Shown here in pieces: positions 1 to 64,000 of a stretch of 64,000 bases of DNA; positions within the stretch are counted from its first letter, which is position 1; each line of letters starts with the position of its first letter. The position numbers and the translations under genes were made by a program. The stretch covers positions 65 to 64,064 of the forward strand of contig HF989926.1 in NCBI GenBank assembly GCA_000432255.1. Direction: 5' to 3'. Under the pieces are notes generated by a model, which had not been told where the DNA came from, ran no database searches, and saw only the letters and a program-made list of their open reading frames with translations. Source of the DNA: Acholeplasma sp. CAG:878 (GTDB taxonomy: Bacteria; Bacillota_I; Bacilli_A; RF39; UBA660).

Positions 1-957
<957 letters not shown>

Positions 958-1023
958 ATTTATTTATGTCTAATATTGGGTCCACAATTATCATGTTTTC
1001 AGAGAATTATTTCTCTATTTAAA

Positions 1024-1137
1024 TTCGTAACGATAGCAATGAGGGTACACCTGTTCCCATCCCGAACACAGAAGTTAAGCTCATTAACGCCGACAATAGT
1101 GTAAGCTAAGATAGGAAGTTGCGGATTTTTTTTGTAA
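1024..1137 (+). rRNA. rrf: 5S rRNA
   Basis: ...GATAGCAATGAGGGTACACCTGTTCCCATCCCGAACACAGAAGTTAAGCTC... matches the universal 5S core (CCGAACAC, GAAGTTAAGC). The 5' and 3' ends pair, and the gene sits ~66 nt after the 23S end. Confidence 0.88.
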
Positions 1138-1336
1138 TTTTATATAAAAAAAATCATTTTGGTATATTTTTGTTAATCAAAATGATTATTTTATTTTTTT
1201 TTACATATCTAATCCATCTTATTTCTTCTGGAAAATCCACATATTTTACCTCGTACAACATACATCTCTAATCCTTTCTACAAATAAATTATCTCATATT
1301 AATAACTAAAAAAGCCTATTCTTGAATAAATAGACT

Positions 1337-1672
1337 TTATTTTTGTATATTTTGTTTATTTAGTTTATCTATTAACAAATTGTTAACAAAATCAATATTA
1401 TCTTTTGATATTTTTCCACATATTCTTATTTTTATGTTATCAATATTCCATTCATTAGTAGGGATATTTTTATTTTTTAAATCAATAGTTAACAAATCAC
1501 CTATTTCTACGTTAAATAGATTAGCTATTGTAACAATTGCTTTCATTGTGGGCTTCCGTTCGTTATTTTCCCATCTTGCAATTGTAGTTTGGTTGTAGTT
1601 GATTTTTTTGCTTAAATCGTGTTGTGACATTGCATTTTTAGTTCTTAAATATTTTAAATTTTTTCCAAACAT
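1337..1672 (-). CDS. XRE-family helix-turn-helix transcriptional regulator (111 aa)
   Basis: N-terminal HTH_XRE signature (LKYLRTKNAMSQHDLSKKINYNQTTIARWENNERKPTMKAIVTIANLFNVEIGDLL). A hairpin and U-run downstream at ~1296-1330 could be its terminator. Confidence 0.8.
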   Translation of the reverse strand: MFGKNLKYLRTKNAMSQHDLSKKINYNQTTIARWENNERKPTMKAIVTIANLFNVEIGDLLTIDLKNKNIPTNEWNIDNIKIRICGKISKDNIDFVNNLLIDKLNKQNIQK

Positions 1673-1673
1673 A

Positions 1674-2396
1674 TTATTGCTCCTTTATATATTCCAATAT
1701 TTGTTTTAATCCATTTTTAGATAACATGTTTATTTGAATGCCATTATTGAAAGTTATCACTTTATTGACTTTATCAATATTGTATATTTGTTCCACATTG
1801 ACAATGCAACAACTTTTAGTTAGTATGTAGTTTTTTCCAAGTAATTTTTGTAACTTTTTCAATGTTAAATTACAAGGAATTTTATTGTTATATATGAAAT
1901 TAATATATGTTTTTCGGCTATTTTTATCATAATTAATGTAAGTTATATTTGTTGGATTAAATCGATATATTGTATCCTTTGTATTAATTGTTAATATTTT
2001 ATTATTTTTTGTTTTAATGGCATTTTCTAATGTTTCCTCTAGAAGCTTTTGATAATCACTAGACTTATTAATAAATTTCAAAAACATCGAGTTACCAGTA
2101 ATTACATCATTTTCATAATCATCATAATATAAAGTAATAAAAATAATTAAACTTTCTAAATCAGTTTTTCTTATTTTTTCTGCTATTTCAATTCCATCTG
2201 TCTTTGGTAATACCATATCTAATATATATATTTTATTGGGAATGTTTTCATTTATTATATGACAAAAGTCATCATCAGCATCAAAAAAAATATGTTTTTT
2301 GTATTCTAAATTATTTTTCATCATTACTTTGTCAATAGTATCGCAATATCTTTTACTAAAAAAATCGTTATCTTCGCATATTATAAAGTTTATCAT
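1674..2396 (-). CDS. Response regulator with LytTR DNA-binding domain (AgrA/ComE-like); no histidine kinase adjacent
   Basis: Receiver-like N-terminus (IICEDND acidic pocket, phospho-acceptor Asp in ILDMVLP, conserved T and K). The C-terminal ~100 aa looks LytTR-like. It is separated by only 1 nt from the XRE gene on the same strand. Confidence 0.75.
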   Translation of the reverse strand: MINFIICEDNDFFSKRYCDTIDKVMMKNNLEYKKHIFFDADDDFCHIINENIPNKIYILDMVLPKTDGIEIAEKIRKTDLESLIIFITLYYDDYENDVITGNSMFLKFINKSSDYQKLLEETLENAIKTKNNKILTINTKDTIYRFNPTNITYINYDKNSRKTYINFIYNNKIPCNLTLKKLQKLLGKNYILTKSCCIVNVEQIYNIDKVNKVITFNNGIQINMLSKNGLKQILEYIKEQ

Positions 2397-2531
2397 AAAT
2401 CACACTGCCTATTATATATATTACCATAGTTTTCCAATTACCAATACTTTAACACAAATATTTATTTTTTTCCATTCTTTCATTTGTTCCTTTTATAAAA
2501 CCTTCATATTTTATAGTAGGAGGTGAGAAAA

Positions 2532-3476
2532 ATGGCAATTAAAGGAATTGATGTATCAGAATGGCAAGGAAATTTAACAAAAAATAATTGGTTAAAAGTT
2601 AAAAATTCAGGAATTCAGTTTGCAATTTTAAGATGTGGTTATACGACATATGGAAAATCAAAGAAAAAATATGTTGATAGATATTTTGAAAATAATTATA
2701 AAATTTGTAAAGAAATTGGACTACCTATAGGCGTTTATTATTACTCTTGTGCGACTAATGAAACTGAAGCAAAAGAAGAAGCAAATTTTGTTCTAAGTTT
2801 AATTAAAAATAAAAAATTTGAATATCCTGTTGTAATTGATACAGAAGATAATCATAATATCAATAAATCTACTAATAGTCCTGTTAGCCAGGCTTCTATT
2901 GGAAAGTATAAATTAACCCCTCTCATTAAAACTTTTTGTGAGATTATTGAAAGTAAAGGTTATTATGTATCAATATATGCTTCTACATATTGGTTTAAAA
3001 ATAATTTAATTTTAGAAGATTTGAAATTATATGATAAATGGATTGCTCAGTGGTCAAAAACAGTTAGTGTTAGTTATAAATATGGTATGTGGCAATACTC
3101 TTCACAAGGTACAGTAAATGGATTAAGTGGTAATATAGACCTTGATTATGCTTATCTAGATTATCCTGGAATAATGAAAAAAAATGGTTTGAATGGATTT
3201 GAAAAAGAAACAATTTCTGAACCAATTACTGAACCAGACAAAGAAGAAAATAATAAACCAGATACTGATGAACCAAATAATGATAACAACGAGAATAAAT
3301 CAGATGATAATGAAAATAATAAAAATGATGAAAAAGCAGATAATAATGATGAAAAAGATGGTTGTACTGATGATAGTGAATCAATAGTTGAATGTACTAT
3401 TATTGTAAAATTTATAAAAATGGTTATTAAATATATTACAAAAATATTTGGAATTTTTAAACTTTTCAAAAAGTAA
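2532..3476 (+). CDS. GH25-family muramidase (lysozyme) with acidic low-complexity linker and C-terminal amphipathic/hydrophobic tail; no signal peptide
   Basis: The N-terminus GIDVSEWQG...FAILR...GVYYY...DTE...W is the GH25 (Cpl-1/LytC-type) signature. Residues ~225-285 are an Asp/Glu/Asn-rich repeat, and the last 26 aa (TIIVKFIKMVIKYITKIFGIFKLFKK) form a basic amphipathic helix. The RBS AGGAGGTG lies 6 nt before the ATG at 2532, so the track start at 2523 is probably too long. Confidence 0.8.
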   Translation: MAIKGIDVSEWQGNLTKNNWLKVKNSGIQFAILRCGYTTYGKSKKKYVDRYFENNYKICKEIGLPIGVYYYSCATNETEAKEEANFVLSLIKNKKFEYPVVIDTEDNHNINKSTNSPVSQASIGKYKLTPLIKTFCEIIESKGYYVSIYASTYWFKNNLILEDLKLYDKWIAQWSKTVSVSYKYGMWQYSSQGTVNGLSGNIDLDYAYLDYPGIMKKNGLNGFEKETISEPITEPDKEENNKPDTDEPNNDNNENKSDDNENNKNDEKADNNDEKDGCTDDSESIVECTIIVKFIKMVIKYITKIFGIFKLFKK

Positions 3477-3485
3477 GAAATATAA

Positions 3486-3512
3486 ACAGAGAATTTTTGT
3501 TCTCTGTTTTTG
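3486..3512 (+). terminator. Rho-independent terminator after the GH25 gene
   Basis: ACAGAGAA-tttttg-TTCTCTGT hairpin followed by TTTTT. Confidence 0.7.
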
Positions 3513-3574
3513 TATTTAAATTTTATATTTGACGATTAATATTGTGCGTGTTATAATTAAAACGAAATGATGTT

Positions 3575-4056
3575 ATGAATAGTGAAAAAGCATTAGATTT
3601 GTTAAAAAAGTATAATAAAGAAGAGTATCATATAAAACAAGGATTAATGGTTGAAAGCATTATGCGTTATATTGTTTCTGAAAATAATTATGATGTAGAT
3701 TTTTTTGGTATAGTTGGTCTTTTATGCGATGTTGATTATTAAATAGCTACTTTAGAACATTGTTATAAATGTGTTGAATTATTAAAAGAAATAGATGCAA
3801 GTGATGAATTAACTGGTATAATATCATCACTTATTAACATGCGACTTTCCCATAACGCACAAGGAATGAAAGTATCCACTCTTAAGAAAAAATTTAAAGA
3901 TAAGACTTTTGCTAGAGGTGTTTAAGAGATATTATTAAAAAAGGTTGTGAAATATTGGAGTGGAATTTAGATGAATTGTTTGAGAAAAGTATTAAAGCAA
4001 TTGAAATTAATGAAGAAAATATAGAGAAAGAAATCAAAATTTTACAAAAGATATAA
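3575..4056 (+). pseudogene. Decayed HD-domain phosphohydrolase gene (HDIG/HD superfamily, ~180-aa family)
   Basis: The translation MNSEKALDLLKKYNKEEYHIKQGLMVESIMRY...GIVGLLCDVDY-stop-IATLEHC... matches a remembered Firmicutes HD-domain family (...LLHDxDF...). The catalytic His is replaced by Cys (LLCD), there is an in-frame TAA at 3740-3742, an apparent internal deletion, and a frameshift near 3915. The C-terminal LDELFEKSIKAI... is recoverable in another frame. Confidence 0.7.
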
Positions 4057-4138
4057 TTATTTATATATATTTTTATTAATAATGTTACTGCATTTGAAGT
4101 AATTTCCTTTTTTTGTTATAATTATTATGTGATGAATT

Positions 4139-5251
4139 ATGAAACAATATGAAATAAAAGCTTTAGATTATTATGGTAGGGGAATTATAAAAGAAAATGA
4201 CAAAGTTATTTTTGTTAATAATGCTTTAGTTGGTGAGATAGTAGAAATAAATATTATTAAAAATAAGAAAAAATATATGGAAGCCAATGTCAGTTCTTAT
4301 ATCAAGCAAAGTCCTTTAAGAACCCAACCACCATGTCCTTATTATAATAAATGTGGTGGGTGTAATATTATGCACATGCCTTATGATGAACAATTAAAAT
4401 TCAAGGAAAACAAAGTAAAAGAAACTATGTATAAATTTAAAATTAATACAATTATTAATCCTATTATTCCAACTAAACAATTCAATTATCGTAATAAAAT
4501 AACTTTGCAAGTCGAAAACAAAATAGGATTATATGAAAAGCAAAGTAATAAGATAGTTGAAATAAAAAAGTGTTTATTAGTAGATGAAAAAATTAATAAA
4601 ATAATTAAAAATATAAAAAATTACAATGGTAAACAAATCGTTATTAGAGCTAATAATGAAGAAGCAAGAATAGTTGAAAATGATTTATTTGCTAATAAAA
4701 TGAAAAATTTCAATTTAGTTATGTCAAAATCATCATTTTTTCAAGTAAACAGTGAAGGAATGATAAAACTTTATGATAAAGTTTTAGAGTATGCAGATGT
4801 AGATAAAAATAGTAACGTGTTGGATTTATTTTGTGGTATTGGAACAATTGGTATATATATAAGTCCTTATTGTAAAAAAGTACTTGGAATAGAGATAAAT
4901 GAACAAGCAATCGAAAATGCTAATATCAACAAGAAGAATAACAACATTGAAAATATTAGATTTATAGCAGGAGATGTTGAAAAAATTATAAAAGAAATCG
5001 ACTTCCAACCAGATATTGTAATAGTAGACCCACCTCGTAGTGGATTAGATAAAAATTGTATTGAAAAGTTATTAAACTTGAAAGTAAAAAAAATAGTTTA
5101 TGTATCTTGTGATGTTATAACATTAGCTCGTGATTTAAGTAAATTATCTAGTGTTTATAATGTTACCGAAATCACACCAGTAGATATGTTTGCAAACACA
5201 TATCATGTTGAATGTGTTTCAGTATTACACTTGAAAAATAATACTATTTGA
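4139..5251 (+). CDS. 23S rRNA (uracil-C5)-methyltransferase, RumA/RlmD family (TRAM domain, Fe-S Cys cluster, SAM MTase)
   Basis: TRAM-like N-terminus, the Cys cluster CPYYNKCGGCNIMH, and SAM-methyltransferase motifs LDLFCGIGTIG and DPPRSG. Confidence 0.85.
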   Translation: MKQYEIKALDYYGRGIIKENDKVIFVNNALVGEIVEINIIKNKKKYMEANVSSYIKQSPLRTQPPCPYYNKCGGCNIMHMPYDEQLKFKENKVKETMYKFKINTIINPIIPTKQFNYRNKITLQVENKIGLYEKQSNKIVEIKKCLLVDEKINKIIKNIKNYNGKQIVIRANNEEARIVENDLFANKMKNFNLVMSKSSFFQVNSEGMIKLYDKVLEYADVDKNSNVLDLFCGIGTIGIYISPYCKKVLGIEINEQAIENANINKKNNNIENIRFIAGDVEKIIKEIDFQPDIVIVDPPRSGLDKNCIEKLLNLKVKKIVYVSCDVITLARDLSKLSSVYNVTEITPVDMFANTYHVECVSVLHLKNNTI

Positions 5252-5283
5252 TTTTTTCTAAAATTAAAAGGATGGTTGTAATT

Positions 5284-6681
5284 ATGGAAGTTGAACAAAT
5301 AAGAAAACGATTAAATGAAAAATATAATAAATTTTCAGTTGATATTTTATCTAAAACGATAATGGAATTTCAACAATTATTTAAAGAAAAGTATTTAACA
5401 ACTGACGAAGTAATTCAATTAGTTATTTTAAATATTCCAAAAGGTGTTGTTGTATATGATAAAGTGGAAGGTAGATATGATGCAATATGCTCTATTTCAT
5501 CTAAAGAATTTAAGATAGAAAAAGAAGTACTTGATAATCAAGATTATTTTGAATATGTATTTTTTCACGAATTTATTCATGCTATTTCATATAGAAAATT
5601 CAATGAAAAGCAGTTTATGGGGTTTTATACAACTGCCAAAGGTGATGACTACGAATTTAAAGTTCGTTCTTTCAATGAAGCATTTACTGAATACCTAACT
5701 CTAAAAAGAAATAAAATGGTTGGATATAAAATTGAAAATGGAAGTTTATCGGGTTATGAATTAGGTGCTTTAGAAATAGAAATGCTTGAAAATATTATTC
5801 CTAAAGAAAAATTGATTAATTCATATTTTAATGAACCTAATTTGCTAGAAAATTTGTTAAACGAATACCACATGAACATAGATGAAATTTTTTACAGTTT
5901 TAAAGCTTTAGAAGCTAAAGATTATGATGAACACTCATTAGAGTATAAATTAGCTTTAATTAATCCTAATAATGTTTTTAAAATTATAGATGGAGAAAGA
6001 TATTTATTTTATAATTTATTAGATTCATTTGGCGAAGTGAAAAATGAAGAAGAATTTAATAAAAAATGGAGTATTTTATTAAAAGAGTATGATAACAAAT
6101 ATAATTTTTATAAAATTGATGGAATATTTAGAATTGGAAAAATATGTAGTGATATGGAACTACTAAACATTAAAACTAGTGAGTTAATAGAACAGAGAAT
6201 TTCAAATGAAACATTAAATAAATATAATTTTTTATCTAAAATTTTTAAAATTGAAGAAAAAGAAAAAATATTATCTAAATTATATGAAATATATAAAAAT
6301 GATTATAGGACATATTTTAATTTAATGAAAGATGAAAGTGCAGTTTTAGCTTACACATTTTTAGATAATATAAAGAATAGTTATCAATTATATGATATAG
6401 AAATGTACCCTAGGGTTTATCCATATCTTCAAAAAGAAAATGCTAAAATTAATGATGTAATATTTAAAAAAATTAGATGTGAAGAACTAAATATTAATTT
6501 TTATATTTTCGATATAAATGAAAAAAATTATGTTGAAAGTAATTATTATGATATTATAATAGATAGAATTTCAAATGATGAATTTTTGATAAAATATCAA
6601 AATCAGATTGATAAAATTAATATTTCAGTTAATAAATATTGGCATAATTCACATGAATTTAATTGCAATATAATTTATTAA
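5284..6681 (+). CDS. Hypothetical cytoplasmic protein with HExxH zincin motif (HEFIH...E), possible ImmA/IrrE-like metallopeptidase with a long C-terminal extension
   Basis: FFHEFIHAIS followed by NEAFTEY gives an HExxH...E gluzincin-like arrangement. The start is uncertain: candidates are TTG 5248, ATG 5272 and ATG 5284. Confidence 0.55.
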   Translation: MEVEQIRKRLNEKYNKFSVDILSKTIMEFQQLFKEKYLTTDEVIQLVILNIPKGVVVYDKVEGRYDAICSISSKEFKIEKEVLDNQDYFEYVFFHEFIHAISYRKFNEKQFMGFYTTAKGDDYEFKVRSFNEAFTEYLTLKRNKMVGYKIENGSLSGYELGALEIEMLENIIPKEKLINSYFNEPNLLENLLNEYHMNIDEIFYSFKALEAKDYDEHSLEYKLALINPNNVFKIIDGERYLFYNLLDSFGEVKNEEEFNKKWSILLKEYDNKYNFYKIDGIFRIGKICSDMELLNIKTSELIEQRISNETLNKYNFLSKIFKIEEKEKILSKLYEIYKNDYRTYFNLMKDESAVLAYTFLDNIKNSYQLYDIEMYPRVYPYLQKENAKINDVIFKKIRCEELNINFYIFDINEKNYVESNYYDIIIDRISNDEFLIKYQNQIDKINISVNKYWHNSHEFNCNIIY

Positions 6682-6715
6682 AAATGTGTTAAAATGGACT
6701 ATAGAAGGAGTTTTT

Positions 6716-6991
6716 ATGAATTATAAGGATTTTAAAAATAAACAATTTAACAATAAAGAATTTAAGGAATATTTTGAACAAATGGAATTTATGACAAATA
6801 TTTCTAAAGCGATTGTTGAAATTAGAATTAAGAAAAATTTAACTCAAAAACAATTATCTGAGTTAATTAATATTCCTTTGCAAACTATTAAGTTAATAGA
6901 GCAAGCTGATGGAAATGTATCGATTAATTCAATTATTGAAGTATTAAATAATCTCGGGTTAAAATTAAAAATAAGTATAGAAGGAGTATAA
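6716..6991 (+). CDS. XRE-family HTH protein (92 aa), possible repressor/antitoxin-like partner of the upstream HExxH protein
   Basis: The HTH signature LTQKQLSELINIPLQTIKLIEQ is present. The RBS GAAGGAG precedes the ATG at 6716, so the track start at 6686 is too long. Confidence 0.7.
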   Translation: MNYKDFKNKQFNNKEFKEYFEQMEFMTNISKAIVEIRIKKNLTQKQLSELINIPLQTIKLIEQADGNVSINSIIEVLNNLGLKLKISIEGV

Positions 6992-6993
6992 TT

Positions 6994-7551
6994 ATGGTAA
7001 TAGCTACAAATAATAAAGGAAAATTAGAAGAAATAAGAAAAATTTTAAATAAAGAGGTATTTTCATTGAAAGATAAAAATATTGATGTTGATGTAGTAGA
7101 AGATGCTGATTCTTTTCAAGGAAATGCTACAAAAAAAGCAATTGAAATATATAATATATGTCATGAACCAGTAATTGCCGATGATTCTGGTTTATGTATA
7201 GATGCTCTTGATGGGTATCCAGGTGTTATGACACATCGATTTTTAGGTGAAAATATAACTGATGAACAAAGAAATGATTATTTAATAAATGAAGTAAACA
7301 AATATGAAGTTCGCAGTGCAAAAGTAATTTGTGTAATAGTTTATTATGATGGAATTGAAACTATAGTTAGCGAAGGAGTATTAAATGGTTCAATTGCTAA
7401 AGAAAAAAGAGGAAATAATGGTTTCGGATTTGACGAAATATTTGAATTAGATAATGGATTAACTTTAGCAGAACTATCTAGTGAAGAAAAAAACAAAATA
7501 AGCGCTAGAGCAAAAGCATTAGAAAATTTAAAAAACAAATTAAATATTTAA
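6994..7551 (+). CDS. rdgB: dITP/XTP pyrophosphatase (non-canonical purine NTP pyrophosphatase, Ham1/RdgB family)
   Basis: MVIATNNKGKLEEIRKIL... and DDSGLCIDALDGYPGV match RdgB/Ham1 motifs. An RBS lies directly upstream. Confidence 0.85.
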   Translation: MVIATNNKGKLEEIRKILNKEVFSLKDKNIDVDVVEDADSFQGNATKKAIEIYNICHEPVIADDSGLCIDALDGYPGVMTHRFLGENITDEQRNDYLINEVNKYEVRSAKVICVIVYYDGIETIVSEGVLNGSIAKEKRGNNGFGFDEIFELDNGLTLAELSSEEKNKISARAKALENLKNKLNI

Positions 7552-7566
7552 TTATAAGGAGTATAT

Positions 7567-8244
7567 ATGTTTGAATATCAAAATATGGCAAAATATTATG
7601 ATTTATTTTATAAAAACAAATTCTATGAAAAAGAAGTGGATTTTTTAAAAAATCTGATTGGCAATAGAAAAACCATATTAGATGTTGGTTGCGGTACTGG
7701 AATTCATATGAATTTACTTGAAAATCAATACAAAGTTGATGGATTAGATTTAAGTTATCAAATGCTTGAAATAGCCAAATCTAGAGTGATTGGAAAATTA
7801 ATGCAAGGTAATCTCTTAAATTATAAAACATATAAAAAATATGACGCGATTATATCAATGTTTGCTGTATTTAATCATTTAAGAAATTATGATGAATTTG
7901 AACAAGGAATATTACATTGGTATAATAATTTGAATGAAAATGGAATACTTATAGTTGATATACATAACGGAAGAACAAGTGGAAAAAAGGAAAGTAATTA
8001 TGAACAGTGTAAAAGAATAATGGAATGGACCTTTAACACCGAAAAATCAATAGAAACTACTAATATTACTTATATAATAAATAATAAAGTATATAAAGAT
8101 AAACATATATTTATTATTTATGAAATTGATAAAATAAAAGACATTTTAAACAAAAATAATTTAAAATATCAATTATATGAAAACTATTCAATGAATAATG
8201 CAAATTATAATAGCAAAAATATAGAAATAGTTATTTATAAATAA
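7567..8244 (+). CDS. Class I SAM-dependent methyltransferase
   Basis: SAM-binding motif ILDVGCGTGIH and a DGLDLS motif. The substrate is unknown. Confidence 0.7.
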   Translation: MFEYQNMAKYYDLFYKNKFYEKEVDFLKNLIGNRKTILDVGCGTGIHMNLLENQYKVDGLDLSYQMLEIAKSRVIGKLMQGNLLNYKTYKKYDAIISMFAVFNHLRNYDEFEQGILHWYNNLNENGILIVDIHNGRTSGKKESNYEQCKRIMEWTFNTEKSIETTNITYIINNKVYKDKHIFIIYEIDKIKDILNKNNLKYQLYENYSMNNANYNSKNIEIVIYK

Positions 8245-8270
8245 AACGAGAATTACCTCGTTTCTTTTTT
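8244..8270. terminator. Bidirectional hairpin terminator shared by convergent genes
   Basis: AACGAG-aattac-CTCGTT hairpin with T-runs on both strands. The sortase stop codon lies in the loop. Confidence 0.55.
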
Positions 8271-9059
8271 TATTAATTTGGCATGAATAACAGTTCGCTC
8301 TTTTTTATTATAGCAAGTTGATAAAGTTAATATTTTATCATTCTCACTAACACTAGTTTCAAAATCGTATACACTTCTTTCTTTAATTAGTTCTATAAAA
8401 TTCATAAAGTCATCATTATCGATAAAATTTGTTTGAAGATAATCTGAAGTTGTTGGAATATGGTATACACTAAATACTTGCCAAAGGGTATTTTCTTTTT
8501 CTGAAGACATTTTAATTATAAAATTCTCTTCTTGTTTTAACCAACCATTTTCAGTAATCAATTTTAAAGAACCAAACATGGCTTTATTTAATAAAGCGTG
8601 ACCATATATGATTATATGTTTATCAGTGCCATCTAACTTATTGCGATAATCAGCAAAAATCCAACCAGCCTCATTATATGTTTTATCAAAAGAATGATTT
8701 ATATAAAAATCATTATTATCTGCTTGAACAAATGGATAATTTACATTAGTTCCTTTAACTTGAAGCCATCCTTTAACTCTACTATTAATTTTTTTTAATT
8801 CACTAAAATCAACATTAAGCATATTTAATTTTATATAATCCCAATAAATATTTTTTTTTGGTTTTTCTTCTTGTTCAATGATTTCAACATTTTCATCATC
8901 CGGTTTTTCTTCAATTTTAACTATGTTATTAATTTCTTCAATTTTAGTAACCGTTTCACTTGAATGTTTTGATAATTTAATAACATTAACAACTGATATA
9001 GTTAAACCAACAGCAGAAATAATTAATATCAATATAAAAATAATTTTTTTAATTTTCAT
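8253..9059 (-). CDS. srtB: Class B sortase
   Basis: N-terminal membrane anchor, a YGH motif (HIIIYGHA), catalytic TLSTC and a downstream Arg. The likely start is MKIKK (GGGTGAG RBS), shorter than the track ORF. Confidence 0.8.
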   Translation of the reverse strand: MKIKKIIFILILIISAVGLTISVVNVIKLSKHSSETVTKIEEINNIVKIEEKPDDENVEIIEQEEKPKKNIYWDYIKLNMLNVDFSELKKINSRVKGWLQVKGTNVNYPFVQADNNDFYINHSFDKTYNEAGWIFADYRNKLDGTDKHIIIYGHALLNKAMFGSLKLITENGWLKQEENFIIKMSSEKENTLWQVFSVYHIPTTSDYLQTNFIDNDDFMNFIELIKERSVYDFETSVSENDKILTLSTCYNKKERTVIHAKLIKKETR

Positions 9060-9123
9060 TTTCTCACCCATATTAATTATACTATTTTTATAAATAATAA
9101 GCAAAAGAAAAATAAGTAAAAAC

Positions 9124-10380
9124 TTATTTTATCTTTCTAGCTTCTAGATAATATCTTTTATCATAACTATGACCCATAGAGAATGTTTTTCTAGGTAACG
9201 CACCATCTAAAATAACGGTTTTGAATAATTCTTCTTTTTTCATAGGTTTGAATATGAATCCAACATTACCTTCACGTGCTAATTCTTTAGTTACATCATC
9301 TCCATGGATGTAATCAATTTTGCCATTATTGTTTTTTAAGTATTCATCTAGGAAAATTTGAATTGAACCAACAGCAATATTTGATTTTGGATTTTTAATA
9401 TACCATACTTCATCTAAATCTTTAGTTACAATTTCAAACTCTTCTCCATTTCCATCAGTAGAAATTTCATAAAATTCTTTTAGTTTATTAATTAAATCAT
9501 TTGAATCTACATTAAATACAACTCTATTAATTGCTTCAAACTCTAAAGCACTACTATGTAGATTAACTAATTCAACTAATGCATATCTACTAGGATGATT
9601 TAAATATTCTTCTTCACTTAAAGTTTCTTTTAATTTTTCGTAGCAAGCTTTAGCTGTTGCAAGCGAGTGATTACCATCGCCCATAGCAAATAATAAAACG
9701 CCTTTATTTTTAACATTATATTTCTTTTCAAAGTAATCTTTATTTGCTAATGCTTCTAATTTAGTATTAACTTCATTTATAACATTATTACTTAATTTAT
9801 ATCCTTTTATGTGGCCACCATTTTGCATTAAATCAAAATCGTATACTACATCCTCTTCATTTACCTCGTTTTTAAGATTTTCAATAATATCTTTCTTTTC
9901 ATCATCGATTAAAATCATAATATGAGGAAGTTCAAGTAGAGCATTTTCCCTTACTTTAACGCGAGGCGGTATACGCTCAATTACTGTTTTTTCAGTAGCT
10001 CTAATTGGTGTTTGAGAACCAACCTCATAAGAGTAGGCCTCCAAGTCAACAATTCCCATTAATCCTTCTCGTACTTTGCCATCACTTTGTGTTCTTTCAA
10101 GGTAAATCATTGAATCAGGGTATTCAACAAATAAGTCATCATTTAAGACTTTTTCCATGTTTTTGTTAATGTTTTTAATTCTTTCATTAACATCATTATC
10201 TTCAAGATAAATTTCTGGTAAAGTAAGATTTAAAGTAGAAGGATTATCTCCAACAATTTCACTAACTTCTTCCCAGTATTTTGGTTCGCTTGTATATTGG
10301 TCACAAGCAACCACACTCCATTTTGTCATATCGACATTTTTAGGAATTAAAATATTATCTGCTTTAAAAGGTACCATCAT
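9124..10380 (-). CDS. DUF1015-family protein (conserved, ~410 aa)
   Basis: The N-terminus M(M)VPFKADNILIP...WSVVACDQYTS resembles the remembered DUF1015 signature. AGGAG lies 6 nt before the chosen ATG. Confidence 0.55.
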   Translation of the reverse strand: MMVPFKADNILIPKNVDMTKWSVVACDQYTSEPKYWEEVSEIVGDNPSTLNLTLPEIYLEDNDVNERIKNINKNMEKVLNDDLFVEYPDSMIYLERTQSDGKVREGLMGIVDLEAYSYEVGSQTPIRATEKTVIERIPPRVKVRENALLELPHIMILIDDEKKDIIENLKNEVNEEDVVYDFDLMQNGGHIKGYKLSNNVINEVNTKLEALANKDYFEKKYNVKNKGVLLFAMGDGNHSLATAKACYEKLKETLSEEEYLNHPSRYALVELVNLHSSALEFEAINRVVFNVDSNDLINKLKEFYEISTDGNGEEFEIVTKDLDEVWYIKNPKSNIAVGSIQIFLDEYLKNNNGKIDYIHGDDVTKELAREGNVGFIFKPMKKEELFKTVILDGALPRKTFSMGHSYDKRYYLEARKIK

Positions 10381-10438
10381 TATCATCTCCTATATTGATT
10401 ATAACATAAAAAACAAAAAATCAAGCTATAAAACTTGA

Positions 10439-11272
10439 TTATTTATTTGATAAACGATAAAAATTAAACGATGGATGTTCAAATAATCTTAAACGCATCA
10501 AAGATGTTCCAATACCACTAGAAACATATAATGGTTTTCCTGAAATATTGTAATATTCGTTATGATATTTTTTAGAACCAACAGGAGTAATTATACTTCC
10601 TATTAATGGTAATCTTACCTGCCCACCATGCGAGTGTCCAGCTAATATTAAATCATAATTATTTAAATCAATATTATCAACATAATCAGGTTCATGCATT
10701 AACAAAATAGAATATATAGGCATTTGGTTACAAGTTTCTATATAATCATTAAAACTTTTAACTTTATCCTTTATATTATCATTAACTAAATTACTACTAA
10801 TTCCTGAAATGATAATTGGTACATTAGAATTGTTATAAATTAACTTATAAGTATCATTTAAATTAGTAAATCCAATTTTGTCAATAATTTCATTATAAAT
10901 TTCAAGATTATCATGATTACCACTAATTATATACTTACCCAAATTAGCTTTTAAATCCTTTAAAATTTCTAAATCATTAATATCGTATTCCCATTCGTCA
11001 GTTAATAAGTCACCAGTAATTACAATTATGTCTGGTTTTGTTAAATTAACTTTTTTAACTATATTTTCTAAATCTTTTTTACTAACACTTGAACCAAAAT
11101 GAATATCTGATAAATGAGCAATTTTTAATCCATAATATTCATCAGTAATTTTAGAATTAACGATTTTATACTCTTTAACTTTTAAACCTTTAGTTCCTAT
11201 TAATCTTGCATATATTAATGTAGAAGAAAAAACTACTATAAATATTATTAAAACAACTAACCACTTTTTCAT
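10439..11272 (-). CDS. Membrane-anchored metallophosphoesterase (calcineurin-like, YkuE-like)
   Basis: N-terminal TM helix followed by the phosphoesterase motifs GDLLTDE, GNHD and GHSHGGQ. Confidence 0.8.
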   Translation of the reverse strand: MKKWLVVLIIFIVVFSSTLIYARLIGTKGLKVKEYKIVNSKITDEYYGLKIAHLSDIHFGSSVSKKDLENIVKKVNLTKPDIIVITGDLLTDEWEYDINDLEILKDLKANLGKYIISGNHDNLEIYNEIIDKIGFTNLNDTYKLIYNNSNVPIIISGISSNLVNDNIKDKVKSFNDYIETCNQMPIYSILLMHEPDYVDNIDLNNYDLILAGHSHGGQVRLPLIGSIITPVGSKKYHNEYYNISGKPLYVSSGIGTSLMRLRLFEHPSFNFYRLSNK

Positions 11273-11275
11273 AAA

Positions 11276-11965
11276 TCACCTTAAAAATAATAATATTACT
11301 TGAACTGCCATCATAAGTCCATTGTGCATAAAGTGTAAAGACATTGGAACAAATATATTGTTAGATTTCTTTAATGTATAAGCAAAGACTAATCCTGGAA
11401 TAGAATAAGGAATAATATACAACCAATCAGCAAGGCAAGTATAAGAGCCAATAATATGCATTGCTCCAAAACTAATACCAGATAATATTATAAAAATAAT
11501 ATCATTTTTAAATATACATCTAAAACTTAATCTAAACACTAACTCTTCAATAATAGGAGCTAAAACAACTGATGAAATTATTATATAAATAGGAGCAACT
11601 TTAAATAATTCATTAATTGCTTGTTGATTTGTAGCCTGTGAATTAGGGTAAATATTTATTATAATTATATTGGCTATAATCATTAAAGCTACTGCAAAAG
11701 CCCAATATTCAGTATATTTTTTTATATAAGGTTTAAAATTATTTTTATAATCTTTAAAATCATTTATAATTTGATTTTTATAAATAATTAATACAATAGC
11801 AATTAAAATAACTTCAATTGATATATTACATATAACTTTACCAGTTAAGTTGAAATTACTATATCCGATTAAATTTAATAAGTAACTACTACATGTATAA
11901 TATAAAAAATAAAGTACTAAAACCAAAATACCTTTTGATAAACTTTTAATTTCTTCTTTTCTCAT
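11276..11965 (-). CDS. CPBP-family intramembrane metalloprotease (CAAX protease / Abi family)
   Basis: Polytopic membrane protein with the EELVFR, FxxxH (FGAMH) and HFMHN motifs. The start was moved to the ATG after the GAGGTG RBS. Confidence 0.75.
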   Translation of the reverse strand: MRKEEIKSLSKGILVLVLYFLYYTCSSYLLNLIGYSNFNLTGKVICNISIEVILIAIVLIIYKNQIINDFKDYKNNFKPYIKKYTEYWAFAVALMIIANIIIINIYPNSQATNQQAINELFKVAPIYIIISSVVLAPIIEELVFRLSFRCIFKNDIIFIILSGISFGAMHIIGSYTCLADWLYIIPYSIPGLVFAYTLKKSNNIFVPMSLHFMHNGLMMAVQVILLFLR

Positions 11966-12099
11966 AAACACCTCACTATAATATTATAACAAAAAAATAT
12001 AAAAAAATTAATAAAATAATGTTTAACTTTTAAAAAAATGTGATATAATTATAAAGACAACGAGAGTGGGCAATCCCACTCTTTATATTTGGAGGAGTT

Positions 12100-12348
12100 A
12101 TGGAAGAAAAAATATTTGATTTATTAAATGGTGTACTTAGAAATAACGGATATATATTATCAAATGTCATTTATGAACAAGAAGGAAACACTAATTTTTT
12201 AAGAATTGTCATTGATAAGGAAGGTTATATCAACATTAATGATTGTGTTTTAGTTAACGAATTAATCAATCCAATTTTGGATGAAGCAGACTTAATTGAA
12301 GAAAGTTATATTTTGGATGTTTGTTCAAAAGAGAAAGGAAGTGAATAA
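12100..12348 (+). CDS. rimP: Ribosome maturation factor RimP, N-terminal domain only (82 aa)
   Basis: Aligns by eye to the RimP N-domain (...FLRIVIDKEGYININDCVLVNELINPILDE...YILDV...). It stops immediately before nusA, so the usual ~70-aa C-terminal domain is absent. Confidence 0.7.
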   Translation: MEEKIFDLLNGVLRNNGYILSNVIYEQEGNTNFLRIVIDKEGYININDCVLVNELINPILDEADLIEESYILDVCSKEKGSE

Positions 12349-12349
12349 A

Positions 12350-13501
12350 ATGGATATTAAAGAATTTAAAAAAGCCCTAGAAGTTTTAAACAAAGAAAAA
12401 GGTATTTCTGAAGATTATATTTATGAAGCACTAGAGTTAGCCTTAACAAGTGCTTATAAAAAGAATTATCATTCGCTTTCTAATGTTAGAGTTGAAATCA
12501 ATAAAGAAAAAGGAGAAATTCATGTTTATTCATTTAAAACAGTTGTTTTAGATAAAGAAAATGAAAGTGACCATCCAATAATGATTGAAGTAGAAGATGA
12601 TGAAAACGAAGGTCAAACAATTGAAGAAGAAAAACCATATATTTTTGATGAAAGAATTCATATTACTTTAGAAGATGCTAGAAAAATTGTTCCAGAAATT
12701 AAACTAGGTGAAACTATTGAGGAAGAGGTTACTCCAAGAGATTTTGGAAGAGTTGCTGCTGCTACGGCTAAACAAGTAGTTATTCAAAAAATAAGAGAAG
12801 CAGAAAGAAATATGATAAGTGAAGAATTTGGTGATAAACAAGATGAAATGGTAACAGGATTAGTTGCCATGGAAGATGTCAGAAACTATTATATTGATTT
12901 AGGAAAAACACAAGGAATATTACCAAAAACAGAAATCATTCCAGGAGAAACTATTAAAATGGGTTCGAATATTAAAGTGTATATTACTAAAGTTGAAAAT
13001 AATAGTAAAGGACCACTTATTTTATTAAGTAGAAGTCATTATGGTTTTGTAAAAAGATTATTTGAATTAGAAATTCCAGAAATAAACGAAGGAATCATAT
13101 TTGTATATAGTGTTGCTAGAGAAGCAGGTGTTAGAAGTAAAATAGCAGTTTACTCTGAAAATAAAAATGTTGATGCAATTGGAGCATGCATAGGAGAAAA
13201 AGGAACTAGAATTGGAAATATTTTAAAAGAACTAGGTCCAGAAAAAATAGATATTGTTTTATATGTAGATGATAAAGCGAAATTTATTGAAAATGCCTTA
13301 GCTCCCGCTAAAAATCTTCATGTAATAATTACTGATGAAGCTAAAAATGAAGCTTTAGTAGTTGTAGACGATGATAATTTATCTCTTGCTATTGGAAGAA
13401 AAGGATTAAATGTTAAACTAGCGTCACGTTTGACTAAATTTAAAATAGACATTAAAACAACGAGTGAAGCAAGTAAAATTGGTATTAACTTTGTTGATTA
13501 G
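12350..13501 (+). CDS. nusA: Transcription termination/antitermination factor NusA
   Basis: MDIKEFKKALEVLNKEKGIS... N-terminal domain followed by S1 and KH domains. RBS GGAAGTGA lies upstream. The track ORF starting at 12296 is an over-extension. Confidence 0.93.
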   Translation: MDIKEFKKALEVLNKEKGISEDYIYEALELALTSAYKKNYHSLSNVRVEINKEKGEIHVYSFKTVVLDKENESDHPIMIEVEDDENEGQTIEEEKPYIFDERIHITLEDARKIVPEIKLGETIEEEVTPRDFGRVAAATAKQVVIQKIREAERNMISEEFGDKQDEMVTGLVAMEDVRNYYIDLGKTQGILPKTEIIPGETIKMGSNIKVYITKVENNSKGPLILLSRSHYGFVKRLFELEIPEINEGIIFVYSVAREAGVRSKIAVYSENKNVDAIGACIGEKGTRIGNILKELGPEKIDIVLYVDDKAKFIENALAPAKNLHVIITDEAKNEALVVVDDDNLSLAIGRKGLNVKLASRLTKFKIDIKTTSEASKIGINFVD

Positions 13502-13509
13502 GAGAATTT

Positions 13510-13770
13510 ATGAAAAATAAAAAAGTACCAATGAGAACTTGTGTTGTAACTAAAGAAAAATTTCCAAAAAGTGAACTAGTTAGAGTTTTAAGAACTCCTG
13601 AAGGAAATGTTATATTAGATTTAACCTTAAAAGCTAATGGTAGAGGAGCTTATCTAAAAAAAGATAAGGATGTTATAAATAAAGCAAAAAAAACAAAAAT
13701 CTTGAATAAGATGTTAGAGACAGATATAAAAGACGATATATATGAAGAGTTATTACAATTATTAAAATAG
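13510..13770 (+). CDS. ylxR: YlxR/DUF448 family RNA-binding protein
   Basis: PMRTCVVTKEKFPKSELVRV...GRGAYL signature, in the conserved position between nusA and infB. Confidence 0.8.
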   Translation: MKNKKVPMRTCVVTKEKFPKSELVRVLRTPEGNVILDLTLKANGRGAYLKKDKDVINKAKKTKILNKMLETDIKDDIYEELLQLLK

Positions 13771-13782
13771 GAGGTGTTTAAT

Positions 13783-15864
13783 ATGATGAGTGTATTAGAA
13801 TATGCCCAAGATATAAACAAGACCGTAAGTGAAGTACTTAAAAAATGTGAAGAATTAGATATTAAAGTTAATAATGAAGATGACCTATTATCTGATGAAG
13901 ACATTACAATTTTAGATAACGCTGATTTTAGTGATATGGATGAAATTGTTGATGAAATAATTGAAACTAAAAACATTAAAATAGATGAAGGTGTTTCTAA
14001 ACAAAAATTAAAAAAGAAAAGTGAAAAACAAACACAGCAAAATAGTAAAAAAGATTTTGCAATCAAGAAAAAAGAAATGTATAAAAACAAAGAAAAACTA
14101 ATGAGTAATGCAAGTGTTAGTGAAAAAGTTGTTTTATACAAAGAAAATATGACAGTTGGAGAACTTGCAAAAGAATTAAATGTAACAAGTGGTGAATTAG
14201 TAAAAAAACTATTTAATTTAGGTGTTATGGCAACTATTAATATGCCAATATCATTTGAAAATGCTGAAATATTAGTAATTGATTATGATAAAGAACTTAA
14301 AAAAGATAGTACTTTAGATGTTACAAATTTTGAAGAATTTGAAATTGTTGATGATGAAAAAGATTTAGTTACAAGACCAGCAGTTGTAACAATCATGGGA
14401 CATGTTGACCATGGTAAAACGACTTTACTTGATACAATTAGAAAAACAAATGTAGCAGGAGGAGAAGCTGGTGGAATAACACAAGCTATTAGTGCATATC
14501 AAGTTAAAGTAAAAGACAAATATATAACATTTATTGATACTCCAGGACATGCAGCATTTACTGAAATGCGTGCTAGAGGAGCAAGCATAACTGATATCAT
14601 AATTATAATCGTTGCTGCTGATGATGGTGTTATGCCACAAACAATCGAAGTAATAGACCATGCAAAAGCTGCTAATGTACCAATTATTGTAGCTATTAAT
14701 AAAATCGATAAACCAGATGCAAATAAGGAAAGAGTTCTAACTCAGTTAGCCGAACACGGATTAACTCCAGAAAGTTGGGGCGGAGATACACTAGTAAGTT
14801 ATATTTCTGCCAAAGAAGGAACGGGCATAGAAGACTTATTAGATAATATTTTATTAATTGCAGAAATGGAAGATTATAAAGCAAATCCAAATAGATATGC
14901 TGTTGGAACTGTAGTAGAATCAAGACTAGATAAACACTTAGGTCCAATTGTAACCGTTTTAATTCAAAATGGAACATTAAGGTTAGGAGACCCAATAGTA
15001 GTAGGAACAGCTTATGGAAAAGTAAGAACACTTAAAAATGATAAAGGAGAAGATATAACCGAAGCTACACTATCACAACCAGTAGAAATTACAGGAATTA
15101 ATGAAGTTCCAGAAGCAGGAGATAGATTTATGGCTTTTGAAACAGAAAAACAAGCAAGAAGTATTGGTGAAGAAAGAAAAATCCAAGCTAAAAATAAAGA
15201 AAACAGCAATAAAGCAGCAGTAACTTTAGATGATTTGTTTGCCAAAATTCAAGATGGCGCTAAAGAAATAAAAGTAATTATTAAAGCAGATGTAAACGGA
15301 AGTTGTGAAGCAGTTAAAAACTCTTTAGAAAAAATCGAAGTTGAAGGCGTAAAAGTTAAAGTTATTAGAAGTAGTGTAGGCGCAATTAAAGAAAGTGATA
15401 TCGTTTTAGGTAAAGCAAGTGATGCTATTATAATTGGTTTTAATGTAAGACCAAGTAATTCTATTAGAGATTATGCTAAAGAACAAGGCGTTGAAATAAG
15501 ACTTTACGATATAATTTACAAAGCAGTAGAAGAAATGGAAGCTGCTATGAAGGGTATGTTAGACCCAGTTTATGAAGAAAAAATAACAGGAACTGCTGAA
15601 ATTAGAAAATTATTTAAGTTTTCTAAAGTTGGAACAATTGCAGGTTCATATGTAACAGATGGAGTTATTAAAAGAGATTCTAATGTAAGAGTAATTAGAG
15701 ATGGCGTTACAATATATGATGGAAAAATAAATTCAATTCAAAGAGAAAAAGACACTGTTAAAGAAGTTAAAAAAGGTTTAGAATGTGGTATTACAATTGA
15801 AAATTACAATGACCTTAAAGAAGGCGATGTCTTTGAAGCATATGAAATGATTGAAGTTAAATAA
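13783..15864 (+). CDS. infB: Translation initiation factor IF-2
   Basis: GTPase motifs [14 protein letters not shown] and NKID plus the IF2 C-terminal domains. GGAGGTG lies 6 nt before the ATG at 13783. The track start at 13774 is the GTG inside the RBS. Confidence 0.95.
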
Positions 15865-15886
15865 GAGTAGTTGTACTCTTATTTTT
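15863..15886 (+). terminator. Rho-independent terminator after infB
   Basis: AAGAGTA-gttg-TACTCTT hairpin followed by ATTTTT. Confidence 0.7.
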
Positions 15887-15926
15887 GATTTTATTGATAT
15901 TTTATAATAAATTACAGTTACTTTAA

Positions 15927-15988
15927 AGCTAAAATGTAAATCAAAATATAGCCAAAATTAAAACCAAAACACAGCCAAAATGTAAAAT
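15927..15988 (+). repeat. Three direct repeats of AGCYAAAATKTAAA at exact 23-bp phasing upstream of the AAA ATPase gene
   Basis: Copies at 15927-15941, 15950-15964 and 15973-15988. An extended -10 TGtagTATAAT at 16011-16021 and an RBS GGGAGGAG follow. Confidence 0.6.
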
Positions 15989-16041
15989 TATATTAACAAA
16001 ATACAAAATATGTAGTATAATAAATTATGGGAGGAGATACA

Positions 16042-17304
16042 ATGGAAAAATACATACCTAGAATTGTAGATAGTTTACTAAAAAATAAACTTGAATATAT
16101 AGGAGCAGTTTTGATTGAGGGATGTAAATGGTGTGGAAAAACAACAACAGCAAGGCAATTTGCAAAAAGTTACATTGAATTTCAAGATCCAGATAAAAAA
16201 ATACAATACGATAAAATTAATCAAACCAAACCATCATTATTTTTAGAAGGGGAAAAACCAAGACTATTTGACGAATGGCAAATGTATCCAGTTATTTGGG
16301 ATTCTATTAGAATGAATGTCGACCATACAAGATTAAAAGGACAATATATTTTAACAGGCTCGGCAAGACCAAAAGAGGATAGCGTTATGCACACAGGGAC
16401 AGGCAGAATAACAAAACTATTAATGAGGCCAATGTCATTATATGAATCTGGAGAATCTAATGGTTGTGTTTCTTTAAGCGATATAATAAACGGCAATGAT
16501 ATAGAGGGTGTATCTACTTTAGAGTTCGAAGATTTAATTGATGTTATGATGAGAGGCGGTTGGCCAGAATCATTAAATATTAAAGGAAACAATAAATATG
16601 AAATTTCTAAAGATTATATTAAAAGTCTATTAAGTGAAGAAGTGAAAGTAGTTGATGGAATCGAAAGAAATCAACAAAAAATGAGTGCAGTTTTAAAAAG
16701 TATTTCAAGAAATGTATCGACAAGTGTAAGTAAAGCAACAATTTTAGAAGATGTTAAATCTCATTTTATTAATGAAATATCAAGACCAACACTAGATGAT
16801 TATTTAAATACTTTGGAAAAGTTATATATATTAGAATATGTTCCTGCTACTAATTTAAACTTAAGGTCAAAAACACCTTTAAGAATTTCACCTAAATTAG
16901 AATTGGTTGATCCATCACTTGTAGTTGCAACGTTGAATTTAAATAAAGAAGATCTAATAAAAGATTTAAATTTTACAGGATTTATATTTGAAAACATGTG
17001 TATAAGAGATTTAAAAATATACGCAGATGCAATAGATTCAAGATTATCTTACTATAGAGATAAAAATGATTTTGAGATAGATTGTATTTTAGAAACTTCA
17101 AGTGGAAAGTGGGGAGCTATCGAAATCAAACTAGGTGCTGGAGAAATTCCAAGTGCCGTTTCAAATCTAACTAAATTTAAGGAAAAAGTAAATACTGCTC
17201 AATATGGAGAACCATCATTTTTAATGGTATTAACAGGTGCAAATTATTCATACAAAAGAGAAGATGGAATATATGTTGTATCAATTGGAAATTTAAAAAA
17301 TTAG
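16042..17304 (+). CDS. AAA+ ATPase with DUF4143 (AAA_14 / COG1373 family)
   Basis: Walker A GCKWCGKTT and the overall architecture of the ATPase + DUF4143 family. The ATG at 16042 follows an RBS. Confidence 0.7.
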   Translation: MEKYIPRIVDSLLKNKLEYIGAVLIEGCKWCGKTTTARQFAKSYIEFQDPDKKIQYDKINQTKPSLFLEGEKPRLFDEWQMYPVIWDSIRMNVDHTRLKGQYILTGSARPKEDSVMHTGTGRITKLLMRPMSLYESGESNGCVSLSDIINGNDIEGVSTLEFEDLIDVMMRGGWPESLNIKGNNKYEISKDYIKSLLSEEVKVVDGIERNQQKMSAVLKSISRNVSTSVSKATILEDVKSHFINEISRPTLDDYLNTLEKLYILEYVPATNLNLRSKTPLRISPKLELVDPSLVVATLNLNKEDLIKDLNFTGFIFENMCIRDLKIYADAIDSRLSYYRDKNDFEIDCILETSSGKWGAIEIKLGAGEIPSAVSNLTKFKEKVNTAQYGEPSFLMVLTGANYSYKREDGIYVVSIGNLKN

Positions 17305-17408
17305 TGTATATTTTTATGAAAAGACTTAATAATTAAGTTTTTTTCTTCCTAAAAATTAGTTGACATTCAATAAAATAATAGTGTATTACCCGATAAAGGA
17401 GGTGAATT

Positions 17409-18283
17409 ATGAATAAAATATTTGAATTGTGTAAAAATTTATCAAAACTAACTCATATTGATAATGTTTATATAATAGTAATAACCGAAATCATTATTTC
17501 GTATTTGTTTATAAGAATAATAAGATTTATAATAACAAAAATTGGTGCTAGTTTAATTAAAGATTCAAGAAAAAAGTATTTATATCATAAAAAAATAAAT
17601 GTTTTCTCAAGTTTAATTTTTGTAATTATTGTATTTTTAATAATAAACCCTTATATTAAAAATATAATTACTATTATTTCTTTTGTATCTGCAGCTTTAA
17701 CACTTGCCTTAAGAGAAGTTATTACCAATTGGTTTGCAGGAATATATATAAAAATAAAAAAACCATTTAGGTTAGAAGATAGAATTGAAGTTGACATAAA
17801 AAAGGTGATGTCATTAATATAAGCAATTTAAGTTTTGAAATGCTTGAAGTAGGAGAGAGAGTATATGGTGAACAAAGCACAGGTATTATTGTTCATTTAC
17901 CTAATTCTTTTGTGTTCTCTAAACCAATCAAAAACTATAATAAAGCATTTAAATACATATGGAATGAAATTCTAGTAAAAGTACCAATAGATTGTGATAT
18001 AGAAAAAACAAAGGAAAAATTGTATGAAATTATAAATAAAAATGAAATCGTTAAAAGAATTCCTAAAAAAATGAGCGACCAAGTTGATGATGCGAGCCTA
18101 GAGTATAGAATTTACTACAATAAATTAAAACCTATAATTTATACTAGAATAGTAGATAATCATATAGAACTATATATAAGATATTTAGTTCACCCTAAAA
18201 AGAATAGAAATGTTGAAAATGATGTGTGGTTAGATATATTAAATGCTTATAAAAATAACGAAATAGAATTATATACTGAATAA
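17409..18283 (+). pseudogene. MscS-family mechanosensitive channel gene split by a frameshift in an A6 run (17798-17803)
   Basis: ORF 17409-17822 carries the TM helices and the MscS core ...NWFAGIYIKIKKPFRLEDRIEV. ORF 17840-18283 carries the rest (...VHLPNSFVFSKPIKNYNKA...). Shifting frame at the A-run restores ...RIEVDIKKGDVINISNLSFEMLEVGER... Confidence 0.75.
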
Positions 18284-18376
18284 ATTGTATAATTTTATGT
18301 TTACAAAGGTACTTGAAAAATACCTTTTTTTAATGTAAAATGTTATTGTAGTAAAAAAATATGAAAGAGTGATAAA

Positions 18377-18715
18377 ATGAGTATAAAAATAAAAAGATTA
18401 GAAAGTAATATTGTCAAAGAAATAAGTTATATCTTATCACAAGAAGTTAAAGATAGCGATATAAAATTTGTAACAGTAACTGATTGCCATTTAACAAATG
18501 ACTTAAGCTTTGCTAAAATATATTTTACTGTTCTAGATGATAGTAAAAAAGAAACAACTTTAAAAGCACTTAAAGATGCATCAGGATTTATTAGAAAAGA
18601 ATTAGCAAAGAGAGTTATTATAAGACACATACCAGAACTAGAATTTGTCTATGATGAATCAATTGAATATGGCAATAAAATAGAAAAAATAATTGAAGAA
18701 ATAAATGAGGAGTGA
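18377..18715 (+). CDS. rbfA: Ribosome-binding factor A
   Basis: MSIKIKRLESNIVKEISYIL...VTVTDCHLTNDLSFAKIYF is the RbfA signature. Confidence 0.88.
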   Translation: MSIKIKRLESNIVKEISYILSQEVKDSDIKFVTVTDCHLTNDLSFAKIYFTVLDDSKKETTLKALKDASGFIRKELAKRVIIRHIPELEFVYDESIEYGNKIEKIIEEINEE

Positions 18716-18719
18716 TTAG

Positions 18720-20078
18720 ATGAACTCAAAAATATTTAGAGAGTACGATATAAGAGGAAATTATCCTACTGATATTAATGAAGATGTAGCTTACAAAATA
18801 GGAAAAAGTTTTGGAAGTTATATAAAAAAAATGAATAAAAATAAAGCTTTGATTGGATACGATAATAGATTATCATCTCCAAGCCTAGCTTCTAATTTAA
18901 TCAATGGAATATTAGATACAGGTGTTGATGTTGTGAACCTAGGTTTAGTAACAACTCCAATGTACTATTATGGGAGGGTATTACTTGATATTTGGTCAGG
19001 AATAATGATTACAGCAAGTCACAATCCAGCAACTGATAATGGATTTAAAATGTCATTTACTAACATTGGTAACGCTGTGGGAAGCGAAATATATGATTTT
19101 AGAGATTTTACATTTAAAGGAGAATTTATAGATGGAAAAGGAACTTTAAGTACATATGATATTAAAGATGATTATGTTAATTTAGTAAAAAATTCATTGA
19201 AATTTGATAAAAAGGTAAAAGTTGTAGTAGATTTAGGTAATGGAACAGGTTCTATTATAATCAAAGATGTATTAAATAAACTACCATTAGAATATGAGTT
19301 ATTATTTGAAGAAAGCGATGGAACTTTTCCCCACCACCACCCAGACCCAGCAGTTGCTAGTAATTTAGTTGATTTACAAAAAAAAGTAGTAGAGTTAAAC
19401 TATGATTTAGGATTTGCAATCGACGCTGATGGCGATAGAGTAAGAGTAGTTGATAACAAAGGAAATATAATAGATACTGATATTTATATGGCTATAATGT
19501 ATAGATATCTATACCCTAATTTAAAAACAAAAGCAGCTTTATATGATGTTAAATGTTCAAAAAGTTTAATTGATGAAGTTGAAAGATTAGGATTAAAACA
19601 AATAATGAATAGAACTGGAAACTCTTATCAATATAGAAAAGTAGCCGAAACAAATGTTGATTTTGGTGGTGAATACTCTGGACACTTGTTCTTTAACGAT
19701 AGATATCCAGGTATTGATGATGGTATATATGCAGGTTTAAGAATGTGTGAAGTAGTATCAAATCAAGACAAAACAATGTATGAATTAACAAAAGGATTTA
19801 ATACATATTATAAAACAGATGAATTAAAAATTCAGGTAACTGATGAAAACAAATTTCAAATAATCGAAGAATTAAAAAAATATTTAGATTTAAAACAATA
19901 TAAATATAATGCTCTAGATGGAGTAAGAGTTACATTTGATGATGGTTGGGGTCTTATTAGATGTTCTAACACAGGACCTAATCTAACATTAAGATTTGAA
20001 GCAAACAAAGAATCTAGACTAGAAGAAATAAAAAATGAGTTAATGGAAGAAGTAAATAGAATAATAGGGATGTTTTAA
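18720..20078 (+). CDS. Phosphohexomutase (phosphoglucomutase/phosphomannomutase family)
   Basis: Active-site TASHNP and the metal-binding loop DADGDR. The specific substrate (PGM, PMM or GlmM-like) is not resolved. Confidence 0.8.
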   Translation: MNSKIFREYDIRGNYPTDINEDVAYKIGKSFGSYIKKMNKNKALIGYDNRLSSPSLASNLINGILDTGVDVVNLGLVTTPMYYYGRVLLDIWSGIMITASHNPATDNGFKMSFTNIGNAVGSEIYDFRDFTFKGEFIDGKGTLSTYDIKDDYVNLVKNSLKFDKKVKVVVDLGNGTGSIIIKDVLNKLPLEYELLFEESDGTFPHHHPDPAVASNLVDLQKKVVELNYDLGFAIDADGDRVRVVDNKGNIIDTDIYMAIMYRYLYPNLKTKAALYDVKCSKSLIDEVERLGLKQIMNRTGNSYQYRKVAETNVDFGGEYSGHLFFNDRYPGIDDGIYAGLRMCEVVSNQDKTMYELTKGFNTYYKTDELKIQVTDENKFQIIEELKKYLDLKQYKYNALDGVRVTFDDGWGLIRCSNTGPNLTLRFEANKESRLEEIKNELMEEVNRIIGMF

Positions 20079-20141
20079 AATAACATCCTTTTATTATCAT
20101 ATTTAAAAAAATAAAGAATAAAATTTGAAAGGTGATTATTT

Positions 20142-20732
20142 ATGGCAAAAATATATTATGATAGAGCAGTAAGATATTTTGATTTTTATACAGATATTTT
20201 AAAATTAAAAACTAAGAAGCAAGTACCATCAGAAGAAGCAAAAAGAAGAATTGAATTAATTGAACGTTATGCTTTTGATTCTTATAAAGTTGTTCAAACA
20301 GGCACTGAAATGATGAATAAATTAAATTTAAATCCTTCCATTAAAGAATTAGGTAAAATTACTTTTTTAAATCACCTAATTCCAGAAATTTATCAAATCA
20401 GTAAATCAGGAATAAATCTTGTTGATAATTTTCATTTTGTATATGAAAATGAAGATTTTAATACATTATTAAGATTACAAATGCCAACTGTAGATACATT
20501 TGATGGCATAATAAAATATGTAATAAGTCATTATAAAACAAGTAGATTAACAAGTGAACAATTAAATTTTATTTTAACTGATTGTTTAAGTGGTCTTAAT
20601 ATATATGAACTAGATAGCAAAGGTAAAATACAAATTTTAAGAATTTTATTACAAATACTACAAAACATTAAAAGAACAAGCGAATTTCAAGTTCCTGCTG
20701 AAGTCAAAGATAAACAATTTGTAAAAAAATAA
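20142..20732 (+). CDS. Hypothetical protein (196 aa)
   Basis: Clean ORF with upstream RBS AAAGGTGA. No recognisable motif. Confidence 0.5.
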   Translation: MAKIYYDRAVRYFDFYTDILKLKTKKQVPSEEAKRRIELIERYAFDSYKVVQTGTEMMNKLNLNPSIKELGKITFLNHLIPEIYQISKSGINLVDNFHFVYENEDFNTLLRLQMPTVDTFDGIIKYVISHYKTSRLTSEQLNFILTDCLSGLNIYELDSKGKIQILRILLQILQNIKRTSEFQVPAEVKDKQFVKK

Positions 20733-20789
20733 CAAATATTATTTGACAAACAAAAAATGTTATGTTATAGTTTTATTATGTTAATGTTG

Positions 20790-20990
20790 ACGGAATTTTA
20801 GTAGCAATTTAATTGGTAATAAGAAAGTTAGTGGTTGATGAAAACTAACCAAGATTAAATTAGTGAATTACCCTTTCCTGAGTTAAATCGTTACTCGCGT
20901 TAAGAGATAAAGTGTATGATGATATTCATAAATTAAGGTGGTACCGCGGTTTTTCGTCCTTAGATTTGTGAATATTTTTTGTTAGGAAGT
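20790..20990 (+). ncRNA. T-box riboswitch leader of tyrS
   Basis: The conserved T-box sequence AATTAAGGTGGTACCGCGG is at 20930-20948. The variable position is U, as expected for pairing with the A discriminator of tRNA-Tyr. A stem-I-like helix lies upstream, followed by a T-rich tract before tyrS. Confidence 0.75.
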
Positions 20991-21048
20991 GTTACATGGA
21001 AATAGAATATGAAAATATTGATAAAATAAAAATTAGAGGAGGAAAATT

Positions 21049-22275
21049 ATGAAAATATATGATGAATTAGTATGGAGAGGACTTATTCAAGAGATATCTA
21101 GTCCTGACCTAATTGAAAAATTAAATAATGGAGGAATGACTTTTTATATTGGAACAGATCCAACTGCAGATTCAATGCACATTGGTCATTATTCGTCATT
21201 TTTAATTAGTAGAAGATTAAAACAAGCTGGACACACACCACTTCTTTTAGTAGGTGGAGCAACTGGTATGATTGGAGATCCTAAACCAGATACAGAAAGA
21301 CCAATGATTACAAAAGAAGAAGTTGAAAAAAATGTTCAAGGATTGAAAAGTCAAGCTGAAAAAATATTTGGATTTGAAGTTGTTAATAATTACGATTGGA
21401 CTAAAGATATAAATGTAATTGACTTTTTAAGAGATTATGGAAAATACTTTAATGTTAACTACATGATTGCTAAAGACAAAGTTAAATCAAGAATGGAAAC
21501 AGGAATTACTTACGCTGAATTTTCATACATGATTTTGCAAGCGTTAGACTTTTTAGAGTTGTTTGAAACTCGAAATTGCGAATTACAAGTAGCAGGTTCT
21601 GACCAATGGGGTAACATTACTTCAGGAATTGAATTAATTAGAAAAAAGACTGGAAAAGAAGCATATGGAATGGTTATGCCATTAGTAACGGATTCAACTG
21701 GTAAAAAGTTCGGAAAAACCGAAGGAAATGCTTTATGGTTAGATAAAAATAAAACATCAAGTTATGAGATGTACCAATATCTAGTTAATCTTGAAGATTC
21801 AATGATTATTAAATACTTAAAAATGTTAACATTCTTGTCAAAAGAAGAAATCGAAGAATTGGAAAAAATAAACAATGAAAAACCAGAATTAAGAGTTGCT
21901 CACAAAGCATTAGCTAAAGCTATTATTACAGATTTACACGGGGCTTCTGAATACGAAAAAGCCGAAAAAATAAGTACATTATTATTTGGAGGAGAAGTTC
22001 ATGGGTTAAGTGCAGATGATATTATTAGCAATTTAAAAACAATTCCAACTGTTAAAATAAAAGAAAATACTAAAATAGTTGATTTATTAGTTGATAATAA
22101 TATTTGTTCATCAAAAAGAGAAGCAAGAGAAATGTTATCTAGCAACGCTATTTCTCTTAATAATGAAAAAGTTACTGATGAAAATTTAGAAGTAACTAAA
22201 GAAATAGCAATTGATTCAAAAATTGTTTTAATTAGAAAAGGAAAGAAAAAATACTTCTTAGGAATTATTGATTAA
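21049..22275 (+). CDS. tyrS: Tyrosyl-tRNA synthetase
   Basis: HIGH motif (ADSMHIGHY), KMSKS-type motif (KFGKT) and a C-terminal S4-like domain. Confidence 0.93.
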   Translation: MKIYDELVWRGLIQEISSPDLIEKLNNGGMTFYIGTDPTADSMHIGHYSSFLISRRLKQAGHTPLLLVGGATGMIGDPKPDTERPMITKEEVEKNVQGLKSQAEKIFGFEVVNNYDWTKDINVIDFLRDYGKYFNVNYMIAKDKVKSRMETGITYAEFSYMILQALDFLELFETRNCELQVAGSDQWGNITSGIELIRKKTGKEAYGMVMPLVTDSTGKKFGKTEGNALWLDKNKTSSYEMYQYLVNLEDSMIIKYLKMLTFLSKEEIEELEKINNEKPELRVAHKALAKAIITDLHGASEYEKAEKISTLLFGGEVHGLSADDIISNLKTIPTVKIKENTKIVDLLVDNNICSSKREAREMLSSNAISLNNEKVTDENLEVTKEIAIDSKIVLIRKGKKKYFLGIID

Positions 22276-22403
22276 TTCCTTTTTTTATTAATATATATAT
22301 AATAACTTATTTCAATATAAATGTTTCAAAAAAATAATTATAAAAAAGTAAAAAAACATTGTAATATTGCTTTTTTCTTTGCTATAATAATAATGGTGAT
22401 AGA

Positions 22404-22853
22404 ATGGAATACAAAATTACAACAAAAGATGAGATGGAAACAATTGAATTAGCCCAAAATTTTGAATCCGAAAAGTTTCCAAATATGATAATTTGCCTAA
22501 ATGGTGAATTAGGAAGTGGAAAAACTGTATTTACCAAAGGACTTGCTGATGCATTAGGTATTAAAGATACAATAACTTCTCCAACATTTGCAATTATTAA
22601 AGAGTATGATGGTGAGTTACCACTCTACCACATGGATGTATATAGATTAGATGGAAATACTGAAGGTGTTGGTATAGAAGAATATTTTACTAAAGGTGGT
22701 GTTGTTGTAATCGAATGGGCAGATACTATTAAAGACATACTTCCAGAAGAAAGATTAGATATTAAGTTTAAAGTTTTAGATGAAAATAGAAGAATACTAC
22801 ATTTATACCCACATGGAAAGAAATATGAAGAACTATGTGAGGCGGTTATATGA
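22404..22853 (+). CDS. tsaE: tRNA t6A37 threonylcarbamoyladenosine biosynthesis protein TsaE
   Basis: P-loop GELGSGKT and SPTFAI motifs. Confidence 0.88.
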   Translation: MEYKITTKDEMETIELAQNFESEKFPNMIICLNGELGSGKTVFTKGLADALGIKDTITSPTFAIIKEYDGELPLYHMDVYRLDGNTEGVGIEEYFTKGGVVVIEWADTIKDILPEERLDIKFKVLDENRRILHLYPHGKKYEELCEAVI

Positions 22854-23443
22854 CATATTTGTTTATTGATACATCATCAGAAAACTTAATCATTTCTATA
22901 GTTAAAAACATGGAAATGATTTATTGTTTTTTTGAAGAAAACATTACTCAATCATCAAGTAAAATAATGCCTGTTTTAGATGAAGGATTTAAGAAAACAA
23001 ATTTAAAACCAAATGATATAGATAAAATATTTATCGTTAATGGGCCAGGTTCATTTACAGGAATCAGGGTAGGTTTAACGCTAGCTAAAGTTATGTCTTG
23101 GGCACTTAATATACCACTTATTCCTATAAGTGAACTAGAATTATTAAGTACAATTAGCAATAATAATATAATTGTTCCTATAATTGATGCTAGAAGAGGT
23201 TATGTTTATGGTGGAGTATACGATAATAACTTAAATAATATTATTAAAGATGAACACATTTTAAAAGAAGAATTATTAAAAAAAGTTACTAATTATGAAA
23301 TTGTAACTAATGGTAAACCTGATATTATAAAAGTTATTAAAAAACATGAAAATGATTCTCCGGTTAATCCTCATGAAATAAAACCTAATTATTTAAAGTT
23401 AACTGAAGCTGAGGAAAAACTAAATGATAAAAGAGAGAATTAA
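22850..23443 (+). CDS. tsaB: tRNA t6A biosynthesis protein TsaB (YeaZ)
   Basis: YeaZ-like N-terminus LFIDTSS. Overlaps tsaE by 4 nt. Confidence 0.85.
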   Translation: MTYLFIDTSSENLIISIVKNMEMIYCFFEENITQSSSKIMPVLDEGFKKTNLKPNDIDKIFIVNGPGSFTGIRVGLTLAKVMSWALNIPLIPISELELLSTISNNNIIVPIIDARRGYVYGGVYDNNLNNIIKDEHILKEELLKKVTNYEIVTNGKPDIIKVIKKHENDSPVNPHEIKPNYLKLTEAEEKLNDKREN

Positions 23444-23819
23444 TGAAGAAATTAATTTAAATGATTATAAAATTACTGAAAATCCATTTTCAAAATGTTT
23501 GATTTATTTAGAAAATGATAATATTATAGGTTTTCTAGATTATAGTATTATTTATGAAAAAATAGAAATCAATTACATTTTTGTAAAAGAAGAATTTCGT
23601 AATAAAAAAATAGCTTCTAAATTAATGAAAAATTTAATAGAAAACAATCTAGATAAAGAAAATATTACTTTAGAAGTAAATGTCAATAATGTAAGTGCTA
23701 TAAAATTATATAAAAAATTTAATTTTAAAGAAGTAGCAAAAAGACATAATTACTATGGTAGTCTAGATGGTATACTAATGGAGATGAAGTTTTATGAAAA
23801 TACTTGCGATAGAATCTAG
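23424..23819 (+). CDS. rimI: Ribosomal-protein-alanine N-acetyltransferase (GNAT)
   Basis: GNAT fold motifs, in the conserved tsaE-tsaB-rimI-tsaD arrangement. Confidence 0.8.
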
Positions 23820-24810
23820 TTGTGATGAAACTAGTGTAGCAGTTATAGAAGATGGTTGTAAAGATTTAGGAACAGTTATACTTTCTCAAATTGATATCCA
23901 TAAATTATATGGTGGAGTTGTTCCTGAGATTGCTTCAAGAAAACATGTTGAAAGTATAACTATTGTACTTGAAGAAGCATTAAGTAAAAACAACTTAACT
24001 ATGGATAATATTGATGCTATAGCTGTAACATATGGTCCTGGCTTAATTGGCTCATTATTAGTAGGAGTAATTGCTGCTAAAACATTAGCATACATTTATA
24101 ATAAACCATTAATACCAGTTCATCATATTAAAGGACATATATATGCTAATAATTTAGAAAAACCAATGAAATTTCCTTTAATTGCACTAGTAGTAAGTGG
24201 TGGACATACAGAATTAATTTATATGAAAGAACACTATTCATTTGAAAAAATTGGTGGTACTTTAGATGATGCTGTTGGTGAATGTTATGATAAAGTGGCA
24301 AGAGTACTAGGACTTGCTTATCCAGGTGGAGCAAAAGTTGATAAATTGGCTCATGAGGGAATAGATTCATATGAACTACCACTGCCATTAAATGATGAAA
24401 GTTATAATTTTAGTTTCAGTGGAATAAAATCAGCTGTTATTAATCTAAATCACAATGAAAAACAAAAAGGATTTGAAATTAATAAAGAAAACCTTGCTTG
24501 TTCATTTCAAAATAGAATAGTAACTATTTTAACTAAAAAAGCATTAAAAGCATTAAAAGAATATAATGTTAAAAATTTAATTATTGCTGGTGGGGTTGCT
24601 GCTAACATGGGATTAAGAGAAAGTATAACTAAAATGTGTGAAGAAAACAATATAGAACTTACAATTCCTAGAACACTTTATTGTACTGATAATGCCGCAA
24701 TGATTGGAGCAGCCGCATATTATGCTTATAAAAAAAATATTGAAGCCGATTTAAACTTAAATGCTAGAGCAAACATTGATTTAAAGGAGGATTATAAATG
24801 CGAAATGTAG
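23794..24810 (+). CDS. tsaD: tRNA N6-adenosine threonylcarbamoyltransferase TsaD (Kae1/Gcp)
   Basis: [18 protein letters not shown]... plus the HxxGH metal-binding motif (HHIKGH). Confidence 0.93.
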
Positions 24811-25970
24811 GAACTATAGTAAGAGGTATTAGAACGCCGATTATTAAAGAAAATGATAATTTAGCAAATATAGTAGTAGATTCAGTTTTAAAAGCATGTG
24901 AGACTGAAAAATTTGAATTATTAGATAAGGATGTAATTGCAGTAACTGAAGCGGTTGTTGGAATTTCAGAAGGTAATTATGCAACTGTAGATAATATTTG
25001 TGAAGATATTAAAAATAAATTTAAAACTGGACATTTGGGAGTAGTATTTCCGATTCTAAGTCGAAATCGCTTTTCTATGATTTTAAAAGCATTAGCGCGT
25101 GCAAATAAAAAAATAACTTTACTTTTAAGTTATCCAGCTGATGAAGTTGGAAATCATTTATTTGATGAAAAGTTACTATTTGAAAAAGGAATAGATCCAT
25201 ATACTAAAACATTAAATTATGATGAATATAAAAGTTATTTTAAAGGAATAGTGCATGAATTTACAGGAATTGATTATGTAGATTATTATAAAGAATTAAT
25301 CGAAAGTGAAGATTGTGAAGCAGAGATTATATTTAGTAATAATCCTAAAACGATTTTAAATTATACCAATGAAGTATTAGCTTGTGATATTCATACAAGA
25401 TTTAGAACTAAACAATTATTAAATTGCTTAGGATTAGATGACATTTTAACTGAATCAATTGGTGGAAGTGGTTATAACCCACAATATGGACTATTAGGTT
25501 CAAATAAATCAACTGATGAAAGACTAAAATTATTTCCAAAAGGTGGAGAAAAATTAATATTAGATATTCAAAAACAAATATTTGAAAAAACAGGTAAAAA
25601 TGTTGAAGTTATGGTTTATGGCGATGGAGCGTTTAAAGACCCAGTAGGAAAAATATGGGAATTAGCTGACCCAGTTGTAAGTCCTTTTTACACTAGTGGT
25701 TTGAAAGGAACTCCAAACGAAATTAAATTAAAATATGTTTCTGATAATAAATTTGCTGATTTAAGAGGAGAGGAACTAGAGTTAGCTATTAGAAATGAAA
25801 TAAAAGCCAAAGATAATGATTTAAAAGGCAAAAATATTACTTTAGGTACAACTCCAAGACAAATAACAGACCTTTTGGGTTCATTATGTGATTTGACTAG
25901 TGGTTCTGGTGATAAAGGAACACCTGTTGTATTAGTTCAAAGATATTTTACAAATTATGCTGAAGAATGA
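24798..25970 (+). CDS. CofE-like (F420-0:gamma-glutamyl ligase fold) family protein, ~390 aa
   Basis: The N-terminus [22 protein letters not shown]...[17 protein letters not shown] resembles a CofE-like domain. The function in this organism is unknown. Confidence 0.45.
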
Positions 25971-25988
25971 TTCTTTCATTCTTTTTTT
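25965..25988 (+). terminator. Rho-independent terminator
   Basis: GAATGA-ttctt-TCATTC hairpin followed by TTTTTTT. Confidence 0.65.
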
Positions 25989-26165
25989 AATTTTTAAAAG
26001 TAGTTATTTATAATAAAAAATTGAATTATGAAGTCAAGTTGATGTAATTAAAAATTAATATTTTAAACTTTCTTTAGATTTTTAGTGACAAAAATATGTT
26101 TGTATGTTATACTTGCTATAGTATGTAAAAAAAGTGGTATAATAGTATTTAGTTAGGAGAAATTT

Positions 26166-28976
26166 ATGGATAAAATAGTAATAAAAGGTGCAAGAGAAAA
26201 TAATTTAAAAAATATTGATTTAGAATTACCTAAAAATAAATTAATTGTAATGACTGGTGTAAGTGGTAGTGGAAAAAGTAGTCTTGCTTTTGATACTATT
26301 TATGCTGAAGGTCAAAGAAGATATGTTGAGAGTCTAAGTGCTTATGCTAGACAATTTTTAGGGGGCACTGAAAAACCAGATGTTGATAGTATTGAAGGCC
26401 TATCACCTGCTATTAGTATTGACCAAAAAACAACCAATAAAAATCCAAGAAGTACAGTTGGTACAGTAACTGAAATATACGATTATTTAAGGCTTTTATA
26501 TGCAAGAATCGGTATTCCTTATTGCCCTGTTCACAATATCCCAATTACTAGTCAAAGTATTGAAGAAATGACTAATCAAATTATGGAATTAGAAGAAAAT
26601 ACTAAAATAAAAGTTTTAGGATTGATTGTTAATGGAGAAAAAGGTACTCATGCTGATTTATTTGAAAAATTGAGAAGTGATGGTTATGCTAGAGTAATAG
26701 TTGATGATATTGAATATGAATTGGAAGAAGAAATTATATTAGAAAAAAATAAAAAACATACAATTAAAGTTGTTGTTGACAGATTAATTATAAAAGAAGG
26801 AATTAGAAGTAGGTTATACGAATCAATTGAAACGGCATCAAAACTAGGAAAAGGTAAGGTAATTATTGATGTAATAGGTTCTAAAGAAATATTAATGAGC
26901 GAACACTATGCTTGTCCTTTTTGTGATTTTTCGATACCAGAGTTAGAACCTAGAATGTTTAGTTTCAATGCTCCATATGGCGCTTGTGATGATTGCAAAG
27001 GACTTGGTGTAAAACTAAAAATAGATGAAGACTTAATCATTCCTAATAAAGATTTAAGTATAAATGAGGGGGGAATTGTATCTCTAAATTTAGAGGATGG
27101 TAATATTTATTCAACGCAAATAAATACTTTGTCTAAATATTATAATATACCACTTGATAAACCAATTAAGGATTTAAAAAAAGAAGAATTAGATTTAATA
27201 TTATACGGTTCAAAAGATATATTAGAATTTAACTACACGTCTAAAAATGGTAATACTAGAACTTCCAAAGATTATTTTGAAGGAGTTATTACTAATTTAG
27301 AGAGAAGATATATAGAAACTAAAAGTGGTTGGATAAGAGATTGGATTGAAAATTTTATGACTGAACTTCCATGTCCAACCTGTCATGGTTCAAGATTAAA
27401 CGACTCAGTTTTAGCTGTTTTAATAAACGAAAAAAATATTTATGAATTAACTAAAATGAGTATTAAAAAATTAAGAGATTTTTTAGAAAATTTGACTCTT
27501 TCTAAAGAACAGGAAAAAATTGCTGAACTATTACTTAAAGAAATATTAAATAGATTAAATTTCTTATTAAATGTAGGCTTAGAATATTTAACCTTAGATA
27601 GAGTAGCAGGAACACTATCAGGAGGAGAAGCAAGTAGAATTAGATTAGCAACTCAAATAGGTTCAAGATTAACAGGTGTTTTATATGTTTTAGATGAACC
27701 AAGTATAGGCTTGCATCAAAGAGATAATGAAAAACTAATTAATTCAATGTTGGAAATGAGAGATTTAGGCAATACTTTAATAGTTGTTGAACACGATACT
27801 GATACAATGTTAGCAAGTGATTATCTAGTTGATATAGGACCACTTGCAGGAACTCATGGCGGTTGTGTTGTTGCTTGTGGAACACCTTTGGAAGTTATGA
27901 ATAATGAAGATAGTTTAACTGGTAAATATCTAAAAGGAATTTATAAAATAGAAGTACCTAAAACTAGAAGAAAAGGAAATAAAAAATATTTAGAGGTAAT
28001 AGGAGCAAAAGAAAATAATTTAAAAAATATAAATGTTAAAATACCTTTAGGTAAGTTTGTATGTATTACTGGTGTTAGTGGTAGTGGAAAAAGTACATTA
28101 GTAAACGAAATAATATATAAAGCACTAGCAAATAATATTTATAAAACGAAAGAAAAACCAGGAAAATTTAAAAAAATAAAAGGTTTAGAAAATATCGATA
28201 AAGTCGTTCATATTTCACAAAGCCCAATTGGTAGAACGCCAAGAAGTAATCCAGCAACTTATACAGGTGTATTTGATGATATTAGAGATGTTTTTACTGA
28301 TACTAAAGAAGCAAAAATAAAAGGTTATGATAAAGGAAGATTTTCATTTAACGTAAAAGGTGGAAGATGTGAAGCCTGCTTTGGAGACGGTGTTAAAAAA
28401 ATTGAAATGCATTTCTTACCAGATGTTTATGTTCCATGTGAAGTATGCCATGGAACAAGATATAACAATGAAACTTTAAGTATAAAGTATAAAGATAAAA
28501 ATATATATGATGTCTTAGAAATGAGGGTAGAAGAAGCATATGAATTTTTTCAAAATATACCTAAAATTAAAAACAAACTACAAGTATTAATGGATGTTGG
28601 ATTAGATTATATAAAATTAGGTCAAAGTGCTCCAACTCTATCAGGTGGTGAGGCAGGAAGAATAAAATTAGCTAAAGAGTTACAAAAAAAACCAACTGGT
28701 AAAAGTTTATTCATTTTAGATGAACCAACAACAGGATTACACATTCATGACATTAAAAAATTATTATCAATTTTAAATCGAATAGTTGACAATGGAGATA
28801 CAGTTCTTATTATTGAACATAACTTAGATGTTATTAAAGTTGCAGATTATATAATAGATTTAGGCCCAGAAGGCGGAGATTTTGGTGGGACTATAATAGC
28901 TACAGGTACTCCAGAAGAAATATGTAAAGTTGATAATAGTTATACAGGACAATTTTTAAAAAAATATCTCAACTAA
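26166..28976 (+). CDS. uvrA: Excinuclease ABC subunit A
   Basis: 936 aa with two ABC ATPase modules (GVSGSGKSSLAF, GVSGSGKSTLV) and zinc-finger Cys clusters. No LexA (GAAC-N4-GTTC) box was seen upstream. Confidence 0.96.
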   Translation: MDKIVIKGARENNLKNIDLELPKNKLIVMTGVSGSGKSSLAFDTIYAEGQRRYVESLSAYARQFLGGTEKPDVDSIEGLSPAISIDQKTTNKNPRSTVGTVTEIYDYLRLLYARIGIPYCPVHNIPITSQSIEEMTNQIMELEENTKIKVLGLIVNGEKGTHADLFEKLRSDGYARVIVDDIEYELEEEIILEKNKKHTIKVVVDRLIIKEGIRSRLYESIETASKLGKGKVIIDVIGSKEILMSEHYACPFCDFSIPELEPRMFSFNAPYGACDDCKGLGVKLKIDEDLIIPNKDLSINEGGIVSLNLEDGNIYSTQINTLSKYYNIPLDKPIKDLKKEELDLILYGSKDILEFNYTSKNGNTRTSKDYFEGVITNLERRYIETKSGWIRDWIENFMTELPCPTCHGSRLNDSVLAVLINEKNIYELTKMSIKKLRDFLENLTLSKEQEKIAELLLKEILNRLNFLLNVGLEYLTLDRVAGTLSGGEASRIRLATQIGSRLTGVLYVLDEPSIGLHQRDNEKLINSMLEMRDLGNTLIVVEHDTDTMLASDYLVDIGPLAGTHGGCVVACGTPLEVMNNEDSLTGKYLKGIYKIEVPKTRRKGNKKYLEVIGAKENNLKNINVKIPLGKFVCITGVSGSGKSTLVNEIIYKALANNIYKTKEKPGKFKKIKGLENIDKVVHISQSPIGRTPRSNPATYTGVFDDIRDVFTDTKEAKIKGYDKGRFSFNVKGGRCEACFGDGVKKIEMHFLPDVYVPCEVCHGTRYNNETLSIKYKDKNIYDVLEMRVEEAYEFFQNIPKIKNKLQVLMDVGLDYIKLGQSAPTLSGGEAGRIKLAKELQKKPTGKSLFILDEPTTGLHIHDIKKLLSILNRIVDNGDTVLIIEHNLDVIKVADYIIDLGPEGGDFGGTIIATGTPEEICKVDNSYTGQFLKKYLN

Positions 28977-28991
28977 TCAAAATGGATTTAA

Positions 28992-29041
28992 AAAATCAAG
29001 GATTTAGATGAACTAACCTAGTTCTCTTTCCTTGATTTTTT
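28992..29041. terminator. Compound bidirectional terminator between uvrA and the convergent small gene
   Basis: The outer 11-bp stem AAAATCAAGGA/TCCTTGATTTT encloses an inner GAACTA/TAGTTC stem. T-runs are present on both strands. Confidence 0.7.
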
Positions 29042-29140
29042 CTAAACTAGTTTTTTTATTTGATAATTCTAAAATGATGTTTATATCAAGATTTTTCGTA
29101 TTTTTAATTTTTACAAATAAATTATAATTTATTTAAATTT

Positions 29141-29371
29141 TTATCTATAGTATGGCCCATAGTAAGGTGGATATGGATAATATGGATATGGTTGATAGTA
29201 TGGTCTATTATATCCACCATAGAAAGCAGGTGCGATTGCTGCTCCTGTAACTCCTCCTAATAAAAATGGAAAAACAAAGCCTCCAACTCTTTCATCGTTT
29301 GGATTAACTTTATAATTGTTAGGTTTAAACTGTTCATAATTAACAGGTTGGTAATAACCATTTGGTCTCAT
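29141..29371 (-). CDS. Tyr/Pro/Gly-rich small protein (76 aa), possible spore-coat-like structural protein
   Basis: The C-terminus is ...GGYNRPYYQPYPYYPYPPYYGPYYR. RBS AAAGGAG lies 7 nt before the ATG. The composition recalls Tyr-rich spore coat proteins, and the gene is adjacent to sporulation-type genes. Confidence 0.6.
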   Translation of the reverse strand: MRPNGYYQPVNYEQFKPNNYKVNPNDERVGGFVFPFLLGGVTGAAIAPAFYGGYNRPYYQPYPYYPYPPYYGPYYR

Positions 29372-29459
29372 ATAAAAACTCCTTTCATTTTATCTTATGT
29401 AGGCTTTAAAAAAATGTTAAAAAAAACAAATATGCTCATATAATTTATTAGGTGATTTT

Positions 29460-30269
29460 ATGAAGAAGTTTTTTGAAATAATTGGTTTTATAGCATTAGC
29501 TTGTTTTAGTTTTTTCTATACCAATAAAATATCTACGGTAATTATGGTTCAAGATGATTTATTAAAACAAATAGAATCTCTAAAAGAACAAAGTTATATA
29601 AAACCAATTGATGCTTATATTGAAAATGATACAATTATACCTGGTGTTAGTGGCAGAGAAATTGATATAGATGAAAGTTATAAAAAAATGAAACAATTAG
29701 GTAGTTTTAATGACAATTTATTGGTATATAAAACGATTAAACCAAATATTTCAATTAAAGACAATAAAGATAAATGTATAATTAAAGGTTCAAGTAAAAG
29801 AATGGTTAGTTTAGTATTTGATGCAAGTGATAACATACAAGATATTTTAAGTATATTAAATAAAAAAGGTGTTCAAGGTAATTTTTTTGTTAATAACGAA
29901 TGGTTTGAAAAAAATAACCAAATAATAATGGATTTAAATAAGCAAGGTCATATAATTGGAAGTAGTGACACTAATATTAATAATTTAAGTTGGCAAAATT
30001 CTATTTTAAAGAAAATAGTTAAACAAAATAATACTTATTGTTATAGAAAAGTTATGTTAGAAAAATGTTTTAAACAAGATAGTTATACAATTGAACCTAT
30101 TATTTTAAATGATAATTATTTATTAAATATTAAAAATAGTTTAAGTAATGGAGCTATTATAAGCCTAAAAGTTAATAATAGTTTATCAAATGAATTAGAT
30201 GCTGTAATTGATTATATAAACCATAAAGGATATGACATTGTTAATTTGGATATTTTAATAAATGAATAA
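29460..30269 (+). CDS. Polysaccharide deacetylase family protein (NodB domain; PdaB-like, membrane-anchored)
   Basis: N-terminal TM helix followed by a NodB-like region (MVSLVFDAS...GVQGNFFV...GHIIG). Confidence 0.65.
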   Translation: MKKFFEIIGFIALACFSFFYTNKISTVIMVQDDLLKQIESLKEQSYIKPIDAYIENDTIIPGVSGREIDIDESYKKMKQLGSFNDNLLVYKTIKPNISIKDNKDKCIIKGSSKRMVSLVFDASDNIQDILSILNKKGVQGNFFVNNEWFEKNNQIIMDLNKQGHIIGSSDTNINNLSWQNSILKKIVKQNNTYCYRKVMLEKCFKQDSYTIEPIILNDNYLLNIKNSLSNGAIISLKVNNSLSNELDAVIDYINHKGYDIVNLDILINE

Positions 30270-30308
30270 TATTAAATTATTTTCATATATTTTAATGGGA
30301 GGAAAATT

Positions 30309-30962
30309 ATGAAAAAAATAATACCATTAAAAAAGGAATTGAATTTTAATAATAATTTGGCTGAGGTAACTAGTATCTCATTAGAACACAATTTAAATTT
30401 AGAAAACGAACATGTTTTAGGTGAACTTATAATTACTGGTACATATAAAATAAATGATACAAGCATAAACGTCGAAAATTTTGATTTTAAGATACCTGTT
30501 GATATTGAAATTAGTAATCGTTATGATATAAGTAATTTAAAAATTGATATTGACGATTTCTTCTATGAAGTATTAGATAATAGTACATTAAATGTATCTG
30601 TTGCTATTGCATTAGATAATTTAGAAGAAAAAGTGATAAAGGAAGAAAAGGTAGAAAATACAGTTGATGTTCCAATTGAAACTGTTACCGAAAATATAAT
30701 TGAAGATGTAAAACCATTTCCAATTAAAGAAGCAGAAGAAAGAATTAGCCAAGAAGAAGTAGGAAGTATATTTACTAATTTTGATGAATCAAAAGAAACT
30801 TATGTTACTTATAAAGTTTGTATTGTAAAAGAAGGGGATAATATAGATAGTATATTATTAAAATACAATATTACAAGAGAGACTCTTGAACAATATAATA
30901 ACTTAAGCGAAATAAAAATCGGTGATAAATTAATTATTCCAGCTGTTTATGCAAAAAATTAA
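30309..30962 (+). CDS. SpoVID-like protein (SPOCS/DUF3794-like N-domain + C-terminal LysM)
   Basis: The C-terminal LysM motif is YVTYKVCIVKEGDNIDSILLKYNITRETLEQYNNLSEIKIGDKLIIP. The N-domain resembles SpoVID, and the gene is followed by a ysxE-like gene as in Bacillus. Confidence 0.55.
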   Translation: MKKIIPLKKELNFNNNLAEVTSISLEHNLNLENEHVLGELIITGTYKINDTSINVENFDFKIPVDIEISNRYDISNLKIDIDDFFYEVLDNSTLNVSVAIALDNLEEKVIKEEKVENTVDVPIETVTENIIEDVKPFPIKEAEERISQEEVGSIFTNFDESKETYVTYKVCIVKEGDNIDSILLKYNITRETLEQYNNLSEIKIGDKLIIPAVYAKN

Positions 30963-31845
30963 TGAAATTTTAAAAAAATATAATATAAAACCTCATCGCT
31001 ATGAAAAAAATGGGAAAGTTATAATAGTAAGCGATGAGGTTAATAAATATGTTATAAAAAAAAATCAAAGGAATCAAGAAATCTTTGAATATTTAAGAAA
31101 TAGAAGTTTTGACTATTATCCTAAAATATTAAATGATTCTAATGATTCCTATGAAATAAGTGAATATATTTATGATGATTACATTCCAGATGAACAAAAA
31201 ATGTTAGATTTAATAAAGTTGGTTAGTCTTTTACACAATAAGACAACTCATTATAAGGAAGTAGATTTTGCAGATTACAAAACAATATATGAAACCTTAT
31301 CAAACAATATTGAGTATTTATATAGTTATTATAATGACATTATAACACTTATTGAAACTAAAGTTTATATGAGTCCAAGTGAATATTTATTAGCGAGAAA
31401 CATTTCAAAAATATTTGGTTCATTAAATTTTAGTAAACAAGAGTTAGAAAAATGGTATAAATTAGTTGAGAATAAAACGAAACAAAGAGTTGTTGTTCTA
31501 CACAATAATTTAGATTTAAGCCATTTCAGAAGTAATACTAAAAATTATTTACTTAGTTGGGATAAAGCTAAATTAGGAATACCAATTTTTGACTTATATA
31601 TTCTATATAAACGCCATGGATTAGATTTCAATTTTGAGGAAATTTTGAAATATTATGAGTCTTCTTACAAATTGCAAGAAGATGAAAAAATTTTATTTTT
31701 CATTTTAATTGCTTTGCCAGATAAAATAGAATTTGATGGGACTTTATATGAGCAAACCAAAAAGATAGGTAAATTTTTAGATTTGTCGTATAAGACCGAA
31801 AGCCTCATCTCACCATATTATACGAAAAAGGAGCCAAGCAATTAA
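30949..31845 (+). CDS. CotS/YsxE-family spore coat protein (aminoglycoside-phosphotransferase-like kinase fold)
   Basis: Kinase-like motifs VVLHNNLDLSHF and SWDKAKLGIPIFDL. It overlaps the spoVID-like gene, giving spoVID-ysxE synteny. Confidence 0.6.
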   Translation: MQKINEILKKYNIKPHRYEKNGKVIIVSDEVNKYVIKKNQRNQEIFEYLRNRSFDYYPKILNDSNDSYEISEYIYDDYIPDEQKMLDLIKLVSLLHNKTTHYKEVDFADYKTIYETLSNNIEYLYSYYNDIITLIETKVYMSPSEYLLARNISKIFGSLNFSKQELEKWYKLVENKTKQRVVVLHNNLDLSHFRSNTKNYLLSWDKAKLGIPIFDLYILYKRHGLDFNFEEILKYYESSYKLQEDEKILFFILIALPDKIEFDGTLYEQTKKIGKFLDLSYKTESLISPYYTKKEPSN

Positions 31846-32054
31846 TAACCATAAGATAAATAGTAAAAAGATATTTAATCTTGTAACTATAAGCAAAGTA
31901 ATAATAAGTTGCCAAAAAAATATAACACAACAAATTACTAAACACATTAAGCATGTTCCTCTTGACCATCTTTTAAACATTATACTCACCTAATATTATT
32001 TTATGACTTTTAAAAAAAAAGAATTGGGTGTATACTATATATAGGTGGTTTTTT

Positions 32055-33284
32055 ATGAAAAAAAAATACAAAGTTTTTAATATAGTAGTATTTATTATTG
32101 GGGTTTTGGTAGTCTCTTTCGCTATATTTTTCATATTTAAAAAAGAGGAACCTAAAAAATTAATTGATTTTAAAGGTATGACATTAGAAGAAGTTTTAAA
32201 ATACGCAAATGAAAATAAAATAACGATTAATAAAACTTTTTCTAATGATGATACCATTTTAAAAAATTATGTAATATCACAAAGTGTATTGCCAAATACA
32301 AAACTTACTGAAGGACAAGTTGTCGATATAGTAGTGTCTATAGGACCAGATTATGCCAAATACAAAGTTGATGAATTAGGATTTGTCCCAATTATGATGT
32401 ATCATGGAATTCATGATAAAAAAAATAGTGAAACAGAATATACTGGTGGGAATATCGATTATGCAGGTTATCAAAGAACAACAGAAGCATTTAGAAATGA
32501 TTTAGAATTCTATTATAAAGAAGGATATAGAATGATTAGACTAAACGATTATATAAATGGCATAGTTGATGTAGAACTAGGTAAAAGTCCTATCGTTTTA
32601 ACATTTGATGATGGATTAGAGAATAATATCAAAGTGACAGGGTTAGATAGCGATGGTAATATAATAATTGATCCTAATAGTGCGGTTGGAATTTTAGAAG
32701 AATTTAAGAAAAAATATCCGGATTTTAATGTAACTGCAACATTTTTTGTAAATGGTGGATTATTTAATCAAAAAGAGTACAATGAAAAAATTCTTAATTG
32801 GCTAGTTAATAATGGTTATGATGTTGGAAACCACGCGTATAGTCATCCAGATTTTACTAAAATAAGTGGTGAGGCAAGCATTAAAGAAGTGGGAAGTGTT
32901 TATAAAATGCTTGATGAAATTATTCCAGGAAAATATGTTAAAATTGTTGCTATGCCTTTCGGCTCACCATATAGTACTAGTCATGAAAATTTTAAACATA
33001 TAATGAGTGGTAACTATAATGGATATGAATATGAAACAGAAAGTGCATTAAGAGTTGGTTGGGAAAGTGAAAAATCTCCTTATTCTTCTTCATTTAATAA
33101 AATGTTTTTAAAAAGAATTAGAGCATATGATAATAATGGAAAAGAATTTGATATTGAAATGAACTTTAAAAGATTAAAAGACACTAGATATGTATCTGAT
33201 GGAAATAAAGATACAATAACAATTTTAGATGCAGATGAAAAATATTTAGGAGAAACTTATAATTTAGAAGTTATAAAATATTGA
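32055..33284 (+). CDS. Membrane-anchored PASTA-domain + polysaccharide deacetylase (NodB) protein; first gene of the pilus-like operon
   Basis: TM helix, then a PASTA-like domain (LIDFKGMTLEEVLKYANENKITI...VVDIVVSIGP), then NodB motifs (LTFDDG, HAYSHP). GGTGG lies upstream of the ATG at 32055. Confidence 0.7.
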   Translation: MKKKYKVFNIVVFIIGVLVVSFAIFFIFKKEEPKKLIDFKGMTLEEVLKYANENKITINKTFSNDDTILKNYVISQSVLPNTKLTEGQVVDIVVSIGPDYAKYKVDELGFVPIMMYHGIHDKKNSETEYTGGNIDYAGYQRTTEAFRNDLEFYYKEGYRMIRLNDYINGIVDVELGKSPIVLTFDDGLENNIKVTGLDSDGNIIIDPNSAVGILEEFKKKYPDFNVTATFFVNGGLFNQKEYNEKILNWLVNNGYDVGNHAYSHPDFTKISGEASIKEVGSVYKMLDEIIPGKYVKIVAMPFGSPYSTSHENFKHIMSGNYNGYEYETESALRVGWESEKSPYSSSFNKMFLKRIRAYDNNGKEFDIEMNFKRLKDTRYVSDGNKDTITILDADEKYLGETYNLEVIKY

Positions 33285-33332
33285 TTTAAGGTTAAAAATA
33301 ATTTATAATGATATAAAAGGTAGTTGGTGAAG

Positions 33333-34826
33333 ATGAATAAACGCGGATTTACATTAGTAGAATTAATAGGAACAATTGTAATATTACTTGTTTTAAGTTT
33401 ATTAGTTTTTCCTAATTTATTAAATTTAATTAAAAATTCAAAAAAAGATATAAGTACTTCAACTAAAGATTTTATATATGGACAAGCAAAGTCATATATA
33501 TATGATAATGTTAATGGTTATACTTTAAAAGAAGGAAATATTTATTGTATAGGGTTGAAAGATTTAGTAAGTAAAAATTATTTAAATACTCCATTAAAAG
33601 ATGCTGAATCTGGAAATGATATCGATTTAAGTAAGCAAATAGAGGTAAAAGTTAACAATAATGATTATAGTTATGAATTAGTTGAGACCTGTACTCCTAA
33701 AAGTTATTACACTGACAATAGTGGTGCAAATACGCCTAAATTATTTAATAATATGGTACCAATCAAATACGAGAATAATAAATGGTTAGTAGCTGATTTA
33801 TATTCAAAATGGTATGATTATAATTCTAAACAATGGGCAAATGCAATAGTATTAAATAGTGGAGTTACTAAAAATGTAGGGGATGAAGTAACAGAAGAAG
33901 AAATATCTTTATGGTATGTATGGGTTCCAAGATATAAATATACTATATTTAATGGAAACAAAGGAAATGTTTCTGAACAATTAATCAACATAACCTTTGA
34001 AAATGGAGTAGATAAAACAGGGACATTAAGATGCAATGATAATGCAGATGGAAGTGAAACATGTACTGATAATACATATGGAAGTATAGTAAATGGAAAA
34101 AGTACATACACACATCCAGCATTTAAATTTGGTAATACTAATTTAACTGGATTCTGGGTAGGAAAATTTGAAGTGAGTGGAAGTACAAGTACAATCACAG
34201 TTAAACCAAATGTAACAAGTTTAAGAAATCAAACAGTATCAAGTTTCTTTACAGCCATTCAAAATGTAAAAACAACATATGGAATAAATAATGCAGATTC
34301 ACATATGATGAAAAATATGGAATGGGGAGCAGTAGCATACTTAAAACAAAGTAAATATGGACTAGGAACAACAGATATAGCAGTTAATACAAATTCAAGT
34401 TATTATACTGGTGGAGGAACAAGTGATGCATATAAAACAAATGTTGCTCAGTCAACAACGGGAAATATCTATGGAGTATATGATATGAGTGGTGGCGCTT
34501 GGGAATATGTAATGGGTAATTACAATGATACTATAAGTTCTTCGGGCTTTAGTTCAATGCCGGATAAAAAGTACTATAATAAGTATACAAGTAGTACTGG
34601 AAAAATGGGCGATGCCACTATGGAAACGTTAAAGACTTCTGGTACTTATGGTGGAGGAGATGGATGGTATTCAGATTTTACAAAATTCCCACCAACTAAT
34701 GGTCAATGGTTTTATCGTAGTGGTGGCAATAGTGATGCAAAATATGCTGGTGTATTCTATTTCTATAGTTCTGGTGGTCAATCAATTAAAACAATTTCAT
34801 CTCGTGCAGTTTTATCTGCTCAATAA
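33333..34826 (+). CDS. Prepilin-type (N-terminal cleavage/methylation) protein, 497 aa, with C-terminal FGE-sulfatase/SUMF1-like (C-type-lectin fold) domain
   Basis: The leader MNKRG|FTLVELIGTIVIL has Gly at -1, Phe at +1 and Glu at +5, followed by a hydrophobic helix. The C-terminal motifs NMEWGAVAYL, IYGVYDMSGGAWEYVMGNY, WFYRSGGNS and SSRAVLS match remembered FGE-sulfatase signatures. Confidence 0.7.
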   Translation: MNKRGFTLVELIGTIVILLVLSLLVFPNLLNLIKNSKKDISTSTKDFIYGQAKSYIYDNVNGYTLKEGNIYCIGLKDLVSKNYLNTPLKDAESGNDIDLSKQIEVKVNNNDYSYELVETCTPKSYYTDNSGANTPKLFNNMVPIKYENNKWLVADLYSKWYDYNSKQWANAIVLNSGVTKNVGDEVTEEEISLWYVWVPRYKYTIFNGNKGNVSEQLINITFENGVDKTGTLRCNDNADGSETCTDNTYGSIVNGKSTYTHPAFKFGNTNLTGFWVGKFEVSGSTSTITVKPNVTSLRNQTVSSFFTAIQNVKTTYGINNADSHMMKNMEWGAVAYLKQSKYGLGTTDIAVNTNSSYYTGGGTSDAYKTNVAQSTTGNIYGVYDMSGGAWEYVMGNYNDTISSSGFSSMPDKKYYNKYTSSTGKMGDATMETLKTSGTYGGGDGWYSDFTKFPPTNGQWFYRSGGNSDAKYAGVFYFYSSGGQSIKTISSRAVLSAQ

Positions 34827-34918
34827 CAAATACAAACTGATAAAATATTTTATCAGTTTTAATATTGCTAAAAATAAACATTTATTGTATAATTAAATGA
34901 GAATAAGGAGTGGTTTAG

Positions 34919-36517
34919 ATGGTATTAAGAAAGCCGTATGCCTTTTTTATAAAACATTTTAAGCTAATACACTTAATATTAGCAGTTTTATGTATTTATT
35001 CAACAGTACAAACACATAAATTATATACTTTTTTCAGTGATTATATTTATAAAACAGTTAATGTTATAGGACAAGACCTAGTTGGTTCATTATATACTGG
35101 TTTTATGACTTTCGGACCGATTTTAATAATTATATTAACAATTACAATAATGGTTATAATGATTGTAAAAGAAAAACCATTTACATTTTATATAATAAAT
35201 ATATTAATATTTATATATGTAATAATTATTTCACAAGTATGTCAATCTACACTATATGATATGCAAATATCCTTGTTAGATATAAGAGCAATCAGAATAG
35301 TAAGAGATTTAACTTTGGTTAGTTTTGTAATGCAAATAATAAGTTCTATTATTATTGGAATTAGAGGAACAGGCTTTGATGTTAAGAAATTTGATTTCGG
35401 ACAAGATTTACAAGATTTAGAAATAGATGAAAGTGATAGAGAAGAATTTGAAGTTGATTTTTCAGTTGATAGAAATAAAACAAAAAGAAAATTAAAATAT
35501 CAAATTAGGAAGTTAAAATATATTTTCAAAGAAAATAAATTAGCATTTATAGTAGTTACAGTATTTATATTATTAGTAACAGGAGGTTTAACTTATTATT
35601 ATATAAGTACAAGACCTAGGGTTTTAAATCAAGGCGAATTATTTAGAGGAAATGGTCTAAGTTTATCAATTGAAAATAGTTATTTAACTAGATATGATTA
35701 TAAAGGACAAGAAATAGAAAAAGATTTTTCTTTTCTAGTTTTACAAATTAAAGTACTTAATTTAAGTAAATATCAAAATACTCTTCCATTTGCAACATCA
35801 AAAATCGTTATAGGTTCTTATTCATACACGCCAACTTTAAATTATGAAGAGTATTTATTTGATTTTGGTAATATTTATAAAAATGAAAATATAGGTGAAG
35901 AATATACTTATAAAACTTTAATATATAAAATTCCTACTTTACTAACTGATGAAGAAATATTGTTTAATTATGTTAATAAAGTAAATTCAAAAGAAAAATT
36001 CTTTAAAGATGAAGTTAAAATAAGATATATTGATTTAGATAAAGAAAAAGATAAAAAAACTTATGAATTAGGTGAAGAAATTAGTTTTGAAGACTTACCT
36101 TTTAAAAATTATAAAATTAAAATTGATTCTTATGAAATTAAACCTTCGTTTAAATTAGAATATAACTATTGTTATAAAAAGGAATGTACTAAATCATATG
36201 AATATGTAAAACCTAGTATAGTAAGCAATTATGATAAAGTTTTATTAAAATTAAAAGGAACTTATAATTTGAGTGATGAAGTAAATATCGAAGGCGTATA
36301 TGATATTTATGATTTAATTGATAAGTTCGGTTATTTAAAATATGAATTAAATAATGAAGTTAAAACTCAAAATGTTAAATTTAAGGAAGTTACTAGTAAT
36401 AAAGCTAAAGAGATGGATACATACTATATAGAAGTATTAAAAGAATTACAAAATGCTTCAAAGATATCTTTAATTATTAAAATTAGAAATCAAACTTACG
36501 AATATACTTTAAAATAA
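34919..36517 (+). CDS. Polytopic membrane protein with large extracytoplasmic C-terminal domain (532 aa), function unknown
   Basis: About five predicted TM helices in the first ~230 aa, then a beta-rich soluble domain. RBS AAGGAG lies upstream. Confidence 0.6.
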   Translation: MVLRKPYAFFIKHFKLIHLILAVLCIYSTVQTHKLYTFFSDYIYKTVNVIGQDLVGSLYTGFMTFGPILIIILTITIMVIMIVKEKPFTFYIINILIFIYVIIISQVCQSTLYDMQISLLDIRAIRIVRDLTLVSFVMQIISSIIIGIRGTGFDVKKFDFGQDLQDLEIDESDREEFEVDFSVDRNKTKRKLKYQIRKLKYIFKENKLAFIVVTVFILLVTGGLTYYYISTRPRVLNQGELFRGNGLSLSIENSYLTRYDYKGQEIEKDFSFLVLQIKVLNLSKYQNTLPFATSKIVIGSYSYTPTLNYEEYLFDFGNIYKNENIGEEYTYKTLIYKIPTLLTDEEILFNYVNKVNSKEKFFKDEVKIRYIDLDKEKDKKTYELGEEISFEDLPFKNYKIKIDSYEIKPSFKLEYNYCYKKECTKSYEYVKPSIVSNYDKVLLKLKGTYNLSDEVNIEGVYDIYDLIDKFGYLKYELNNEVKTQNVKFKEVTSNKAKEMDTYYIEVLKELQNASKISLIIKIRNQTYEYTLK

Positions 36518-36551
36518 TAAAAAAATATGCTATAATTGAAGGGAGTTAAAT

Positions 36552-37196
36552 ATGAAAAAAATATTATTATTACTTGTATTACTTTGTCTTCCTTATACAA
36601 AAGTTAATGCTTTCTATTGTACTTATCAAGAACAAGCAAGATTAAAAAGCTTAGCTACTAATGTAAATATAAGTTATGATTTCAATGAGAGTAATAAAAC
36701 TTTTACTTTTAACTTAATTAATTTAAATAAGGATTTGTATTTCATGGATAGAACAGATGATAAGATTTACAATTATACAAAAAATGAAATAAATTTGACG
36801 GGTTACAAAAGTGGACAAAAAGTTAAATTTGAATTTTATTCAGATGTTGAATTTTGTGATAAAGTGTTATATACTTATGTAGTAACACTACCAATATATA
36901 ATCCTTATTACAAAGAAAAAGTTTGCGAAGATGTCCAAAATTATAATTTGTGTCAAAAGTGGAGTAATCATGGTTTAAGTAGAACAGCTTTTATTGAAAA
37001 AGTAAACGAATATAAAAAAACATTAGAAAAACCAAAAGAAGATGAAATAAAAGAGGAAACTAAAAAACATATTTCTCTTTTGACTAATGTAATAGAGTTT
37101 TTAACAAGTTATTATTATATTTTTATAATATTAATAGTTGGTATTATTGTTACAGTAATAATTGTTAAGAATAAGAAAAGTAATATATATAAGTAG
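36552..37196 (+). CDS. Secreted, C-terminally membrane-anchored Cys-containing protein (214 aa), function unknown
   Basis: A signal peptide (MKKILLLLVLLCLPYTKVNA) and a C-terminal TM helix with a basic tail. Confidence 0.55.
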   Translation: MKKILLLLVLLCLPYTKVNAFYCTYQEQARLKSLATNVNISYDFNESNKTFTFNLINLNKDLYFMDRTDDKIYNYTKNEINLTGYKSGQKVKFEFYSDVEFCDKVLYTYVVTLPIYNPYYKEKVCEDVQNYNLCQKWSNHGLSRTAFIEKVNEYKKTLEKPKEDEIKEETKKHISLLTNVIEFLTSYYYIFIILIVGIIVTVIIVKNKKSNIYK

Positions 37197-37205
37197 GAGG
37201 TACCA

Positions 37206-37607
37206 ATGAAAGAATCGTTTTGGGGCGCTATGGTCGTAGGACTTGGACTTGTAGCAATATTCTTTATATACTTTTTTCAATCGGTAACTAATGTTGATGA
37301 ACATAACTACCATTTGTTAAAAGAAGCAACCGAAGCTGCTATGCATGATGCATTAGATTTAGGTTTATATAGAGAAAAAGGAGAAGTTAGAATCGATAGA
37401 GAGAAATTTGTTGAAAATTTCTTAAGAAGATTTGCTGAGAGTGCAACTTTATCTGATAATTATCAAATTGATATTTATGATGTCAATGAAGAACCACCTA
37501 AAGTTACCTTGGTAGTTAAAAGTGGAAAGGATACTGGTTTAACTGGAGAAAAAATGGAATTCACTATTGAAAACAAATTAAATGCAATATTTGAAATACC
37601 ATATTAG
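37206..37607 (+). CDS. N-terminally membrane-anchored small protein (133 aa), function unknown (pilus-assembly accessory?)
   Basis: A single N-terminal TM helix (GAMVVGLGLVAIFFIYFF) and a soluble acidic domain. It is tightly coupled to the flanking genes. Confidence 0.5.
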   Translation: MKESFWGAMVVGLGLVAIFFIYFFQSVTNVDEHNYHLLKEATEAAMHDALDLGLYREKGEVRIDREKFVENFLRRFAESATLSDNYQIDIYDVNEEPPKVTLVVKSGKDTGLTGEKMEFTIENKLNAIFEIPY

Positions 37608-37627
37608 AATAAGAAAGGGATGATTTT

Positions 37628-38497
37628 ATGAATAATGTTTTAGTTTCAATTAAAAGATTTTTTAAAAACAAAAATGTCGTTACAGTATTAGGAGTAATAT
37701 TAATATTAGGTTTATTATATTTTGGTTATAATAGAACTATTAAAGAACAAACAAATCCAGTTAGAATTCCAGTTGCTACACAAACAATTCAACCAAGAAC
37801 TTTAATTACAGATGAAATGGTTACATTTATAAGTGTACCAAAGTCAATGGTATCAGATAACGTATTGAAGGGTACAGGTAGTATTGTAGACAAGTATACA
37901 GCTGTTAATACAGTAATTCCAAAAGGAAGCATGTTTTATTCAGATGTATTAGTTGAAAAAGAAGATTTACCAGATTCAGCATTTGTTGAAGTTCCAGTTG
38001 GACAAACACCATATGCATTATCTGTTACTAGCCAATCAACTTATGGAAATTCAATTTTTCCAGGTAACATTATCGATGTTTATATGAAAGCAACTGATGA
38101 AAATGGACAAATTATTGTAGGTAGATTATTAGAGGATGTTAAAGTATTAGCTGTTAAAGATAATGCAGGTAACAATGTATTTGAAGATACAACAGCCAAT
38201 AGAACTCCATCAACACTATTATTTGGTGTTAATAATGAAACTTACGTATTATTAAAAAGAGCTGAATACTTAAAATCAAAAGGAGTTGAACTATTCCCAG
38301 TTCCTTATGGTGGTAATGTTCAATTAACAGGTAATACTAAAGTTGATAGAGAAGAATTAGTTGAATTAATCGATTCATTAAGTATTGGTTATATAAGTGA
38401 AGATGAATTCCAAGATCAAGTTCAAGACGAAATTGAAAAAAATCAACAAGAACAACAAGAAAATCAAAATAGTCAACAAAATAATGGAGCACAATAA
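37628..38497 (+). CDS. CpaB/RcpC-like pilus assembly protein (SAF domain)
   Basis: N-terminal TM helix, a SAF-like segment (PVRIPVATQTIQPRTLITDEMVTFISVPKS) and a Gln-rich C-terminus. Confidence 0.6.
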   Translation: MNNVLVSIKRFFKNKNVVTVLGVILILGLLYFGYNRTIKEQTNPVRIPVATQTIQPRTLITDEMVTFISVPKSMVSDNVLKGTGSIVDKYTAVNTVIPKGSMFYSDVLVEKEDLPDSAFVEVPVGQTPYALSVTSQSTYGNSIFPGNIIDVYMKATDENGQIIVGRLLEDVKVLAVKDNAGNNVFEDTTANRTPSTLLFGVNNETYVLLKRAEYLKSKGVELFPVPYGGNVQLTGNTKVDREELVELIDSLSIGYISEDEFQDQVQDEIEKNQQEQQENQNSQQNNGAQ

Positions 38498-39573
38498 TGC
38501 ACGAAACATTATTTTCGCAAATTGATTTTGGACCACTATTACCATATTTAAATAGTGATGATGTCACTGATATTTCATACAGTAACAATGGTCAAATATG
38601 GTTAAAAACATTATCTCGTGGTATCTTTAGGGTTGAAAATTCTGAAGTAAATAATGCCATGATGGAAAAACTTGCTTTCCAATGCTCAAACGTTATGGGG
38701 AAAACATTTAATATGGCTCACCCATTCTTGGATTCAGAAAGTCCAGAACTTCGTATGAATTTCGTTCACGAATCAATTGCTACAAATGGTATTGCATGTG
38801 TTATCCGTAAAACACCAGCTAAAATAAGACTTGAAAAAGAAAAAATAATTGCTGAAAAGTATATTACTTTAGATGTTCATGATTTTTTAGTTCAATGTGT
38901 TTTAGGACATTGTAATATAATTGTTTGTGGTGAGACTGGTAGTGGTAAAACGGAGTTTGTTAAATATTTGGCATCTAAAACAAAAGAAAATGAAAAAATA
39001 ATTACAATTGAAGATACTTTGGAACTCCATTTAGATAGAATATTTCCTCATAGAGATATTGTTGCAATGAAAACAAATAATGTTGCTTCATACTCAGAAG
39101 TATTAGTTACTTGTATGCGTCAAAACCCTAAATGGATATTATTATCCGAAGTTCGTAGCGCTGAAGCAGTAACGGCAGTTCGTAACTCAATTTCATCAGG
39201 ACACTATATTTTATCTACAATCCATGCTGACAAAGCATCCGCTATACCTACTCGTATGTATAGTTTGCTTGAAACTAGCCAAGATGTTGAGCAATTCTTA
39301 AAAACAATTCATAGATATGTTCAATTAGGAGTATTAGTAAGAGGTTATCAGGATAAAGTAACAAAAAGGTTTGTTCGTGAAATAGGAGAAGTTACAGAGT
39401 TTTATGTCGATGAAGACAATAACTCAAGATACAATGTTATTTATCAAAAAGCGCCAACTGGTAAAGTAATAAGACATAATCCAACAAAATATTTAATCGA
39501 TTATATTGAAGGACAAGGTGTTACTCTACCAGAAGGGTTTGTTAATCCAGCTTATGATATTAAAGAAGATTAA
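38497..39573 (+). CDS. CpaF/TadA/VirB11-family secretion ATPase
   Basis: Walker A (VCGETGSGKTEF), Walker B with the Asp/His boxes of the T2SS-E/VirB11 superfamily, and a size of 358 aa typical of TadA. Confidence 0.75.
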   Translation: MHETLFSQIDFGPLLPYLNSDDVTDISYSNNGQIWLKTLSRGIFRVENSEVNNAMMEKLAFQCSNVMGKTFNMAHPFLDSESPELRMNFVHESIATNGIACVIRKTPAKIRLEKEKIIAEKYITLDVHDFLVQCVLGHCNIIVCGETGSGKTEFVKYLASKTKENEKIITIEDTLELHLDRIFPHRDIVAMKTNNVASYSEVLVTCMRQNPKWILLSEVRSAEAVTAVRNSISSGHYILSTIHADKASAIPTRMYSLLETSQDVEQFLKTIHRYVQLGVLVRGYQDKVTKRFVREIGEVTEFYVDEDNNSRYNVIYQKAPTGKVIRHNPTKYLIDYIEGQGVTLPEGFVNPAYDIKED

Positions 39574-39586
39574 GGAGGAGTAAAAA

Positions 39587-40489
39587 ATGAATGAGTTTAT
39601 TTTTATAGCAATAGCCTTTATACTAATTTTTATCATTGTATATAGAAAAAATAGTGGTGAAAATGTATATAAGTATATAAGTAGAAATGTAGGACTTATA
39701 TATGAAAAATTTGCTCCTTATTCTTTTAAAATGGTAAGGGAAAAAGTTAAAGAACTAGGACAAGAATATACACCTAGACAATATGCAGTTCAAATAATAG
39801 CCTTTTCCGTAGGTGCGGCAGTTGTATCATATTTATACTTTTATAACTTAGTTTGGTGTATTGTATATATAGCAGTTGCGGTAGCAATTATTCCTTACTT
39901 AGCTTATTTAAGATGTAAAAGATTATATAGTGAATTTATATTTGAACAAATTCAAGTTTATACTACCAACACTATAATGGAATTTGCAACAACTCAAAGT
40001 TTTGTTAAAGCCTTAGAAGGTGTTTATGAATCTGGTGTATTAGAAGACCCAGTTAGAAGCGATGTTAAGATGATGATTGATTTGGCATATAAAAATGGTA
40101 CAATTACTGAATCAGTTGATTATATGAATAGTAGATATGATTATTACATAGTTAGAAATATGCACCAACTATTTACCCAAATTACTAATGAAGGTGCAAG
40201 AGATGCATCTGGTTCGTTAGAAAATATGTCACTTGATATTGATATGTTAGTTGAAGGCGTTTATAGAGATAGAATCGATAGAGCAACATTCCATAAAAAA
40301 TTCTTACAATTTGGTGTTGTATTATATTTAATGATTATGTTAGTTCAGTTCTTACTTGGAACTGAAACATATCTTGAAATGCTTAAAATTTGGTATGTTC
40401 AATTATTACTACACGGAATTATAATTATTAATACATATTTTATCCTTAATGGAGAAAAATTCTATAATGAGAATGTGGGGGCTGAGTAA
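39587..40489 (+). CDS. TadB-like (T2SS-F-family) inner membrane protein
   Basis: Polytopic membrane protein of ~300 aa immediately downstream of the ATPase, as expected for TadB. The sequence match itself was not verified. Confidence 0.5.
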   Translation: MNEFIFIAIAFILIFIIVYRKNSGENVYKYISRNVGLIYEKFAPYSFKMVREKVKELGQEYTPRQYAVQIIAFSVGAAVVSYLYFYNLVWCIVYIAVAVAIIPYLAYLRCKRLYSEFIFEQIQVYTTNTIMEFATTQSFVKALEGVYESGVLEDPVRSDVKMMIDLAYKNGTITESVDYMNSRYDYYIVRNMHQLFTQITNEGARDASGSLENMSLDIDMLVEGVYRDRIDRATFHKKFLQFGVVLYLMIMLVQFLLGTETYLEMLKIWYVQLLLHGIIIINTYFILNGEKFYNENVGAE

Positions 40490-41277
40490 TGTTATTTTTA
40501 GCAATCGGTATAATTTTATTGTTTATAATGTTTTATAATAACTATATTGATACTCAAGGCTTTATTAAAGAAACTCAACCTATATTTGGATTTCTTAAAG
40601 AAAGTGATTATGAATTTTTAGTTAGTGTAAAATATGGTGGAATTGATAAAGTTGATATTAACAAATTATTTGGAATAAGAGTTAGAAACGGTTTATTGGT
40701 AATTGTATTAATGTTATTCTACTTTATTAAAGATTTAAAATTTATCTATATTTTAGTTTCTGTAATAGTAGGATATGTTGTATTTAAATCTTCATATACA
40801 AGTTTAAAATCTTATTACAAAAAGAATTTATATAATATTAATTTAATGTTACCTTACTATTTAAAAAGTTTGGAAATTTTAGTTCAACACTATACTGTTC
40901 CAGTTGCACTATCTCGTTCAATTGAAACAGCACCTGATGTTTTTAAACCAGGCTTAAGAAAATTGGTTGACAGAATAGAAGCTGGAGATTCGACGGTTGA
41001 CCCATATATGGATTTTGCTAAAGAATATCCAGTTAGGGATTCAATGCGTATGATGAGATTGTTATACAGACTAGGGTTGGGAAGTCAAGAAAACAAACAA
41101 GAACAATTAATGATGTTTTCAAGAACTGTATCTAACTTACAAAACAAATCTCGTGAACAAAAATACGCTGAAAGACTTGAAAGAATGGAAAAGAAAACCA
41201 TGATTATGTTATTTGTAACTGGTGGTGGTATACTACTATTAATGTTGTTATCAATGATGATGATGATGAATTATTAA
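40489..41277 (+). CDS. TadC-like (T2SS-F-family) inner membrane protein
   Basis: Polytopic membrane protein of 262 aa, translationally coupled to the preceding gene (ATGA overlap). Confidence 0.5.
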   Translation: MLFLAIGIILLFIMFYNNYIDTQGFIKETQPIFGFLKESDYEFLVSVKYGGIDKVDINKLFGIRVRNGLLVIVLMLFYFIKDLKFIYILVSVIVGYVVFKSSYTSLKSYYKKNLYNINLMLPYYLKSLEILVQHYTVPVALSRSIETAPDVFKPGLRKLVDRIEAGDSTVDPYMDFAKEYPVRDSMRMMRLLYRLGLGSQENKQEQLMMFSRTVSNLQNKSREQKYAERLERMEKKTMIMLFVTGGGILLLMLLSMMMMMNY

Positions 41278-41362
41278 CAATGATTTTACAAAAAAAAATA
41301 AAAAAATGTAAAAATTGTTAAAATTGTGTTATAATAAAGATATACGAGAAGGTGGTGATTAG

Positions 41363-41596
41363 ATGAAAGAAGCTGCTGGAGAAGCAAATATGACAGTTAT
41401 TACAATCATTCTAATTGGAGTTATCGCAGCTATAGCTATTCCACTTGTAAGAAATGCGATGACAAGTACAAGTAAACAAGCTTGTTGTAATAGTGCCGGA
41501 GGTGTTTGGTCAGGAGGAGAATGTGCTGAATTATCTGCTAGTGGCCAAAGCACATATGATGCATGTGTTTCTAAAACTGAAAATGCAGGACAATAA
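41363..41596 (+). CDS. Small Flp-like (atypical) pilin candidate, 77 aa, with 4-Cys C-terminal region
   Basis: A strong RBS GAAGGTGGTG, then a short polar leader ending in Gly (MKEAAG), a ~22-aa hydrophobic segment and the C-terminus CCNSAGGVWSGGECAEL...DACV. It has its own terminator. The Flp EY motif is lacking. Confidence 0.55.
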   Translation: MKEAAGEANMTVITIILIGVIAAIAIPLVRNAMTSTSKQACCNSAGGVWSGGECAELSASGQSTYDACVSKTENAGQ

Positions 41597-41603
41597 TATG
41601 AAT

Positions 41604-41636
41604 CTCGTTTCTTGAAAATAGAAACGAGGTTTTTAT
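41604..41636 (+). terminator. Rho-independent terminator after the small pilin gene
   Basis: CTCGTTTC-ttgaaaata-GAAACGAG hairpin followed by GTTTTT. Confidence 0.8.
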
Positions 41637-41829
41637 TATGTCTGAATTAACATATCAATATGAAATTGAAATGTAATAAAAATTGTCATGCAAAATAAGT
41701 TAAACTTCTTGTACAAGTTTAGTAATATCTAAAAACATATTTTATTATGAAATAAAAGAGATTGGGTATTGAAAATTTGTGTTAAATATTATACAATTAT
41801 GTAAATATGTGTTGGGAGTGTGTTTTGGT

Positions 41830-44622
41830 ATGTTTGGTAGTTCTAATACAAAAGATAATAAAATGATTTCAAAAAACCGCAAATGCCTTTTTTGTGGTTT
41901 TAATGTTAAGATGGGATTCACGTTAATTGAATTGCTTGCTGCGTTGGTAGTTTTGGCGATAATAGCTTTAATAGTATATCCTACAATTGGCAAATTATTA
42001 GCAAATAATAAAACAAAAGCATATGAAAAACAATTAGATGTAATAGAGGTTGCTGCTTCTAACTGGCTAATTGAAAATGAAGGCAAATTGAAAGATAACG
42101 CCTATGCTCTACCAATAAATGATATAGTTGGAAGCGGATTTATAGAAGAAAATGAATTGATTAATCCAATTAATAACGAACCACTTACAGGATGCATTTT
42201 CATAACATGGAGAAAAAATATTAAACAATACGAATATAATTATGTTGAAAATTGCGAAGAGTTTATAGTACCAAAATTATTGTCATTAAAAGCAAGTAGC
42301 AGTGAGAATGAACACGGATGGAGAAACAAAGATTTTTATGTTTCTCTAAGTGGAGAATATTTAGAAAACTATTATTATTGTATAGATAACAAAAAATGTG
42401 AACCAAATATAATGGTAACTGATGTAAATAAGACTATAGCATTTAATGAAGAAGGAATAAAATACGTTTGTGCTTACGGAACGAATAAATCAGGAGAAAC
42501 AGAATCGATTTGTGAAAAATATAAATTAGATAAAACGAAACCAGTTATTGGGAGTATTGTATTTAGTGGAAAACAAGGTTTAAATAATTGGTTTGTATCA
42601 GACGTAACTGTTAATGTAACAGAATCAACTGATGCTTTAAGTGGAATAGATAATAATATATTAAGTCCAAGTGAAACATCAATAACAAAAGATACTAAAG
42701 GAACAACATATACTTTAACTGCAAAAGATAAAGCTGGAAACATAAGTAGTGTTAGTTATGCTGTAAAAATAGATAAAACCAAACCAATACTAGGAACACT
42801 AACAATAAGTGGAACTAAAGGAAATAATGATTGGTATAAAAGTGATGTAGTATTTAGTGTTAAGGATGGTAGTGATAGTATGTCAGGACACGCTTCTACT
42901 ACATCAAGTATTACAAGTATAACCAAAGATACTAAAGGAACGAAAGTAATATTAACAACCAAAGATAATGCTGGTAATACTACAACTAAAGAATATATAA
43001 TTAAAATGGACAAAACAGCACCTACAATAGAAATGGTTAATCCGACTAATGGTAATTGGACAAATAAAAATATAGAAATAACAAGTAATTTTTCTGATAA
43101 TATATCAGGAATAGTACCATCATCATTAGCGTGGTCAGATGATAATACTAATTGGCATAACTATTCTAATACAAGTACAACAACATTTAAAGATACGTGG
43201 AGTGGTGAAGGAAATAGAACGGGTTATAACAAAGTGTGTGATTATGCTGGAAACTGTAGTACAACATCTACTCCAATTAGAATCGATAAAACCAATCCAA
43301 TAGTAGGGGAGTTAGTAGTAGCAAGTGGGACTTTAGGCACAAATGGTTGGTACACAAGTAATGTAGTGTTTAGTGTGAAAAATGGAAGTGATGCATTAAG
43401 TGGACATGGTAGTACAACAAGTAGTATAAGTAGCATAACAACAAATACAAAAGGAACAAATGTGGTAGTGACAACAAAAGATAAAGCAGGAAATAGTACA
43501 GCAAAAACATACACATTTAAAGTAGATAAAAACGCACCTACCATAACTCCTAAATATTCAACTGTAACAATAGGAAGCATAAGTGAAGTAAATGTATCGG
43601 ATTTGTTTATAATTAATTATTCAATTAGTGGAGGATACGTAACTTGTAATGTTAATAAAACAAAAGATATAAAAGCTGTTAATAATCCACTTAGATGTAC
43701 AGCAACTGGAGGAAATGGATTAATTGCTGAAGCAAAAATAAATGTTAAAAACCAATTAGCAAGTATTGCTGTTACTACCCCACCAAATAAAACATTATAT
43801 TCCGTTGGTTCTGCTTTTGATAAAACAGGTATGGTAGTTACAGCATATTATAAAGATGGAACCTCAAAAGTGGTTACCAATTATACTATTGAGTCAAGTG
43901 TAACACGATATGGCCGTTCTCATATAGGTAAGGTTAAAAAGAACTGGGGGATCAATTATTTATATCCAACTAGAAGAGACCTTGATGAATACGATGATTT
44001 AATTATAACTTATACTGAAGATGGTGTTACTAAAACCACAACTACGCCAATAACGGTTGCTATATATGCAAATCAAGTAAAAAATATTGTTATAGCTTCA
44101 GAACTTTCAAGAGTTAATGTAGCTAAAGTAACAAATTATTATTCAAATCCGGGTGGTACAAGTCATATTAAAACTTCATATGAAATACCAACAGATAACG
44201 AGTATTATAGATATGAGGTTGGTTCTAATTATATTAGACTGCATTCGTTAAAAGCAGGATATTATTCAAGTGATTCTATAAGAGTTCATTTTGAATTATA
44301 CGATGGTACTATATTTAGAGCGGGATATTTTGAAAATATAGATAGCGTAAATACAGATATTAAATATAGTTTTACAGTAGCAAGATTTATTAAGAATTCC
44401 CCACCTTATGGACAATTCTTAGGAGCTACAGGATATTTATTCCAACAACCGCTAACAACCATAGTGTTAGGATGGCAAACATTCAATAATATAACAGATG
44501 CTTCTGGATCTGCGCCTATTGGTGCTTCAGCTCAAAACGGAGCGACTTATATGGAATATAAGTTTTCTAACTTTGTTATGAATGGTAGAAATATGAATGT
44601 TGTGTATACACTTGATTCTTAA
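41830..44622 (+). CDS. Giant prepilin-type protein (~930 aa) with pilin-like N-domain, four tandem ~95-aa Ig-like repeats and a Big_3-like module; candidate pilus adhesin
   Basis: The prepilin motif ...KMG|FTLIELLAALVVLAIIALIV has Glu at +5. The repeats read DKTKPxIGxLxxSGxxGxNxWYxSDVxFSVxDGSDxxSG...TKDTKGT...KDxAGNxS...DKTxP. A Big_3-like segment is LASIAVTTPPNKTLYSVGSAFDKTGMVVTAYYKDGTSKVV. The start is uncertain (41779, 41830 or 41863). No LPXTG sorting signal. Confidence 0.65.
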   Translation: MFGSSNTKDNKMISKNRKCLFCGFNVKMGFTLIELLAALVVLAIIALIVYPTIGKLLANNKTKAYEKQLDVIEVAASNWLIENEGKLKDNAYALPINDIVGSGFIEENELINPINNEPLTGCIFITWRKNIKQYEYNYVENCEEFIVPKLLSLKASSSENEHGWRNKDFYVSLSGEYLENYYYCIDNKKCEPNIMVTDVNKTIAFNEEGIKYVCAYGTNKSGETESICEKYKLDKTKPVIGSIVFSGKQGLNNWFVSDVTVNVTESTDALSGIDNNILSPSETSITKDTKGTTYTLTAKDKAGNISSVSYAVKIDKTKPILGTLTISGTKGNNDWYKSDVVFSVKDGSDSMSGHASTTSSITSITKDTKGTKVILTTKDNAGNTTTKEYIIKMDKTAPTIEMVNPTNGNWTNKNIEITSNFSDNISGIVPSSLAWSDDNTNWHNYSNTSTTTFKDTWSGEGNRTGYNKVCDYAGNCSTTSTPIRIDKTNPIVGELVVASGTLGTNGWYTSNVVFSVKNGSDALSGHGSTTSSISSITTNTKGTNVVVTTKDKAGNSTAKTYTFKVDKNAPTITPKYSTVTIGSISEVNVSDLFIINYSISGGYVTCNVNKTKDIKAVNNPLRCTATGGNGLIAEAKINVKNQLASIAVTTPPNKTLYSVGSAFDKTGMVVTAYYKDGTSKVVTNYTIESSVTRYGRSHIGKVKKNWGINYLYPTRRDLDEYDDLIITYTEDGVTKTTTTPITVAIYANQVKNIVIASELSRVNVAKVTNYYSNPGGTSHIKTSYEIPTDNEYYRYEVGSNYIRLHSLKAGYYSSDSIRVHFELYDGTIFRAGYFENIDSVNTDIKYSFTVARFIKNSPPYGQFLGATGYLFQQPLTTIVLGWQTFNNITDASGSAPIGASAQNGATYMEYKFSNFVMNGRNMNVVYTLDS

Positions 44623-44789
44623 AAAGATGAAACAATTTAAACTGACTAATATAATTAGGTGTTAGTTCTTTGTAAAATATTGTTGGGGAGTAATTAATTT
44701 AACTAAAAAATTCTGATTATGAATACGATGAATAGTCTTAAAGTTAGTGGTAAGTCATATTCGATAGTTGTAGAAGCAGGATTTTAGTA

Positions 44790-44820
44790 AAAATTGAATT
44801 ATTTTTAAAAATTCAAGATT
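44790..44820. terminator. Bidirectional hairpin terminator between convergent genes
   Basis: TTGAATT-atttttaaa-AATTCAA hairpin flanked by A- and T-runs. Confidence 0.5.
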
Positions 44821-46117
44821 AATTTCTTGAATTTTTTAGTGTTTTTTTGACTGCAATAATATGATGAACTGTAACATAAATAATGTTAATTGATGTAGAT
44901 ATAACTAATCCCCATAGTCCAATTTTAAGAAAACTAAGCAAAAACAAAGTTATAGTTCGTAAAATCATTCCAATTAATGTTCCCCTCATAGCGCAACGTG
45001 CTAATCCCATTGCTTGAAGAGAACTAGTTAAAGGTGCTTGAATGTAGTGAAGTAGGCATACTATTGATAAAACTTTAATATAAGGAATACCTAAATTAGT
45101 ATCATATATTAGTTTTAAAGGAATATCTGGAATAAAGATAAAAATCAAAGTGCAAGGAATACCAATTAATAAACTAAAAAATATAGCCTGTCTTATCTTT
45201 TTAGAAACATATCTTTTATTATTATTAGAATAACCTTTACTAACAACTGGTAATAATGCTTGTGAAATAGCCATCGTAAAAAATGAAGGAAGTAATATTA
45301 ACGGCATAACAAATCCATTTAAAATACCATATTCATTAACTATAAATTCATTAGAATAGCCAACTTTAAGTAAAACGAAAGTTAAAATAATAGGTTCAAA
45401 AAAAGAGCCAATATTTCCAATTAGTCTTGAACCTGTTGAGGGAAGAGATATATCTAGTATATCTTTTATATAACTTTTATTTGGTTTTATATCGTTTTTA
45501 TTTATTTTTTTAGGTAATAAAATTAAAAATATAATAATACTAGATAATTCACTAAATACATTAGATAAAATTAAAAAAGCAACAGCAAATTCAATTCCTT
45601 TACTTAAACAAAATGGAACAAATAAAACAATTGAAATAAGTCTTACAATATCTTCAACAATATTTGTTATAACATGAGGAAGCATTCTTTGTTTTCCAAA
45701 AAAATATCCTCTTAAAATACTTGAAATACTAATAAAAGGTAATACTATTCCCATTGCAAGAATTCCATAATAAGTTTTAGGTTCATGAAGTAAGTTATTT
45801 GCTATAAAATCAGAACTTATATATACTAAAGCAATTATTATAATATCGATTAATAAAATTAATGTCGAAGCATTTAATACTATTTTTTTGTTATTTTTCT
45901 TATCTTCAGAAACAAGTTTTGATATGGCAGTTGGCATACCTAAAGTGCAAAGTGATATTAAAAGAGAAAAAGTTGGTACCAATAACATATAAATACCGAT
46001 TCCATAACTACCAACATATCTAGTCATAATAATTCTTATAAACATACTAAGTATTTTAGTTACTAACCCACCGATTATTAATATAATAGTAGATGTAACA
46101 AATTTATTTTTTTTCAT
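44819..46117 (-). CDS. SpoVB-like MOP/MurJ-superfamily polysaccharide flippase
   Basis: The N-terminal signature ...GIGIYMLLVPTFSLLISLCTLGMPTAISKLVSE matches the SpoVB pattern G.G.Y...P...L...G.P.A.SKLV.E. About 12 TM helices. Confidence 0.65.
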   Translation of the reverse strand: MKKNKFVTSTIILIIGGLVTKILSMFIRIIMTRYVGSYGIGIYMLLVPTFSLLISLCTLGMPTAISKLVSEDKKNNKKIVLNASTLILLIDIIIIALVYISSDFIANNLLHEPKTYYGILAMGIVLPFISISSILRGYFFGKQRMLPHVITNIVEDIVRLISIVLFVPFCLSKGIEFAVAFLILSNVFSELSSIIIFLILLPKKINKNDIKPNKSYIKDILDISLPSTGSRLIGNIGSFFEPIILTFVLLKVGYSNEFIVNEYGILNGFVMPLILLPSFFTMAISQALLPVVSKGYSNNNKRYVSKKIRQAIFFSLLIGIPCTLIFIFIPDIPLKLIYDTNLGIPYIKVLSIVCLLHYIQAPLTSSLQAMGLARCAMRGTLIGMILRTITLFLLSFLKIGLWGLVISTSINIIYVTVHHIIAVKKTLKNSRN

Positions 46118-46181
46118 AAATCACCTTTAAAAATATTTTGTTTTCTTATATAATAGTATGTGAAAGACAAGGTGTTTTTGA

Positions 46182-46448
46182 ATGGAATTTAATAGTTTAG
46201 AAGAATTATATGAAAGAATTAAGCCAGCATTAAGATGTAAGCAAAGTGAAATGAAAAGAAACGGATATAATTATATTAAATTAGAAGATATATGGAATTA
46301 TTTAAAAGAAGTTAAATGGAAAAATGATACTAATCTATCACTTTATGATATGGTAAGTGATGTATTAGAAGTTCCTAATGAAGTAATCGACGACTATTTA
46401 AAACATAAACTAAATTTAAGCAAGCGAACAATATACTTTGGAGAGTGA
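46182..46448 (+). CDS. ComN-like post-transcriptional regulator family protein (88 aa)
   Basis: Small acidic protein. The position between the spoVB-like gene and relA mirrors the B. subtilis neighbourhood (spoVB ... comN ... relA-dtd). Confidence 0.4.
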   Translation: MEFNSLEELYERIKPALRCKQSEMKRNGYNYIKLEDIWNYLKEVKWKNDTNLSLYDMVSDVLEVPNEVIDDYLKHKLNLSKRTIYFGE

Positions 46449-46453
46449 TTTAT

Positions 46454-48607
46454 GTGTATAAAGAAGATATTTTAACCTTTGAGGAATTATTAACAAGGTT
46501 AAAAAAATATATAAAAAACAAAAAGGAATTAGAATTAATTAAAAAGGCATATATGTATGCTTATGAAAAACATTTCGGTCAAAAAAGAAAAAGTGGTGAG
46601 GATTATATCATTCACCCTTTAAATGTTGCTTATATATTAGCAGGAATCAATGCTGATTATAAAACTATTTGCAGCGCACTACTTCATGATACAATTGAAG
46701 ATTGTGATGTTACTAAAGAAGAAATAGAAGAATTATTTGGGGGAGAAGTTGCTTATTTAGTTGAAAGTTTAACCAAAATTAATAAACTTAATTTCAGCTG
46801 TGATAGTGAAGCAACAATTGCAAATCAAAGAAAGATATTAGTTGGTTTAACTGAAGATGTTAGAGTTATTATCTTAAAATTAGCTGATAGACTTCATAAT
46901 ATGCGAACGCTATGGGCATTACCTGAAAAAAAGCAAAAAGAAAATGCAAAAGAAACACTAGATATATTTATTCCAATTGCCCACCGACTTGGAATGAACT
47001 CAATTAAAAGTGAATTAGAAGATTTATGTTTAAGATATTCTAAACCGGATGTTTATTTTCAAATTGTCGAAAAATTAAACAAGAAAAAAAGTGAAAGAGA
47101 TGAAGCCGTTAACGAGATGAAAAATACGGTTTCTAAATTATTAAATAGTCACAACATTAAACATGAAATTAAAGGTCGTTCAAAAAGTATTTATAGTATT
47201 TACAAAAAATTAGATACTGGGAGAAGTTTTAATGATATATATGATTTTCTAGCGTTAAGGGTTTTTGTAAAAACTGAAGAAGAATGTTATCAAGTATTAG
47301 GAATAATTCATTCTAAATTTAAACCAATCCCTAAAAGATTTAAAGATTATATTGCTATGCCTAAAACTAATATGTATCAATCATTACATACAAGTGTTTT
47401 TGGTAATAATGGTGAAATATTTGAAATTCAAATAAGAACTTATGAAATGGATAAAATAGCTGAAAACGGAATTGCTTCTCACTGGTCATATAAAGAAAAG
47501 AAAAAAGCAAATTTACAAAGTGAGATGGAACAAAAATTACAATTTTTTAGACTTATTATGGAACTAAAACATGAAGGAACTAATGACCAAGAATTCGTTG
47601 ATTCTGTCAAAGAAGATGTTTTAAAAGATACTATTTATGTTTTTACTCCTCAAGGAGATGTATTAGAACTTCCAAATGGTTCGACTCCTATAGATTTTGC
47701 ATATAGAGTTCATACAAGAGTAGGCGATACTATGGTTGGCGCTATTGTAAACAATAACATAGTTCCTCTAGATTATAAGTTAAAAGATGATGATATTGTA
47801 AAAATAAATACTAATAAAAATTCACCTGGACCTAGTCGAGAATGGTTAAATATAGCGAAAACAACTCATGCTAAAAACAAAATAAGAAGTTTTTTCAATA
47901 AAAATGAAAAAGAAGATTATGTCAATAGAGGCGAAGATTTAATATCAAAAGAATTAAGAAAAAGAAAATTATCAAATAGTGTTTTTAATGAAAATCTTAA
48001 TAAAATATTACAAGAATTTAAATGCAGTGATTTAAACGATTTGTATATTAATGTTGGTAATAATAAATATACGCCGAGTCAAATAGTTAATTTAATAACT
48101 GGAGAAAATACAACAAAAGAAGAATTGCTTATTAAAAAAACACAAAATAAAGAAGTAAGTAGAGAAATAGCTAAAAATGACATTATCGTTGAAGGAATTG
48201 ATGATATAAAAGTAAATATTGCGTCTTGTTGTAAACCAATTAAAGATGATGAAATAATAGGTTATATTACTAAAGGATATGGAATAACAATTCATAGAAT
48301 AAATTGTCCTAATGTTAGTGAATTACAAGAAAGATTTATTTCTGTTAGGTGGAATAGTAATACAAGTAAGAAATATCCAACAACCTTACTTTTAAAATCA
48401 TTAGATAGCAAAAATATGTTATTTGATATTATTGCTAAAACAACTAATCGTAATGTTGTAGTTGAAAGTATAAATAATATTAAAAATAATGAATGTTATA
48501 CTTGTGAACTAACTATATCAGTTGATAATTTAGAACAATTAAATAAATTTATAAACGATTTGGAAAGTATACCAAATATGCTTAGTGTTGAAAGGTTGAT
48601 AAAATGA
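46454..48607 (+). CDS. relA: Bifunctional (p)ppGpp synthetase/hydrolase Rel
   Basis: HD hydrolase motif (HDTIED), RelA_SpoT synthetase, TGS and ACT domains. The start is assigned to the GTG at 46454, 10 nt after GGAG. The track GTG at 46445 overlaps the RBS. Confidence 0.93.
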   Translation: MYKEDILTFEELLTRLKKYIKNKKELELIKKAYMYAYEKHFGQKRKSGEDYIIHPLNVAYILAGINADYKTICSALLHDTIEDCDVTKEEIEELFGGEVAYLVESLTKINKLNFSCDSEATIANQRKILVGLTEDVRVIILKLADRLHNMRTLWALPEKKQKENAKETLDIFIPIAHRLGMNSIKSELEDLCLRYSKPDVYFQIVEKLNKKKSERDEAVNEMKNTVSKLLNSHNIKHEIKGRSKSIYSIYKKLDTGRSFNDIYDFLALRVFVKTEEECYQVLGIIHSKFKPIPKRFKDYIAMPKTNMYQSLHTSVFGNNGEIFEIQIRTYEMDKIAENGIASHWSYKEKKKANLQSEMEQKLQFFRLIMELKHEGTNDQEFVDSVKEDVLKDTIYVFTPQGDVLELPNGSTPIDFAYRVHTRVGDTMVGAIVNNNIVPLDYKLKDDDIVKINTNKNSPGPSREWLNIAKTTHAKNKIRSFFNKNEKEDYVNRGEDLISKELRKRKLSNSVFNENLNKILQEFKCSDLNDLYINVGNNKYTPSQIVNLITGENTTKEELLIKKTQNKEVSREIAKNDIIVEGIDDIKVNIASCCKPIKDDEIIGYITKGYGITIHRINCPNVSELQERFISVRWNSNTSKKYPTTLLLKSLDSKNMLFDIIAKTTNRNVVVESINNIKNNECYTCELTISVDNLEQLNKFINDLESIPNMLSVERLIK

Positions 48608-49050
48608 GAGTATTAGTGCAAAGAAGTTTAAATTCAAAAGTAGAAGTTAATGGTAAAGTAATAGGAAGTATTGATAAAGGTTTAGTTTTATTTGTTGGAT
48701 TTACTGATGGTGATGATTTATCTGACATTGAATATTTAGTCAAGAAAGTTTTAAACTTAAGAATATTTGACGATGAAAACAATATAATGAATAAGAGTAT
48801 ATTAGATGCTGGTGGAAGTATATTAAGTATATCACAATTTACTTTGTATGCTGATGCTAGTAAGGGTAATAGACCAAGTTATATAAAAGCGATGAAGTCA
48901 GATGAAGCGATTGAAATGTATGAACTATTTAACAAAAAGTTAAAAGAACAAATTCATGTTGAAACAGGTGAATTTGGGGCTGACATGAAAGTTTCTATTA
49001 CTAACGATGGTCCTGTTACAATTTGGTTAGAAAGCGGGACAAAAAATTAA
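48604..49050 (+). CDS. dtd: D-aminoacyl-tRNA deacylase
   Basis: MRVLVQRSLNSKVEVNGKVIGSIDKGLVLFVG...SQFTLYAD is the Dtd signature. Overlaps relA by 4 nt, as in Bacillus. Confidence 0.9.
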   Translation: MRVLVQRSLNSKVEVNGKVIGSIDKGLVLFVGFTDGDDLSDIEYLVKKVLNLRIFDDENNIMNKSILDAGGSILSISQFTLYADASKGNRPSYIKAMKSDEAIEMYELFNKKLKEQIHVETGEFGADMKVSITNDGPVTIWLESGTKN

Positions 49051-49090
49051 AACGAAAATTGACTTTAGACTAATTAATATATTAATTATA

Positions 49091-49996
49091 ATGGTTATTT
49101 TCTTTTTAGTGGAACAAACTAAAAATTTATGGCTAGGTTTATTTAAAAACTTAGCTTTTTTTGCTCCTATTTTTTTAGGCTTAATCATTGCTTTGGCGTT
49201 GCTTCCGATTTTGAATAAATTAGTAAAATTGAAAGTACCTAAAGGATTAGCTATTTTTTTAATTATATTTAGTTTGATTTTGTTTGTAGGAATTGTTATA
49301 GTAAAGATGATTCCTACATTGATATTTCAATTATTAAGTATTGTAAAAAATTTAAATGGTTTATTTAATTCTAATCAATTAAATGTTTTACTTTCTAATA
49401 TAAGTGATAATATATGGCTTTATATATCATCTGGAATAACCTTTTCTTATAATTTGATTAGTAATATAATTTTAACATTAGGAGCAATTGTTTATTTTTT
49501 AAAAGATATGGAACAAATTAAATCATGGCTATTAAAAAAAATAAAAAATAAAGAATTATTTTATAAAATAGAATTCAATATTAACAATTATTTTAAAGGC
49601 TTATTAATTATTATGTTTATAACATTTTTTGAATATAATATCATTTATTTAATAATTAAACATCCACAGTTTTTATTACTAGGAATGTTTGCAAGTATAG
49701 CTAATTTAATTCCACAATTTGGTGGTTTAATAGTTCACATATTAGCTTTACTTACTTCACTTACATTAGGTAAAGTAATGTTTGTAAAAACAATTATAGC
49801 AGTATTTGTATTATCTATTTTAGATGGTTATGTAATTAATCCTTTAGTATATGGAAAAACCAATAAATTACACCCTTTAATTATTATAATAACTTTATTA
49901 TTAGGAAGTGTTTTATTTGGATTTATGGGCATATTATTAGCTCTTCCTTTAACAATTATTATAATAACAACCTACAATTATTACACAAAAGATTAA
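49091..49996 (+). CDS. AI-2E (PerM/YhhT) family transporter
   Basis: About 8 TM helices with an overall AI-2E-like layout. The identity is tentative. Confidence 0.5.
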   Translation: MVIFFLVEQTKNLWLGLFKNLAFFAPIFLGLIIALALLPILNKLVKLKVPKGLAIFLIIFSLILFVGIVIVKMIPTLIFQLLSIVKNLNGLFNSNQLNVLLSNISDNIWLYISSGITFSYNLISNIILTLGAIVYFLKDMEQIKSWLLKKIKNKELFYKIEFNINNYFKGLLIIMFITFFEYNIIYLIIKHPQFLLLGMFASIANLIPQFGGLIVHILALLTSLTLGKVMFVKTIIAVFVLSILDGYVINPLVYGKTNKLHPLIIIITLLLGSVLFGFMGILLALPLTIIIITTYNYYTKD

Positions 49997-50026
49997 ATTT
50001 ATAGTATAATTATGGTGGTGAATAAA

Positions 50027-50521
50027 ATGAAAGAAATAGAAAATAGACGAAGTATAAGAAACTTTAAAAATGAAAAAATAAGTAAAGATTTGATTGTTAA
50101 GATTATTGAAAGTGGTCTTTTATCGCCTTCAGCTAAAAATAAACAACCTTGGTATTATATTGTTGTAAATGAAGAAATTAAAAATAAAATATCTTTAGAA
50201 TTAGAAAATGTTATGGGAAAGAACAAAACATCAGATGTAATTAAAGAAGCACCAGTTTTGATTTTGGTTTATAATACTTTAGATGACTATTATTCTCATA
50301 TGTCAATTGGTTCAAGCATTGAAAATATGTTATTAGAAGCTGAAAGTAATGATATTGGAAGTTTATGGATAGGATATGTAAAAAAAATAGAAGAATATAT
50401 AAATAACTTAGTTGATTGTAATTATGAATTGATTTCTGCTATAGCGTTAGGTGTAAAGAATGAACAACCACCAAAAAGACCAAGAAAAAGTTTTGATGAA
50501 GTTTGTAAATTTATAAATTAG
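50027..50521 (+). CDS. Nitroreductase-family protein
   Basis: RRSIRNFKNEKISKDLIVKIIESGLLSPSAKNKQPWYYIVV is the nitroreductase signature. RBS GGTGGTG lies 5 nt before the ATG at 50027. Confidence 0.8.
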   Translation: MKEIENRRSIRNFKNEKISKDLIVKIIESGLLSPSAKNKQPWYYIVVNEEIKNKISLELENVMGKNKTSDVIKEAPVLILVYNTLDDYYSHMSIGSSIENMLLEAESNDIGSLWIGYVKKIEEYINNLVDCNYELISAIALGVKNEQPPKRPRKSFDEVCKFIN

Positions 50522-50677
50522 GTATTTTATGGAAAAAATCGATTTATTGCAAAAAATGATTGATGAAGTTGATTTAACTAAATGTCAGTTTAAATAATGT
50601 ATTTCATAAATTAATATAAAACTTTTACAATTTAATGTAACAAAATTATTAAAACTATGTTATAATTAAATTGTGTT

Positions 50678-50762
50678 GCTTGTGTGGCGGAACTGGTAGA
50701 CGCGCACGACTCAAAATCGTGTAACTTATGTTGTGAGGGTTCGATTCCCTCCACAAGCACCA
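50678..50762 (+). tRNA. tRNA-Leu (anticodon CAA)
   Basis: Cloverleaf folded by hand: acceptor GCTTGTG/CACAAGC, D-arm, anticodon stem CACGA/TCGTG with loop CT-CAA-AA (U33, A37), a long variable arm, T-arm GAGGG-TTCGATT-CCCTC, discriminator A and an encoded CCA. Track ORF 50684-50878 is spurious. Confidence 0.85.
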
Positions 50763-50861
50763 GATTGATAGGAAACTCGAACTTTTATAAATTCGAGAGT
50801 AATAAATTACTAACAGAAATGTTAGTTTTTTTGTTATTTAAGAAAGGAAAAGTGATGAGTT

Positions 50862-51131
50862 ATGACAATAGAAACTAAAGAACTTGTAATAAGTGAAGAA
50901 TTAAAAAGAAAGGTAGAAATGATTTGTAGGTTTGCTTATGTTGACTACACTATCACAAATGGAAATATTAAAAGTATTAAAAACACAAATATTGCTATGG
51001 TTAAACCTCATATAGTAAAAATTAAAGGTATTGATTATTTAATATTTGATGAATGTGATGATATTTTTATAAATGGTTATAAAGAGAAAATTAAGTTTAA
51101 AGATTTTGAAGAATATATTAAAACCCACTAA
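50862..51131 (+). CDS. Hypothetical small protein (89 aa), first island gene (possible recombination directionality factor, speculative)
   Basis: Clean ORF. No recognisable motif. Confidence 0.45.
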   Translation: MTIETKELVISEELKRKVEMICRFAYVDYTITNGNIKSIKNTNIAMVKPHIVKIKGIDYLIFDECDDIFINGYKEKIKFKDFEEYIKTH

Positions 51132-51135
51132 AACC

Positions 51136-51164
51136 TTGACAAATTAAGAATATATGTATATAGT
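51136..51164 (+). promoter_or_regulatory. Sigma-A-type promoter (TTGACA-17-TATAGT) upstream of the recombinase leader
   Basis: TTGACA at 51136-51141, a 17-nt spacer, then TATAGT at 51159-51164. Confidence 0.6.
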
Positions 51165-51221
51165 ATAGAACTAATAAAAGCAAGCAGTATCGCTTTTTAA
51201 AGGGGAAAGAGAGGTACTTCT

Positions 51222-54437
<3,216 letters not shown>

Positions 54438-54441
54438 AAAA

Positions 54442-54537
54442 CGAGCAACAGCTCGTGAAAAAAGACCATTTTGTCGAAATGGTAACACACTACGCTATTG
54501 GCAAAGCCAATAACGGTGTGAAAAAGGGGAATTCCCT
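54442..54537 (+). other. Cluster of inverted repeats and palindromes downstream of mob: candidate oriT / structured origin
   Basis: Hairpins ACGAGC-aaca-GCTCGT (54442-54457) and ACCATTT-tgtcg-AAATGGT (54466-54484). A nested palindrome ACACAC...ATTGGC-aaa-GCCAAT...GTGTG spans 54486-54521, and GGGAATTCCC is at 54528-54537. Confidence 0.4.
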
Positions 54538-54685
54538 TTTTAATCCCTTTTAATCATAATTTTAGCAAGGCATATAAAGCCAAGCAAAATTATGTTTTTA
54601 TTTTCAAAACTTCGTAATGAAAATAAAGAAAAGTTCTAATGAAATAACAATTATTAGAACTTTTTAAACATATTCAAAAAACAAA

Positions 54686-55180
54686 TTATCGTCTTGGGCT
54701 ACGATTATTTCCTTTTGCATTTTCTATATCAGCATCAATTGAACGAAGTTGTTCTTGTAATTTTGCCATTTGAGCCATTACTCTTTCTCTCTCTTGAATT
54801 TTTCTTGTTATAAATTGATCTGATAACTTAGTTTGTAATTCATCAAATGATTTAAAAAAGTCTTCTTTAGTTAATATACCATATCTATCACAAACAAAAA
54901 GTTGCAATTTAGCATTATCCATAACAGTAGGTTTAGTTTTAAGAACTGGAGCAAAAGGATTTTTTTCTAACCCTTTTCCCAAATAATTCCAACCTTCATG
55001 TTTAACTTCTGATAAGCCACCACCTATACCATCCATTTCTTCCATTGTTGTATAAGTACCATATACAATGTTATTATTAACTTCTTCTCTTAGACCGTTT
55101 TTTTCTAAAAAATCCCTTAAAAGATATCCTCTTAATTCAGCATCAATAGTTATTATTGAATTATTTTGAAAATTACTCAC
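54686..55180 (-). CDS. Hypothetical protein (164 aa), island cargo
   Basis: A strong RBS (AAGGAGGTG) on the minus strand. No recognisable motif. It forms a two-gene unit with 55249-55485. Confidence 0.5.
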   Translation of the reverse strand: MSNFQNNSIITIDAELRGYLLRDFLEKNGLREEVNNNIVYGTYTTMEEMDGIGGGLSEVKHEGWNYLGKGLEKNPFAPVLKTKPTVMDNAKLQLFVCDRYGILTKEDFFKSFDELQTKLSDQFITRKIQERERVMAQMAKLQEQLRSIDADIENAKGNNRSPRR

Positions 55181-55248
55181 ATTAACACCTCCTTGTTAAT
55201 ATAATTATAGCATATAAATAACACATTTTGGTTAATAATTAATATTAT

Positions 55249-55485
55249 TTATCTTCTTTTAAACATTTGATTTTCACAGCCTATTTTTAAAACACTTCTT
55301 AATTCCCATATTTTTTCATCAATACCAGGAAATCTATCATCAATGGCTCTTTGTTCTAATAATTCCAAATTACTAGATAGTAATGAATCCAATTGGTGCA
55401 TTTCTTCTTCTTCATTAGGGGTTAAATCACCAAAATAATGATGTCGATCTTTTAATTCTTTAAGGCGTTTAATGTCGTCATTCAT
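55249..55485 (-). CDS. Hypothetical small acidic protein (78 aa), island cargo
   Basis: RBS AAGGAGG. No recognisable motif. Confidence 0.45.
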   Translation of the reverse strand: MNDDIKRLKELKDRHHYFGDLTPNEEEEMHQLDSLLSSNLELLEQRAIDDRFPGIDEKIWELRSVLKIGCENQMFKRR

Positions 55486-55679
55486 AAATAACCTCCTTGT
55501 TATTAATTATTATACCATATTTTTGCATAAATTAAAAATTTTGATTAAAGGAATTGGCAACTTTATTATTAAAAAAATAAAAATTGTGATATAATTATAT
55601 TAGTTAGTAGTTATTACTACCTATAAATTTATGCCTAGTGGTTGTTATACTTCCACCAAAAGGGCACCAATTATAAAGT

Positions 55680-55707
55680 AAAAAGCCTTATAAATAAAGG
55701 CTTTTTT
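55680..55707. terminator. Perfect bidirectional hairpin terminator
   Basis: AAAAAGCCTT-ataaata-AAGGCTTTTT. Confidence 0.7.
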
Positions 55708-56244
55708 GATATATTATATTAAAAAACTCCTAAAAAAACTCTCAAAAGTTTTCGGATTTAACTATGTTAATCATGTTTTCGGCAATATTTTTCTTTTATC
55801 GTTCGATAAATGATAGTAATGCAATTATTTAGAATAATTTACATAGATAAAATAAAAAACAGTGCTTTCTATTTTATCAAAGTCTTATGTAGGTTTAATG
55901 CTTTATGCATTATTACGAAATGAAGTGCAATTATACATGGAAGAATTATCAGATTCACTACATTTAAGTAATGATAAAAATAAATCAAAAAAAGCAAGCA
56001 GAAGTGCAAAGAATACTGAAACATGAATTACTTCTCTATTTAATAACGCCATACAAAATCAATGGGCATTATCAAAAGCTGATAAACATAATTTAAGAAA
56101 ACATGATGCTCTAGAAGTTATACAAAACGAATTTGGTAGTAAAGATGATGATTTAGAACGATAATTTTATGATAAAATTATATTAGATGAGAAAAATTAA
56201 TAAATTAGTCAGACACGATTAACTAATTCAGAAAGGAAAAACTT

Positions 56245-57017
56245 ATGAAAAATAGTGTAATTCAATCAGAAATGGATGTTAGAGGTAGTAAAATTAATGT
56301 AGTTAGAGTTGATGGATACGAATTATATATCATTAACAGATTTAGCAAAAACGCAAAATGATGAAGCACCAGCAGATGTAGTTAAAAATTGGCTAAGAAA
56401 TAAAGAAACAATTTCTTTTCTAGGTGTATGGGAAGAATTAAATAACGAAAATTTTAAAGTGGTCGAATTCGACCAGTTTAAAAATGAAGCAGGAAGACAC
56501 GCATTTACTATGTCCCCTTAAAAATGGATTAGAGAAACAAATGCTATTGGTATTATTTCTAAATCTGGAAAATATGGTGGTGGAACTTTTGCTAGAAGTG
56601 ATATCGCTTTTGAGTTTATTGTGTTTGATGATAATACAATAGATTGTCCTACTTTAGGCTTACAAGATTATAATTATATTGAACTGAAACCAAGATTTGA
56701 ATTACACGGACATAAAGTAGATGAAGAAGGTAATTTTTATGATTTTAAAAGTTATGCTTATGATGTTAAGCCAAAAAAAAAAATATAAAAATCCATTAGA
56801 ATTAATTGGTAATTATGATATAGATGAAGAATTATTTGATTATTTAAAACAAAATGGAATGATTAGATATAGTAATGATATGGTTTATCTTTATGGATTT
56901 ATTGATACAAAAGGTTATGATAGTAATCCAAGACATTATGGTGTAGGTAGTCCTTATAAATGGGCAAAGAAAAAAGGACCTATATTAGTAAAGCAAAGAA
57001 AAGGACAATTAAATTAG
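56245..57017 (+). pseudogene. Decayed KilA-N-domain (phage antirepressor-like) gene
   Basis: The KilA-N-like sequence ...ISLTDLAKTQN...NWLRNKETISFLGVWEELNN...KWIRETNAIGIISKSGKYGGGTFARSDIAFEF... is broken three times: a frameshift in a TA-repeat near 56323-56330, an in-frame TAA at 56519-56521, and a frameshift in an A11 run at 56773-56783. Confidence 0.6.
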
Positions 57018-57022
57018 AATAA

Positions 57023-57059
57023 AGCACAATAACTTAATATAAAAAGTATTGTGCTTTTT
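57023..57059 (+). terminator. Rho-independent terminator
   Basis: AGCACAATA-(15 nt)-TATTGTGCT hairpin followed by TTTT. Confidence 0.65.
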
Positions 57060-57114
57060 ATATTGTTTATAAGAAAATAGAAAAATATGATATAATTAAA
57101 TCGAAAGATAGGAA

Positions 57115-58104
57115 GTGATTGAATTGAATATTATTGAAGTAAAAAATCTTTCAAAAGATTATAAATATAAAGTTAGAAATGAAGAAAAAGGTTTTTTATA
57201 TAATTTATTTAATGAACAAGAAAAAGTTGTAAAAGCCGTTAATAATATTTCCTTTAATGTTGAAGAAGGAGAAACAGTTGCATTTATTGGACCAAATGGT
57301 GCTGGTAAATCAACTACTATAAAAATGTTAACAGGTATTTTATACCCAACAAAAGGTGATATCAAAATATGCGGTTTAACTCCAATTAAAGATAGAAATA
57401 AACTTGCTTTTAAGATTGGTACTGTATTTGGACAAAGAAGTCAATTATTACCAAATTTACCATTAACAGAAAGTATGGAAATGTTTGGTGCAATGTATGA
57501 TATGGATAAAGTTGCAATAAAGAAAAGAATAAACGAATTATCAGAATTATTTGATTTGAAAGAATTTATTAAGCAACCAGTTAGAAAACTTTCTTTAGGT
57601 CAAAGAATGCGAGCTGAAATTGCAACATCTTTAATACATAGCCCTAAAATTATATTTTTGGATGAGCCAACTATTGGACTTGATGTTGTTTCTAAAAAAA
57701 GTTTAAGGGATTTATTATTAAAGATTAATAAAGAAGAAAAAGTTACAATTTTTTTAACAAGTCATGATACTGAAGATATTCAAAGTATTTGTGATAGATG
57801 TGTAATCATAAATCACGGAAAAATAATTATTGATACTTCGACAAAACAATTAATAAGTGATTATGTTAAAAATAAAAATATAATTATAACTCCAAATGTA
57901 GAGTTTATAGAATTTCCAAAATTATCAGCTGGTATGACATATATTAAAAAAAGTAAGAATCAAGTAACAGTTTTAGTTGATACTGAAAAAATACATACTC
58001 AAAAAGCCTTACAAGAATTAATTAAAGTTTTTGATATTGATGATGTTAATATAGATAATGAATCACTTGAAAATATTATAAGGAGTATTTATGAAAAAAA
58101 TTAA
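57115..58104 (+). CDS. ABC transporter ATP-binding protein (ABC-2 subfamily) with C-terminal extension
   Basis: Walker A GPNGAGKSTT, signature LSLGQRMR and Walker B IIFLDEPT. The start is uncertain (GTG 57115 or TTG 57124). Confidence 0.85.
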   Translation: MIELNIIEVKNLSKDYKYKVRNEEKGFLYNLFNEQEKVVKAVNNISFNVEEGETVAFIGPNGAGKSTTIKMLTGILYPTKGDIKICGLTPIKDRNKLAFKIGTVFGQRSQLLPNLPLTESMEMFGAMYDMDKVAIKKRINELSELFDLKEFIKQPVRKLSLGQRMRAEIATSLIHSPKIIFLDEPTIGLDVVSKKSLRDLLLKINKEEKVTIFLTSHDTEDIQSICDRCVIINHGKIIIDTSTKQLISDYVKNKNIIITPNVEFIEFPKLSAGMTYIKKSKNQVTVLVDTEKIHTQKALQELIKVFDIDDVNIDNESLENIIRSIYEKN

Positions 58105-58888
58105 GTTTGCTTTTACTGTCATAAAAATATTCATGAAAAATCAAATGCAAGATAGAACAAACTTAATATTAGATGTTTTCAATATGGTATCAAGGTGCTT
58201 GATTGTATTCTTATTATATGCTTATATATTTAAGTTGCAAGGTGGAAGTATTAATGGAGTAGATTACAAAACAACAATGTGGAGTATGTTTATTTATTTT
58301 TGCATTATGATTTTAAATATTAGAAGATTAGATAATGTTATAATGACAGAAGTTAAAAGTGGGAATGTTGAAATGTTTATGAATAAACCTACTAATTATT
58401 TAACAATTAGTTTTATGAAAGTAATTGGTCAAGGTATATTTTCATTCTTATTCATAAGTATTTTAGGAGCTATAATTATGGCGTTATTTGTAGGTATTCC
58501 TAACTTAAATTTATCAGTTTTTATACCTACATTTATAATTACATTATTTTTAGGTCAAATATTAGGTTTATTAATATATGGAATAATAGGGCTTATGGCA
58601 TTTTTTATACAGGATATACGACCAATACATTGGATAGTAGATAAATTTGTAATGATACTTGGTGGAAGTTATTTACCAATATCAATGTTTCCAAATTTTA
58701 TGAAAATAATTGCTTATGTAAGTCCATTTGGTGCAATTAATTTTGCTTCAAGTACCGTGTATGATTCTTGGAATAATGAGTTTATTATGAGAATTGCATT
58801 ACAATTGTTATGGATAGGTATTTTTGGTATATTAATGCACTATGTATATGAAAAATCAAAAGAAAAGGCAATGATAAATGGAGGTTAA
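58091..58888 (+). CDS. ABC-2 family transporter permease
   Basis: Six-TM permease, translationally coupled to the ATPase gene. Confidence 0.7.
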   Translation: MKKIKFAFTVIKIFMKNQMQDRTNLILDVFNMVSRCLIVFLLYAYIFKLQGGSINGVDYKTTMWSMFIYFCIMILNIRRLDNVIMTEVKSGNVEMFMNKPTNYLTISFMKVIGQGIFSFLFISILGAIIMALFVGIPNLNLSVFIPTFIITLFLGQILGLLIYGIIGLMAFFIQDIRPIHWIVDKFVMILGGSYLPISMFPNFMKIIAYVSPFGAINFASSTVYDSWNNEFIMRIALQLLWIGIFGILMHYVYEKSKEKAMINGG

Positions 58889-58890
58889 TT

Positions 58891-59682
58891 ATGGGAAGTG
58901 TTAAATTAGCTTTATTGAATATAAAGAAAAACTTTAGAAACGAAAAAGAATTGAAAAGTTCCTTCATTATTTCAGTTGTAGGTATGGCAATAAATAATAT
59001 AGCATTCCTAATATTATGGTATTATTTTGGTAAAACAATAGGAGAATTAAATGGATGGAAACCAATGGACATTTTTGGTTTATATGGTTTTGGGACTATT
59101 TCTTATGGTATTGTTGCATCATTGTTCTCTGGAATGTTTGATATCCCAAATTATATAAGTAGCGGTAATTTTGACAAGTATTTATTAACACCAAAGAATA
59201 TACTTTTAAAAGTATCAACATCTAAAATATCAACAAGTGCTTTTGGCGATTTATTATTCGGGGTTGTTTGCTTTATTATATTTGCTTTTTGGAGTAAATT
59301 AACATTAATTCAATTATTATTATCAATTTTATTAATAATAATTGCTTCTATAATTTTTTATTCATTTTCATTAATATGTATGAGTATATCATTTTATTTA
59401 ATGGATGGTCATAATGTTTCACAAGGTTTATATGGAATGTTTTTAAGTAACTCTTTATATCATGGTGGAGCATTTACAGGATTATTAAGGGTAATATTTA
59501 CATTTGTAATGCCATCTTTATTGTTAGGAGCAATACCAGTTGAGATAGTAAAGAATTTATCAATTTCTAATCTGATTATGATAATATTATTAACTATATT
59601 TTGGTTTATATTATCAATTATGTTCTTTTATAAATCATTGAAGAAATATGAAAGTAACAATTTGTTTGGATTTGGAAGTTAA
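58891..59682 (+). CDS. ABC-2 family transporter permease (second subunit)
   Basis: Six-TM permease. Start is 3 nt after the previous stop. Confidence 0.7.
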   Translation: MGSVKLALLNIKKNFRNEKELKSSFIISVVGMAINNIAFLILWYYFGKTIGELNGWKPMDIFGLYGFGTISYGIVASLFSGMFDIPNYISSGNFDKYLLTPKNILLKVSTSKISTSAFGDLLFGVVCFIIFAFWSKLTLIQLLLSILLIIIASIIFYSFSLICMSISFYLMDGHNVSQGLYGMFLSNSLYHGGAFTGLLRVIFTFVMPSLLLGAIPVEIVKNLSISNLIMIILLTIFWFILSIMFFYKSLKKYESNNLFGFGS

Positions 59683-59770
59683 ACAAAGTAGCATAAAAAT
59701 TATTGCTACTTTTTCTATTCTTTGCTAAAATATTATTAGAAATTGATATAAAACTATAAATATTTCTAAT

Positions 59771-59838
59771 TTGTGAGTCAAAGTTTGAAATAACTTAACC
59801 ACTCGCACCAGATTGATTGATAGTTCGAACTTTTCGGA
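59771..59838 (+). repeat. Degenerate direct repeat of the tRNA-Leu 3' end and flank (attR-like)
   Basis: Shares TTGTGAG, CCAC..GCACCAGATTGAT and TCGAACTTTT with 50731-50790. Confidence 0.6.
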
Positions 59839-59973
59839 TTTATATACTAAATGCACTATAACTGTGCAAAAAATGTCTAAAAAACGTAGAAATGCACAAT
59901 ATTTTTAATATATTATGCATTTTTGTTTGCTTTTGCTATGAAATATGATAAAATTTCATTGCGGTGAAATAAT

Positions 59974-60660
59974 ATGAAACCATTTGAAGTAGATAAATTA
60001 CCAATTCAATATACAATTGATAAAGAATTAATAGTTTAATTTCAGAAGCTAATTTAAAATATGGAGAATACAAGTCAAATTTAAAAAATAGCTAGTTTGA
60101 TTCAAGATTTTTTTTAGATTCTATTATTTTAAGTGAAAGCTTAAAGTCAACACAAATTGAAGGAACACAAATATCTCAGAATGATATGTATTATTTAAAA
60201 TATATGCCTAAAACAGATGATAATTTAGAAATACAAAATTTAAAAAAAGTTATTGAATATTCTAAAAATTATTTAAAGGAAAATAATAAAAAAGATATTA
60301 AATTTTTAAATAATATTCATAAAATATTACTTGATAGTGTTAGAGGTAATGAAAAAAAACTAGGCAAAATTAGAAATATACAAAATTGGATAGGACCTAA
60401 AGGATGCACTATGGAGGAAGCTATTTTTATTCCACCAGTACCAGAAGATGTTCCTATTCTATTAGAAAATTTATTTGAATATATGAATAATGCATATATT
60501 GATTCCATATTTATAAATCTAGCAATTTCTCATTCCTAATTTGAAACTATACATGCATATAGAGATGAGAATGAACCTTTAGGATAGCAAAAGACATACC
60601 TTCAAAAATACTTACAAAATAAGGGTTTTACTGATTTTGGTAAATCTTTTTTTTAAAATA
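59974..60660 (+). pseudogene. Decayed Fic/Doc-family gene
   Basis: The N-terminus has the Fic-like ...ESLKSTQIEGTQIS. The core motif region reads ...NWIGPKGCTMEEAIFIPP...LAISHS-TAA-FETIHAYRDENEPLG, versus the consensus HxFx(D/E)GNGRxxR. There is an in-frame TAA at 60537-60539 and several frameshifts. Confidence 0.6.
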
Positions 60661-60825
60661 AATTTTCAATTTTATTTAATGTTTTAAAATCGCTTTTTAT
60701 ATAATAATATACTTTAAGAATTACATATTGTCTTCTACCTTAATCTTACAATTATGGTTATATTATATGTTTTCCGAAAACAATAATGTTTTTGCCGATT
60801 TCGGTAGAAAAATTTGCTGGATTAA

Positions 60826-60854
60826 TTGACAAAAATCAAAAAAAATAATATAAT
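60826..60854 (+). promoter_or_regulatory. Consensus sigma-A promoter TTGACA-17-TATAAT
   Basis: TTGACA at 60826-60831, an exact 17-nt spacer, then TATAAT at 60849-60854. Confidence 0.7.
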
Positions 60855-60871
60855 TACATGGGCTGTCTACA

Positions 60872-60946
60872 TTTTTAAGCAAAAAATAAAAGATATGGCT
60901 GATATTATAAATAAAGCTTTGTCATATCTTTTTTTAAGCAAAAAAT
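60872..60946 (+). promoter_or_regulatory. 5'-leader element: 10-bp perfect hairpin + U7 flanked by 16-nt direct repeats, with a 26-codon leader ORF whose stop overlaps the permease start
   Basis: Hairpin AAAAGATATG (60888-60897) / CATATCTTTT (60923-60932), followed by TTTTTTT. Direct repeats TTTTTAAGCAAAAAAT at 60872-60887 and 60930-60945. The leader ORF starts at 60895 (MADIINKALSYLFLSKKSEDRRLIKC) and ends in ATGCTAA at 60969. Confidence 0.5.
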
Positions 60947-60968
60947 CTGAAGATAGGAGGTTGATAAA

Positions 60969-62246
60969 ATGCTAAAAAATGCTATAGCATATATTTTAAG
61001 AAAAAGAAATAGAACAATTATAGTATTTATTATTTTAACAGTAGTTCTCTCTTGTTTGTATTCATGTTTGAATATAACAAAATCAACAAATAATTTAGAA
61101 AAAAACTTATACAAGATTTCAAATACATCATTATCAATAATTAAAAATAATGGTGATACTTTTGAAACTAATCAGTTTAAAGAATTAGATAATATAAAAG
61201 AAATAAAAGAAATTATAACTACATATGATGGACTTGCTAGAACTACAAACATCAAAGTTGTAGATGGAACTCAATTAGTAGAACGAGATGATTTATCAGA
61301 TGAGGCACAAAATATGCTTTCAGTAGAAGCTACTAATAATAGTGAAAAGAATAATTTATTTAATAGTGGTATTTTCACTATTATAAAAGGCAGACATATT
61401 AATAATAATGATAGAGGAAAAATTCTTATTCATAAGGAACTTGCTGAAAAAAATAACCTAAAACTTAATGATAAAATCAAACTTGAATTAATTGATTTTA
61501 ATAATAGTGAAAAGAAATTAGAATATGAATTTGAGATAATTGGAATCTTTTCAGGTAAAAAACAAGAAAAATATACTGGCTTATCATCAGACTTTAGTGA
61601 AAATATGGTATTTATTGATTATGAATCAAGTCAAAAAGCATTAAATAAACCTGAAAATAACAAGATTGTTAATAAACTTGCAATATTTTCAGACAGTTCA
61701 GGAAATACAAAGGTTGCACTAAATAAAATTAAAAAAATTAAAATTGATTGGTCACAATATAGTGTTTCAAGTGATAACCATGTATTTGAAGAAACACTAG
61801 AGTCTATAGATGGGATAAAACATATTATTAAGATCATGACATATTCAATTATGATAGGTGGAATAACAGTATTGTCATTAATATTAATATTATGGTTAAG
61901 AGAAAGAATACATGAAATAGGAATATTATTATCAATTGGTATAAGTAAAATAAAAATTGTAACTCAATTTATACTAGAACTACTATTTATATCACTACCC
62001 TCTTTAGTATTATCATTGTTTATAGGAAATGTAATATTAAATATTATAGTCGGTGGATTTATGAATTCTGATGATTCAACAATAACAGTTGATAGCTTAC
62101 TTAAAAACAATAATTTAATTTCAAATTTTATAACATTTTTACAAAGTTACGGAATATTAATTGGAATTATTGTTCTATCAGTTATTATTGCAAGTTTAAT
62201 GATATTAATAAAAAAACCAAAAGAAATATTGTCAAAAATAAGTTAG
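60969..62246 (+). CDS. FtsX-family ABC transporter permease (MacB/DevC/SalY-like, 425 aa)
   Basis: An N-terminal TM helix, a large extracytoplasmic domain, then three C-terminal TM helices. RBS AGGAGG lies upstream. Confidence 0.75.
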   Translation: MLKNAIAYILRKRNRTIIVFIILTVVLSCLYSCLNITKSTNNLEKNLYKISNTSLSIIKNNGDTFETNQFKELDNIKEIKEIITTYDGLARTTNIKVVDGTQLVERDDLSDEAQNMLSVEATNNSEKNNLFNSGIFTIIKGRHINNNDRGKILIHKELAEKNNLKLNDKIKLELIDFNNSEKKLEYEFEIIGIFSGKKQEKYTGLSSDFSENMVFIDYESSQKALNKPENNKIVNKLAIFSDSSGNTKVALNKIKKIKIDWSQYSVSSDNHVFEETLESIDGIKHIIKIMTYSIMIGGITVLSLILILWLRERIHEIGILLSIGISKIKIVTQFILELLFISLPSLVLSLFIGNVILNIIVGGFMNSDDSTITVDSLLKNNNLISNFITFLQSYGILIGIIVLSVIIASLMILIKKPKEILSKIS

Positions 62247-62256
62247 GAGATTAAAA

Positions 62257-62892
62257 ATGGATATATTAGAAATAAAAAATGTAACATATAATTATTTAAA
62301 TTCAAGTGAGTTAGTATTATCTTCAGTAAATCAAAAATTTGAAATTGGAAAATTCTATGCAATAATAGGAAAATCAGGGGCAGGAAAGTCAACATTACTT
62401 TCACTATTAGCAGGTTTAGATAAACCACAAAAAGGTCAAATCTTATTTAAAGAAAATGATATAGAGAAAGATGGCTATAGTAATCATAGAAAAAATAACA
62501 TATCGTTAGTTTTTCAAAACTATAATTTAATTGATTATTTAACGCCTTTAGAAAATGTCAGATTAGTAAATAAAAATGCATCTGAAACAATCTTATTTGA
62601 ATTAGGGCTTGATAAAAGTCAAATAAATAGAAATGTAATGAGGTTATCAGGAGGACAACAACAAAGAGTGGCTATTGCAAGAGCATTAGTTTCAGAAGCC
62701 CCAATAATTTTAGCAGATGAACCTACTGGAAACTTAGATGTTGATACTGCTGGTGAAATAATTGAAATACTTAAAAAGTTAGCAAAAGAAAGAAATAAGT
62801 GTGTAATCGTGGTAACACACAGTAAAGAAGTTGCAAATTCTGCTGACATTATTTTAGAATTAAGAGAAAGAAAACTTAAAAAAATAAATTAG
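62257..62892 (+). CDS. ABC transporter ATP-binding protein (MacB/LolD-like)
   Basis: Walker A GKSGAGKSTLL, signature LSGGQQQRV and Walker B ILADEPTGNLD. Confidence 0.9.
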   Translation: MDILEIKNVTYNYLNSSELVLSSVNQKFEIGKFYAIIGKSGAGKSTLLSLLAGLDKPQKGQILFKENDIEKDGYSNHRKNNISLVFQNYNLIDYLTPLENVRLVNKNASETILFELGLDKSQINRNVMRLSGGQQQRVAIARALVSEAPIILADEPTGNLDVDTAGEIIEILKKLAKERNKCVIVVTHSKEVANSADIILELRERKLKKIN

Positions 62893-62903
62893 GAGGTACA
62901 ATA

Positions 62904-64000
62904 ATGATTAAAAATGCATTTGCATATGTAACTAGAAAAAGTCTAAAATCAATAATTATATTGTTAGTTATAACAGCCATGTCAACACTTTGTCTTATTA
63001 GTTTATCAATCAAAGATGCTACGAACAGAGCATCAAAAGAAACTTTTGGAAATATAACAAATAGTTTCTCTATGGAAATAAACCGAAGAGTTAATTTTGG
63101 AACACCAAGAGGTGGTGGCAATATAAAAGGACAAGATATTAAAAAAATAGCTGAATCTAAAGACATTGATTCATATGTAAAAAGAATTAATAGTGTTGCT
63201 GATTTAGTAGATAATGATATAATAGAAACTCAAAAAACACTTTCAGGACAATCACCAGAAAGAGCAAAAAACTTTAAAAGAGCTGTTATGTTAACAGGAG
63301 TTAATGATTCATCAAAAGAAAATAAGTTTATCTCAGGAGCTTATAAATTATCTAGTGGTGAACACTTAAATGAAAATGATAAAAACAAGATTTTAATGCA
63401 TAAAGACTTAGCAGAAAAAAATAATTTAAAAATTGGAGATAAAATAAAAATAAAATCTAATTTATTTGATGCCGATAATGAAAAAGGTGCAAATGAAAAA
63501 GTAGAAGTTGAGATAAAAGGTCTTTTCGACGGTCATAATGAAACTGGTGTTACTGTAGCCCAAGAACTTTACGAAAATACTTTGATAACTGATTTAGATA
63601 CGGCTGCAAAAGTATATGGAAATACAGAGGATACTGTAGTATATCAAGATGCAACATTTTTTGTAAAAGGTGATAAAAATTTAGATAAGGTTATTAAAAA
63701 TATTGAAAAACTTGATATAGATTGGAAACAATATAATTTGATTAAAAGTTCAAATAATTACCCAGCACTACAACAATCAATATCAGGTATATATAAAATA
63801 GCTAACAAATTATTTGCAGGCTCATTATTATTTGCAGGTGTTACAGTTTCATTACTATTGTTTTTATGGATGAATGCTAGAAAAAAAGAAATTGCAATTT
63901 TACTTTCATTATTACAGTTTCATTACTATTATTCTTATGGATGAATGCTAGAAAAAAAGAAATTGCAATTTTACTTTCATTAGGAATTTCAAAAGCCAAA
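62904..64000 (+). CDS. Second FtsX-family permease, disrupted near window end by a 71-bp tandem duplication (frameshift); continues beyond window
   Basis: The N-terminus MIKNAFAYVTRKSLKSIIILLV is paralogous to 60969-62246. The ORF terminates at 63944 inside the duplicated segment. Reading on from copy 2 gives ...MNARKKEIAILLSLGISKAK. Confidence 0.65.
63841..63982 (+). repeat. Imperfect tandem duplication, 2 x 71 bp (69/71 identical)
   Basis: Copy 1 at 63841-63911 and copy 2 at 63912-63982, differing only at tgttttt vs tattctt. The unit length is not a multiple of 3. Confidence 0.85.

Follow-up and report, generated by a model that had tools for sequence, protein, structure and literature searches.

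A conserved, divergent Tad-like gene module bordered by lineage-specific giant prepilins in RF39 Bacilli

Results

Locus organization

The DNA analyzed here, called the window, is a 64,000-nucleotide stretch of contig HF989926.1 from Acholeplasma sp. CAG:878, a member of the order RF39. RF39 bacteria are uncultured and auxotrophic and have reduced genomes. Between positions 32055 and 44622, every entry in the window's list of open reading frames lies on the plus strand, as the initial annotation had stated, and we count 11 genes rather than the twelve it gave. These genes, designated g03 to g13, and two signals in the DNA are as follows.

32055 to 33284, plus strand: g03, PASTA and polysaccharide deacetylase protein, 409 aa (Pfam)
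33324 to 34826, plus strand: g04, modular type IV prepilin, 500 aa, KRG/FTLVEL (N_methyl)
34919 to 36517, plus strand: g05, clade-specific membrane protein, 532 aa, first gene of the conserved core
36552 to 37196, plus strand: g06, 214 aa, signal sequence at the N terminus and membrane anchor at the C terminus (read from the sequence)
37206 to 37607, plus strand: g07, pilin-like DUF5411 protein, 133 aa (Pfam DUF5411, E = 2.4e-54)
37628 to 38497, plus strand: g08, CpaB/RcpC-like protein, 289 aa, with an N-terminal transmembrane helix (Pfam RcpC)
38497 to 39573, plus strand: g09, CpaF/VirB11-type secretion ATPase, 358 aa (T2SSE)
39587 to 40489, plus strand: g10, TadB-like platform protein, 300 aa, very divergent
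40489 to 41277, plus strand: g11, TadC-like platform protein and paralogue of g10, 262 aa (hhalign)
41326 to 41337, plus strand: extended -10-like element, TGTTATAAT (read from the sequence)
41363 to 41596, plus strand: g12, Flp-like small pilin, 77 aa (read from the sequence)
41600 to 41632, plus strand: intrinsic terminator-like hairpin, a 13-bp stem followed by a T-run
41830 to 44622, plus strand: g13, modular type IV prepilin, 930 aa, KMG/FTLIEL (N_methyl, Big_3, TIGR02532)

From g03 to g12 the spacing is, in order, 39, 92, 34, 9, 20, -1, 13, -1, and 85 nt. The overlaps previously annotated at 38497 (g08/g09) and 40489 (g10/g11) are present, although the limit of 90 nt set for the gaps is exceeded once (92 nt). 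A strong Shine-Dalgarno sequence and the extended -10-like element precede g12 and may be its expression signals. The hairpin after g12, which separates g13 from the other genes, is the sole strong plus-strand terminator match between 29000 and 46500, and g13 starts at least 233 nt past the end of g12 and ~200 nt past the terminator. Given this terminator and interval, the sequence does not suggest the single operon originally proposed. Co-direction is weak evidence for an operon here, as almost the whole window is read from the plus strand and its GC skew is positive throughout. Ahead of g03 lies a run of sporulation and wall genes (deacetylase, SpoVID-N/LysM, and YsxE-like), and the housekeeping genes uvrA, relA, dtd, nusA, and infB surround the locus. 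A MobV relaxase gene with a serine recombinase gene is located ~7 kb downstream, inside the window.

Conservation and linkage to a type IV secretion system

The locus was compared with 80 related species loci of the order RF39, family CAG-822. The unit kept in them runs from g05 to g12 (34919 to 41596); its first gene encodes the 532-aa protein and its last the small pilin. g03, g04, and g13 are not conserved parts of the module. At least 495 matching stretches are found in a one-genome-per-species collection, and the system is shared by hundreds of gut Bacilli that are uncultured and have small genomes.

In relatives, the usual order after the conserved unit is two pilin-like genes, a possible TadZ-like gene, and a type IV secretion system (T4SS) of the Mycoplasma ICE type. 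Fifty loci are informative in that they extend 8 kb or more past TadC; of these, 49 have the minor pilins, 46 have a gene for a 330-aa protein at the TadZ position, and 40 have VirB6 or VirB4. The T4SS portion comprises VirB4 (VirB4_plasma, 360 bits), VirB6-like and VirB3-like proteins, T4SS pilins, coupling proteins, and a wall hydrolase, and includes a match to the Mbov_0396 family. A distant relative (27% identity) likewise has CpaB-TadB-TadC joined to the 330-aa gene and to a protein that resembles VirB6/TrbL by eye. What had been taken for a self-contained pilus/adhesin module is therefore better described as the opening half of a more extensive set of Tad and T4SS genes.

The VirB4, VirB6-like, and coupling protein genes are absent from the window and are also found at a second locus, the T4SS half, of what is probably the same species; this placement is based on accession numbering, exact matches to g10 and to VirB4 sharing the series CCY... 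and MBS5778.... VirB4 is 86 to 100% identical over many species clusters, and the chromosomal neighbors of the system vary by species. No relaxase match was obtained with Pfam among ten second-locus proteins.

The Tad-like core

The Tad-like core named in the initial annotation is borne out for its CpaB-like and ATPase genes. g08 scores 35 bits against Pfam RcpC, above the cutoff of 28.8 bits, and 45.9 bits against the NCBIfam CpaB equivalog TIGR03177, below the cutoff of 71; it is 40 to 68% identical across species loci. g09 matches Pfam T2SSE with an E value of 7e-27. By sequence matching to the PDB, its best solved relatives are CpaF (7e-18), HP0525 VirB11 (4e-16), and FlaI (9e-16), with PilB and GspE far behind CpaF at ~1e-8. 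Its best matches among 72,556 plasmids are on Bacillus plasmids and labeled "CpaF/VirB11 family," and its identity across species is 72 to 85%.

Neither g10 nor g11 has a T2SSF match in Pfam or NCBIfam, so that the assignment of a TadB/TadC-like pair holds by profile and fold and fails at the level of the expected family match. In hhalign comparisons, the g11 profile aligns with a Priestia protein at the TadC position (probability, 98.2%; E = 6e-14) and with the g10 profile over the cytoplasmic domain (95.8%; E = 8e-9). We read g10 and g11 as a paralogous TadB/TadC pair, recognizable only by profile-profile comparison and fold. The predicted products include a TadA/CpaF-type hexameric ATPase, an RcpC/CpaB-like protein, and two paralogous platform proteins with one GspF-type cytoplasmic domain each, all of which are hallmarks of Tad/Flp systems.

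Two further core members are membrane proteins. g05 has a four-helix membrane bundle with a later fifth transmembrane helix; a disordered, acidic, cytoplasmic linker carrying an invariant R-G-x-G-F-D-x-K-x-F-x-F motif; and two beta-sandwich ectodomains. g06 has no family match in Pfam or NCBIfam profile searches but counts as a conserved core member, with homologues at 25 to 49% identity in most related loci.

Small pilin-like proteins and the search for a peptidase

g12 consists of the leader MKEAAG, a hydrophobic helix, and a tail with four Cys residues, and is the probable major pilus subunit. No Flp_Fap match is found in Pfam at E values up to 0.1, whereas the archaeal Pilin_N family is matched weakly (E = 0.0044). 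Its N terminus, MKEAAG/EANMTV, has no E5 and no Y6 and does not fit the Flp motif G/xxxxEY, in agreement with the view that an atypical 77-aa Cys-rich candidate replaces a canonical Flp pilin. The protein is present in all 80 related loci, where the sequence MKEAAGEAN[ML]TV is almost invariant. An M-[KR]-E-x-x-G/A leader is common to four pilin-like families: g12, DUF5411, and the two minor pilin-like proteins of the relatives (141 to 172 aa). g07, the DUF5411 protein, starts with the leader MKESFWG followed by a hydrophobic helix and is 50 to 72% identical across species. Despite their pilin-like leaders, DUF5411 and the two minor pilins match no TadE model.

Motif and homologue searches agree with the earlier statement that neither TadZ/CpaE nor a prepilin peptidase is visible in the window. 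It contains no A24-type motif (GxGDxK) and no TadV or TadZ homologue, and phmmer with a Priestia TadV-like protein gave no match. The 80 loci yielded no credible small transmembrane protein with the [GASP]GDx[KR] motif typical of A24 peptidases; one regular-expression match, in locus L067, is GDTK in a non-peptidase-like context and was rejected. Nor was a peptidase found in the second locus. As neither locus provides one, leader cleavage is putative, and the near-invariance of the leader, unusual for a peptide that is removed, counts against it. The conserved ~330-aa protein of the relatives and the second locus aligns with a pCER270 ATPase only at the P-loop (hhalign probability, 24%; E = 8.5e-4) and has no match in Pfam, NCBIfam, or PDB; it is possibly TadZ-like.

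Giant prepilins and the deacetylase

Both g04 and g13 match N_methyl (E = 8.5e-6 and 1.6e-4, respectively) and TIGR02532 (24.7 bits for g13) and have Glu at +5, confirming the two large proteins with classical prepilin N termini that had been annotated; both have the G/F-T-L-x-E start of prepilins of the type IVa/Com kind. The C-terminal domain of g04 (~370 aa) has a weak FGE-sulfatase-like match in Pfam (E = 4e-5), and g13 contains a Big_3 domain and four tandem Ig-like repeats of ~82 aa each. No PilB/ComGA ATPase, PilC/ComGB platform protein, or PilD/ComC peptidase is encoded in the 64-kb window.

A GFTLxE prepilin is absent within reach of ~75 of the 80 species loci, so the supposed fusion of a Tad core with giant prepilins is not a conserved design. 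In this species the tie is nonetheless borne out. At the head of the probable second locus stands either a paralogue of g04 (59% identical) or, as in L093, a repeat protein of the g13 type; three to four giant prepilin genes border the system's two loci, and one slot is swapped between strains. Between strains, g04 is 93 to 99% identical, versus 100% for the core; g13 is 84 to 86% identical in strains L002 and L003 and carries a T5-to-T4 frameshift in strain L006. A g04 homologue (49% identical) lies between the system's two minor pilin genes in L022, and others adjoin the system in L023, L081, and L092 (59% over the C-terminal domain in the last). No g13 homologue occurs in the 80 loci of other species. 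The link of the giant prepilins to the Tad-like system looks real but lineage specific, since they border both halves, vary by strain, and are missing from most species loci.

In g03, Pfam identifies PASTA (E = 1.5e-10) and Polysacc_deac_1 (E = 2.3e-14) domains; across the other 80 species loci, no homologue of g03 adjoins the core. Rather than a lead gene completing the module, it is a bystander that adjoins the conserved genes.

Discussion

We propose, with a probability of about 0.6, that 34919 to 41596 specifies one half, the assembly half, of a filament machine that is monoderm, divergent, and of the Tad type (type IVc-like). The remainder of this machine would be linked to the T4SS, with the giant prepilins as lineage-specific components. 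g12, the DUF5411 protein, and the two minor pilin-like proteins of 145 to 150 aa encoded elsewhere would insert in the membrane via their N-terminal helix, and their short M-K/R-E-x-x-G leader would be cut by a prepilin peptidase encoded in neither locus. The CpaF/VirB11-type ATPase would then power polymerization of the pilins on the TadB/TadC-like platform, and the CpaB-like protein, together with g05 and g06, both clade specific, may form the extracytoplasmic part. Because the module runs straight into the T4SS in most relatives, the pilus most likely would serve cell-cell contact for the transfer apparatus. g04 and g13 are predicted to be exchangeable modular pilins with adhesin-like C-terminal modules that are attached to the system in this genus, probably as low-abundance or tip subunits.

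A bolder version, about which we are doubtful, is that RF39 bacteria inherit vertically a single composite apparatus, made up of the Tad-like filament and a relaxase-less Mycoplasma-ICE-type T4SS, with a new pilin class and targeting tips. If so, the apparatus would serve contact-dependent acquisition of DNA or nutrients from neighboring cells, the new pilin class would be defined by an invariant MKEAAG leader and no dedicated TadV, and the exchangeable giant GFTLxE pilins would be strain-specific targeting tips.

Shared direction and tight spacing could instead reflect one operon of all eleven genes for a hybrid machine, whose Tad-like core would chiefly polymerize the giant PilD-type prepilins to give a stand-alone pilus/adhesin system, and g04-type prepilins do recur beside the core in L022, L023, L081, and the second locus. 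We find this quite improbable, however, given the terminator before g13, the continuation into T4SS genes in relatives, and the absence of g03 and both prepilins from ~75 of 80 loci, while the small pilin is always present and has strong expression signals. The opposite extreme, in which the giant prepilins adjoin the Tad-like genes without being related to them and belong to a ComG pseudopilus or type IVa pilus encoded elsewhere, would account for g04 and g13 N termini that score best against ComGC, GspG, and ComGE models, for their need of a PilD/ComC-type peptidase that the locus does not encode, and for the lack of such a gene near the system in most species. It is unlikely in view of the three to four such genes bordering the two loci here, the slot swapped between strains, and the L022 gene placed between the system's own minor pilin genes.

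Could the module instead lie within an integrative conjugative element, with the Tad-like pilus as mating pilus and a distribution caused by horizontal spread? Large Bacillus and Priestia plasmids carry its closest annotated relatives, the adjoining T4SS matches Mycoplasma ICE families, chromosomal neighbors vary among species, the high identity of VirB4 extends over many species clusters, and the MobV relaxase and serine recombinase lie downstream. Yet the locus sits amid uvrA, relA, dtd, nusA, and infB and has neither an integrase nor a relaxase next to it, the ten second-locus proteins have no relaxase match in Pfam, and at least 495 species representatives from a single clade carry the system, their copies diverging by degrees, all of which gives such an element only a slim chance.

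The Tad-type filament machine that we favor can be set against known systems. Tad loci of monoderms are known from Bifidobacterium breve and from Clostridia (surveyed in PMC3244431). In common with the Tad/Flp (type IVc) systems of Caulobacter, Aggregatibacter, and monoderms, the RF39 locus has a CpaF-type ATPase, a CpaB/RcpC protein, a paralogous pair of single-domain platform proteins, and a very small pilin with larger pilin-like proteins. It differs in that its pilin lacks the Flp motif, no TadV is found in the locus, CpaB and the ATPase have no TadZ between them, and the platform proteins fall under the Pfam T2SSF cutoff; it also adds the clade-specific g05 and g06 and, in relatives, a physically linked T4SS.

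The initial annotation called the system a candidate for an undescribed one. No paper describing the RF39 locus was found in the literature searched, but related DUF5411-CpaB-CpaF-TadB-TadC modules are already annotated on Bacillus plasmids, where, as far as that literature goes, they are unstudied. The nearest are those of pCER270, a pXO1-type plasmid of the Bacillus cereus group, and of a Priestia koreensis plasmid. The Priestia order is DUF5411, SAF/CpaB, (ATPase), CpaF/VirB11, TadB, TadC, and small pilin-like genes; from cpaB onward the order on pCER270 agrees with this, with no annotated DUF5411 directly upstream. As on the Priestia plasmid, DUF5411 in the window directly precedes CpaB, and the ATPase and two platform genes come next, but both plasmid loci place a ParA-like ATPase between CpaB and CpaF that the window lacks. 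Profile matches reach E values of 1e-20 and 6e-14, although identity is only ~29 to 32%. The plasmid modules also lack g05 and g06, and their pilins have long leaders ending in G/ML, unlike those of RF39. Priestia has a 172-aa TadV-like candidate, recognized by eye and without an NCBIfam family match.

Modular type IV pilins, such as Streptococcus sanguinis PilB and PilC, carry a classical prepilin N terminus on large modules and owe their assembly to a type IVa machine with PilD. The FGE-sulfatase-like domain of g04 (a weak Pfam match) and the Ig-like repeats of g13 are arranged similarly, but the only machine near them is Tad-like.

Type IV filaments are paired with T4SS-type DNA transfer machines for cell contacts in the R64 thin pilus (type IVb) with the IncI T4SS and in the Ups pili with Ced DNA import of Sulfolobales (PMC12102498). 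The pairing proposed here is similar, although it involves another filament class and other phyla, and cooperation is suggested by gene linkage alone. Patescibacteria, of yet another phylum, have a chromosomal, relaxase-poor T4SS of the MPF-FATA type (PMC12102498). The RF39 T4SS differs from it in being fused in gene order to a Tad-like module, and the two are alike in having no relaxase nearby, in being conserved on the chromosomes of a reduced-genome lineage, and in having multiple T4SS-pilin paralogues.

Layout of the locus and its flanks

The open reading frames and spacings between 32055 and 44622 are as the initial annotation described them, apart from three corrections. Our reading gives 11 genes where twelve had been claimed, one gap measures 92 nt against a stated range of 0 to 90 nt (the other spacings stand), and a terminator-like hairpin lies between the small pilin gene and the last gene.

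Features of the locus
32055..33284, +, PASTA-deacetylase, lead gene
33324..34826, +, g04, 500-aa giant prepilin (KRG/FTLVEL)
34919..36517, +, g05, 532-aa protein
36552..37196, +, g06, 214-aa protein
37206..37607, +, g07, DUF5411 protein
37628..38497, +, g08, CpaB/RcpC-like protein
38497..39573, +, g09, CpaF/VirB11-type ATPase
39587..40489, +, g10, TadB-like protein, 300 aa
40489..41277, +, g11, TadC-like protein, 262 aa
41363..41596, +, g12, 77-aa small pilin
41600-41632, +, terminator-like hairpin with a 13-bp stem, 3' of the 77-aa gene
41830..44622, +, g13, 930-aa giant prepilin (KMG/FTLIEL)

The start of g13 is at least 233 nt beyond the 77-aa gene and ~200 nt beyond the terminator. The small pilin gene itself has, on reading of the sequence, its own extended -10-like element and ribosome-binding site, the latter strong; a promoter scan in this 26% GC DNA (159 sites versus 135 expected) was uninformative. 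Across the window, G+C is 22 to 36%, GC skew is positive almost throughout, and the plus strand carries nearly all genes. Housekeeping genes flank the locus: nusA, infB, glmM, tyrS, tsaD, and uvrA on the upstream side, with relA, dtd, and the gene for an AI-2E transporter on the downstream side.

Other genes in the window deserve mention. A DUF4143/AAA_14 ATPase gene (Pfam) occupies 16027-17304 (+). At 51320-54437 (+), a 630-aa large serine recombinase (Resolvase, Recombinase, and Zn ribbon domains) overlaps a 432-aa Mob_Pre (MobV) relaxase, a pair resembling an integrative mobilisable element of small size, one that would need a type IV secretion system (T4SS) in trans. Just 5' of the PASTA-deacetylase, at 29460-31845 (+), are genes for a polysaccharide deacetylase, a SpoVID-N and LysM protein, and a YsxE-like spore coat protein; these genes make the host a probable spore former with a wall, though NCBI files it under Mycoplasmatota.

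A divergent Tad-like core

Family searches bear out most of the proposed identities. The lead gene encodes PASTA and deacetylase domains, both giant proteins match N_methyl, the CpaB-like product scores above the Pfam cutoff for RcpC, the ATPase matches T2SSE, and g07 is a DUF5411 protein (E value of 2.4e-54). Among compared ATPases, solved CpaF is the best match to g09 (E value of 7e-18), followed by VirB11 and FlaI, with PilB, GspE, and PilT weaker by some ten orders of magnitude.

Direct family searches returned zero matches for g10, g11, g05, and g06, and the g10 profile found no match among PDB sequences. Relatives of g10 are few, with 241 clusters at an E value of ≤1e-3 among 1.84 billion representatives, none of which matches T2SSF. 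The g10 profile does match a Priestia plasmid protein that PGAP annotates as "type II secretion system F family" (probability of 99.3%, E value of 1e-20) and that scores 24.2 bits on Pfam T2SSF, while the top Foldseek matches of g10 are EpsF and OutF. As for g11, it matches the neighbouring protein on the same plasmid (probability of 98.2%) and is a paralogue of g10 (95.8%). The TadB/TadC assignment thus holds, on the indirect evidence of profile comparison, Foldseek, and paralogy only, with no direct family match.

Conservation among RF39 relatives

Scanning one genome per species with a 4-sequence profile gave at least 495 matching stretches, and the best 80 of these loci form the comparison set. 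All 80 come from uncultured Bacilli or "Tenericutes" metagenome-assembled genomes (MAGs), some of them complete at 1.2 to 1.5 Mb. The conserved block runs from g05 through the small pilin g12; the PASTA-deacetylase, uvrA, relA, and flippase genes are not core neighbours elsewhere in this set.

Amino acid identity to the window proteins in the best 80 loci
g05: 31-47%
DUF5411 protein: 50-72%
CpaB-like protein: 40-68%
ATPase: 72-85%
TadB-like protein: 70-84%
TadC-like protein: 61-76%

Many human gut metagenome contigs carry the exact ATPase in an identical gene order, and the exact TadB-like protein is on record as "Candidatus Faecisoma sp." or "Acholeplasma sp."; Candidatus Faecisoma is GTDB genus CAG-878, family CAG-822, order RF39 (PMC8035907). 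Five contigs with RF39-type loci (L010, L014, L024, L026, and L085) are titled Muribaculaceae, Sphaerochaetaceae, or Roseburia MAGs. These names could reflect transfer to foreign hosts, but mis-binning appears likelier, because the encoded proteins are 70 to 95% identical to those of the window.

Many relatives carry, between g06 and the DUF5411 gene, one or two extra genes for secreted proteins of 520 to 950 aa with a signal peptide and a Gly-rich start (L027 4205-7030, L044 4746-7592, L065 4320-7052, L071 2227-7519, and L054 3773-7576); one such protein tested had no Pfam match, and the window species lacks the extra gene. In L071, a 399-aa ORF (13650-14849), AAA ATPase-like by eye, lies between TadC and the small pilin, breaking up the cluster.

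Pilin leaders and the peptidase question

Four pilin-like families begin with a common leader, M-[KR]-E-x-x-[GA], and a hydrophobic helix comes next.

Leader-bearing families
Small pilin: MKEAAGEAN[ML]TV, nearly invariant
DUF5411 protein: MKESFWG
Two further proteins: 141-172 aa, absent from the window

As initially noted, neither a prepilin peptidase nor TadZ is found locally, and no peptidase candidate appears in the window or the best 80 loci. The model of g05 (pLDDT of 82) comprises a membrane bundle of four helices, an acidic cytoplasmic linker that is disordered and contains an invariant R-G-x-G-F-D-x-K-x-F-x-F motif, a fifth transmembrane (TM) helix, and a pair of YjhA/YcdA-type beta-sandwich ectodomains. 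The GxGFDxK-like motif, lying just after TM4, prompted us to consider g05 as the missing peptidase. We reject this: the model shows the motif segment as disordered, and its fold, a four-helix bundle plus beta-sandwiches, has no A24-like match. On the Priestia plasmid (L090 4440-4958), a 172-aa polytopic protein annotated as hypothetical carries TD(V)K and PGDTK motifs and, by eye, looks like a TadV-type peptidase candidate; it has no match in NCBIfam.

Giant prepilins as putative exchangeable modules

The giant prepilins had been read as part of the machine's design. They do not define it, since GFTLxE prepilins are rare among the best 80 species loci (L022 and L081), with a g04-type C-domain near the system in L023. 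Their tie to the system comes from three placements. In L022, a 522-aa g04 homologue sits between the two minor pilin genes. In a second, separate T4SS-bearing locus, probably of the window species, L092 encodes, just 5' of a VirD4-like gene, a 576-aa N_methyl prepilin (1627-3357) whose C-domain is 59% identical to g04, and the same slot in L093 (158-3400) holds a protein of at least 1,080 aa with g13-type Ig-like repeats. The two strains share identical VirB4 despite these different giant proteins, making this a strain-variable cassette slot.

Strains of the species have 100% identity to one another across the core, whereas g04 is 93 to 99% and g13 84 to 100% identical. In one strain (L006, ~8050, corresponding to window ~42333), T4 replaces T5 in g13, giving ORFs of 172 and 767 aa; the difference may reflect a true frameshift or phase variation, or else an error of assembly. 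On our reading, g04 and g13 are putative modular pilins that are exposed at the surface, can be exchanged, and in this genus are attached to the system.

Linkage to a type IV secretion system

In relatives, the genes 3' of the small pilin encode two minor pilins, a ~330-aa protein, several T4SS_pilin-like proteins, TrbL/VirB6-like (Mbov_0396 family) and PrgI/VirB3-like proteins, and a split VirB4 (NCBIfam VirB4_plasma, 360 bits). In 50 loci the sequence extends 8 kb or more past TadC; minor pilins are present in 49 of them, the 330-aa gene in 46, and VirB6 or VirB4 in 40. In a more distant relative (27% identity), CpaB-TadB-TadC is likewise linked with the 330-aa gene and with a protein that is VirB6/TrbL-like by eye. 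Compared as a possible TadZ, the 330-aa protein gave no firm match by profile or against PDB. Seven tandem T4SS_pilin-like paralogues (about 105 to 229 aa) occur in the complete genome of L054 (13882-17239); most other loci have one or two copies. VirB4 is consistently split (L012 17253-19591; L092 9459-11785) into a ~180-aa TraC-like N-terminal ORF and a 594-aa ATPase ORF overlapping by a few bases, and the 594-aa part is 86 to 100% identical across many species clusters.

None of the minor pilin, 330-aa, or T4SS genes lies in the 64-kb window. One VirB4, with 86% identity to the L012 protein, is deposited as CCY27326.1 and MBS5778831.1, and the exact window TadB-like protein as CCY28748.1 and MBS5778381.1. 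The shared accession series (CCY... and MBS5778...) thus suggest, without being proof, that both probably come from the same assemblies.

Second locus (L092)
Short VirD4-like gene, both minor pilins, 330-aa gene
T4SS pilin, VirB6-like, VirB3-like, VirB4
SpoIID+CHAP hydrolase; full VirD4/TraG coupling protein

Housekeeping genes follow this locus, and none of 10 second-locus proteins tested (0/10) matches a relaxase.

Significance and comparison with known systems

Taken as a whole, the initial observation was largely right and its interpretation only partly so. The locus belongs to the Tad-like kind as a divergent member, and its function is proposed from homology and gene linkage alone. Its unusual features are a pilin leader of a new class, the absence of a peptidase or TadZ from the locus, accessory proteins that are new, a link with a Mycoplasma-ICE-type T4SS, and giant classical prepilins specific to the lineage. 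According to work cited in PMC12306168, RF39 is prevalent in the gut, uncultured, and marked by small genomes and numerous auxotrophies; sortases are reported missing in RFN20 and ML615J-28, in a source that does not name RF39 (PMC10868615). The machine is likely central to RF39 biology, given at least 495 species representatives, a platform 70 to 84% identical (TadB-like), and VirB4 at 86 to 100%. Pfam DUF5411 gains a working assignment, that of a pilin-like protein partnering monoderm Tad systems, and a whole branch of Tad-like systems is missed by current T2SSF, Flp, TadE, and TadZ models. The locus also offers a natural case in which prepilins of the Tad type may be handled along with classical ones.

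The combination had been called unfamiliar among Tad or Com/T4P loci, and our searches agree: in the library searched, papers on DUF5411, on pili or T4SS of RF39/RFN20, and on Tad pili of Bacillus plasmids yielded no account of the present system, nor any description of RF39 pili or T4SS. Gram-positive Tad-like loci, including variants without canonical Flp, are already catalogued (PMC3244431), and the Tad family has often moved between lineages (PMC6668835). Type IV pili aiding T4SS-type transfer have precedents in R64 and in Ups with Ced, and chromosomal relaxase-poor T4SS are on record in Patescibacteria (PMC12102498). A review of Bacillus conjugation does not treat plasmid Tad-like modules as pili. 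Two sets of plasmid modules are the closest annotated relatives: one from Priestia, with the order DUF5411, SAF/CpaB, ParA-like, CpaF/VirB11, TadB, TadC, and small pilins, and those of pXO1-type Bacillus plasmids (e.g., pCER270), where this order is shared from cpaB onward.

Follow-up and report, generated by a model that had tools for sequence, protein, structure and literature searches.

A probable modular type IV pilin with a lectin-fold head of the diversity-generating-retroelement class and an apparently static tail in Acholeplasma sp. CAG:878

The gene described here is located on the forward strand of a chromosomal stretch of 64,000 nt (the window, ∼26% GC) from Acholeplasma sp. CAG:878, which also contains the 3′ end of a 23S rRNA gene, a 5S rRNA gene, tRNA-Leu, uvrA, tyrS and tsaBDE. 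The presence of sortase, PASTA/polysaccharide-deacetylase and LysM genes suggests that the host is a walled organism. The open reading frame (497 codons) starts with the ATG at position 33333 and its stop codon ends at position 34826. An alternative in-frame TTG start codon lies three codons upstream (33324) and is not used in homologues; the ATG was preferred given that the homologues begin with MNKRG or MNKKG. The coordinates proposed for this ORF in a preliminary description of the DNA were confirmed, and every motif string quoted there was found in the translation. A sequence search with the 497-aa protein returned 7,531 homologues at E≤1e-3. The closest named relative (98% identity) is encoded in a MAG that is labelled Acholeplasma sp. 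and has the same gene order, and the same gene in the same synteny was found in the NCBI MAG GCA_018371135.1.

The gene stands at the head of a pilus block that is conserved in several strains, and the features of the gene and the block are listed in Table 1. The filament assembly genes adjoining the pilin gene on its downstream side encode a CpaB-like protein, a TadA/VirB11-type ATPase and two polytopic membrane proteins. Matches of the ATPase to the NCBIfam models of VirB11, TrbB and TadA were each under the respective cut-off. The second large prepilin of the block has a 946-aa relative at another locus (L045), and the C-terminal end of that relative is the same lectin-fold module as that of the protein described here.

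Table 1. Features of the putative pilin gene and of the adjoining pilus block (positions are those of the window).
Feature	Position	Strand	Evidence or remark
Complete gene, probable modular type IV pilin	33333..34826	+	497 aa plus stop; ORF list, homologues, synteny
Class III leader peptide MNKRG	33333..33347	+	Pfam N_methyl, TIGR02532, invariant G5; cleavage after Gly5 predicted
Hydrophobic alpha-1N segment FTLVELIGTIVILLVLSLLVFP, with Phe+1 and Glu+5	33348..33413	+	Invariant residues; helix 8–59 in the model
Pilin module, residues 1–125	33333..33707	+	Family profile matches solved pilins; pLDDT 70–82
FGE-type C-type-lectin-fold module, residues 126–497	33708..34823	+	Homologous to variable proteins of diversity-generating retroelements (DGRs)
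Sole stretch matched by Pfam FGE-sulfatase, residues 362–413, includes YGVYDMSGGAWEYV	34416..34571	+	
3′ cassette differing from sister strains	34430..34800	+	38–62% identity; sliding identity against L082/L083/L084
VR-equivalent tail, residues 449–496	34677..34820	+	Hypervariable in relatives; apparently static, AT-rich allele here
Perfect 26-nt AT-rich palindrome	34834..34859	+	Terminator-like; just past the TAA stop
Two conserved operon genes, 532-aa membrane protein and 214-aa protein	34919..37196	+	No family assignment; synteny conserved
DUF5411 protein	37206..37607	+	PF17424, E 2.4e-54
CpaB/RcpC-like Flp-pilus assembly protein	37628..38497	+	PF16976, 35 bits (cut-off 28.8); TIGR03177, E 4e-12
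Secretion ATPase, TadA/VirB11 type	38497..39573	+	PF00437, E 7e-27
Two polytopic membrane proteins, putatively in TadB/TadC position	39587..41277	+	No family match; assigned from position only
77-aa ORF with hydrophobic N-terminus, candidate major pilin	41363..41596	+	Weak Pilin_N match, E 0.004
Terminator-like hairpin after the 77-aa ORF	41600–41632		Terminator scan
Second large prepilin with Ig-like repeats, 947 aa	41779..44622	+	N_methyl 21.5 bits; Big_3

The N-terminus of the protein had been read as a class III signal peptide followed by a pilin alpha-1 helix, and this reading was borne out by family models, residue conservation, profile comparison and structure prediction. The N-terminus, MNKRG followed by FTLVELIGTIVILLVLSLLVFP, scored above the threshold against both PF07963 (23.8 bits; Pfam cut-off 21.2) and TIGR02532 (18.9; cut-off 16.3). 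It consists of a hydrophilic leader ending in Gly, with Phe+1, Glu+5 and a hydrophobic stretch of ∼20 residues, and G5, F6, T7, L8 and E10 were invariant in 32 homologues. When the family profile was compared with solved type IV pilins, the best match was the Streptococcus sanguinis PilE1 (8pfb; E 4.9e-7; query residues 6–112), which was matched over its residues 1–110 and thus beyond the helix; MshA and GspG were matched as well. In the AlphaFold model, a long alpha-1 helix (residues 8–59) is accompanied by a small beta-sheet with strands 70–74, 102–108 and 111–117, as expected of a pilin fold (a long helix packed on a sheet). Among otherwise similar proteins the pilin modules are mosaic, with three to four unrelated sequence types.

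Alternatively, the N-terminus might be a mere membrane anchor of a surface receptor or adhesin that does not enter any filament, next to a pilus operon by coincidence. Display of the same lectin-fold module is in fact not limited to this N-terminus, as it is also achieved through SipW-type signals (with camelysin/TasA domains), through plain TM segments and in giant multi-module proteins, and most cellular DGR targets have been described as membrane-anchored binders, in a global DGR survey that does not mention pilins (PMC8144416). The association with the operon is also not universal: one orthologous locus (L084) keeps the gene while the neighbouring pilus operon is absent, and the paralogues are scattered orphan genes away from pilus genes. 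Moreover, a six-frame scan of the window for the A24-type GxGD[..]K motif gave no match to a prepilin peptidase, a weak negative, with profiles covering part of the ORFs. However, Gly-1, Phe+1 and Glu+5 are invariant although the pilin modules are otherwise 22–25% identical, which speaks against a simple anchor, since an anchor has no need for such a cleavage and assembly signature. The canonical prepilin N-terminus was present in 43 of 94 gene copies, and both the extent of the PilE1 match and the position of the gene at the head of the pilus block in several strains are at odds with anchoring alone. Simple anchoring was considered unlikely, and the reading of residues 1–125 as a type IV pilin module is preferred.

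The remainder of the protein (residues ∼126–497) behaves as a mobile module, for which an exhaustive profile search found 1,955 representatives (clusters at 50% identity) at E≤1e-30. From sequence evidence alone, its assignment to the FGE-sulfatase family is marginal. The match to PF03781 reached 23.8 bits (cut-off 23.3) and was partial (model positions 158–204 of 255); at E≤0.01 this family was detected in 32 of 32 close homologues but in 6 of 21 diverse module sequences. Among the four motif correspondences to the FGE family that had been proposed, profile alignments reproduced those of NMEWGAVAYL and YGVYDMSGGAWEYV. The full-length profile found only pilins when searched against PDB sequences, and the link to the FGE fold was seen only with a diverse, module-only profile: the corresponding alignment (A2) gave one match among solved proteins, 5VF4 (E 2e-4), which is TaqVP, the DGR variable protein of Thermus aquaticus, with PvdO matched weakly.

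For the first AlphaFold run, which covered the full-length protein, the alignment was shallow (32 sequences at 59–99% identity). In this model the pLDDT of the C-terminal module was below 50 and the relative arrangement of the two modules was not given; a Foldseek search with it, the module part being poorly modelled, returned nothing significant. It was replaced by a module-only model based on a 107-sequence alignment, in which the three-dimensional FGE-type C-type-lectin fold was found. The nearest relatives of the module in both structure and sequence are the non-catalytic variable proteins TaqVP and TvpA. The FGE-like lectin-fold scaffold postulated in the preliminary description is therefore supported by the fold and by these relatives.

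The same description had favoured binding over catalysis, in agreement with the distribution of cysteines. Cysteine occurs only at positions 72, 120, 234 and 244, the C-terminal 253 residues contain none, and the whole protein has two histidines. By the established arrangement in human FGE, the catalytic Cys pair is found on the C-terminal side of the RGGSW-type motif, the counterpart of which is at residues ∼459–470 of the 497-aa protein. With no cysteine after residue 244, the FGE catalytic pair cannot exist, which supports a lectin-fold binding scaffold rather than an enzyme, as do the variable (binding) proteins found as nearest structural relatives. It is accordingly scarcely credible that the module has an enzymatic function within the FGE/EgtB/OvoA superfamily (as an oxidase or sulfoxide synthase) and is exported on a pilin: the DinB-like domain is absent, the would-be active-site region is hypervariable across the family, and of the best relatives, TaqVP and TvpA, both non-catalytic, TvpA has no FGE activity (PMC5758913). 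The enzyme reading was rejected on the missing cysteines. For annotation, this means that an 'FGE-sulfatase' match on such a surface protein points to a DGR-type binding head and not to a sulfatase-maturing enzyme.

The more specific identity of the module, missed in the preliminary description, is that of the DGR variable-protein class, and it belongs to a family of DGR targets that is massively expanded. FGE-sulfatase-type CLec proteins form the largest known class of DGR targets, in a survey that does not mention pilins (PMC5758913). The last ∼45 residues of 121 close homologues include ∼19 columns with an entropy of 2.2–3.2 bits, alternating with invariant columns, while the remainder of the module is nearly invariant. 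The same homologues carry 59 distinct tails. With the window-type allele left out, residues outside the AAY set (those that cannot arise from AAY codons through mutation at adenines) occupied 33 of 2,166 cells at the hypervariable columns, i.e., 98.5% belonged to the AAY set; the variation in the relatives thus has the pattern of changes confined to template adenines, which does not hold for the window allele.

A scan of species-representative genomes yielded 78 loci, all in MAGs of uncultured Bacilli/Tenericutes except for a few labelled Muribaculaceae, with up to 8–9 paralogues sampled per MAG. In two of them (L042 and L012), the 3′ 150 nt of a gene with a prepilin module is repeated 300–450 bp downstream. 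Mismatches between VR and template repeat (TR, the downstream copy) fell on TR adenines in 10 of 10 cases in L042 and in 16 of 17 in L012. The repeat is followed by a DGR cassette consisting of a MutS_I-domain ORF, a bAvd gene (E 5e-18) and a reverse transcriptase gene (RVT_1, E 1e-16) with the motifs IGNYTSQ and FMDD; ORFs of the MutS_I class are the MSL accessory genes of Wu et al. (PMC5758913). These two TR/VR pairs were the only ones detected by a first self-repeat filter over the loci. A TR-based blast revealed TR-like copies in two more (L045 and L053), with no reverse transcriptase nearby. In about half of the 94 gene copies, the GC content of the tail was 0.50–0.64 versus 0.30–0.36 in the body. 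Among the copies with a canonical prepilin N-terminus, GC-rich tails were found in 23 and AT-rich tails in 15. In many of the GC-rich copies, the end consists of a GC-rich anchor and a TAG stop, with a short hairpin behind it that has a loop of 4 nt.

The tail of the window gene differs from this pattern. Its GC content is 0.363 (0.31 in the gene body), the residues K, Q and K are present in columns that are hypervariable in the relatives, and the framework columns show substitutions as well. Where the DGR-type relatives have a GC-rich, IMH-like 3′ anchor and a short hairpin after the VR, the window gene has an AT-rich end and a TAA stop. The tail is identical in seven proteins (shared with P0001-4, P0062 and P0065), the cores of which differ by up to 14% and the pilin modules of which are 22–25% identical. 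No template repeat of this tail was found within the 64-kb window, and the TRs of L012 and L042 likewise had no match there. Reverse transcriptase, Avd and MSL were also not found in the window, either among the ORFs that were scanned with Pfam or by tblastn with the L042 proteins. The palindrome behind the stop codon was considered as a DGR target hairpin and rejected: it is long and AT-rich, it differs from the short post-TAG hairpin, and it is likewise present behind the GC-rich orthologous alleles of three sister loci (L082–L084). It is more probably a terminator. Judged within the 64 kb sampled, the window tail appears to be a fixed, non-diversifying allele of a static family member; it may be either a decayed VR or a sequence that was never a DGR target.

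The strongest indication of a static tail was obtained by comparing the orthologous locus in sister strains. Two of these (L082 and L083) are ∼100% identical to the window across 2.3 kb upstream and 2.2 kb downstream, and their tails at this locus have a GC content of 0.563. The intervening difference covers a 3′ cassette of ∼370 nt, in which 32 of 79 differences between the window and the sister strains lie at third codon positions, which points to allele replacement rather than DGR mutagenesis. Differences among the GC-rich sister tails lie mainly in the first and second bases of NNC/NNT codons, and their framework codons do not differ at any of the three positions. At this locus, the sister strains thus have a variable tail of the DGR type.

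A template was predicted from the sister tails, and a degenerate pattern of the framework was then searched in a metagenome collection. The exact predicted TR pattern had no match in that collection and the degenerate pattern had none in viral contigs, but the latter recovered a 2.7-kb contig (L089) with a full cassette of the window's clade, in the order target 3′ end (...SARAVLSAQ*), TR, MSL, Avd and reverse transcriptase. Together with L012 and L042, it is one of three loci with a cognate TR, reverse transcriptase and Avd. The L089 TR and its own VR differed by 20 mismatches, 19 of them at TR adenines, with a non-adenine divergence of 1.0%. For the L084 tail the corresponding values were 20 mismatches, 18 at adenines and 1.9%, and for the L082 tail 29 mismatches, 21 at adenines and 7.7%. 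The window tail, with 68 mismatches of which 24 were at TR adenines, had a non-adenine divergence of 43%, which indicates that the window allele was not produced from the L089 template.

It was also considered whether the window copy might be an active target diversified in trans by a cassette outside the window. DGRs are able to act on remote targets (PMC5758913), most paralogues with GC-rich tails have no adjacent cassette (as exemplified by P0073 in the genome of L082, with none nearby), and the orthologous alleles of the sister strains are of the DGR type. Nevertheless, such a role is very improbable for the window copy in view of its divergence from the clade TR, a tail GC content that is genome-like rather than 0.50–0.64, the lack of a GC-rich 3′ anchor and TAG-hairpin element, the K, Q and K residues together with the altered framework columns, and the identity of the tail in seven proteins with diverged cores. 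A static tail is the preferred reading for the window copy.

Taken together, the gene probably encodes a bimodular ('modular') type IV pilin with a lectin-fold head of the DGR class, the tail of which is static in the window copy. After insertion of the prepilin in the membrane, a prepilin peptidase would cut it behind Gly5, and its alpha-1 helix would then incorporate the protein into a type IV filament. This filament may be built by the Tad-like machine encoded directly downstream or by a Com-type system elsewhere; Com-type assembly, or plain membrane anchoring, is conceivable given that the motif scan of the window matched no peptidase, L084 lacks the operon and the paralogues are scattered. 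By analogy with other modular pilins, the bulky head would most likely be placed at the filament tip for reasons of size, and the surface that binds a ligand would be made up by the last ∼45 residues. In the relatives, this surface is the variable region of DGRs, for which a reverse transcriptase copies the template repeat, erring at adenines, and the cDNA overwrites the 3′ end of the gene. The window copy would instead act as a static adhesin of fixed specificity, since its tail is AT-rich, far from the clade template, without TR or reverse transcriptase in 64 kb and identical in diverged backgrounds. Such a tail was probably acquired or retained via recombination of the 3′ cassette.

The protein has the layout of a modular pilin, namely an N-terminal IPR012902 motif and a C-terminal domain that is not pilus-specific. 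The latter would fall under IPR005532, the SUMF domain. The combination of IPR012902 and IPR005532 is listed for 8 proteins in Dataset S1 of an earlier study and is not discussed there (PMC8179133). The closest experimental parallels are PilB and PilC of S. sanguinis, which follow the same design of a small pilin module with a bulky grafted binding module, proposed to be exposed at the tip and to mediate adhesion (PMC8179133). Their grafts, however, are vWA and concanavalin-like lectin domains rather than the FGE/CLec fold and are not hypermutated, and the pilus in question is of type IVa, in contrast to the Tad-like machinery adjoining the window gene.

Compared with SUMF1/FGE and its paralogue SUMF2, the module of the window protein has an extra N-terminal beta-rich subdomain and loop insertions. 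Among variable proteins, TaqVP (PDB 5VF4) is the closest solved relative of the module, at a sequence identity of only 15%. TvpA is a lipoprotein. TvpA of Treponema denticola (PDB 2Y3C) represents the FGE-sulfatase/CLec1 class of DGR targets, for which a pilin fusion is not mentioned (PMC5758913); relative to this class, the paralogue expansion in the family of the window protein is larger. TaqVP is described as prophage-encoded (10.1101/2024.11.15.621889) and lacks a pilin module; the window copy has no VR/TR pair. Another parallel is provided by the Type V pilus tip adhesins of Bacteroides, BfrT, BthT and BunT, in which a C-terminal CLec head is diversified by a DGR, and static and diversified heads coexist in these pili (10.1101/2024.11.15.621889), a principle that recurs in the live and static alleles described here. 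Type V pili, however, are assembled from lipoprotein precursors by another route, in contrast to the type IV prepilin of a Gram-positive-type member of the Bacilli.

On its own, the window gene is a further member of a catalogued architecture; what may be new is the link between DGRs and type IV pilins at the level of the family, together with live and frozen alleles at one locus. No joint mention of 'diversity-generating retroelement' with 'type IV pilin' or 'prepilin' was found in the literature searched, the coverage of which was incomplete, so that novelty is unproven. Modular pilins and DGR variable proteins are each established, and here they are joined on type IV pilins in poorly known, uncultured gut Bacilli. 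The window and its near-identical sister strains constitute a natural experiment in which the same gene at the same site has a binding face that is live-type in one case and frozen in the other, and which allows one to ask about the ligand, about selection for a frozen specificity and about a hypervariable tip on a type IV filament. We see an even chance that uncultured gut Bacilli have type IV filaments with a programmable tip, for which the binding faces of dozens of paralogues per genome would be rewritten by one trans-acting DGR, while exchange of 3′ cassettes and pilin modules between paralogues could lock a specificity at the pilus locus, as in the window. If this is true, they would represent the first type IV pilins diversified by a DGR, with two tiers of variation, mutagenic retrohoming and cassette replacement, that would recall pilE/pilS variation combined with antibody-like diversification.

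The lectin-fold module of approximately 380 amino acid residues was also found behind other N-termini. Among the homologous proteins P0121-P0270 and P0271-P0385, it was fused to pilin-like N-termini without Glu5 (NKGFAISG...), as well as to N-termini that bear SipW-type signals and match camelysin/TasA (PF12389), and giant proteins of 2,300–4,500 amino acid residues contained five to six tandem copies. The last gene of the pilus block in the window encodes a second large prepilin, and a relative on contig L045 has the lectin-fold module at its C-terminal end, where the tail is GC-rich. A TR-like copy was located downstream of the L045 gene, with no RT in the vicinity. Because the tail of the window type (34677-34820) was identical in the homologues P0062 and P0065, despite pilin modules only 22–25% identical to that of the window, the sequence comparison indicates that N-terminal and C-terminal cassettes have been exchanged among paralogues or genomes.

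A small MutS-domain-I ORF (MSL class) is a component of the DGR cassettes in this group; in that of contig L089, it was located between the TR and avd, as listed below for contigs L042 and L012. A more distant RT homologue on contig L075 (MAG MGG24433) was found ∼3 kb upstream of another lectin-fold module gene, and it may represent a second DGR lineage serving this module family.

Features of the window and of contigs from other genomes or MAGs
Contig	Positions	Strand	Feature	Remarks
Window	37206-37607	+	DUF5411 protein	E 2.4e-54
Window	41363-41596	+	77-aa ORF	hydrophobic N-terminus; weak match to archaeal Pilin_N
Window	41600-41632		terminator-like hairpin	3' of 77-aa ORF; sole strong one in region
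Window	41779-44622	+	second large prepilin, 947 aa	matches to N_methyl and Big_3; Ig-like repeats
Window	50678-54437		tRNA-Leu, then large serine recombinase and Mob_Pre relaxase	probably an integrated mobilisable element
L045	277-3117		946-aa relative of 947-aa prepilin	N-terminal repeats same in both
L042	2754-3143		small MutS-domain-I ORF (MSL class)	between TR and avd
L012	9683-9934		small MutS-domain-I ORF (MSL class)	between TR and avd
L075	6120-6884		RT homologue, more distant	36-42% identity to L042 RT

Within the pilus operon, the 77-aa ORF is a candidate for the major pilin of the Tad-like system. The conservation of the DUF5411 gene in the operon, directly upstream of the CpaB homologue, hints at a pilus-related role for this domain of unknown function. 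In the strain represented by contig L084 (11918-17110), the genes upstream of the orthologous pilin gene were identical to those of the window; since the pilin gene is followed there by Tex, ComEA-like and ComEC genes in place of the pilus operon, this operon is variably present among strains.

Follow-up and report, generated by a model that had tools for sequence, protein, structure and literature searches.

Flp pilins, exemplified by Aggregatibacter Flp1 and Caulobacter PilA, are very small proteins (about 50–80 aa) whose genes lie next to those for a CpaF/TadA ATPase, two platform proteins, and CpaB/RcpC. Their leader of about 15–30 residues ends in Gly and is followed by a hydrophobic helix of about 20 residues with Glu5-Tyr6, and their genes have strong expression signals of their own. 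The subunits are essentially helical and lack Cys. Flp-like pilins without Tyr6 are known from Gram-positive tad loci (Imam et al. 2011, PMC3244431). Clusters in gut Clostridia containing CpaF, PilC/GspF, and DUF5411 have been predicted to encode a type IV pilus/T2SS-like system (Miller et al. 2022, PMC9523054), and a Tad-like cluster has been described in TANB77 (PMC11680825).

In the window (the whole 64,000-nucleotide stretch of DNA analysed here), the CDS at positions 41363–41596 (+ strand, stop included; ATG start, TAA at 41594–41596) encodes a 77-aa protein that is probably the major pilin of a divergent Tad-like type IV filament in RF39-type gut Bacilli. The protein resembles the Flp pilins in its size, in the machine genes beside it, in its Gly-ending leader followed by a hydrophobic helix, and in its own strong expression signals. 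It differs from them in the length of the leader (6 residues), in having Glu at +1, and in its predicted head, a disulfide-pinned hairpin-plus-helix. The original prediction had proposed a highly expressed major pilin of the adjoining Tad-like operon, and both synteny and conserved expression signals support this proposal. The ORF is identical in sequence to that quoted there, and the leader MKEAAG, the hydrophobic stretch M10–V29, and Cys41, Cys42, Cys54, and Cys68 are all present.

The proposed likeness to Flp/Fap pilins holds for the layout and for the small subunit gene inside a tad-type locus (synteny in ~70 loci), but does not extend to sequence membership. No match to Flp_Fap (PF04964) was found at E ≤ 1 in Pfam, nor to the Flp model of NCBIfam. 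Likewise, the N_methyl, TIGR02532, TadE, and NCBIfam pilin models did not match the 77-aa protein, whereas both large flanking proteins match the N_methyl/TIGR02532 models. The archaeal Pilin_N profile (PF07790) aligned with the hydrophobic helix but stayed below threshold, scoring 18.3 bits where 25.2 are required (E = 0.0044). After Gly6 the sequence reads E-A-N-M-T-V, and the G/xxxxEY motif is invariably lacking across 261 members. Thr and Val occupy positions +5 and +6, in agreement with the non-canonical N-terminus without Glu-Tyr that had been pointed out.

More than 1,300 database proteins are related to the 77-aa protein, and the family forms 225 clusters at 50% identity. Among species-representative genomes it comprises 269 loci, and all members occur in uncultured RF39-type gut Bacilli. 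The exact sequence is recorded in 784 blocks of the assembly collection. The protein is thus the founder of a large unannotated family, currently labelled "hypothetical protein" because neither Pfam nor NCBIfam holds a model for it. Relatives were absent from the plasmid, phage, and viral-contig collections, and we therefore rejected a mobile-element origin. Searchable literature contained neither the MKEAAGEAN motif nor a link between RF39 and this filament system.

The pilin gene has the strongest ribosome-binding site in the operon, as originally claimed. Its Shine-Dalgarno sequence GAAGGTGGTGA (41348–41358, +), assigned from the duplex with the 16S 3' end and from conservation, includes GAAGGTGGTG at 41348–41357 and AAGGTGGTGA at 41349–41358, with a spacing of 4 nt to the ATG. 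Pairing with the 16S 3' end is predicted to yield −16.4 kcal/mol, compared with −4.3 to −12.2 kcal/mol for the remaining operon genes and a window median of −9.35 kcal/mol, which ranks the site within the top ~5% of the 56 ORFs of the window. A site of the AAGGTGGTGA type is kept in 82 of 83 orthologous loci. An extended −10 promoter dedicated to the gene, TGtTATAAT (41327–41335, +), can be read from the sequence as a perfect match; it had been missed in the original prediction. TGnTAnAAT occurs at −33 to −44 relative to the start codon in 73 of the 83 loci. The dedicated terminator, also claimed earlier, is confirmed by folding as an intrinsic terminator (41600–41637, +) with a 13-pair stem, a 7-nt loop, and a T-run. 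The stem spans 41600–41632, with core pairing between 41604–41612 and 41620–41628, and is followed by TTTTTATT. Its folding energy of −20.1 kcal/mol (z = −5.7) was equalled by none of 200 shuffles. The combination of an own promoter, the strongest site of the cluster, and an own terminator suggests, at the sequence level, that the subunit would be produced in excess over the machine.

In the family alignment, residues 1–29 hardly vary, in contrast to the variable C-terminal 40 residues. Residues 1–12, MKEAAGEAN[M/L]TV, are almost invariant in the protein while synonymous sites vary, which indicates selection on the protein rather than on RNA; a search for known RNA elements at the locus found none. 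This pattern and the more than 1,300 conserved database proteins rule out a chance ORF. Two findings led us to reject Met10 as the true start: 45 of 77 loci have Leu (TTA) at this position, and codons 1–9 show protein-level selection.

The codons of the putative 6-residue leader MKEAAG occupy 41363–41380 (+), with presumed cleavage after Gly6, and M1, K2, E3, A4, and G6 show little or no variation across the 261 members. The invariant E7-A8-N9 and the hydrophobic helix M10–V29, which includes G19 and P27 (41381–41449, +), would be the equivalent of pilin alpha1-N. A short charged leader ending in Gly that precedes about 20 hydrophobic residues in a long helix is the arrangement expected of a pilin. 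The leader type M-[KR]-E-x-x-G is common to the pilin candidate, the DUF5411 protein, and two proteins of ~150 aa that adjoin the pilin gene in relatives, as would be expected from co-processed major and minor pilins. An hhalign comparison of the pilin profile with one ~150-aa neighbour detected nothing related beyond the first residues.

A search for the A24 prepilin peptidase motif (GxGD[x]K/R) found none in the window and none at 86 loci out to ~10 kb from the gene. The scanned genes of the window had no match to Peptidase_A24, and the pilin locus contains no TadV gene. The 532-aa membrane protein of the module was rejected as a candidate peptidase, since its invariant residues include no GxGD-type catalytic signature. 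With no locus linked to a prepilin peptidase gene, cleavage after Gly6 stays putative. The invariance of residues 1–6 would also be odd for a leader that is cut away, and this weakens the pilin reading. The 77-aa protein could instead be an uncleaved single-pass membrane protein that serves as a fixed part of the machine (a stator, an assembly factor, or a regulator of the ATPase or platform), with MKEAAGEAN as a cytoplasmic contact site. Nine invariant N-terminal residues would be expected of a binding epitope rather than of a leader that is discarded, and both the lack of a linked peptidase gene at about 80 loci and the lack of E5/Y6 or a GFxxxE motif accord with such a role. However, the dedicated promoter, ribosome-binding site, and terminator indicate a product in large excess over the machine, and the tail is hypervariable, as for an exposed filament surface. 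In addition, three protein families of the cluster share the leader type, and at the equivalent position the cluster of Bacillus cereus pCER270 (pXO1-like) has three tandem 67-aa Flp-like genes. We consider a fixed subunit improbable.

The AlphaFold model of the pilin candidate (pLDDT 85.5) consists of a 42-residue helix (residues 4–45) and a small hairpin-plus-helix head. The variable Cys-containing head (41483–41593, +) comprises C41, C42, a beta-hairpin (48–55), C54, a helix (59–75), and C68. A Foldseek search of the model against the PDB gave no meaningful match, and small models dominated by a single helix match poorly. The number of cysteines is even in 254 of the 261 family members. Members with two Cys retain C42 and C54, and those with four additionally have C41 and a distal Cys. 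This retention pattern implies the disulfide pairs C42–C54 and C41–C68, in line with the two potential disulfides of the original prediction. Anaerobic Firmicutes seldom have conserved disulfides in their exported proteins, which counts against the pilin reading.

The alternative offered originally was a secreted Cys-stabilised peptide. In this case the product would be a small bacteriocin- or signal-like peptide held by disulfides, and the hydrophobic stretch a Sec signal peptide that is removed. The small size, the four cysteines in the C-terminal part, and a tail that differs between species, as in some antimicrobial peptides, would suit it. However, conservation is highest in the hydrophobic segment, contrary to what signal peptides show: the N-terminal 29 residues are invariant and the Cys-containing tail is variable, the reverse of a disposable signal peptide followed by a conserved mature peptide. 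The n-region is net acidic, no conserved AxA-type site follows the hydrophobic stretch, and the cluster lacks immunity, ABC-exporter, and modification genes. The strict linkage to a pilus-type machine and the absence of relatives on plasmids or phages also speak against this alternative, which we regard as very improbable.

The position of the gene supports its assignment as a pilin gene. Wherever the flank suffices, it lies directly 3' of a conserved module that encodes a 532-aa membrane protein, a 214-aa protein, a DUF5411 protein, CpaB/RcpC, a CpaF-like ATPase, and two platform-like proteins. Among 82 related loci, the TadC-like gene is syntenic with the pilin gene in 73, the TadB-like gene in 71, the ATPase gene in 69, and the CpaB gene in 67. 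The pilin gene directly follows the TadC-like gene in the same 73 loci. Most of the other loci lie at a contig end, and a few are extra or orphan copies. A lack of any adjacency between homologs and Tad genes had been named as evidence that would speak against the prediction; the opposite was found.

The 358-aa secretion ATPase (38497–39573, +; Pfam T2SSE, 7.4e-27) belongs to the CpaF/TadA-VirB11-FlaI group. Its closest solved structure is Caulobacter CpaF (6.8e-18), with VirB11 and FlaI behind, and it scores under the trusted cut-offs of all NCBIfam equivalogs. The locus thus encodes a secretion ATPase of the CpaF/TadA type. The 289-aa CpaB/RcpC-like protein (37628–38497, +) matches Pfam RcpC at 1.5e-8 (35 bits against a cut-off of 28.8 bits) and TIGR03177 cpaB at 4e-12, so that this component of Tad machinery is also present. 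In the 133-aa DUF5411 protein (37206–37607, +; Pfam DUF5411, 2.4e-54), a leader MKESFWG precedes a hydrophobic stretch, and the profile M-K-E-S-F-W-G is found in 65 orthologues. We infer that it is a candidate minor pilin. The 214-aa protein (36552–37196, +; syntenic in 60 loci) has a signal peptide and a C-terminal membrane anchor, and no family match in Pfam or NCBIfam. The first module gene (34919–36517, +; syntenic in 58 loci) encodes the 532-aa membrane protein with about 5 transmembrane helices and a large outer domain, for which Pfam gave no family match. Pfam searches of the window's module found no TadZ/CpaE ParA-like ATPase. A ~330-aa gene of relatives was considered as TadZ-like and rejected, as its product has no similarity to AAA_31, CbiA, or PDB entries.

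The two remaining module genes encode polytopic membrane proteins of 300 aa (TadB-like, 39587–40489, +) and 262 aa (TadC-like, 40489–41277, +; 59–83% identical between loci). Neither had a direct match in Pfam or PDB-sequence profile searches, hhalign detected no resemblance between them, and database searches returned only close, unannotated relatives. The AlphaFold model of the TadB-like protein was poor (pLDDT 65), and its Foldseek matches were noise. A Tad-like cluster of the same architecture on a Priestia plasmid provided an intermediate. The TadB-like protein matches its "type II secretion system F family protein" (hhalign probability 95%, E = 4e-8), which in turn narrowly misses the Pfam cut-off for T2SSF (E = 3.4e-5). 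The TadC-like protein matches the product of the gene after this T2SSF-family gene (hhalign 96.5%, E = 8e-10). Through this intermediate, the two proteins can be designated as platform candidates.

Downstream of the pilin gene and all on its strand, most relatives have two minor-pilin-like genes, VirB2-like (T4SS_pilin, weak), VirB6-, VirB3-, and VirB4-like genes, a CHAP/SpoIID hydrolase gene, and a VirD4-type coupling protein gene (PF02534, 5.7e-58). The protein might thus be a pilin whose filament mainly serves T4SS or DNA-uptake contact or DNA handling, with the window's species as a reduced derivative. The relatives' long clusters contain no relaxase gene before housekeeping genes resume (~10 kb downstream of VirB4 was covered). 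Chromosomal type IV secretion systems without a relaxase have been described in Patescibacteria (PMC12102498). The window's species has the short module only, and no T4SS-type gene occurs anywhere in the 64 kb window. These genes are also missing beside the module in the nearest relative (L007), although the pilin and the machine are fully conserved, and adjacency is no proof of joint function. Such a dedicated role is possible, if on the doubtful side.

In the window, a different ORF of up to 947 aa (41779–44622, +) occupies the place of the relatives' downstream genes. It has a canonical prepilin signal G/FTLIE and Ig-like repeats (N_methyl 1.6e-4, Big_3 3.5e-4, TIGR02532 1.4e-5), and its true start is probably downstream of its GTG. 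It is 84–100% identical between strains and is split in L002. On the other side of the module, a 500-aa protein (33324–34826, +), a neighbour of the module in the window's species alone, has a canonical prepilin signal KRG/FTLVE and an FGE-sulfatase-like domain (N_methyl 8.5e-6, FGE-sulfatase 4.1e-5); it is only 74–80% identical between strains whose module genes are 99–100% identical. Flanking prepilin-signal genes of this kind were seen only in the window's species and L033.

If the 77-aa protein is the major pilin, its gene would be transcribed from its own extended −10 promoter and by operon read-through, translated from the strongest ribosome-binding site, and ended by its own terminator. 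The subunit would be inserted into the membrane with the short N-terminus inside and the Cys-containing tail outside, an orientation suggested by the even Cys counts. An unlinked prepilin-type peptidase may then remove MKEAAG after Gly6, leaving Glu7 N-terminal; this would probably be the enzyme required by the GFTL[IV]E proteins encoded on either side of the module. The CpaF-like ATPase and the two platform-like proteins would extract the subunits and stack the invariant helices as the filament core, and the variable hairpin-plus-helix head, pinned by C42–C54 and C41–C68, would form the filament surface. By analogy with Tad and type IV pili, CpaB/RcpC could act as an envelope-spanning collar, and the DUF5411 protein could, as a minor pilin, initiate the filament or form its tip. 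The filament likely lets the cells attach to, or make contact with, surfaces or other cells. Because most relatives have the module fused to type IV secretion genes, a specialised use in contacts that transfer DNA or protein is plausible.

RF39-type Bacilli are common uncultured gut bacteria of humans and animals, with small genomes and an almost unstudied cell surface, for which a likely major surface filament subunit is now proposed. MKEAAGEAN[M/L]TV provides a simple diagnostic motif for the family, and the defined eight-gene module could be used for heterologous expression. If the protein is a pilin, it would widen the sequence range of Tad-type pilins by its +1 Glu, its leader of 6 residues, and its head pinned by disulfides. 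Both the lack of a linked peptidase gene and the relatives' fusion with secretion genes can now be put to the test. A more far-reaching reading, which we consider unlikely, is that the M-[KR]-E-x-x-G leader defines a separate class of filament subunits, matured or recognised uncleaved without a linked A24 peptidase, and that the filament is one half of a chromosomally fixed composite machine with a relaxase-less VirD4 T4SS, by which most RF39-type Bacilli would exchange DNA or proteins with their neighbours.

In its hydrophobic helix, the pilin candidate is closer to type IVa pilins than to Flp pilins, which amends the Flp-like layout originally proposed. The top PDB sequence-profile matches, although weak, are N-terminal helices of type IV pilins: PilE1 (8pfb, E = 0.008), a 70-residue "fimbrial protein" (8tob), and PAK pilin (1oqw). 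Type IVa/ComGC-type pilins (PF07963/TIGR02532) likewise have a 6-residue leader ending in Gly. The Gly and Pro of the helix are at G14/P22 in type IVa pilins and at +13/+21 from Glu7 in the candidate, and the C-terminal region of type IVa pilins is disulfide-stabilised, as would be that of the candidate. In contrast to these pilins, the candidate has no GFxxxE match, no Phe1 or Glu5, and a far smaller head, and its machine is of the CpaF/CpaB type rather than the PilB/PilC/PilM type. Archaeal type IV pilins (PF07790), like the candidate, need no Glu5, but the candidate is bacterial and no EppA/PibD-type peptidase gene was seen. Denise and colleagues (2019) reportedly regard Tad systems as derived from archaeal Epd-like pili.

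The pCER270 cluster shares with the window DUF5411, CpaB, a CpaF/VirB11-family ATPase, two membrane proteins, and small hydrophobic-helix proteins, and clusters of its type are also without an adjacent peptidase gene. Unlike the candidate, its 67-aa proteins contain no cysteines and start with a leader of 21 residues that ends in ENG, and hhalign detected no relationship between the pilin profile and the pCER270 Flp-like protein (probability <1%). The clusters of gut Clostridia (PMC9523054) and TANB77 (PMC11680825) belong to other lineages with other candidate pilins, and the MKEAAGEAN family is described in neither. They likewise come from uncultured or commensal gut Firmicutes and combine Tad-like machine genes with genes for many small, unannotated single-transmembrane proteins proposed as pilins, and DUF5411, the hallmark of the PMC9523054 clusters, is present in the window's module too.

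The 77-aa protein is best explained as the major pilin of a type IV filament of divergent, Tad-like type, an assignment that we consider probable. Its 77-codon open reading frame can be read from the sequence at 41363–41596 (+), exactly as in the original prediction. The Shine-Dalgarno sequence of this gene, GAAGGTGGTGA (41348–41358, +), pairs with the 3′ end of 16S rRNA at −16.4 kcal/mol, compared with −4.3 to −12.2 kcal/mol for the other cluster genes and a median of −9.35 for the window (56 ORFs), and it is indeed the strongest ribosome-binding site of the operon. The dedicated terminator proposed after the reading frame was also borne out, as a hairpin (41600–41632), followed by TTTTTATT, that folds at −20.1 kcal/mol (z = −5.7) and was equalled by none of 200 shuffled sequences. 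A perfect extended −10 element, TGtTATAAT, which the first description did not mention, is located at 41327–41335. Because TGnTAnAAT at −33 to −44 and a AAGGTGGTGA-type ribosome-binding site are kept in 73/83 and 82/83 orthologous loci, respectively, the pilin gene has high-expression signals of its own, and these are conserved. No known RNA was found at the locus using Rfam.

A database search (E ≤ 0.01) returned 1,372 relatives of the pilin, nearly all nameless and none with a Pfam domain, and 225 clusters (E ≤ 0.001) emerged when representatives at 50% identity were searched exhaustively. The family is encoded at 269 loci of species-representative genomes. The 80 listed loci are mostly from MAGs labelled Bacilli, Tenericutes, Mycoplasmatota, 'Candidatus Coprosoma' or 'Firmicutes bacterium CAG:822', labels that we read as an RF39-type lineage, and a few have others (e.g., Muribaculaceae and Ignavibacteriales). 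The exact pilin sequence occurs in 784 assembly-collection blocks, and no relative was present in the plasmid, phage and viral-contig collections. For the neighbouring 300-aa protein, NCBI lists an identical sequence under the name 'Candidatus Faecisoma sp.'.

Across 261 members, little or no variation is seen at M1, K2, E3, A4, G6, E7, A8, N9, T11, V12, I15, L17, and I18, and G19/A19, A23, and P27 are strongly preferred. Beyond residue ~40, both sequence and length are variable, with members totalling 41–111 aa. Because synonymous sites in codons 1–12 are free to vary (e.g., GCA 39 / GCT 32 for Ala4 and AAT 40 / AAC 37 for Asn9) and the 90-nt sequences at the gene start are distinct in 76 of 77 loci, the constraint on these codons acts on the protein, and 41363 is the translation start. 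Residue 10 was ruled out as the start, as 45 of 77 loci have Leu (TTA) there.

The cysteines number 2, 4 or 6 in 254 of the 261 members. Two-cysteine members mostly hold C42 and a cysteine 12–14 residues further on, whereas four-cysteine members additionally hold C41 and a distal cysteine at variable spacing. This parity and the retention pattern back the two potential disulfides of the original prediction, and imply putative C42–C54 and C41–C68 bonds in a tail that would be extracytoplasmic. A Sec-secreted cysteine peptide is very unlikely, because it is the hydrophobic segment that is conserved. The AlphaFold2 model (pLDDT 85.5, 84-sequence alignment) consists of a helix (4–45), a hairpin (48–50/53–55), and a second helix (59–75). 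Foldseek found no neighbour of this model in the PDB; the best PDB matches to the family profile are the N-terminal helices of type IV pilins (8pfb PilE1, E = 0.008, followed by 8tob and 1oqw). The Flp hallmarks Glu5-Tyr6 are missing, as already stated when the protein was likened to Flp pilins, and the Flp_Fap profile suggested then as a check gave no match, nor did N_methyl or TadE. In Pfam, only archaeal Pilin_N was hit, and below threshold (18.3 bits versus a cut-off of 25.2). By layout the protein is pilin-like; by sequence it is a member of no named pilin family.

Seven genes precede the pilin gene on the same strand. They encode a 532-aa membrane protein (34919–36517), a 214-aa anchored protein, a DUF5411 protein (37206–37607; match 2.4e-54), CpaB/RcpC (exceeding the Pfam cut-off), a T2SSE ATPase, and finally a 300-aa and a 262-aa polytopic membrane protein. 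The nearest solved relative of the ATPase is CpaF (6.8e-18), which is closer than VirB11 and FlaI. Neither the 300- nor the 262-aa protein matches T2SSF directly, and modelling gave a structure too poor to compare folds. No known family matches the 532-aa protein, in which an N-terminal motif, RKPYAFFIKHFKLIH, and a cytoplasmic loop, ATGFDxKKFDF, are conserved. Gene order is kept in nearly all of the 82 related loci with enough flank (TadC-like, 73; TadB-like, 71; ATPase, 69; CpaB, 67; DUF5411, 65), and the suggested co-occurrence of pilin homologs with Tad-like genes was thus found. Identity across loci is 60–85% for the ATPase and both membrane proteins, and just 30–50% for the first two module genes. 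The pilin would sit in the membrane with its tail outside and be polymerized by the ATPase and platform. A few loci carry extra or orphan pilin copies (L066, L072, L074, and L083); in some genomes (L066:8750–8944, L072, L074, L082, and L083) a further or orphan copy lies apart from the machine genes, or the gene forms a tandem pair.

The DUF5411 protein starts with M-K-E-S-F-W-G and a hydrophobic stretch (65 orthologues). Most relatives also have two ~150-aa paralogues directly after the pilin gene, of which 139 of 147 start with M-[RK]-E-[SAG]-I-G-[NST] and a hydrophobic stretch. A single leader type across three families of one cluster is what major and minor pilins sharing one processing enzyme would show, and is the strongest internal argument for the putative cleavage after Gly6. 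Because its leader type is that of the pilin, the DUF5411 domain is suggested to be a minor pilin of Firmicute Tad-like systems. The GxGD[x]K/R motif was absent from six-frame translations of the window and of 86 loci (~1.4 Mb total), and no window gene with Pfam data matched Peptidase_A24. This missing peptidase and the invariant leader are all that favours the main rival, an uncleaved, fixed membrane subunit, which we regard as improbable. An unlinked prepilin peptidase likely exists, because large proteins with canonical signals are encoded on either side of the module, one with KRG↓FTLVE and an FGE-sulfatase-like domain (33324–34826) and the other with G↓FTLIE and Ig-like repeats (41779–44622), and proteins with GFTL[VI]E-type signals require a PilD/ComC-type enzyme. 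Between strains, these flanking proteins, which enclose the module in this species alone, are 74–84% identical versus 99–100% for the module genes, and the Ig-repeat protein is split in strain L002, suggesting that they are fast-evolving surface proteins.

The cluster has two forms. In most relatives, the pilin gene is followed by two minor-pilin-like genes, a ~330-aa gene (a guess that it is TadZ failed), and one to three two-helix proteins with weak T4SS_pilin matches. Further 3′ are VirB6-, VirB3/PrgI-, TraC-, and VirB4-like genes, a CHAP/SpoIID hydrolase, and a VirD4-type coupling protein (5.7e-58), after which housekeeping genes take over, with no relaxase or integrase seen before them. 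The Tad-like module runs directly into Gram-positive-type T4SS genes at L006:10300–20228 and L023:10294–20214, and the same junction occurs in metagenome loci L091–L170 (e.g., L162:13428–15578). All of these genes after the pilin are missing beside the module in the species of the window and in L007, its closest relative, and none occurs in the 64 kb window; in this species the 947-aa Ig-repeat protein follows the pilin instead. Among the loci compared, GFTLIE-type flanking genes occur in this species and L033 only. It is possible, if rather doubtful, that the filament serves the type IV secretion apparatus in relatives; its function may be in adhesion or contact.

Elsewhere, the window starts with the 3′ end of a 23S rRNA gene (1–957) and a 5S rRNA gene (1023–1127). 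A sortase-domain protein (8253–9104, −) and an Rce1-like (CPBP) intramembrane protease (11276–11971, −), ~30 kb upstream, are not linked to the pilus module. A tRNA gene (50678–50759), a large serine recombinase (51320–53212), and a Mob_Pre relaxase (53139–54437) probably form a strain-specific integrative mobilizable element (50678–54437); strain L088 has small KilA-N genes at this position.

Gram-positive tad loci with Flp-like pilins lacking Tyr6, as well as tad-like loci with no recognizable pilin, were reported in 2011 (PMC3244431), a CpaF + PilC + DUF5411 system was predicted in gut Clostridia in 2022 (PMC9523054), and a 2024 study dealt with a Tad-like cluster in the TANB77 lineage (PMC11680825). 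The present pilin family is undescribed in these papers, and the searchable literature contains no instance of its motif. The T4SS gene set of the relatives is similar to chromosomal T4SS without a relaxase that have been reported in Patescibacteria. The module's architecture recurs on Priestia koreensis and Bacillus cereus plasmids (pCER270, pXO1-like), in the order DUF5411, CpaB/SAF, ParA-like ATPase, CpaF/VirB11-family ATPase, two membrane proteins, and small proteins, likewise with no prepilin peptidase gene nearby. Compared with the Priestia pair, profiles of the window's two membrane proteins reach match probabilities of 95% (E = 4e-8) and 96.5% (E = 8e-10); the first Priestia protein carries the annotation T2SS F family and hits Pfam T2SSF at 3.4e-5. 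At the position after the platform genes, pCER270 has three tandem 67-aa Flp-like genes. These nearly identical 67–68-aa genes (L090:16946–17698, NC_010924.1; MLTKMKNWLKNEDSQLSSENG↓MLIALAVIIVLVIGPF...) come after platform-like genes of a pXO1-type Tad-like cluster and are annotated as hypothetical, without a Pfam match; their products look like unrecognized Flp-like pilins.

What the first reader, a model, noticed from the sequence alone, without database searches (positions are those of the whole stretch)
41830..44622. Approximately 930-aa pilin-like protein with four tandem ~95-aa repeats and a Big_3-like module: giant pilus adhesin candidate lacking a sortase signal
After a prepilin motif (KMG|FTLIELLAALVVLAIIALIVYP) and a pilin-like globular head there are four tandem repeats (roughly residues 250-350, 350-450, 450-520 partial, 520-610). 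Each follows the pattern DKTKPxIGxLxISGTxGNNxWYxSDVVFSVKDGSDxxSG...TKDTKGT...KDKAGNxS...DKTAP, typical of bacterial Ig-like adhesin modules. A Big_3-like segment LASIAVTTPPNKTLYSVGSAFDKTGMVVTAYYKDGTSKVVTNYT follows. There is no LPXTG sorting signal, which fits display through pilin polymerisation rather than the nearby orphan sortase B. The start codon is ambiguous (41779, 41830 or 41863). The 18-aa leader MISKNRKCLFCGFNVKMG ending in Gly is plausible.
Basis: seen in the sequence. Interest (0 to 1): 0.65.

Follow-up and report, generated by a model that had tools for sequence, protein, structure and literature searches.

The report
Giant modular type IV pilin adhesin
This gene from an uncultured human-gut bacterium encodes a small pilus-subunit head carrying a long stalk of seven antibody-like domains and a swappable end domain, most likely a strain-variable adhesin shown at a pilus tip; it is an unusually large and variable example of an already described protein design.

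Summary
The ORF at 41830-44622 (930 aa) is 100% identical to a hypothetical protein of 'Acholeplasma sp. CAG:878'. It has a prepilin motif (KMG|FTLIE, Glu5, Pro22). It has four tandem repeats of 79-92 aa, not about 95, and the third is complete but divergent. It has a Big_3 domain and no sortase signal.

An AlphaFold model (pLDDT 89) shows a 50-residue alpha-1 helix with a small disulfide-stapled beta-sheet. This head is 38-45% identical to stand-alone pilins of 117-132 aa that end where the head ends. Seven Ig-like domains follow, then a 185-aa all-beta end domain with no recognisable relatives.

The gene belongs to a mosaic multigene family. Relatives carry 2-13 repeats. One strain lacks exactly one repeat. 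Strains 99% identical in flanking DNA carry an unrelated 3' cassette (43888-44722), and a fossil of the other allele's 3' end lies downstream of the stop codon. Heads and tails recombine between paralogues.

It is best read as a modular type IV pilin in the sense of S. sanguinis PilB/PilC and CofB/TcpB, acting as a tip adhesin. The assembling machine is unresolved. A Tad-like locus lies upstream, but it is separately transcribed and not linked in relatives. No prepilin peptidase is in the window.

Verdict: new member of a known kind, moderate interest.

The parts
41600..41632 (+). Intrinsic-terminator-like hairpin after the 77-aa small pilin gene. It separates the giant gene from the upstream Tad-like operon.
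   Evidence: 13-bp stem followed by a T-run. The sequence can be read.
41769..41797 (+). Sigma-70-like promoter (TTGAAA, 17 nt, TACAAT) belonging to the giant gene
   Evidence: 10 of 12 matches. The same element is conserved upstream of orthologue P0051 in L087.
41814..41818 (+). Shine-Dalgarno GGGAG, 11 nt upstream of ATG 41830
   Evidence: Sequence. It is conserved with the ATG in L087.
41830..44622 (+). Coding sequence of the 930-aa prepilin. The mature form is 901 aa, 98.8 kDa, pI 6.8.
   Evidence: It is 100% identical to P0001.
41830..41916 (+). Leader peptide, residues 1-29 (MFGSSNTKDNKMISKNRKCLFCGFNVKMG), ending in Gly(-1). Its length is uncertain: 29, 18 or 2 residues.
41917..42270 (+). 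Pilin module, residues 30-147. It comprises the alpha-1 helix (F1, E5, P22) and a small beta-sheet stapled by Cys122-Cys142.
   Evidence: AF2 model, pLDDT 88.9. Both cysteines are invariant. The module is 38-45% identical to stand-alone pilins of 117-132 aa.
42271..42531 (+). D2, residues 148-234: an Ig-like beta-sandwich with four invariant cysteines (184/190 and 214/228)
42532..42774 (+). Repeat R1, residues 235-315
   Evidence: It is a beta-sandwich in the model.
42775..43011 (+). Repeat R2, residues 316-394
43012..43287 (+). Repeat R3, residues 395-486: a divergent 92-aa copy with an insert that contains Cys470/476
43288..43527 (+). Repeat R4, residues 487-566
43528..43749 (+). X domain, residues 567-640: an Ig-like connector (Cys606/623) shared by family members with different C-termini
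43750..44064 (+). Big_3 domain, residues 641-745, with an insertion of about 25 aa
44065..44619 (+). C-terminal end domain, residues 746-930: all-beta, with no family or fold assignment; the presumed binding module
   Evidence: no relatives outside the family; pLDDT 50-85; only generic Ig-like matches.
43888..44722 (+). Strain-variable cassette. Strains 99.2% identical on both flanks carry 637 bp of unrelated sequence here (the 919-aa allele).
   Evidence: L002 and L003 against the window
44716..44784 (+). Fossil of the last 23 codons of the alternative (919-aa) allele, lying downstream of the present stop codon
   Evidence: tblastn, 87% identity over 23 aa; homology resumes at 44723.
33324..34826 (+). 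Second modular pilin, 500 aa: the same pilin-head family followed by an FGE-sulfatase-like module
   Evidence: Its C-terminal module is 58% identical to the end module of giant pilins P0051 and P0087.
34919..41277 (+). Conserved Tad-like core, the candidate assembly machine: 532-aa membrane protein, 214-aa protein, DUF5411, RcpC/CpaB, CpaF-like ATPase, and two polytopic proteins
41363..41596 (+). 77-aa small pilin-like protein. Its first 27 residues, MKEAAGEANMTVITIILIGVIAAIAIP, are the same in the two relatives compared, apart from a GTG start codon in L089. It is a candidate major subunit.

Best explanation
The gene encodes a modular type IV pilin.

What is shown:
[quoted passage not shown] The head is homologous to ordinary pilins of about 120 aa.
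- A rod of seven Ig-like domains grafted onto its C-terminus: D2, four repeats, X and Big_3.
- A hypervariable 185-aa beta domain at the end.

What is inferred:
- A prepilin peptidase encoded elsewhere removes the leader.
- The alpha-1 helix holds the protein in the membrane, and a type IV filament machine then incorporates it as a low-abundance subunit.
- Because the graft is bulky, it sits at the filament tip, with the end domain roughly 25-30 nm beyond the head (from typical Ig-domain dimensions). There the end domain binds a gut ligand, probably a glycan or another surface.
- Recombination among paralogous genes and alleles changes the repeat number and swaps the end module, giving strains different binding or antigenic specificities.
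- The machine may be the adjacent Tad-like system (about 45%) or an unlinked one (about 35%).
For: - Motif.
- Fold: (pLDDT 88.9; alpha-1 at mature residues 3-53; a small sheet; then two beta-sandwiches).
- Disulfides: invariant Cys pairs; all cysteines after the leader are paired by position, as expected outside the cell.
- Head homology: stand-alone pilins of 117-132 aa match the head and end at the second Cys.
- Stalk: Foldseek matches to rod-like Ig adhesins such as GhpA and SiiE.
- Big_3.
- No sortase signal.
- Variation: 2-13 repeats across homologues; an exact one-repeat deletion allele; cassette replacement between strains that are 99% identical in the flanks, with a fossil of the other allele's 3' end; head and tail mosaicism; three tandem paralogues at a second locus, and a contig joining the two loci through 530 bp of shared repeat DNA.
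- A second modular pilin with the same head flanks the Tad-like core.
- Precedent for tip-located modular pilins: PMC8179133. Precedent for interchangeable Tad tips encoded away from the machine: PMC12075869.
Against: - No prepilin peptidase (Peptidase_A24) is in the 64-kb window.
- The gene is its own transcription unit, behind a terminator.
- In more distant relatives it is not next to the Tad-like core.
- The core's own pilin-like proteins use a different N-terminus (MKEAxG|..., no Glu5).
- One strain variant has a stop codon in the leader.
- The end domain has no detectable similarity to any known binding fold, so 'adhesin' rests on architecture and variability only.
- Nothing here shows expression, cleavage or piliation.
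Confidence: 0.6

Rival explanations
1. The protein is a pilin-anchored cell-surface adhesin that is never polymerised. The class III signal and hydrophobic alpha-1 helix serve only as an export and membrane-anchor device, as in archaeal 'bindosome' sugar-binding proteins. The stalk of seven Ig-like domains simply carries the end domain through the cell wall.
For: - The gene is an orphan, with its own promoter and variable neighbours.
- No peptidase or dedicated machine is linked to it.
- A stalk of roughly 25-30 nm, with a variable repeat number, is about what is needed to span a Gram-positive wall.
- The window encodes wall and spore functions, so a wall exists.
- The neighbouring ATPase also gives a weak hit to the bindosome ATPase BasE.
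Against: - The head is a complete pilin module with Glu5, Pro22 and the D-region disulfide.
- It is 38-45% identical to ordinary small pilins. Those features are conserved for packing in a filament, not for anchoring.
- Characterised bacterial modular pilins are found in pili (PMC8179133, PMC9934059).
Confidence: 0.2
2. The protein is a minor pilin of a competence (Com) pilus or a type II secretion-like pseudopilus. It would then serve DNA uptake or secretion rather than adhesion.
For: - JGI names a homologue 'competence protein ComGC'.
- ComGC, ComGE, ComGF and GspG models match the N-terminal helix.
Against: - All scores are far below the cut-offs (22-25 bits against 49-89) and cover only the generic helix.
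- A 99-kDa stalked, hypervariable, multi-copy protein does not fit a conserved DNA-uptake role.
- No com or gsp genes are in the window.
Confidence: 0.07
3. The protein is a sortase-dependent wall-anchored adhesin, or a Sec-secreted adhesin, and the pilin-like N-terminus is fortuitous.
For: A class B sortase is encoded in the window, and Ig-like repeat adhesins are typical sortase substrates.
Against: - There is no LPXTG- or NPQTN-type motif and no C-terminal hydrophobic tail.
- The sortase is 33 kb away on the other strand.
- The N-terminus meets the pilin models and folds as a pilin.
Confidence: 0.02
4. The gene is a decaying or silent member of the family, acting as a donor cassette, and is not itself expressed.
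For: - A nonsense codon lies in the leader of one strain variant.
- A frameshifted paralogue sits at the second locus.
- A fossil 3' end lies downstream of the stop codon.
Against: - The 2.8-kb frame is intact in dozens of independent assemblies.
- It has a promoter and Shine-Dalgarno conserved across species.
- Paired cysteines and domain cores are conserved.
Confidence: 0.06

Closest known systems
Modular type IV pilins PilB (vWA module) and PilC (lectin module) of Streptococcus sanguinis (PMC8179133, PMC9934059)
   Same: A monoderm host. A small pilin module with a class III signal peptide carries a functional module grafted at its C-terminus. The protein is a predicted or demonstrated minor pilin that mediates adhesion and fits only at the tip.
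   Different: Here the graft is a 750-aa rod of seven Ig-like domains plus an unclassified end domain, not a single vWA or lectin domain. The leader may be 29 aa, against 7 aa in PilB. The gene is an orphan in a recombining multigene family, not part of a pil operon. Nothing has been tested experimentally.
CofB (ETEC CFA/III) and TcpB (Vibrio cholerae), type IVb tip minor pilins (as summarised in PMC8179133 and PMC6048534)
   Same: A pilin module is followed by beta-rich domains that current signatures do not recognise. Both sit at the tip, and the leader is long, as in type IVb pilins.
   Different: CofB and TcpB have one beta-repeat domain plus one beta-sandwich domain, form trimers and are encoded in the pilus operon. 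No sequence or specific fold match was found here.
KilN/TadG-type large minor pilins that form interchangeable tips of Tad pili (Myxococcus Kil system, PMC12075869)
   Same: Several paralogous large pilins with variable distal domains, some encoded away from the machine, are proposed to customise the tip of a Tad-type filament. Here a Tad-like (CpaF/RcpC) locus lies next to the gene.
   Different: KilN and TadG work in KilL/M/N heterotrimers and have TadE-like N-termini. Here the N-terminus is the G|FTLIE (N_methyl) type, no partner minor pilins are adjacent, and the stalk is made of Ig repeats.
Rod-like Ig-repeat adhesins of other secretion routes (SiiE, 2yn5; GhpA grappling-hook protein, 9flw)
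   Same: The best structural matches to the D2-R1 pair are tandem Ig-like beta-sandwiches of these proteins. The logic is the same: a stalk presents a distal binding end.
   Different: The resemblance is of fold only (10-14% identity). Anchoring and export are different (T1SS and T9SS), and these proteins have no pilin head.

Membership tests
Type IV pilins (class III signal peptide proteins; PF07963 / TIGR02532) | A leader ending in Gly(-1), followed by about 20 hydrophobic residues with Glu at +5 | tested here: met
   KMG|FTLIELLAALVVLAIIALIVYP. PF07963 scores 21.6 bits (cut-off 21.2) and TIGR02532 scores 24.7 bits (cut-off 16.3). F1, E5 and P22 are invariant across 16 homologues.
Type IV pilins (class III signal peptide proteins; PF07963 / TIGR02532) | The 'lollipop' fold: an alpha-1 helix of about 50 residues packed on an antiparallel beta-sheet | tested here: met
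   AF2 model, pLDDT 88.9: helix at mature residues 3-53, strands at 62-66, 93-99 and 104-110. Foldseek did not rank pilins at the top, because the two Ig-like domains dominate the matches.
Type IV pilins (class III signal peptide proteins; PF07963 / TIGR02532) | A C-terminal disulfide-bounded (D-) region in the pilin module | tested here: met
   Cys122 and Cys142 (mature 93 and 113) are invariant. Stand-alone relatives end right after the second Cys. Bond formation itself is inferred.
Type IV pilins (class III signal peptide proteins; PF07963 / TIGR02532) | Homology of the head to bona fide small pilins | tested here: met
   phmmer against 1.84 billion representative proteins: pilins of 117-132 aa match at 38-45% identity, E about 1e-17 to 1e-21.
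Type IV pilins (class III signal peptide proteins; PF07963 / TIGR02532) | Cleavage, with or without N-methylation, by an A24 prepilin peptidase | not testable with these tools
   No Peptidase_A24 is among the window's ORFs of about 110 aa or longer that were scanned. The rest of the genome could not be searched.
Type IV pilins (class III signal peptide proteins; PF07963 / TIGR02532) | Incorporation into a filament by an ATPase and platform machine | not testable with these tools
   A candidate Tad-like machine lies upstream, but the linkage is not conserved in relatives.
Modular pilins (sensu Raynaud et al. 2021, PMC8179133) | An N-terminal pilin module fused to one or more additional modules not specific to pilus biology | tested here: met
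   Head (30-147), then D2, R1-R4, X, Big_3 and the end domain. The paper lists Ig-like (PF05345) and FN3 grafts among frequent architectures.
Big_3 (PF07523) bacterial Ig-like domain | A match to the family model at or above the gathering score | tested here: met
   21.2 bits against a cut-off of 21.2; only the first half of the model matched because of an insertion. Full-domain homology to the Big_3 proteins P0124-P0126. Foldseek match to 4fdw (rmsd 4.2 A, 21% identity).
ComGC / ComGE / ComGF competence pilins and the GspG pseudopilin (NCBIfam equivalogs) | A score above the equivalog cut-off over the whole protein | tested here: not met
   21-25 bits against cut-offs of 49-89, covering the N-terminal helix only.
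Flp / TadE / TadF pilins of Tad systems | The Flp motif G|XXXXEY, or a TadE-like N-terminal domain | tested here: not met
   Position +6 is Leu, not Tyr. The Pfam scan returned only N_methyl and Big_3, with no TadE or Flp family. The locus's own small pilin-like proteins have a different N-terminus.
Sortase-anchored (LPXTG / NPQTN) surface proteins | A C-terminal sorting motif followed by a hydrophobic stretch and a charged tail | tested here: not met
   No such motif occurs anywhere in the protein. The C-terminus is ...NGRNMNVVYTLDS.

The most novel reading that the evidence does not exclude
Uncultured gut Bacilli of this lineage may build a highly conserved, divergent Tad-like filament. Its major subunit would be the 77-aa pilin, which lacks Glu5 and has a conserved N-terminus. 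The filament would be capped with exchangeable G|FTLIE-type modular pilins of about 50-170 kDa, drawn from a recombining multigene repertoire of heads, Ig-repeat stalks and end modules (lectin-like FGE fold, Big_3 plus an orphan domain, and others). That would be a programmed or frequent tip-switching system, analogous in outcome to pilE/pilS variation but working by whole-module exchange.
Probability: 0.2. Interest if true: 0.65.

Novelty: new member of a known kind. Interest (0 to 1): 0.42.

Why it matters
If the reading is right, an abundant but uncultured human-gut lineage decorates a pilus with very large, strain-specific adhesins whose binding ends are swapped by recombination. That would bear on strain-level colonisation, on evasion of IgA and phages, and on how type IV filaments gain new functions by grafting modules onto a minimal pilin. 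It also supplies defined, testable parts: an orphan 185-aa end domain and a lectin-like alternative for binding studies. The window shows two pilin signal types side by side, which raises the question of which machine and which peptidase serve which pilin.

Tried and rejected
- Nucleotide tandem-repeat search: nothing relevant. The repeats are visible only at protein level; R2 and R4 share 72% DNA identity and R3 shares none.
- Whole-protein self-BLAST returned only the identity hit, so segment-against-segment comparison was used instead.
- Sequence searches of the PDB with the whole protein, a profile of 45 non-redundant repeat units (drawn from 204 distinct units), and a small-pilin relative found only the generic N-terminal helix or chance-level matches.
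- The Pfam scan of repeat units gave only sub-threshold Ig-like families (Big_6, He_PIG, HYR, PKD).
- A word-indexed homologue search with the Big_3 and end region found no relatives of the end domain outside the family.
- Foldseek against the PDB gave only generic tandem Ig/FN3 matches for both models.
- The genome-contig scan used a pattern taken from the repeat, so most of its 79 loci report the widespread Ig-like repeat rather than the pilin. Only L006, L007, L008 and L018 match the head.
- Pfam at E <= 10 on the two polytopic proteins and the 532-aa membrane protein gave no T2SSF or A24 signal. PDB sequence search also gave none.
- The four accessory genes found downstream of the Tad-like core in relatives are absent from the window.
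- The taxonomy lookup of the source organism failed.
- The sortase link was rejected. ComGC membership was rejected.
- The TANB77 pilus cluster (PMC11680825) was read and set aside, because it is described for a different lineage (order TANB77, Clostridia).
Full report
**Source and gene model**

The window has about 25% G+C. The target ORF is 100% identical to 'putative uncharacterized protein [Acholeplasma sp. CAG:878]'. A 99%-identical cluster is named 'prepilin-type N-terminal cleavage/methylation domain-containing protein' by JGI. The same 21-kb region is found at 99.9% identity in human-gut metagenome contigs. The window also encodes spore and cell-wall functions (YsxE, SpoVB-like, LysM/SpoVID-N, polysaccharide deacetylases, PASTA), so the organism is a walled spore-former rather than a mollicute.

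**Start codon**

The longest frame opens at GTG 41779. Gene callers use ATG 41830, which gives 930 aa.

- A terminator-like hairpin (41600-41632) follows the upstream gene.
- A promoter-like site (41769-41797) and a GGGAG (41814-41818) precede ATG 41830.
- The same promoter, Shine-Dalgarno and ATG arrangement precedes an orthologue from another species (L087).
- Two more distant homologues have leaders of 35-39 aa behind strong Shine-Dalgarno sequences, with no nearer in-frame start. They share an FCxF motif just before K-x-G|FTLIE.

ATG 41830 is therefore the best start, giving a 29-aa leader. There is a caveat. The one sequenced contig of a natural 903-aa variant (L090; gene calls of the same length exist in several other clusters, P0019-P0022) has TCA changed to TAA at leader codon 14. 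That leaves only ATG 41911 (MG|FTLIE).

**Pilin module**

PF07963 and TIGR02532 match residues 29-50 above their cut-offs. An alignment of 16 homologues at 90% identity or less shows invariant F1, T2, L3, E5, Y21, P22, and Cys at mature positions 93 and 113.

AlphaFold2 on that alignment (mature residues 1-286) gives pLDDT 88.9. It shows a helix at 3-53, a small sheet (62-66, 93-99, 104-110), and then two separate beta-sandwiches (120-204 and 214-285).

A full HMMER pass over 1.84 billion representative proteins with mature residues 1-205 found 2197 hits at E <= 1e-3.

- Hits covering the whole query are proteins of 237-2201 aa, mostly over 300 aa.
- Hits covering only residues 1 to about 115 include many stand-alone pilins of 117-132 aa, 38-45% identical, that terminate right after the second Cys.

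The giant protein is therefore an ordinary small pilin module with everything else grafted onto its C-terminus. This is the definition of a modular pilin (PMC8179133).

These small relatives, and the head itself, fall far below the ComGC, ComGE, ComGF and GspG equivalog cut-offs. The 500-aa protein at 33324-34826 has the same head (28% identity over 123 aa, through the terminal Cys). It is followed directly by an FGE-sulfatase-like module.

**Stalk**

Segment comparisons and an HMM define four repeats:

| Repeat | Residues |
|---|---|
| R1 | 235-315 |
| R2 | 316-394 |
| R3 | 395-486 |
| R4 | 487-566 |

- R1, R2 and R4 are 44-65% identical.
- R3 is a longer, divergent copy that keeps the KTxP...W...SDxxSG...D.AGN...ID frame.
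- A profile built from 45 non-redundant repeat units (out of 204 distinct units) has no significant Pfam or PDB match, only sub-threshold Ig-like families.
- R1 and the preceding domain D2 (148-234, four invariant Cys) fold as beta-sandwiches. Their best structural matches are tandem Ig-like domains of rod-shaped adhesins: GhpA (9flw, E = 5.5e-6) and SiiE (2yn5).
- After R4 comes a 74-aa connector X (567-640). It is shared by family members whose C-termini otherwise differ.
- Then comes Big_3 (641-745). It sits at the Pfam cut-off because of an insertion of about 25 aa. It is clearly homologous to Big_3 repeats of Christensenella and other proteins, and it matches 4fd0 and 4fdw structurally.

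Every cysteine after the leader has a nearby partner: 122/142, 184/190, 214/228, 470/476 and 606/623. The mature protein is 901 aa and 98.8 kDa. It is rich in Thr, Ser and Asn.

**End domain**

Residues 746-930 are predicted all-beta with moderate confidence (pLDDT 50-85). They have no relatives outside this family in the word-indexed search, and no specific fold match. Within the family there are three highly diverged but alignable versions.

**Variation**

- Homologues carry 2-13 repeats.
- Allele P0023 lacks exactly residues 283-361, one repeat unit, with the junction in the shared ITKDTKGT motif.
- Strains L002 and L003 are 99.2% identical to the window up to 43887 and again from 44723. 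Between these points, 835 bp are replaced by 637 unrelated bp, giving a 919-aa allele whose cluster has 88 member sequences.
- The right-hand breakpoint lies inside the old coding sequence. The window therefore keeps the last 23 codons of the other allele as a fossil at 44716-44784, downstream of its own stop.
- Domain-by-domain identities show free recombination. P0045, P0049 and P0041 have a 97-99%-identical head with different C-terminal halves. P0026 has a 40%-identical head but R3 through the end domain at 96-100% identity.
- A second locus (L086) holds three paralogues in tandem: 879 aa, 1275 aa, and one frameshifted.
- Contig L092 joins that locus (99.3% identity) to the window's locus (98.3% identity) through 530 bp shared in R2/R3. 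This is either a real recombinant or an assembly chimera at 3.8x coverage. Either way, one population carries both loci with near-identical repeat DNA.
- In other species, the end module of the giant pilin is the FGE-sulfatase-like module that sits on the window's 500-aa pilin (58% identity).

**Which machine?**

Upstream, on the same strand, the order is:

1. the 500-aa modular pilin;
2. a 532-aa membrane protein;
3. a 214-aa protein;
4. DUF5411;
5. RcpC/CpaB;
6. a 358-aa ATPase whose best solved relative is CpaF (E = 7e-18), followed by VirB11 and FlaI;
7. two polytopic proteins with no Pfam match;
8. a 77-aa protein.

The eight genes from the 532-aa protein to the small protein are syntenic in other uncultured Bacilli. 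The ATPase is 80% or more identical across the 120 best-matching clusters. The first 27 residues of the small protein (MKEAAGEANMTVITIILIGVIAAIAIP) are the same in the two relatives compared, apart from a GTG start in L089. In those relatives the core is followed by two more pilin-like genes (MKEAxG|...), a gene that on inspection looks TadZ-like, and a 118-aa membrane protein. None of these is in the window.

Arguments for this being the giant pilin's machine:
- Two modular pilins flank it in this species.
- A stand-alone small pilin of the same head family sits next to a gene that resembles, by eye, the 118-aa accessory gene.

Arguments against:
- The giant gene has its own promoter behind a terminator.
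- In more distant relatives the giant genes lie among housekeeping genes.
- The core's own pilins lack Glu5.
- No A24 peptidase is in the window.

I put the adjacent machine at about 45%, an unlinked machine at about 35% and no polymerisation at about 20%.

**Comparison with known systems**

The design matches modular pilins. PilB and PilC of S. sanguinis are minor, tip-compatible adhesins. CofB and TcpB carry unrecognised beta domains. More than 1,200 modular pilins in 264 architectures, including Ig-like and FN3 grafts, were catalogued in 2021 (PMC8179133). Interchangeable Tad tips built from large paralogous minor pilins encoded away from the machine are described for Myxococcus (PMC12075869).

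What is distinctive here:
- the size of the graft (seven Ig-like domains plus an orphan end domain, and up to 13 repeats in relatives);
- the possibly long leader;
- the clear evidence of cassette exchange and copy-number change between closely related strains.

I found no paper describing this family.

**Verdict**

The protein is a new, large and unusually mosaic member of the modular type IV pilin class. Adhesion, tip location and the assembly machine are inferred, not shown.

Noticed in passing
window 34919-41596: An eight-gene Tad-like core: 532-aa membrane protein, 214-aa protein, DUF5411, RcpC, CpaF-like ATPase, two polytopic proteins without any Pfam match, and a 57-80-aa pilin. It is syntenic across uncultured Bacilli. 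The ATPase is 80% or more identical across the 120 best-matching clusters. The small pilin's first 27 residues (MKEAAGEANMTVITIILIGVIAAIAIP; no Phe1 or Glu5, but Gly/Pro spaced as in type IV pilins) are the same in the two relatives compared, apart from a GTG start in L089. Such conservation is unusual for an accessory pilus.
   Followed up: partly
window 33324-34826: A second modular pilin (500 aa): the same head family joined directly to an FGE-sulfatase-like module. The same module (58% identity) forms the distal end of giant Ig-stalked pilins in other species (P0051, P0087).
   Followed up: partly
window 44716-44784: The intergenic DNA downstream of the stop codon still encodes the last 23 residues of the alternative 919-aa allele. 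It is a scar of the cassette replacement.
   Followed up: yes
L090 1501-4212 (equivalent to window 41869-41871): The sequenced contig of a 903-aa strain variant carries TCA changed to TAA at codon 14 of the leader, while the remaining 903 codons stay intact. Gene calls of the same length exist in several other clusters, but their DNA was not inspected. In the L090-to-window comparison, the leader region holds 5 differences in 81 bp, against about 1% elsewhere.
   Followed up: partly
L092 (11572-12100) against window 42762-43290 and L086: A metagenome contig joins a second giant-pilin locus (three tandem paralogues, one frameshifted) to the window's locus through 530 bp of shared R2/R3 sequence. 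This is either genuine inter-paralogue recombination or an assembly chimera at 3.8x coverage.
   Followed up: partly
L088 15892-18358 and L089 13287-15544: In relatives, the Tad-like core is followed by two pilin-like genes (leader MKEAxG|, no Glu5), a 315-329-aa gene that looks like a TadZ/ParA-type ATPase on inspection, and a 118-120-aa membrane protein. None of these is in the window. A gene resembling the 118-aa protein by eye lies next to a stand-alone small G|FTLIE pilin in L091.
   Followed up: partly
window 51320-54437: A large serine recombinase (Resolvase + Recombinase + zinc ribbon) overlaps a Mob_Pre relaxase gene, suggesting a small integrated mobilisable element. GC skew reverses locally at about 54-56 kb.
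   Followed up: no
window 29141-29371 (-): A 76-aa Tyr/Pro/Gly-rich ORF (...PYYQPYPYYPYPPYYGPYYR), called as a gene in metagenome assemblies, lies beside sporulation-related genes (LysM/SpoVID-N-like, YsxE-like). It may be a spore-coat-type protein.
   Followed up: no
window 8253-9104 (-): A class B sortase (TIGR03064, 170.5 bits). No candidate substrate was noticed in the ORFs inspected, though no systematic motif search of the window was run. It is unrelated to the pilin gene 33 kb away.
   Followed up: partly
window 1-2000: G+C is 0.356 here, against about 0.25 in the rest of the window. The cause was not examined.
   Followed up: no
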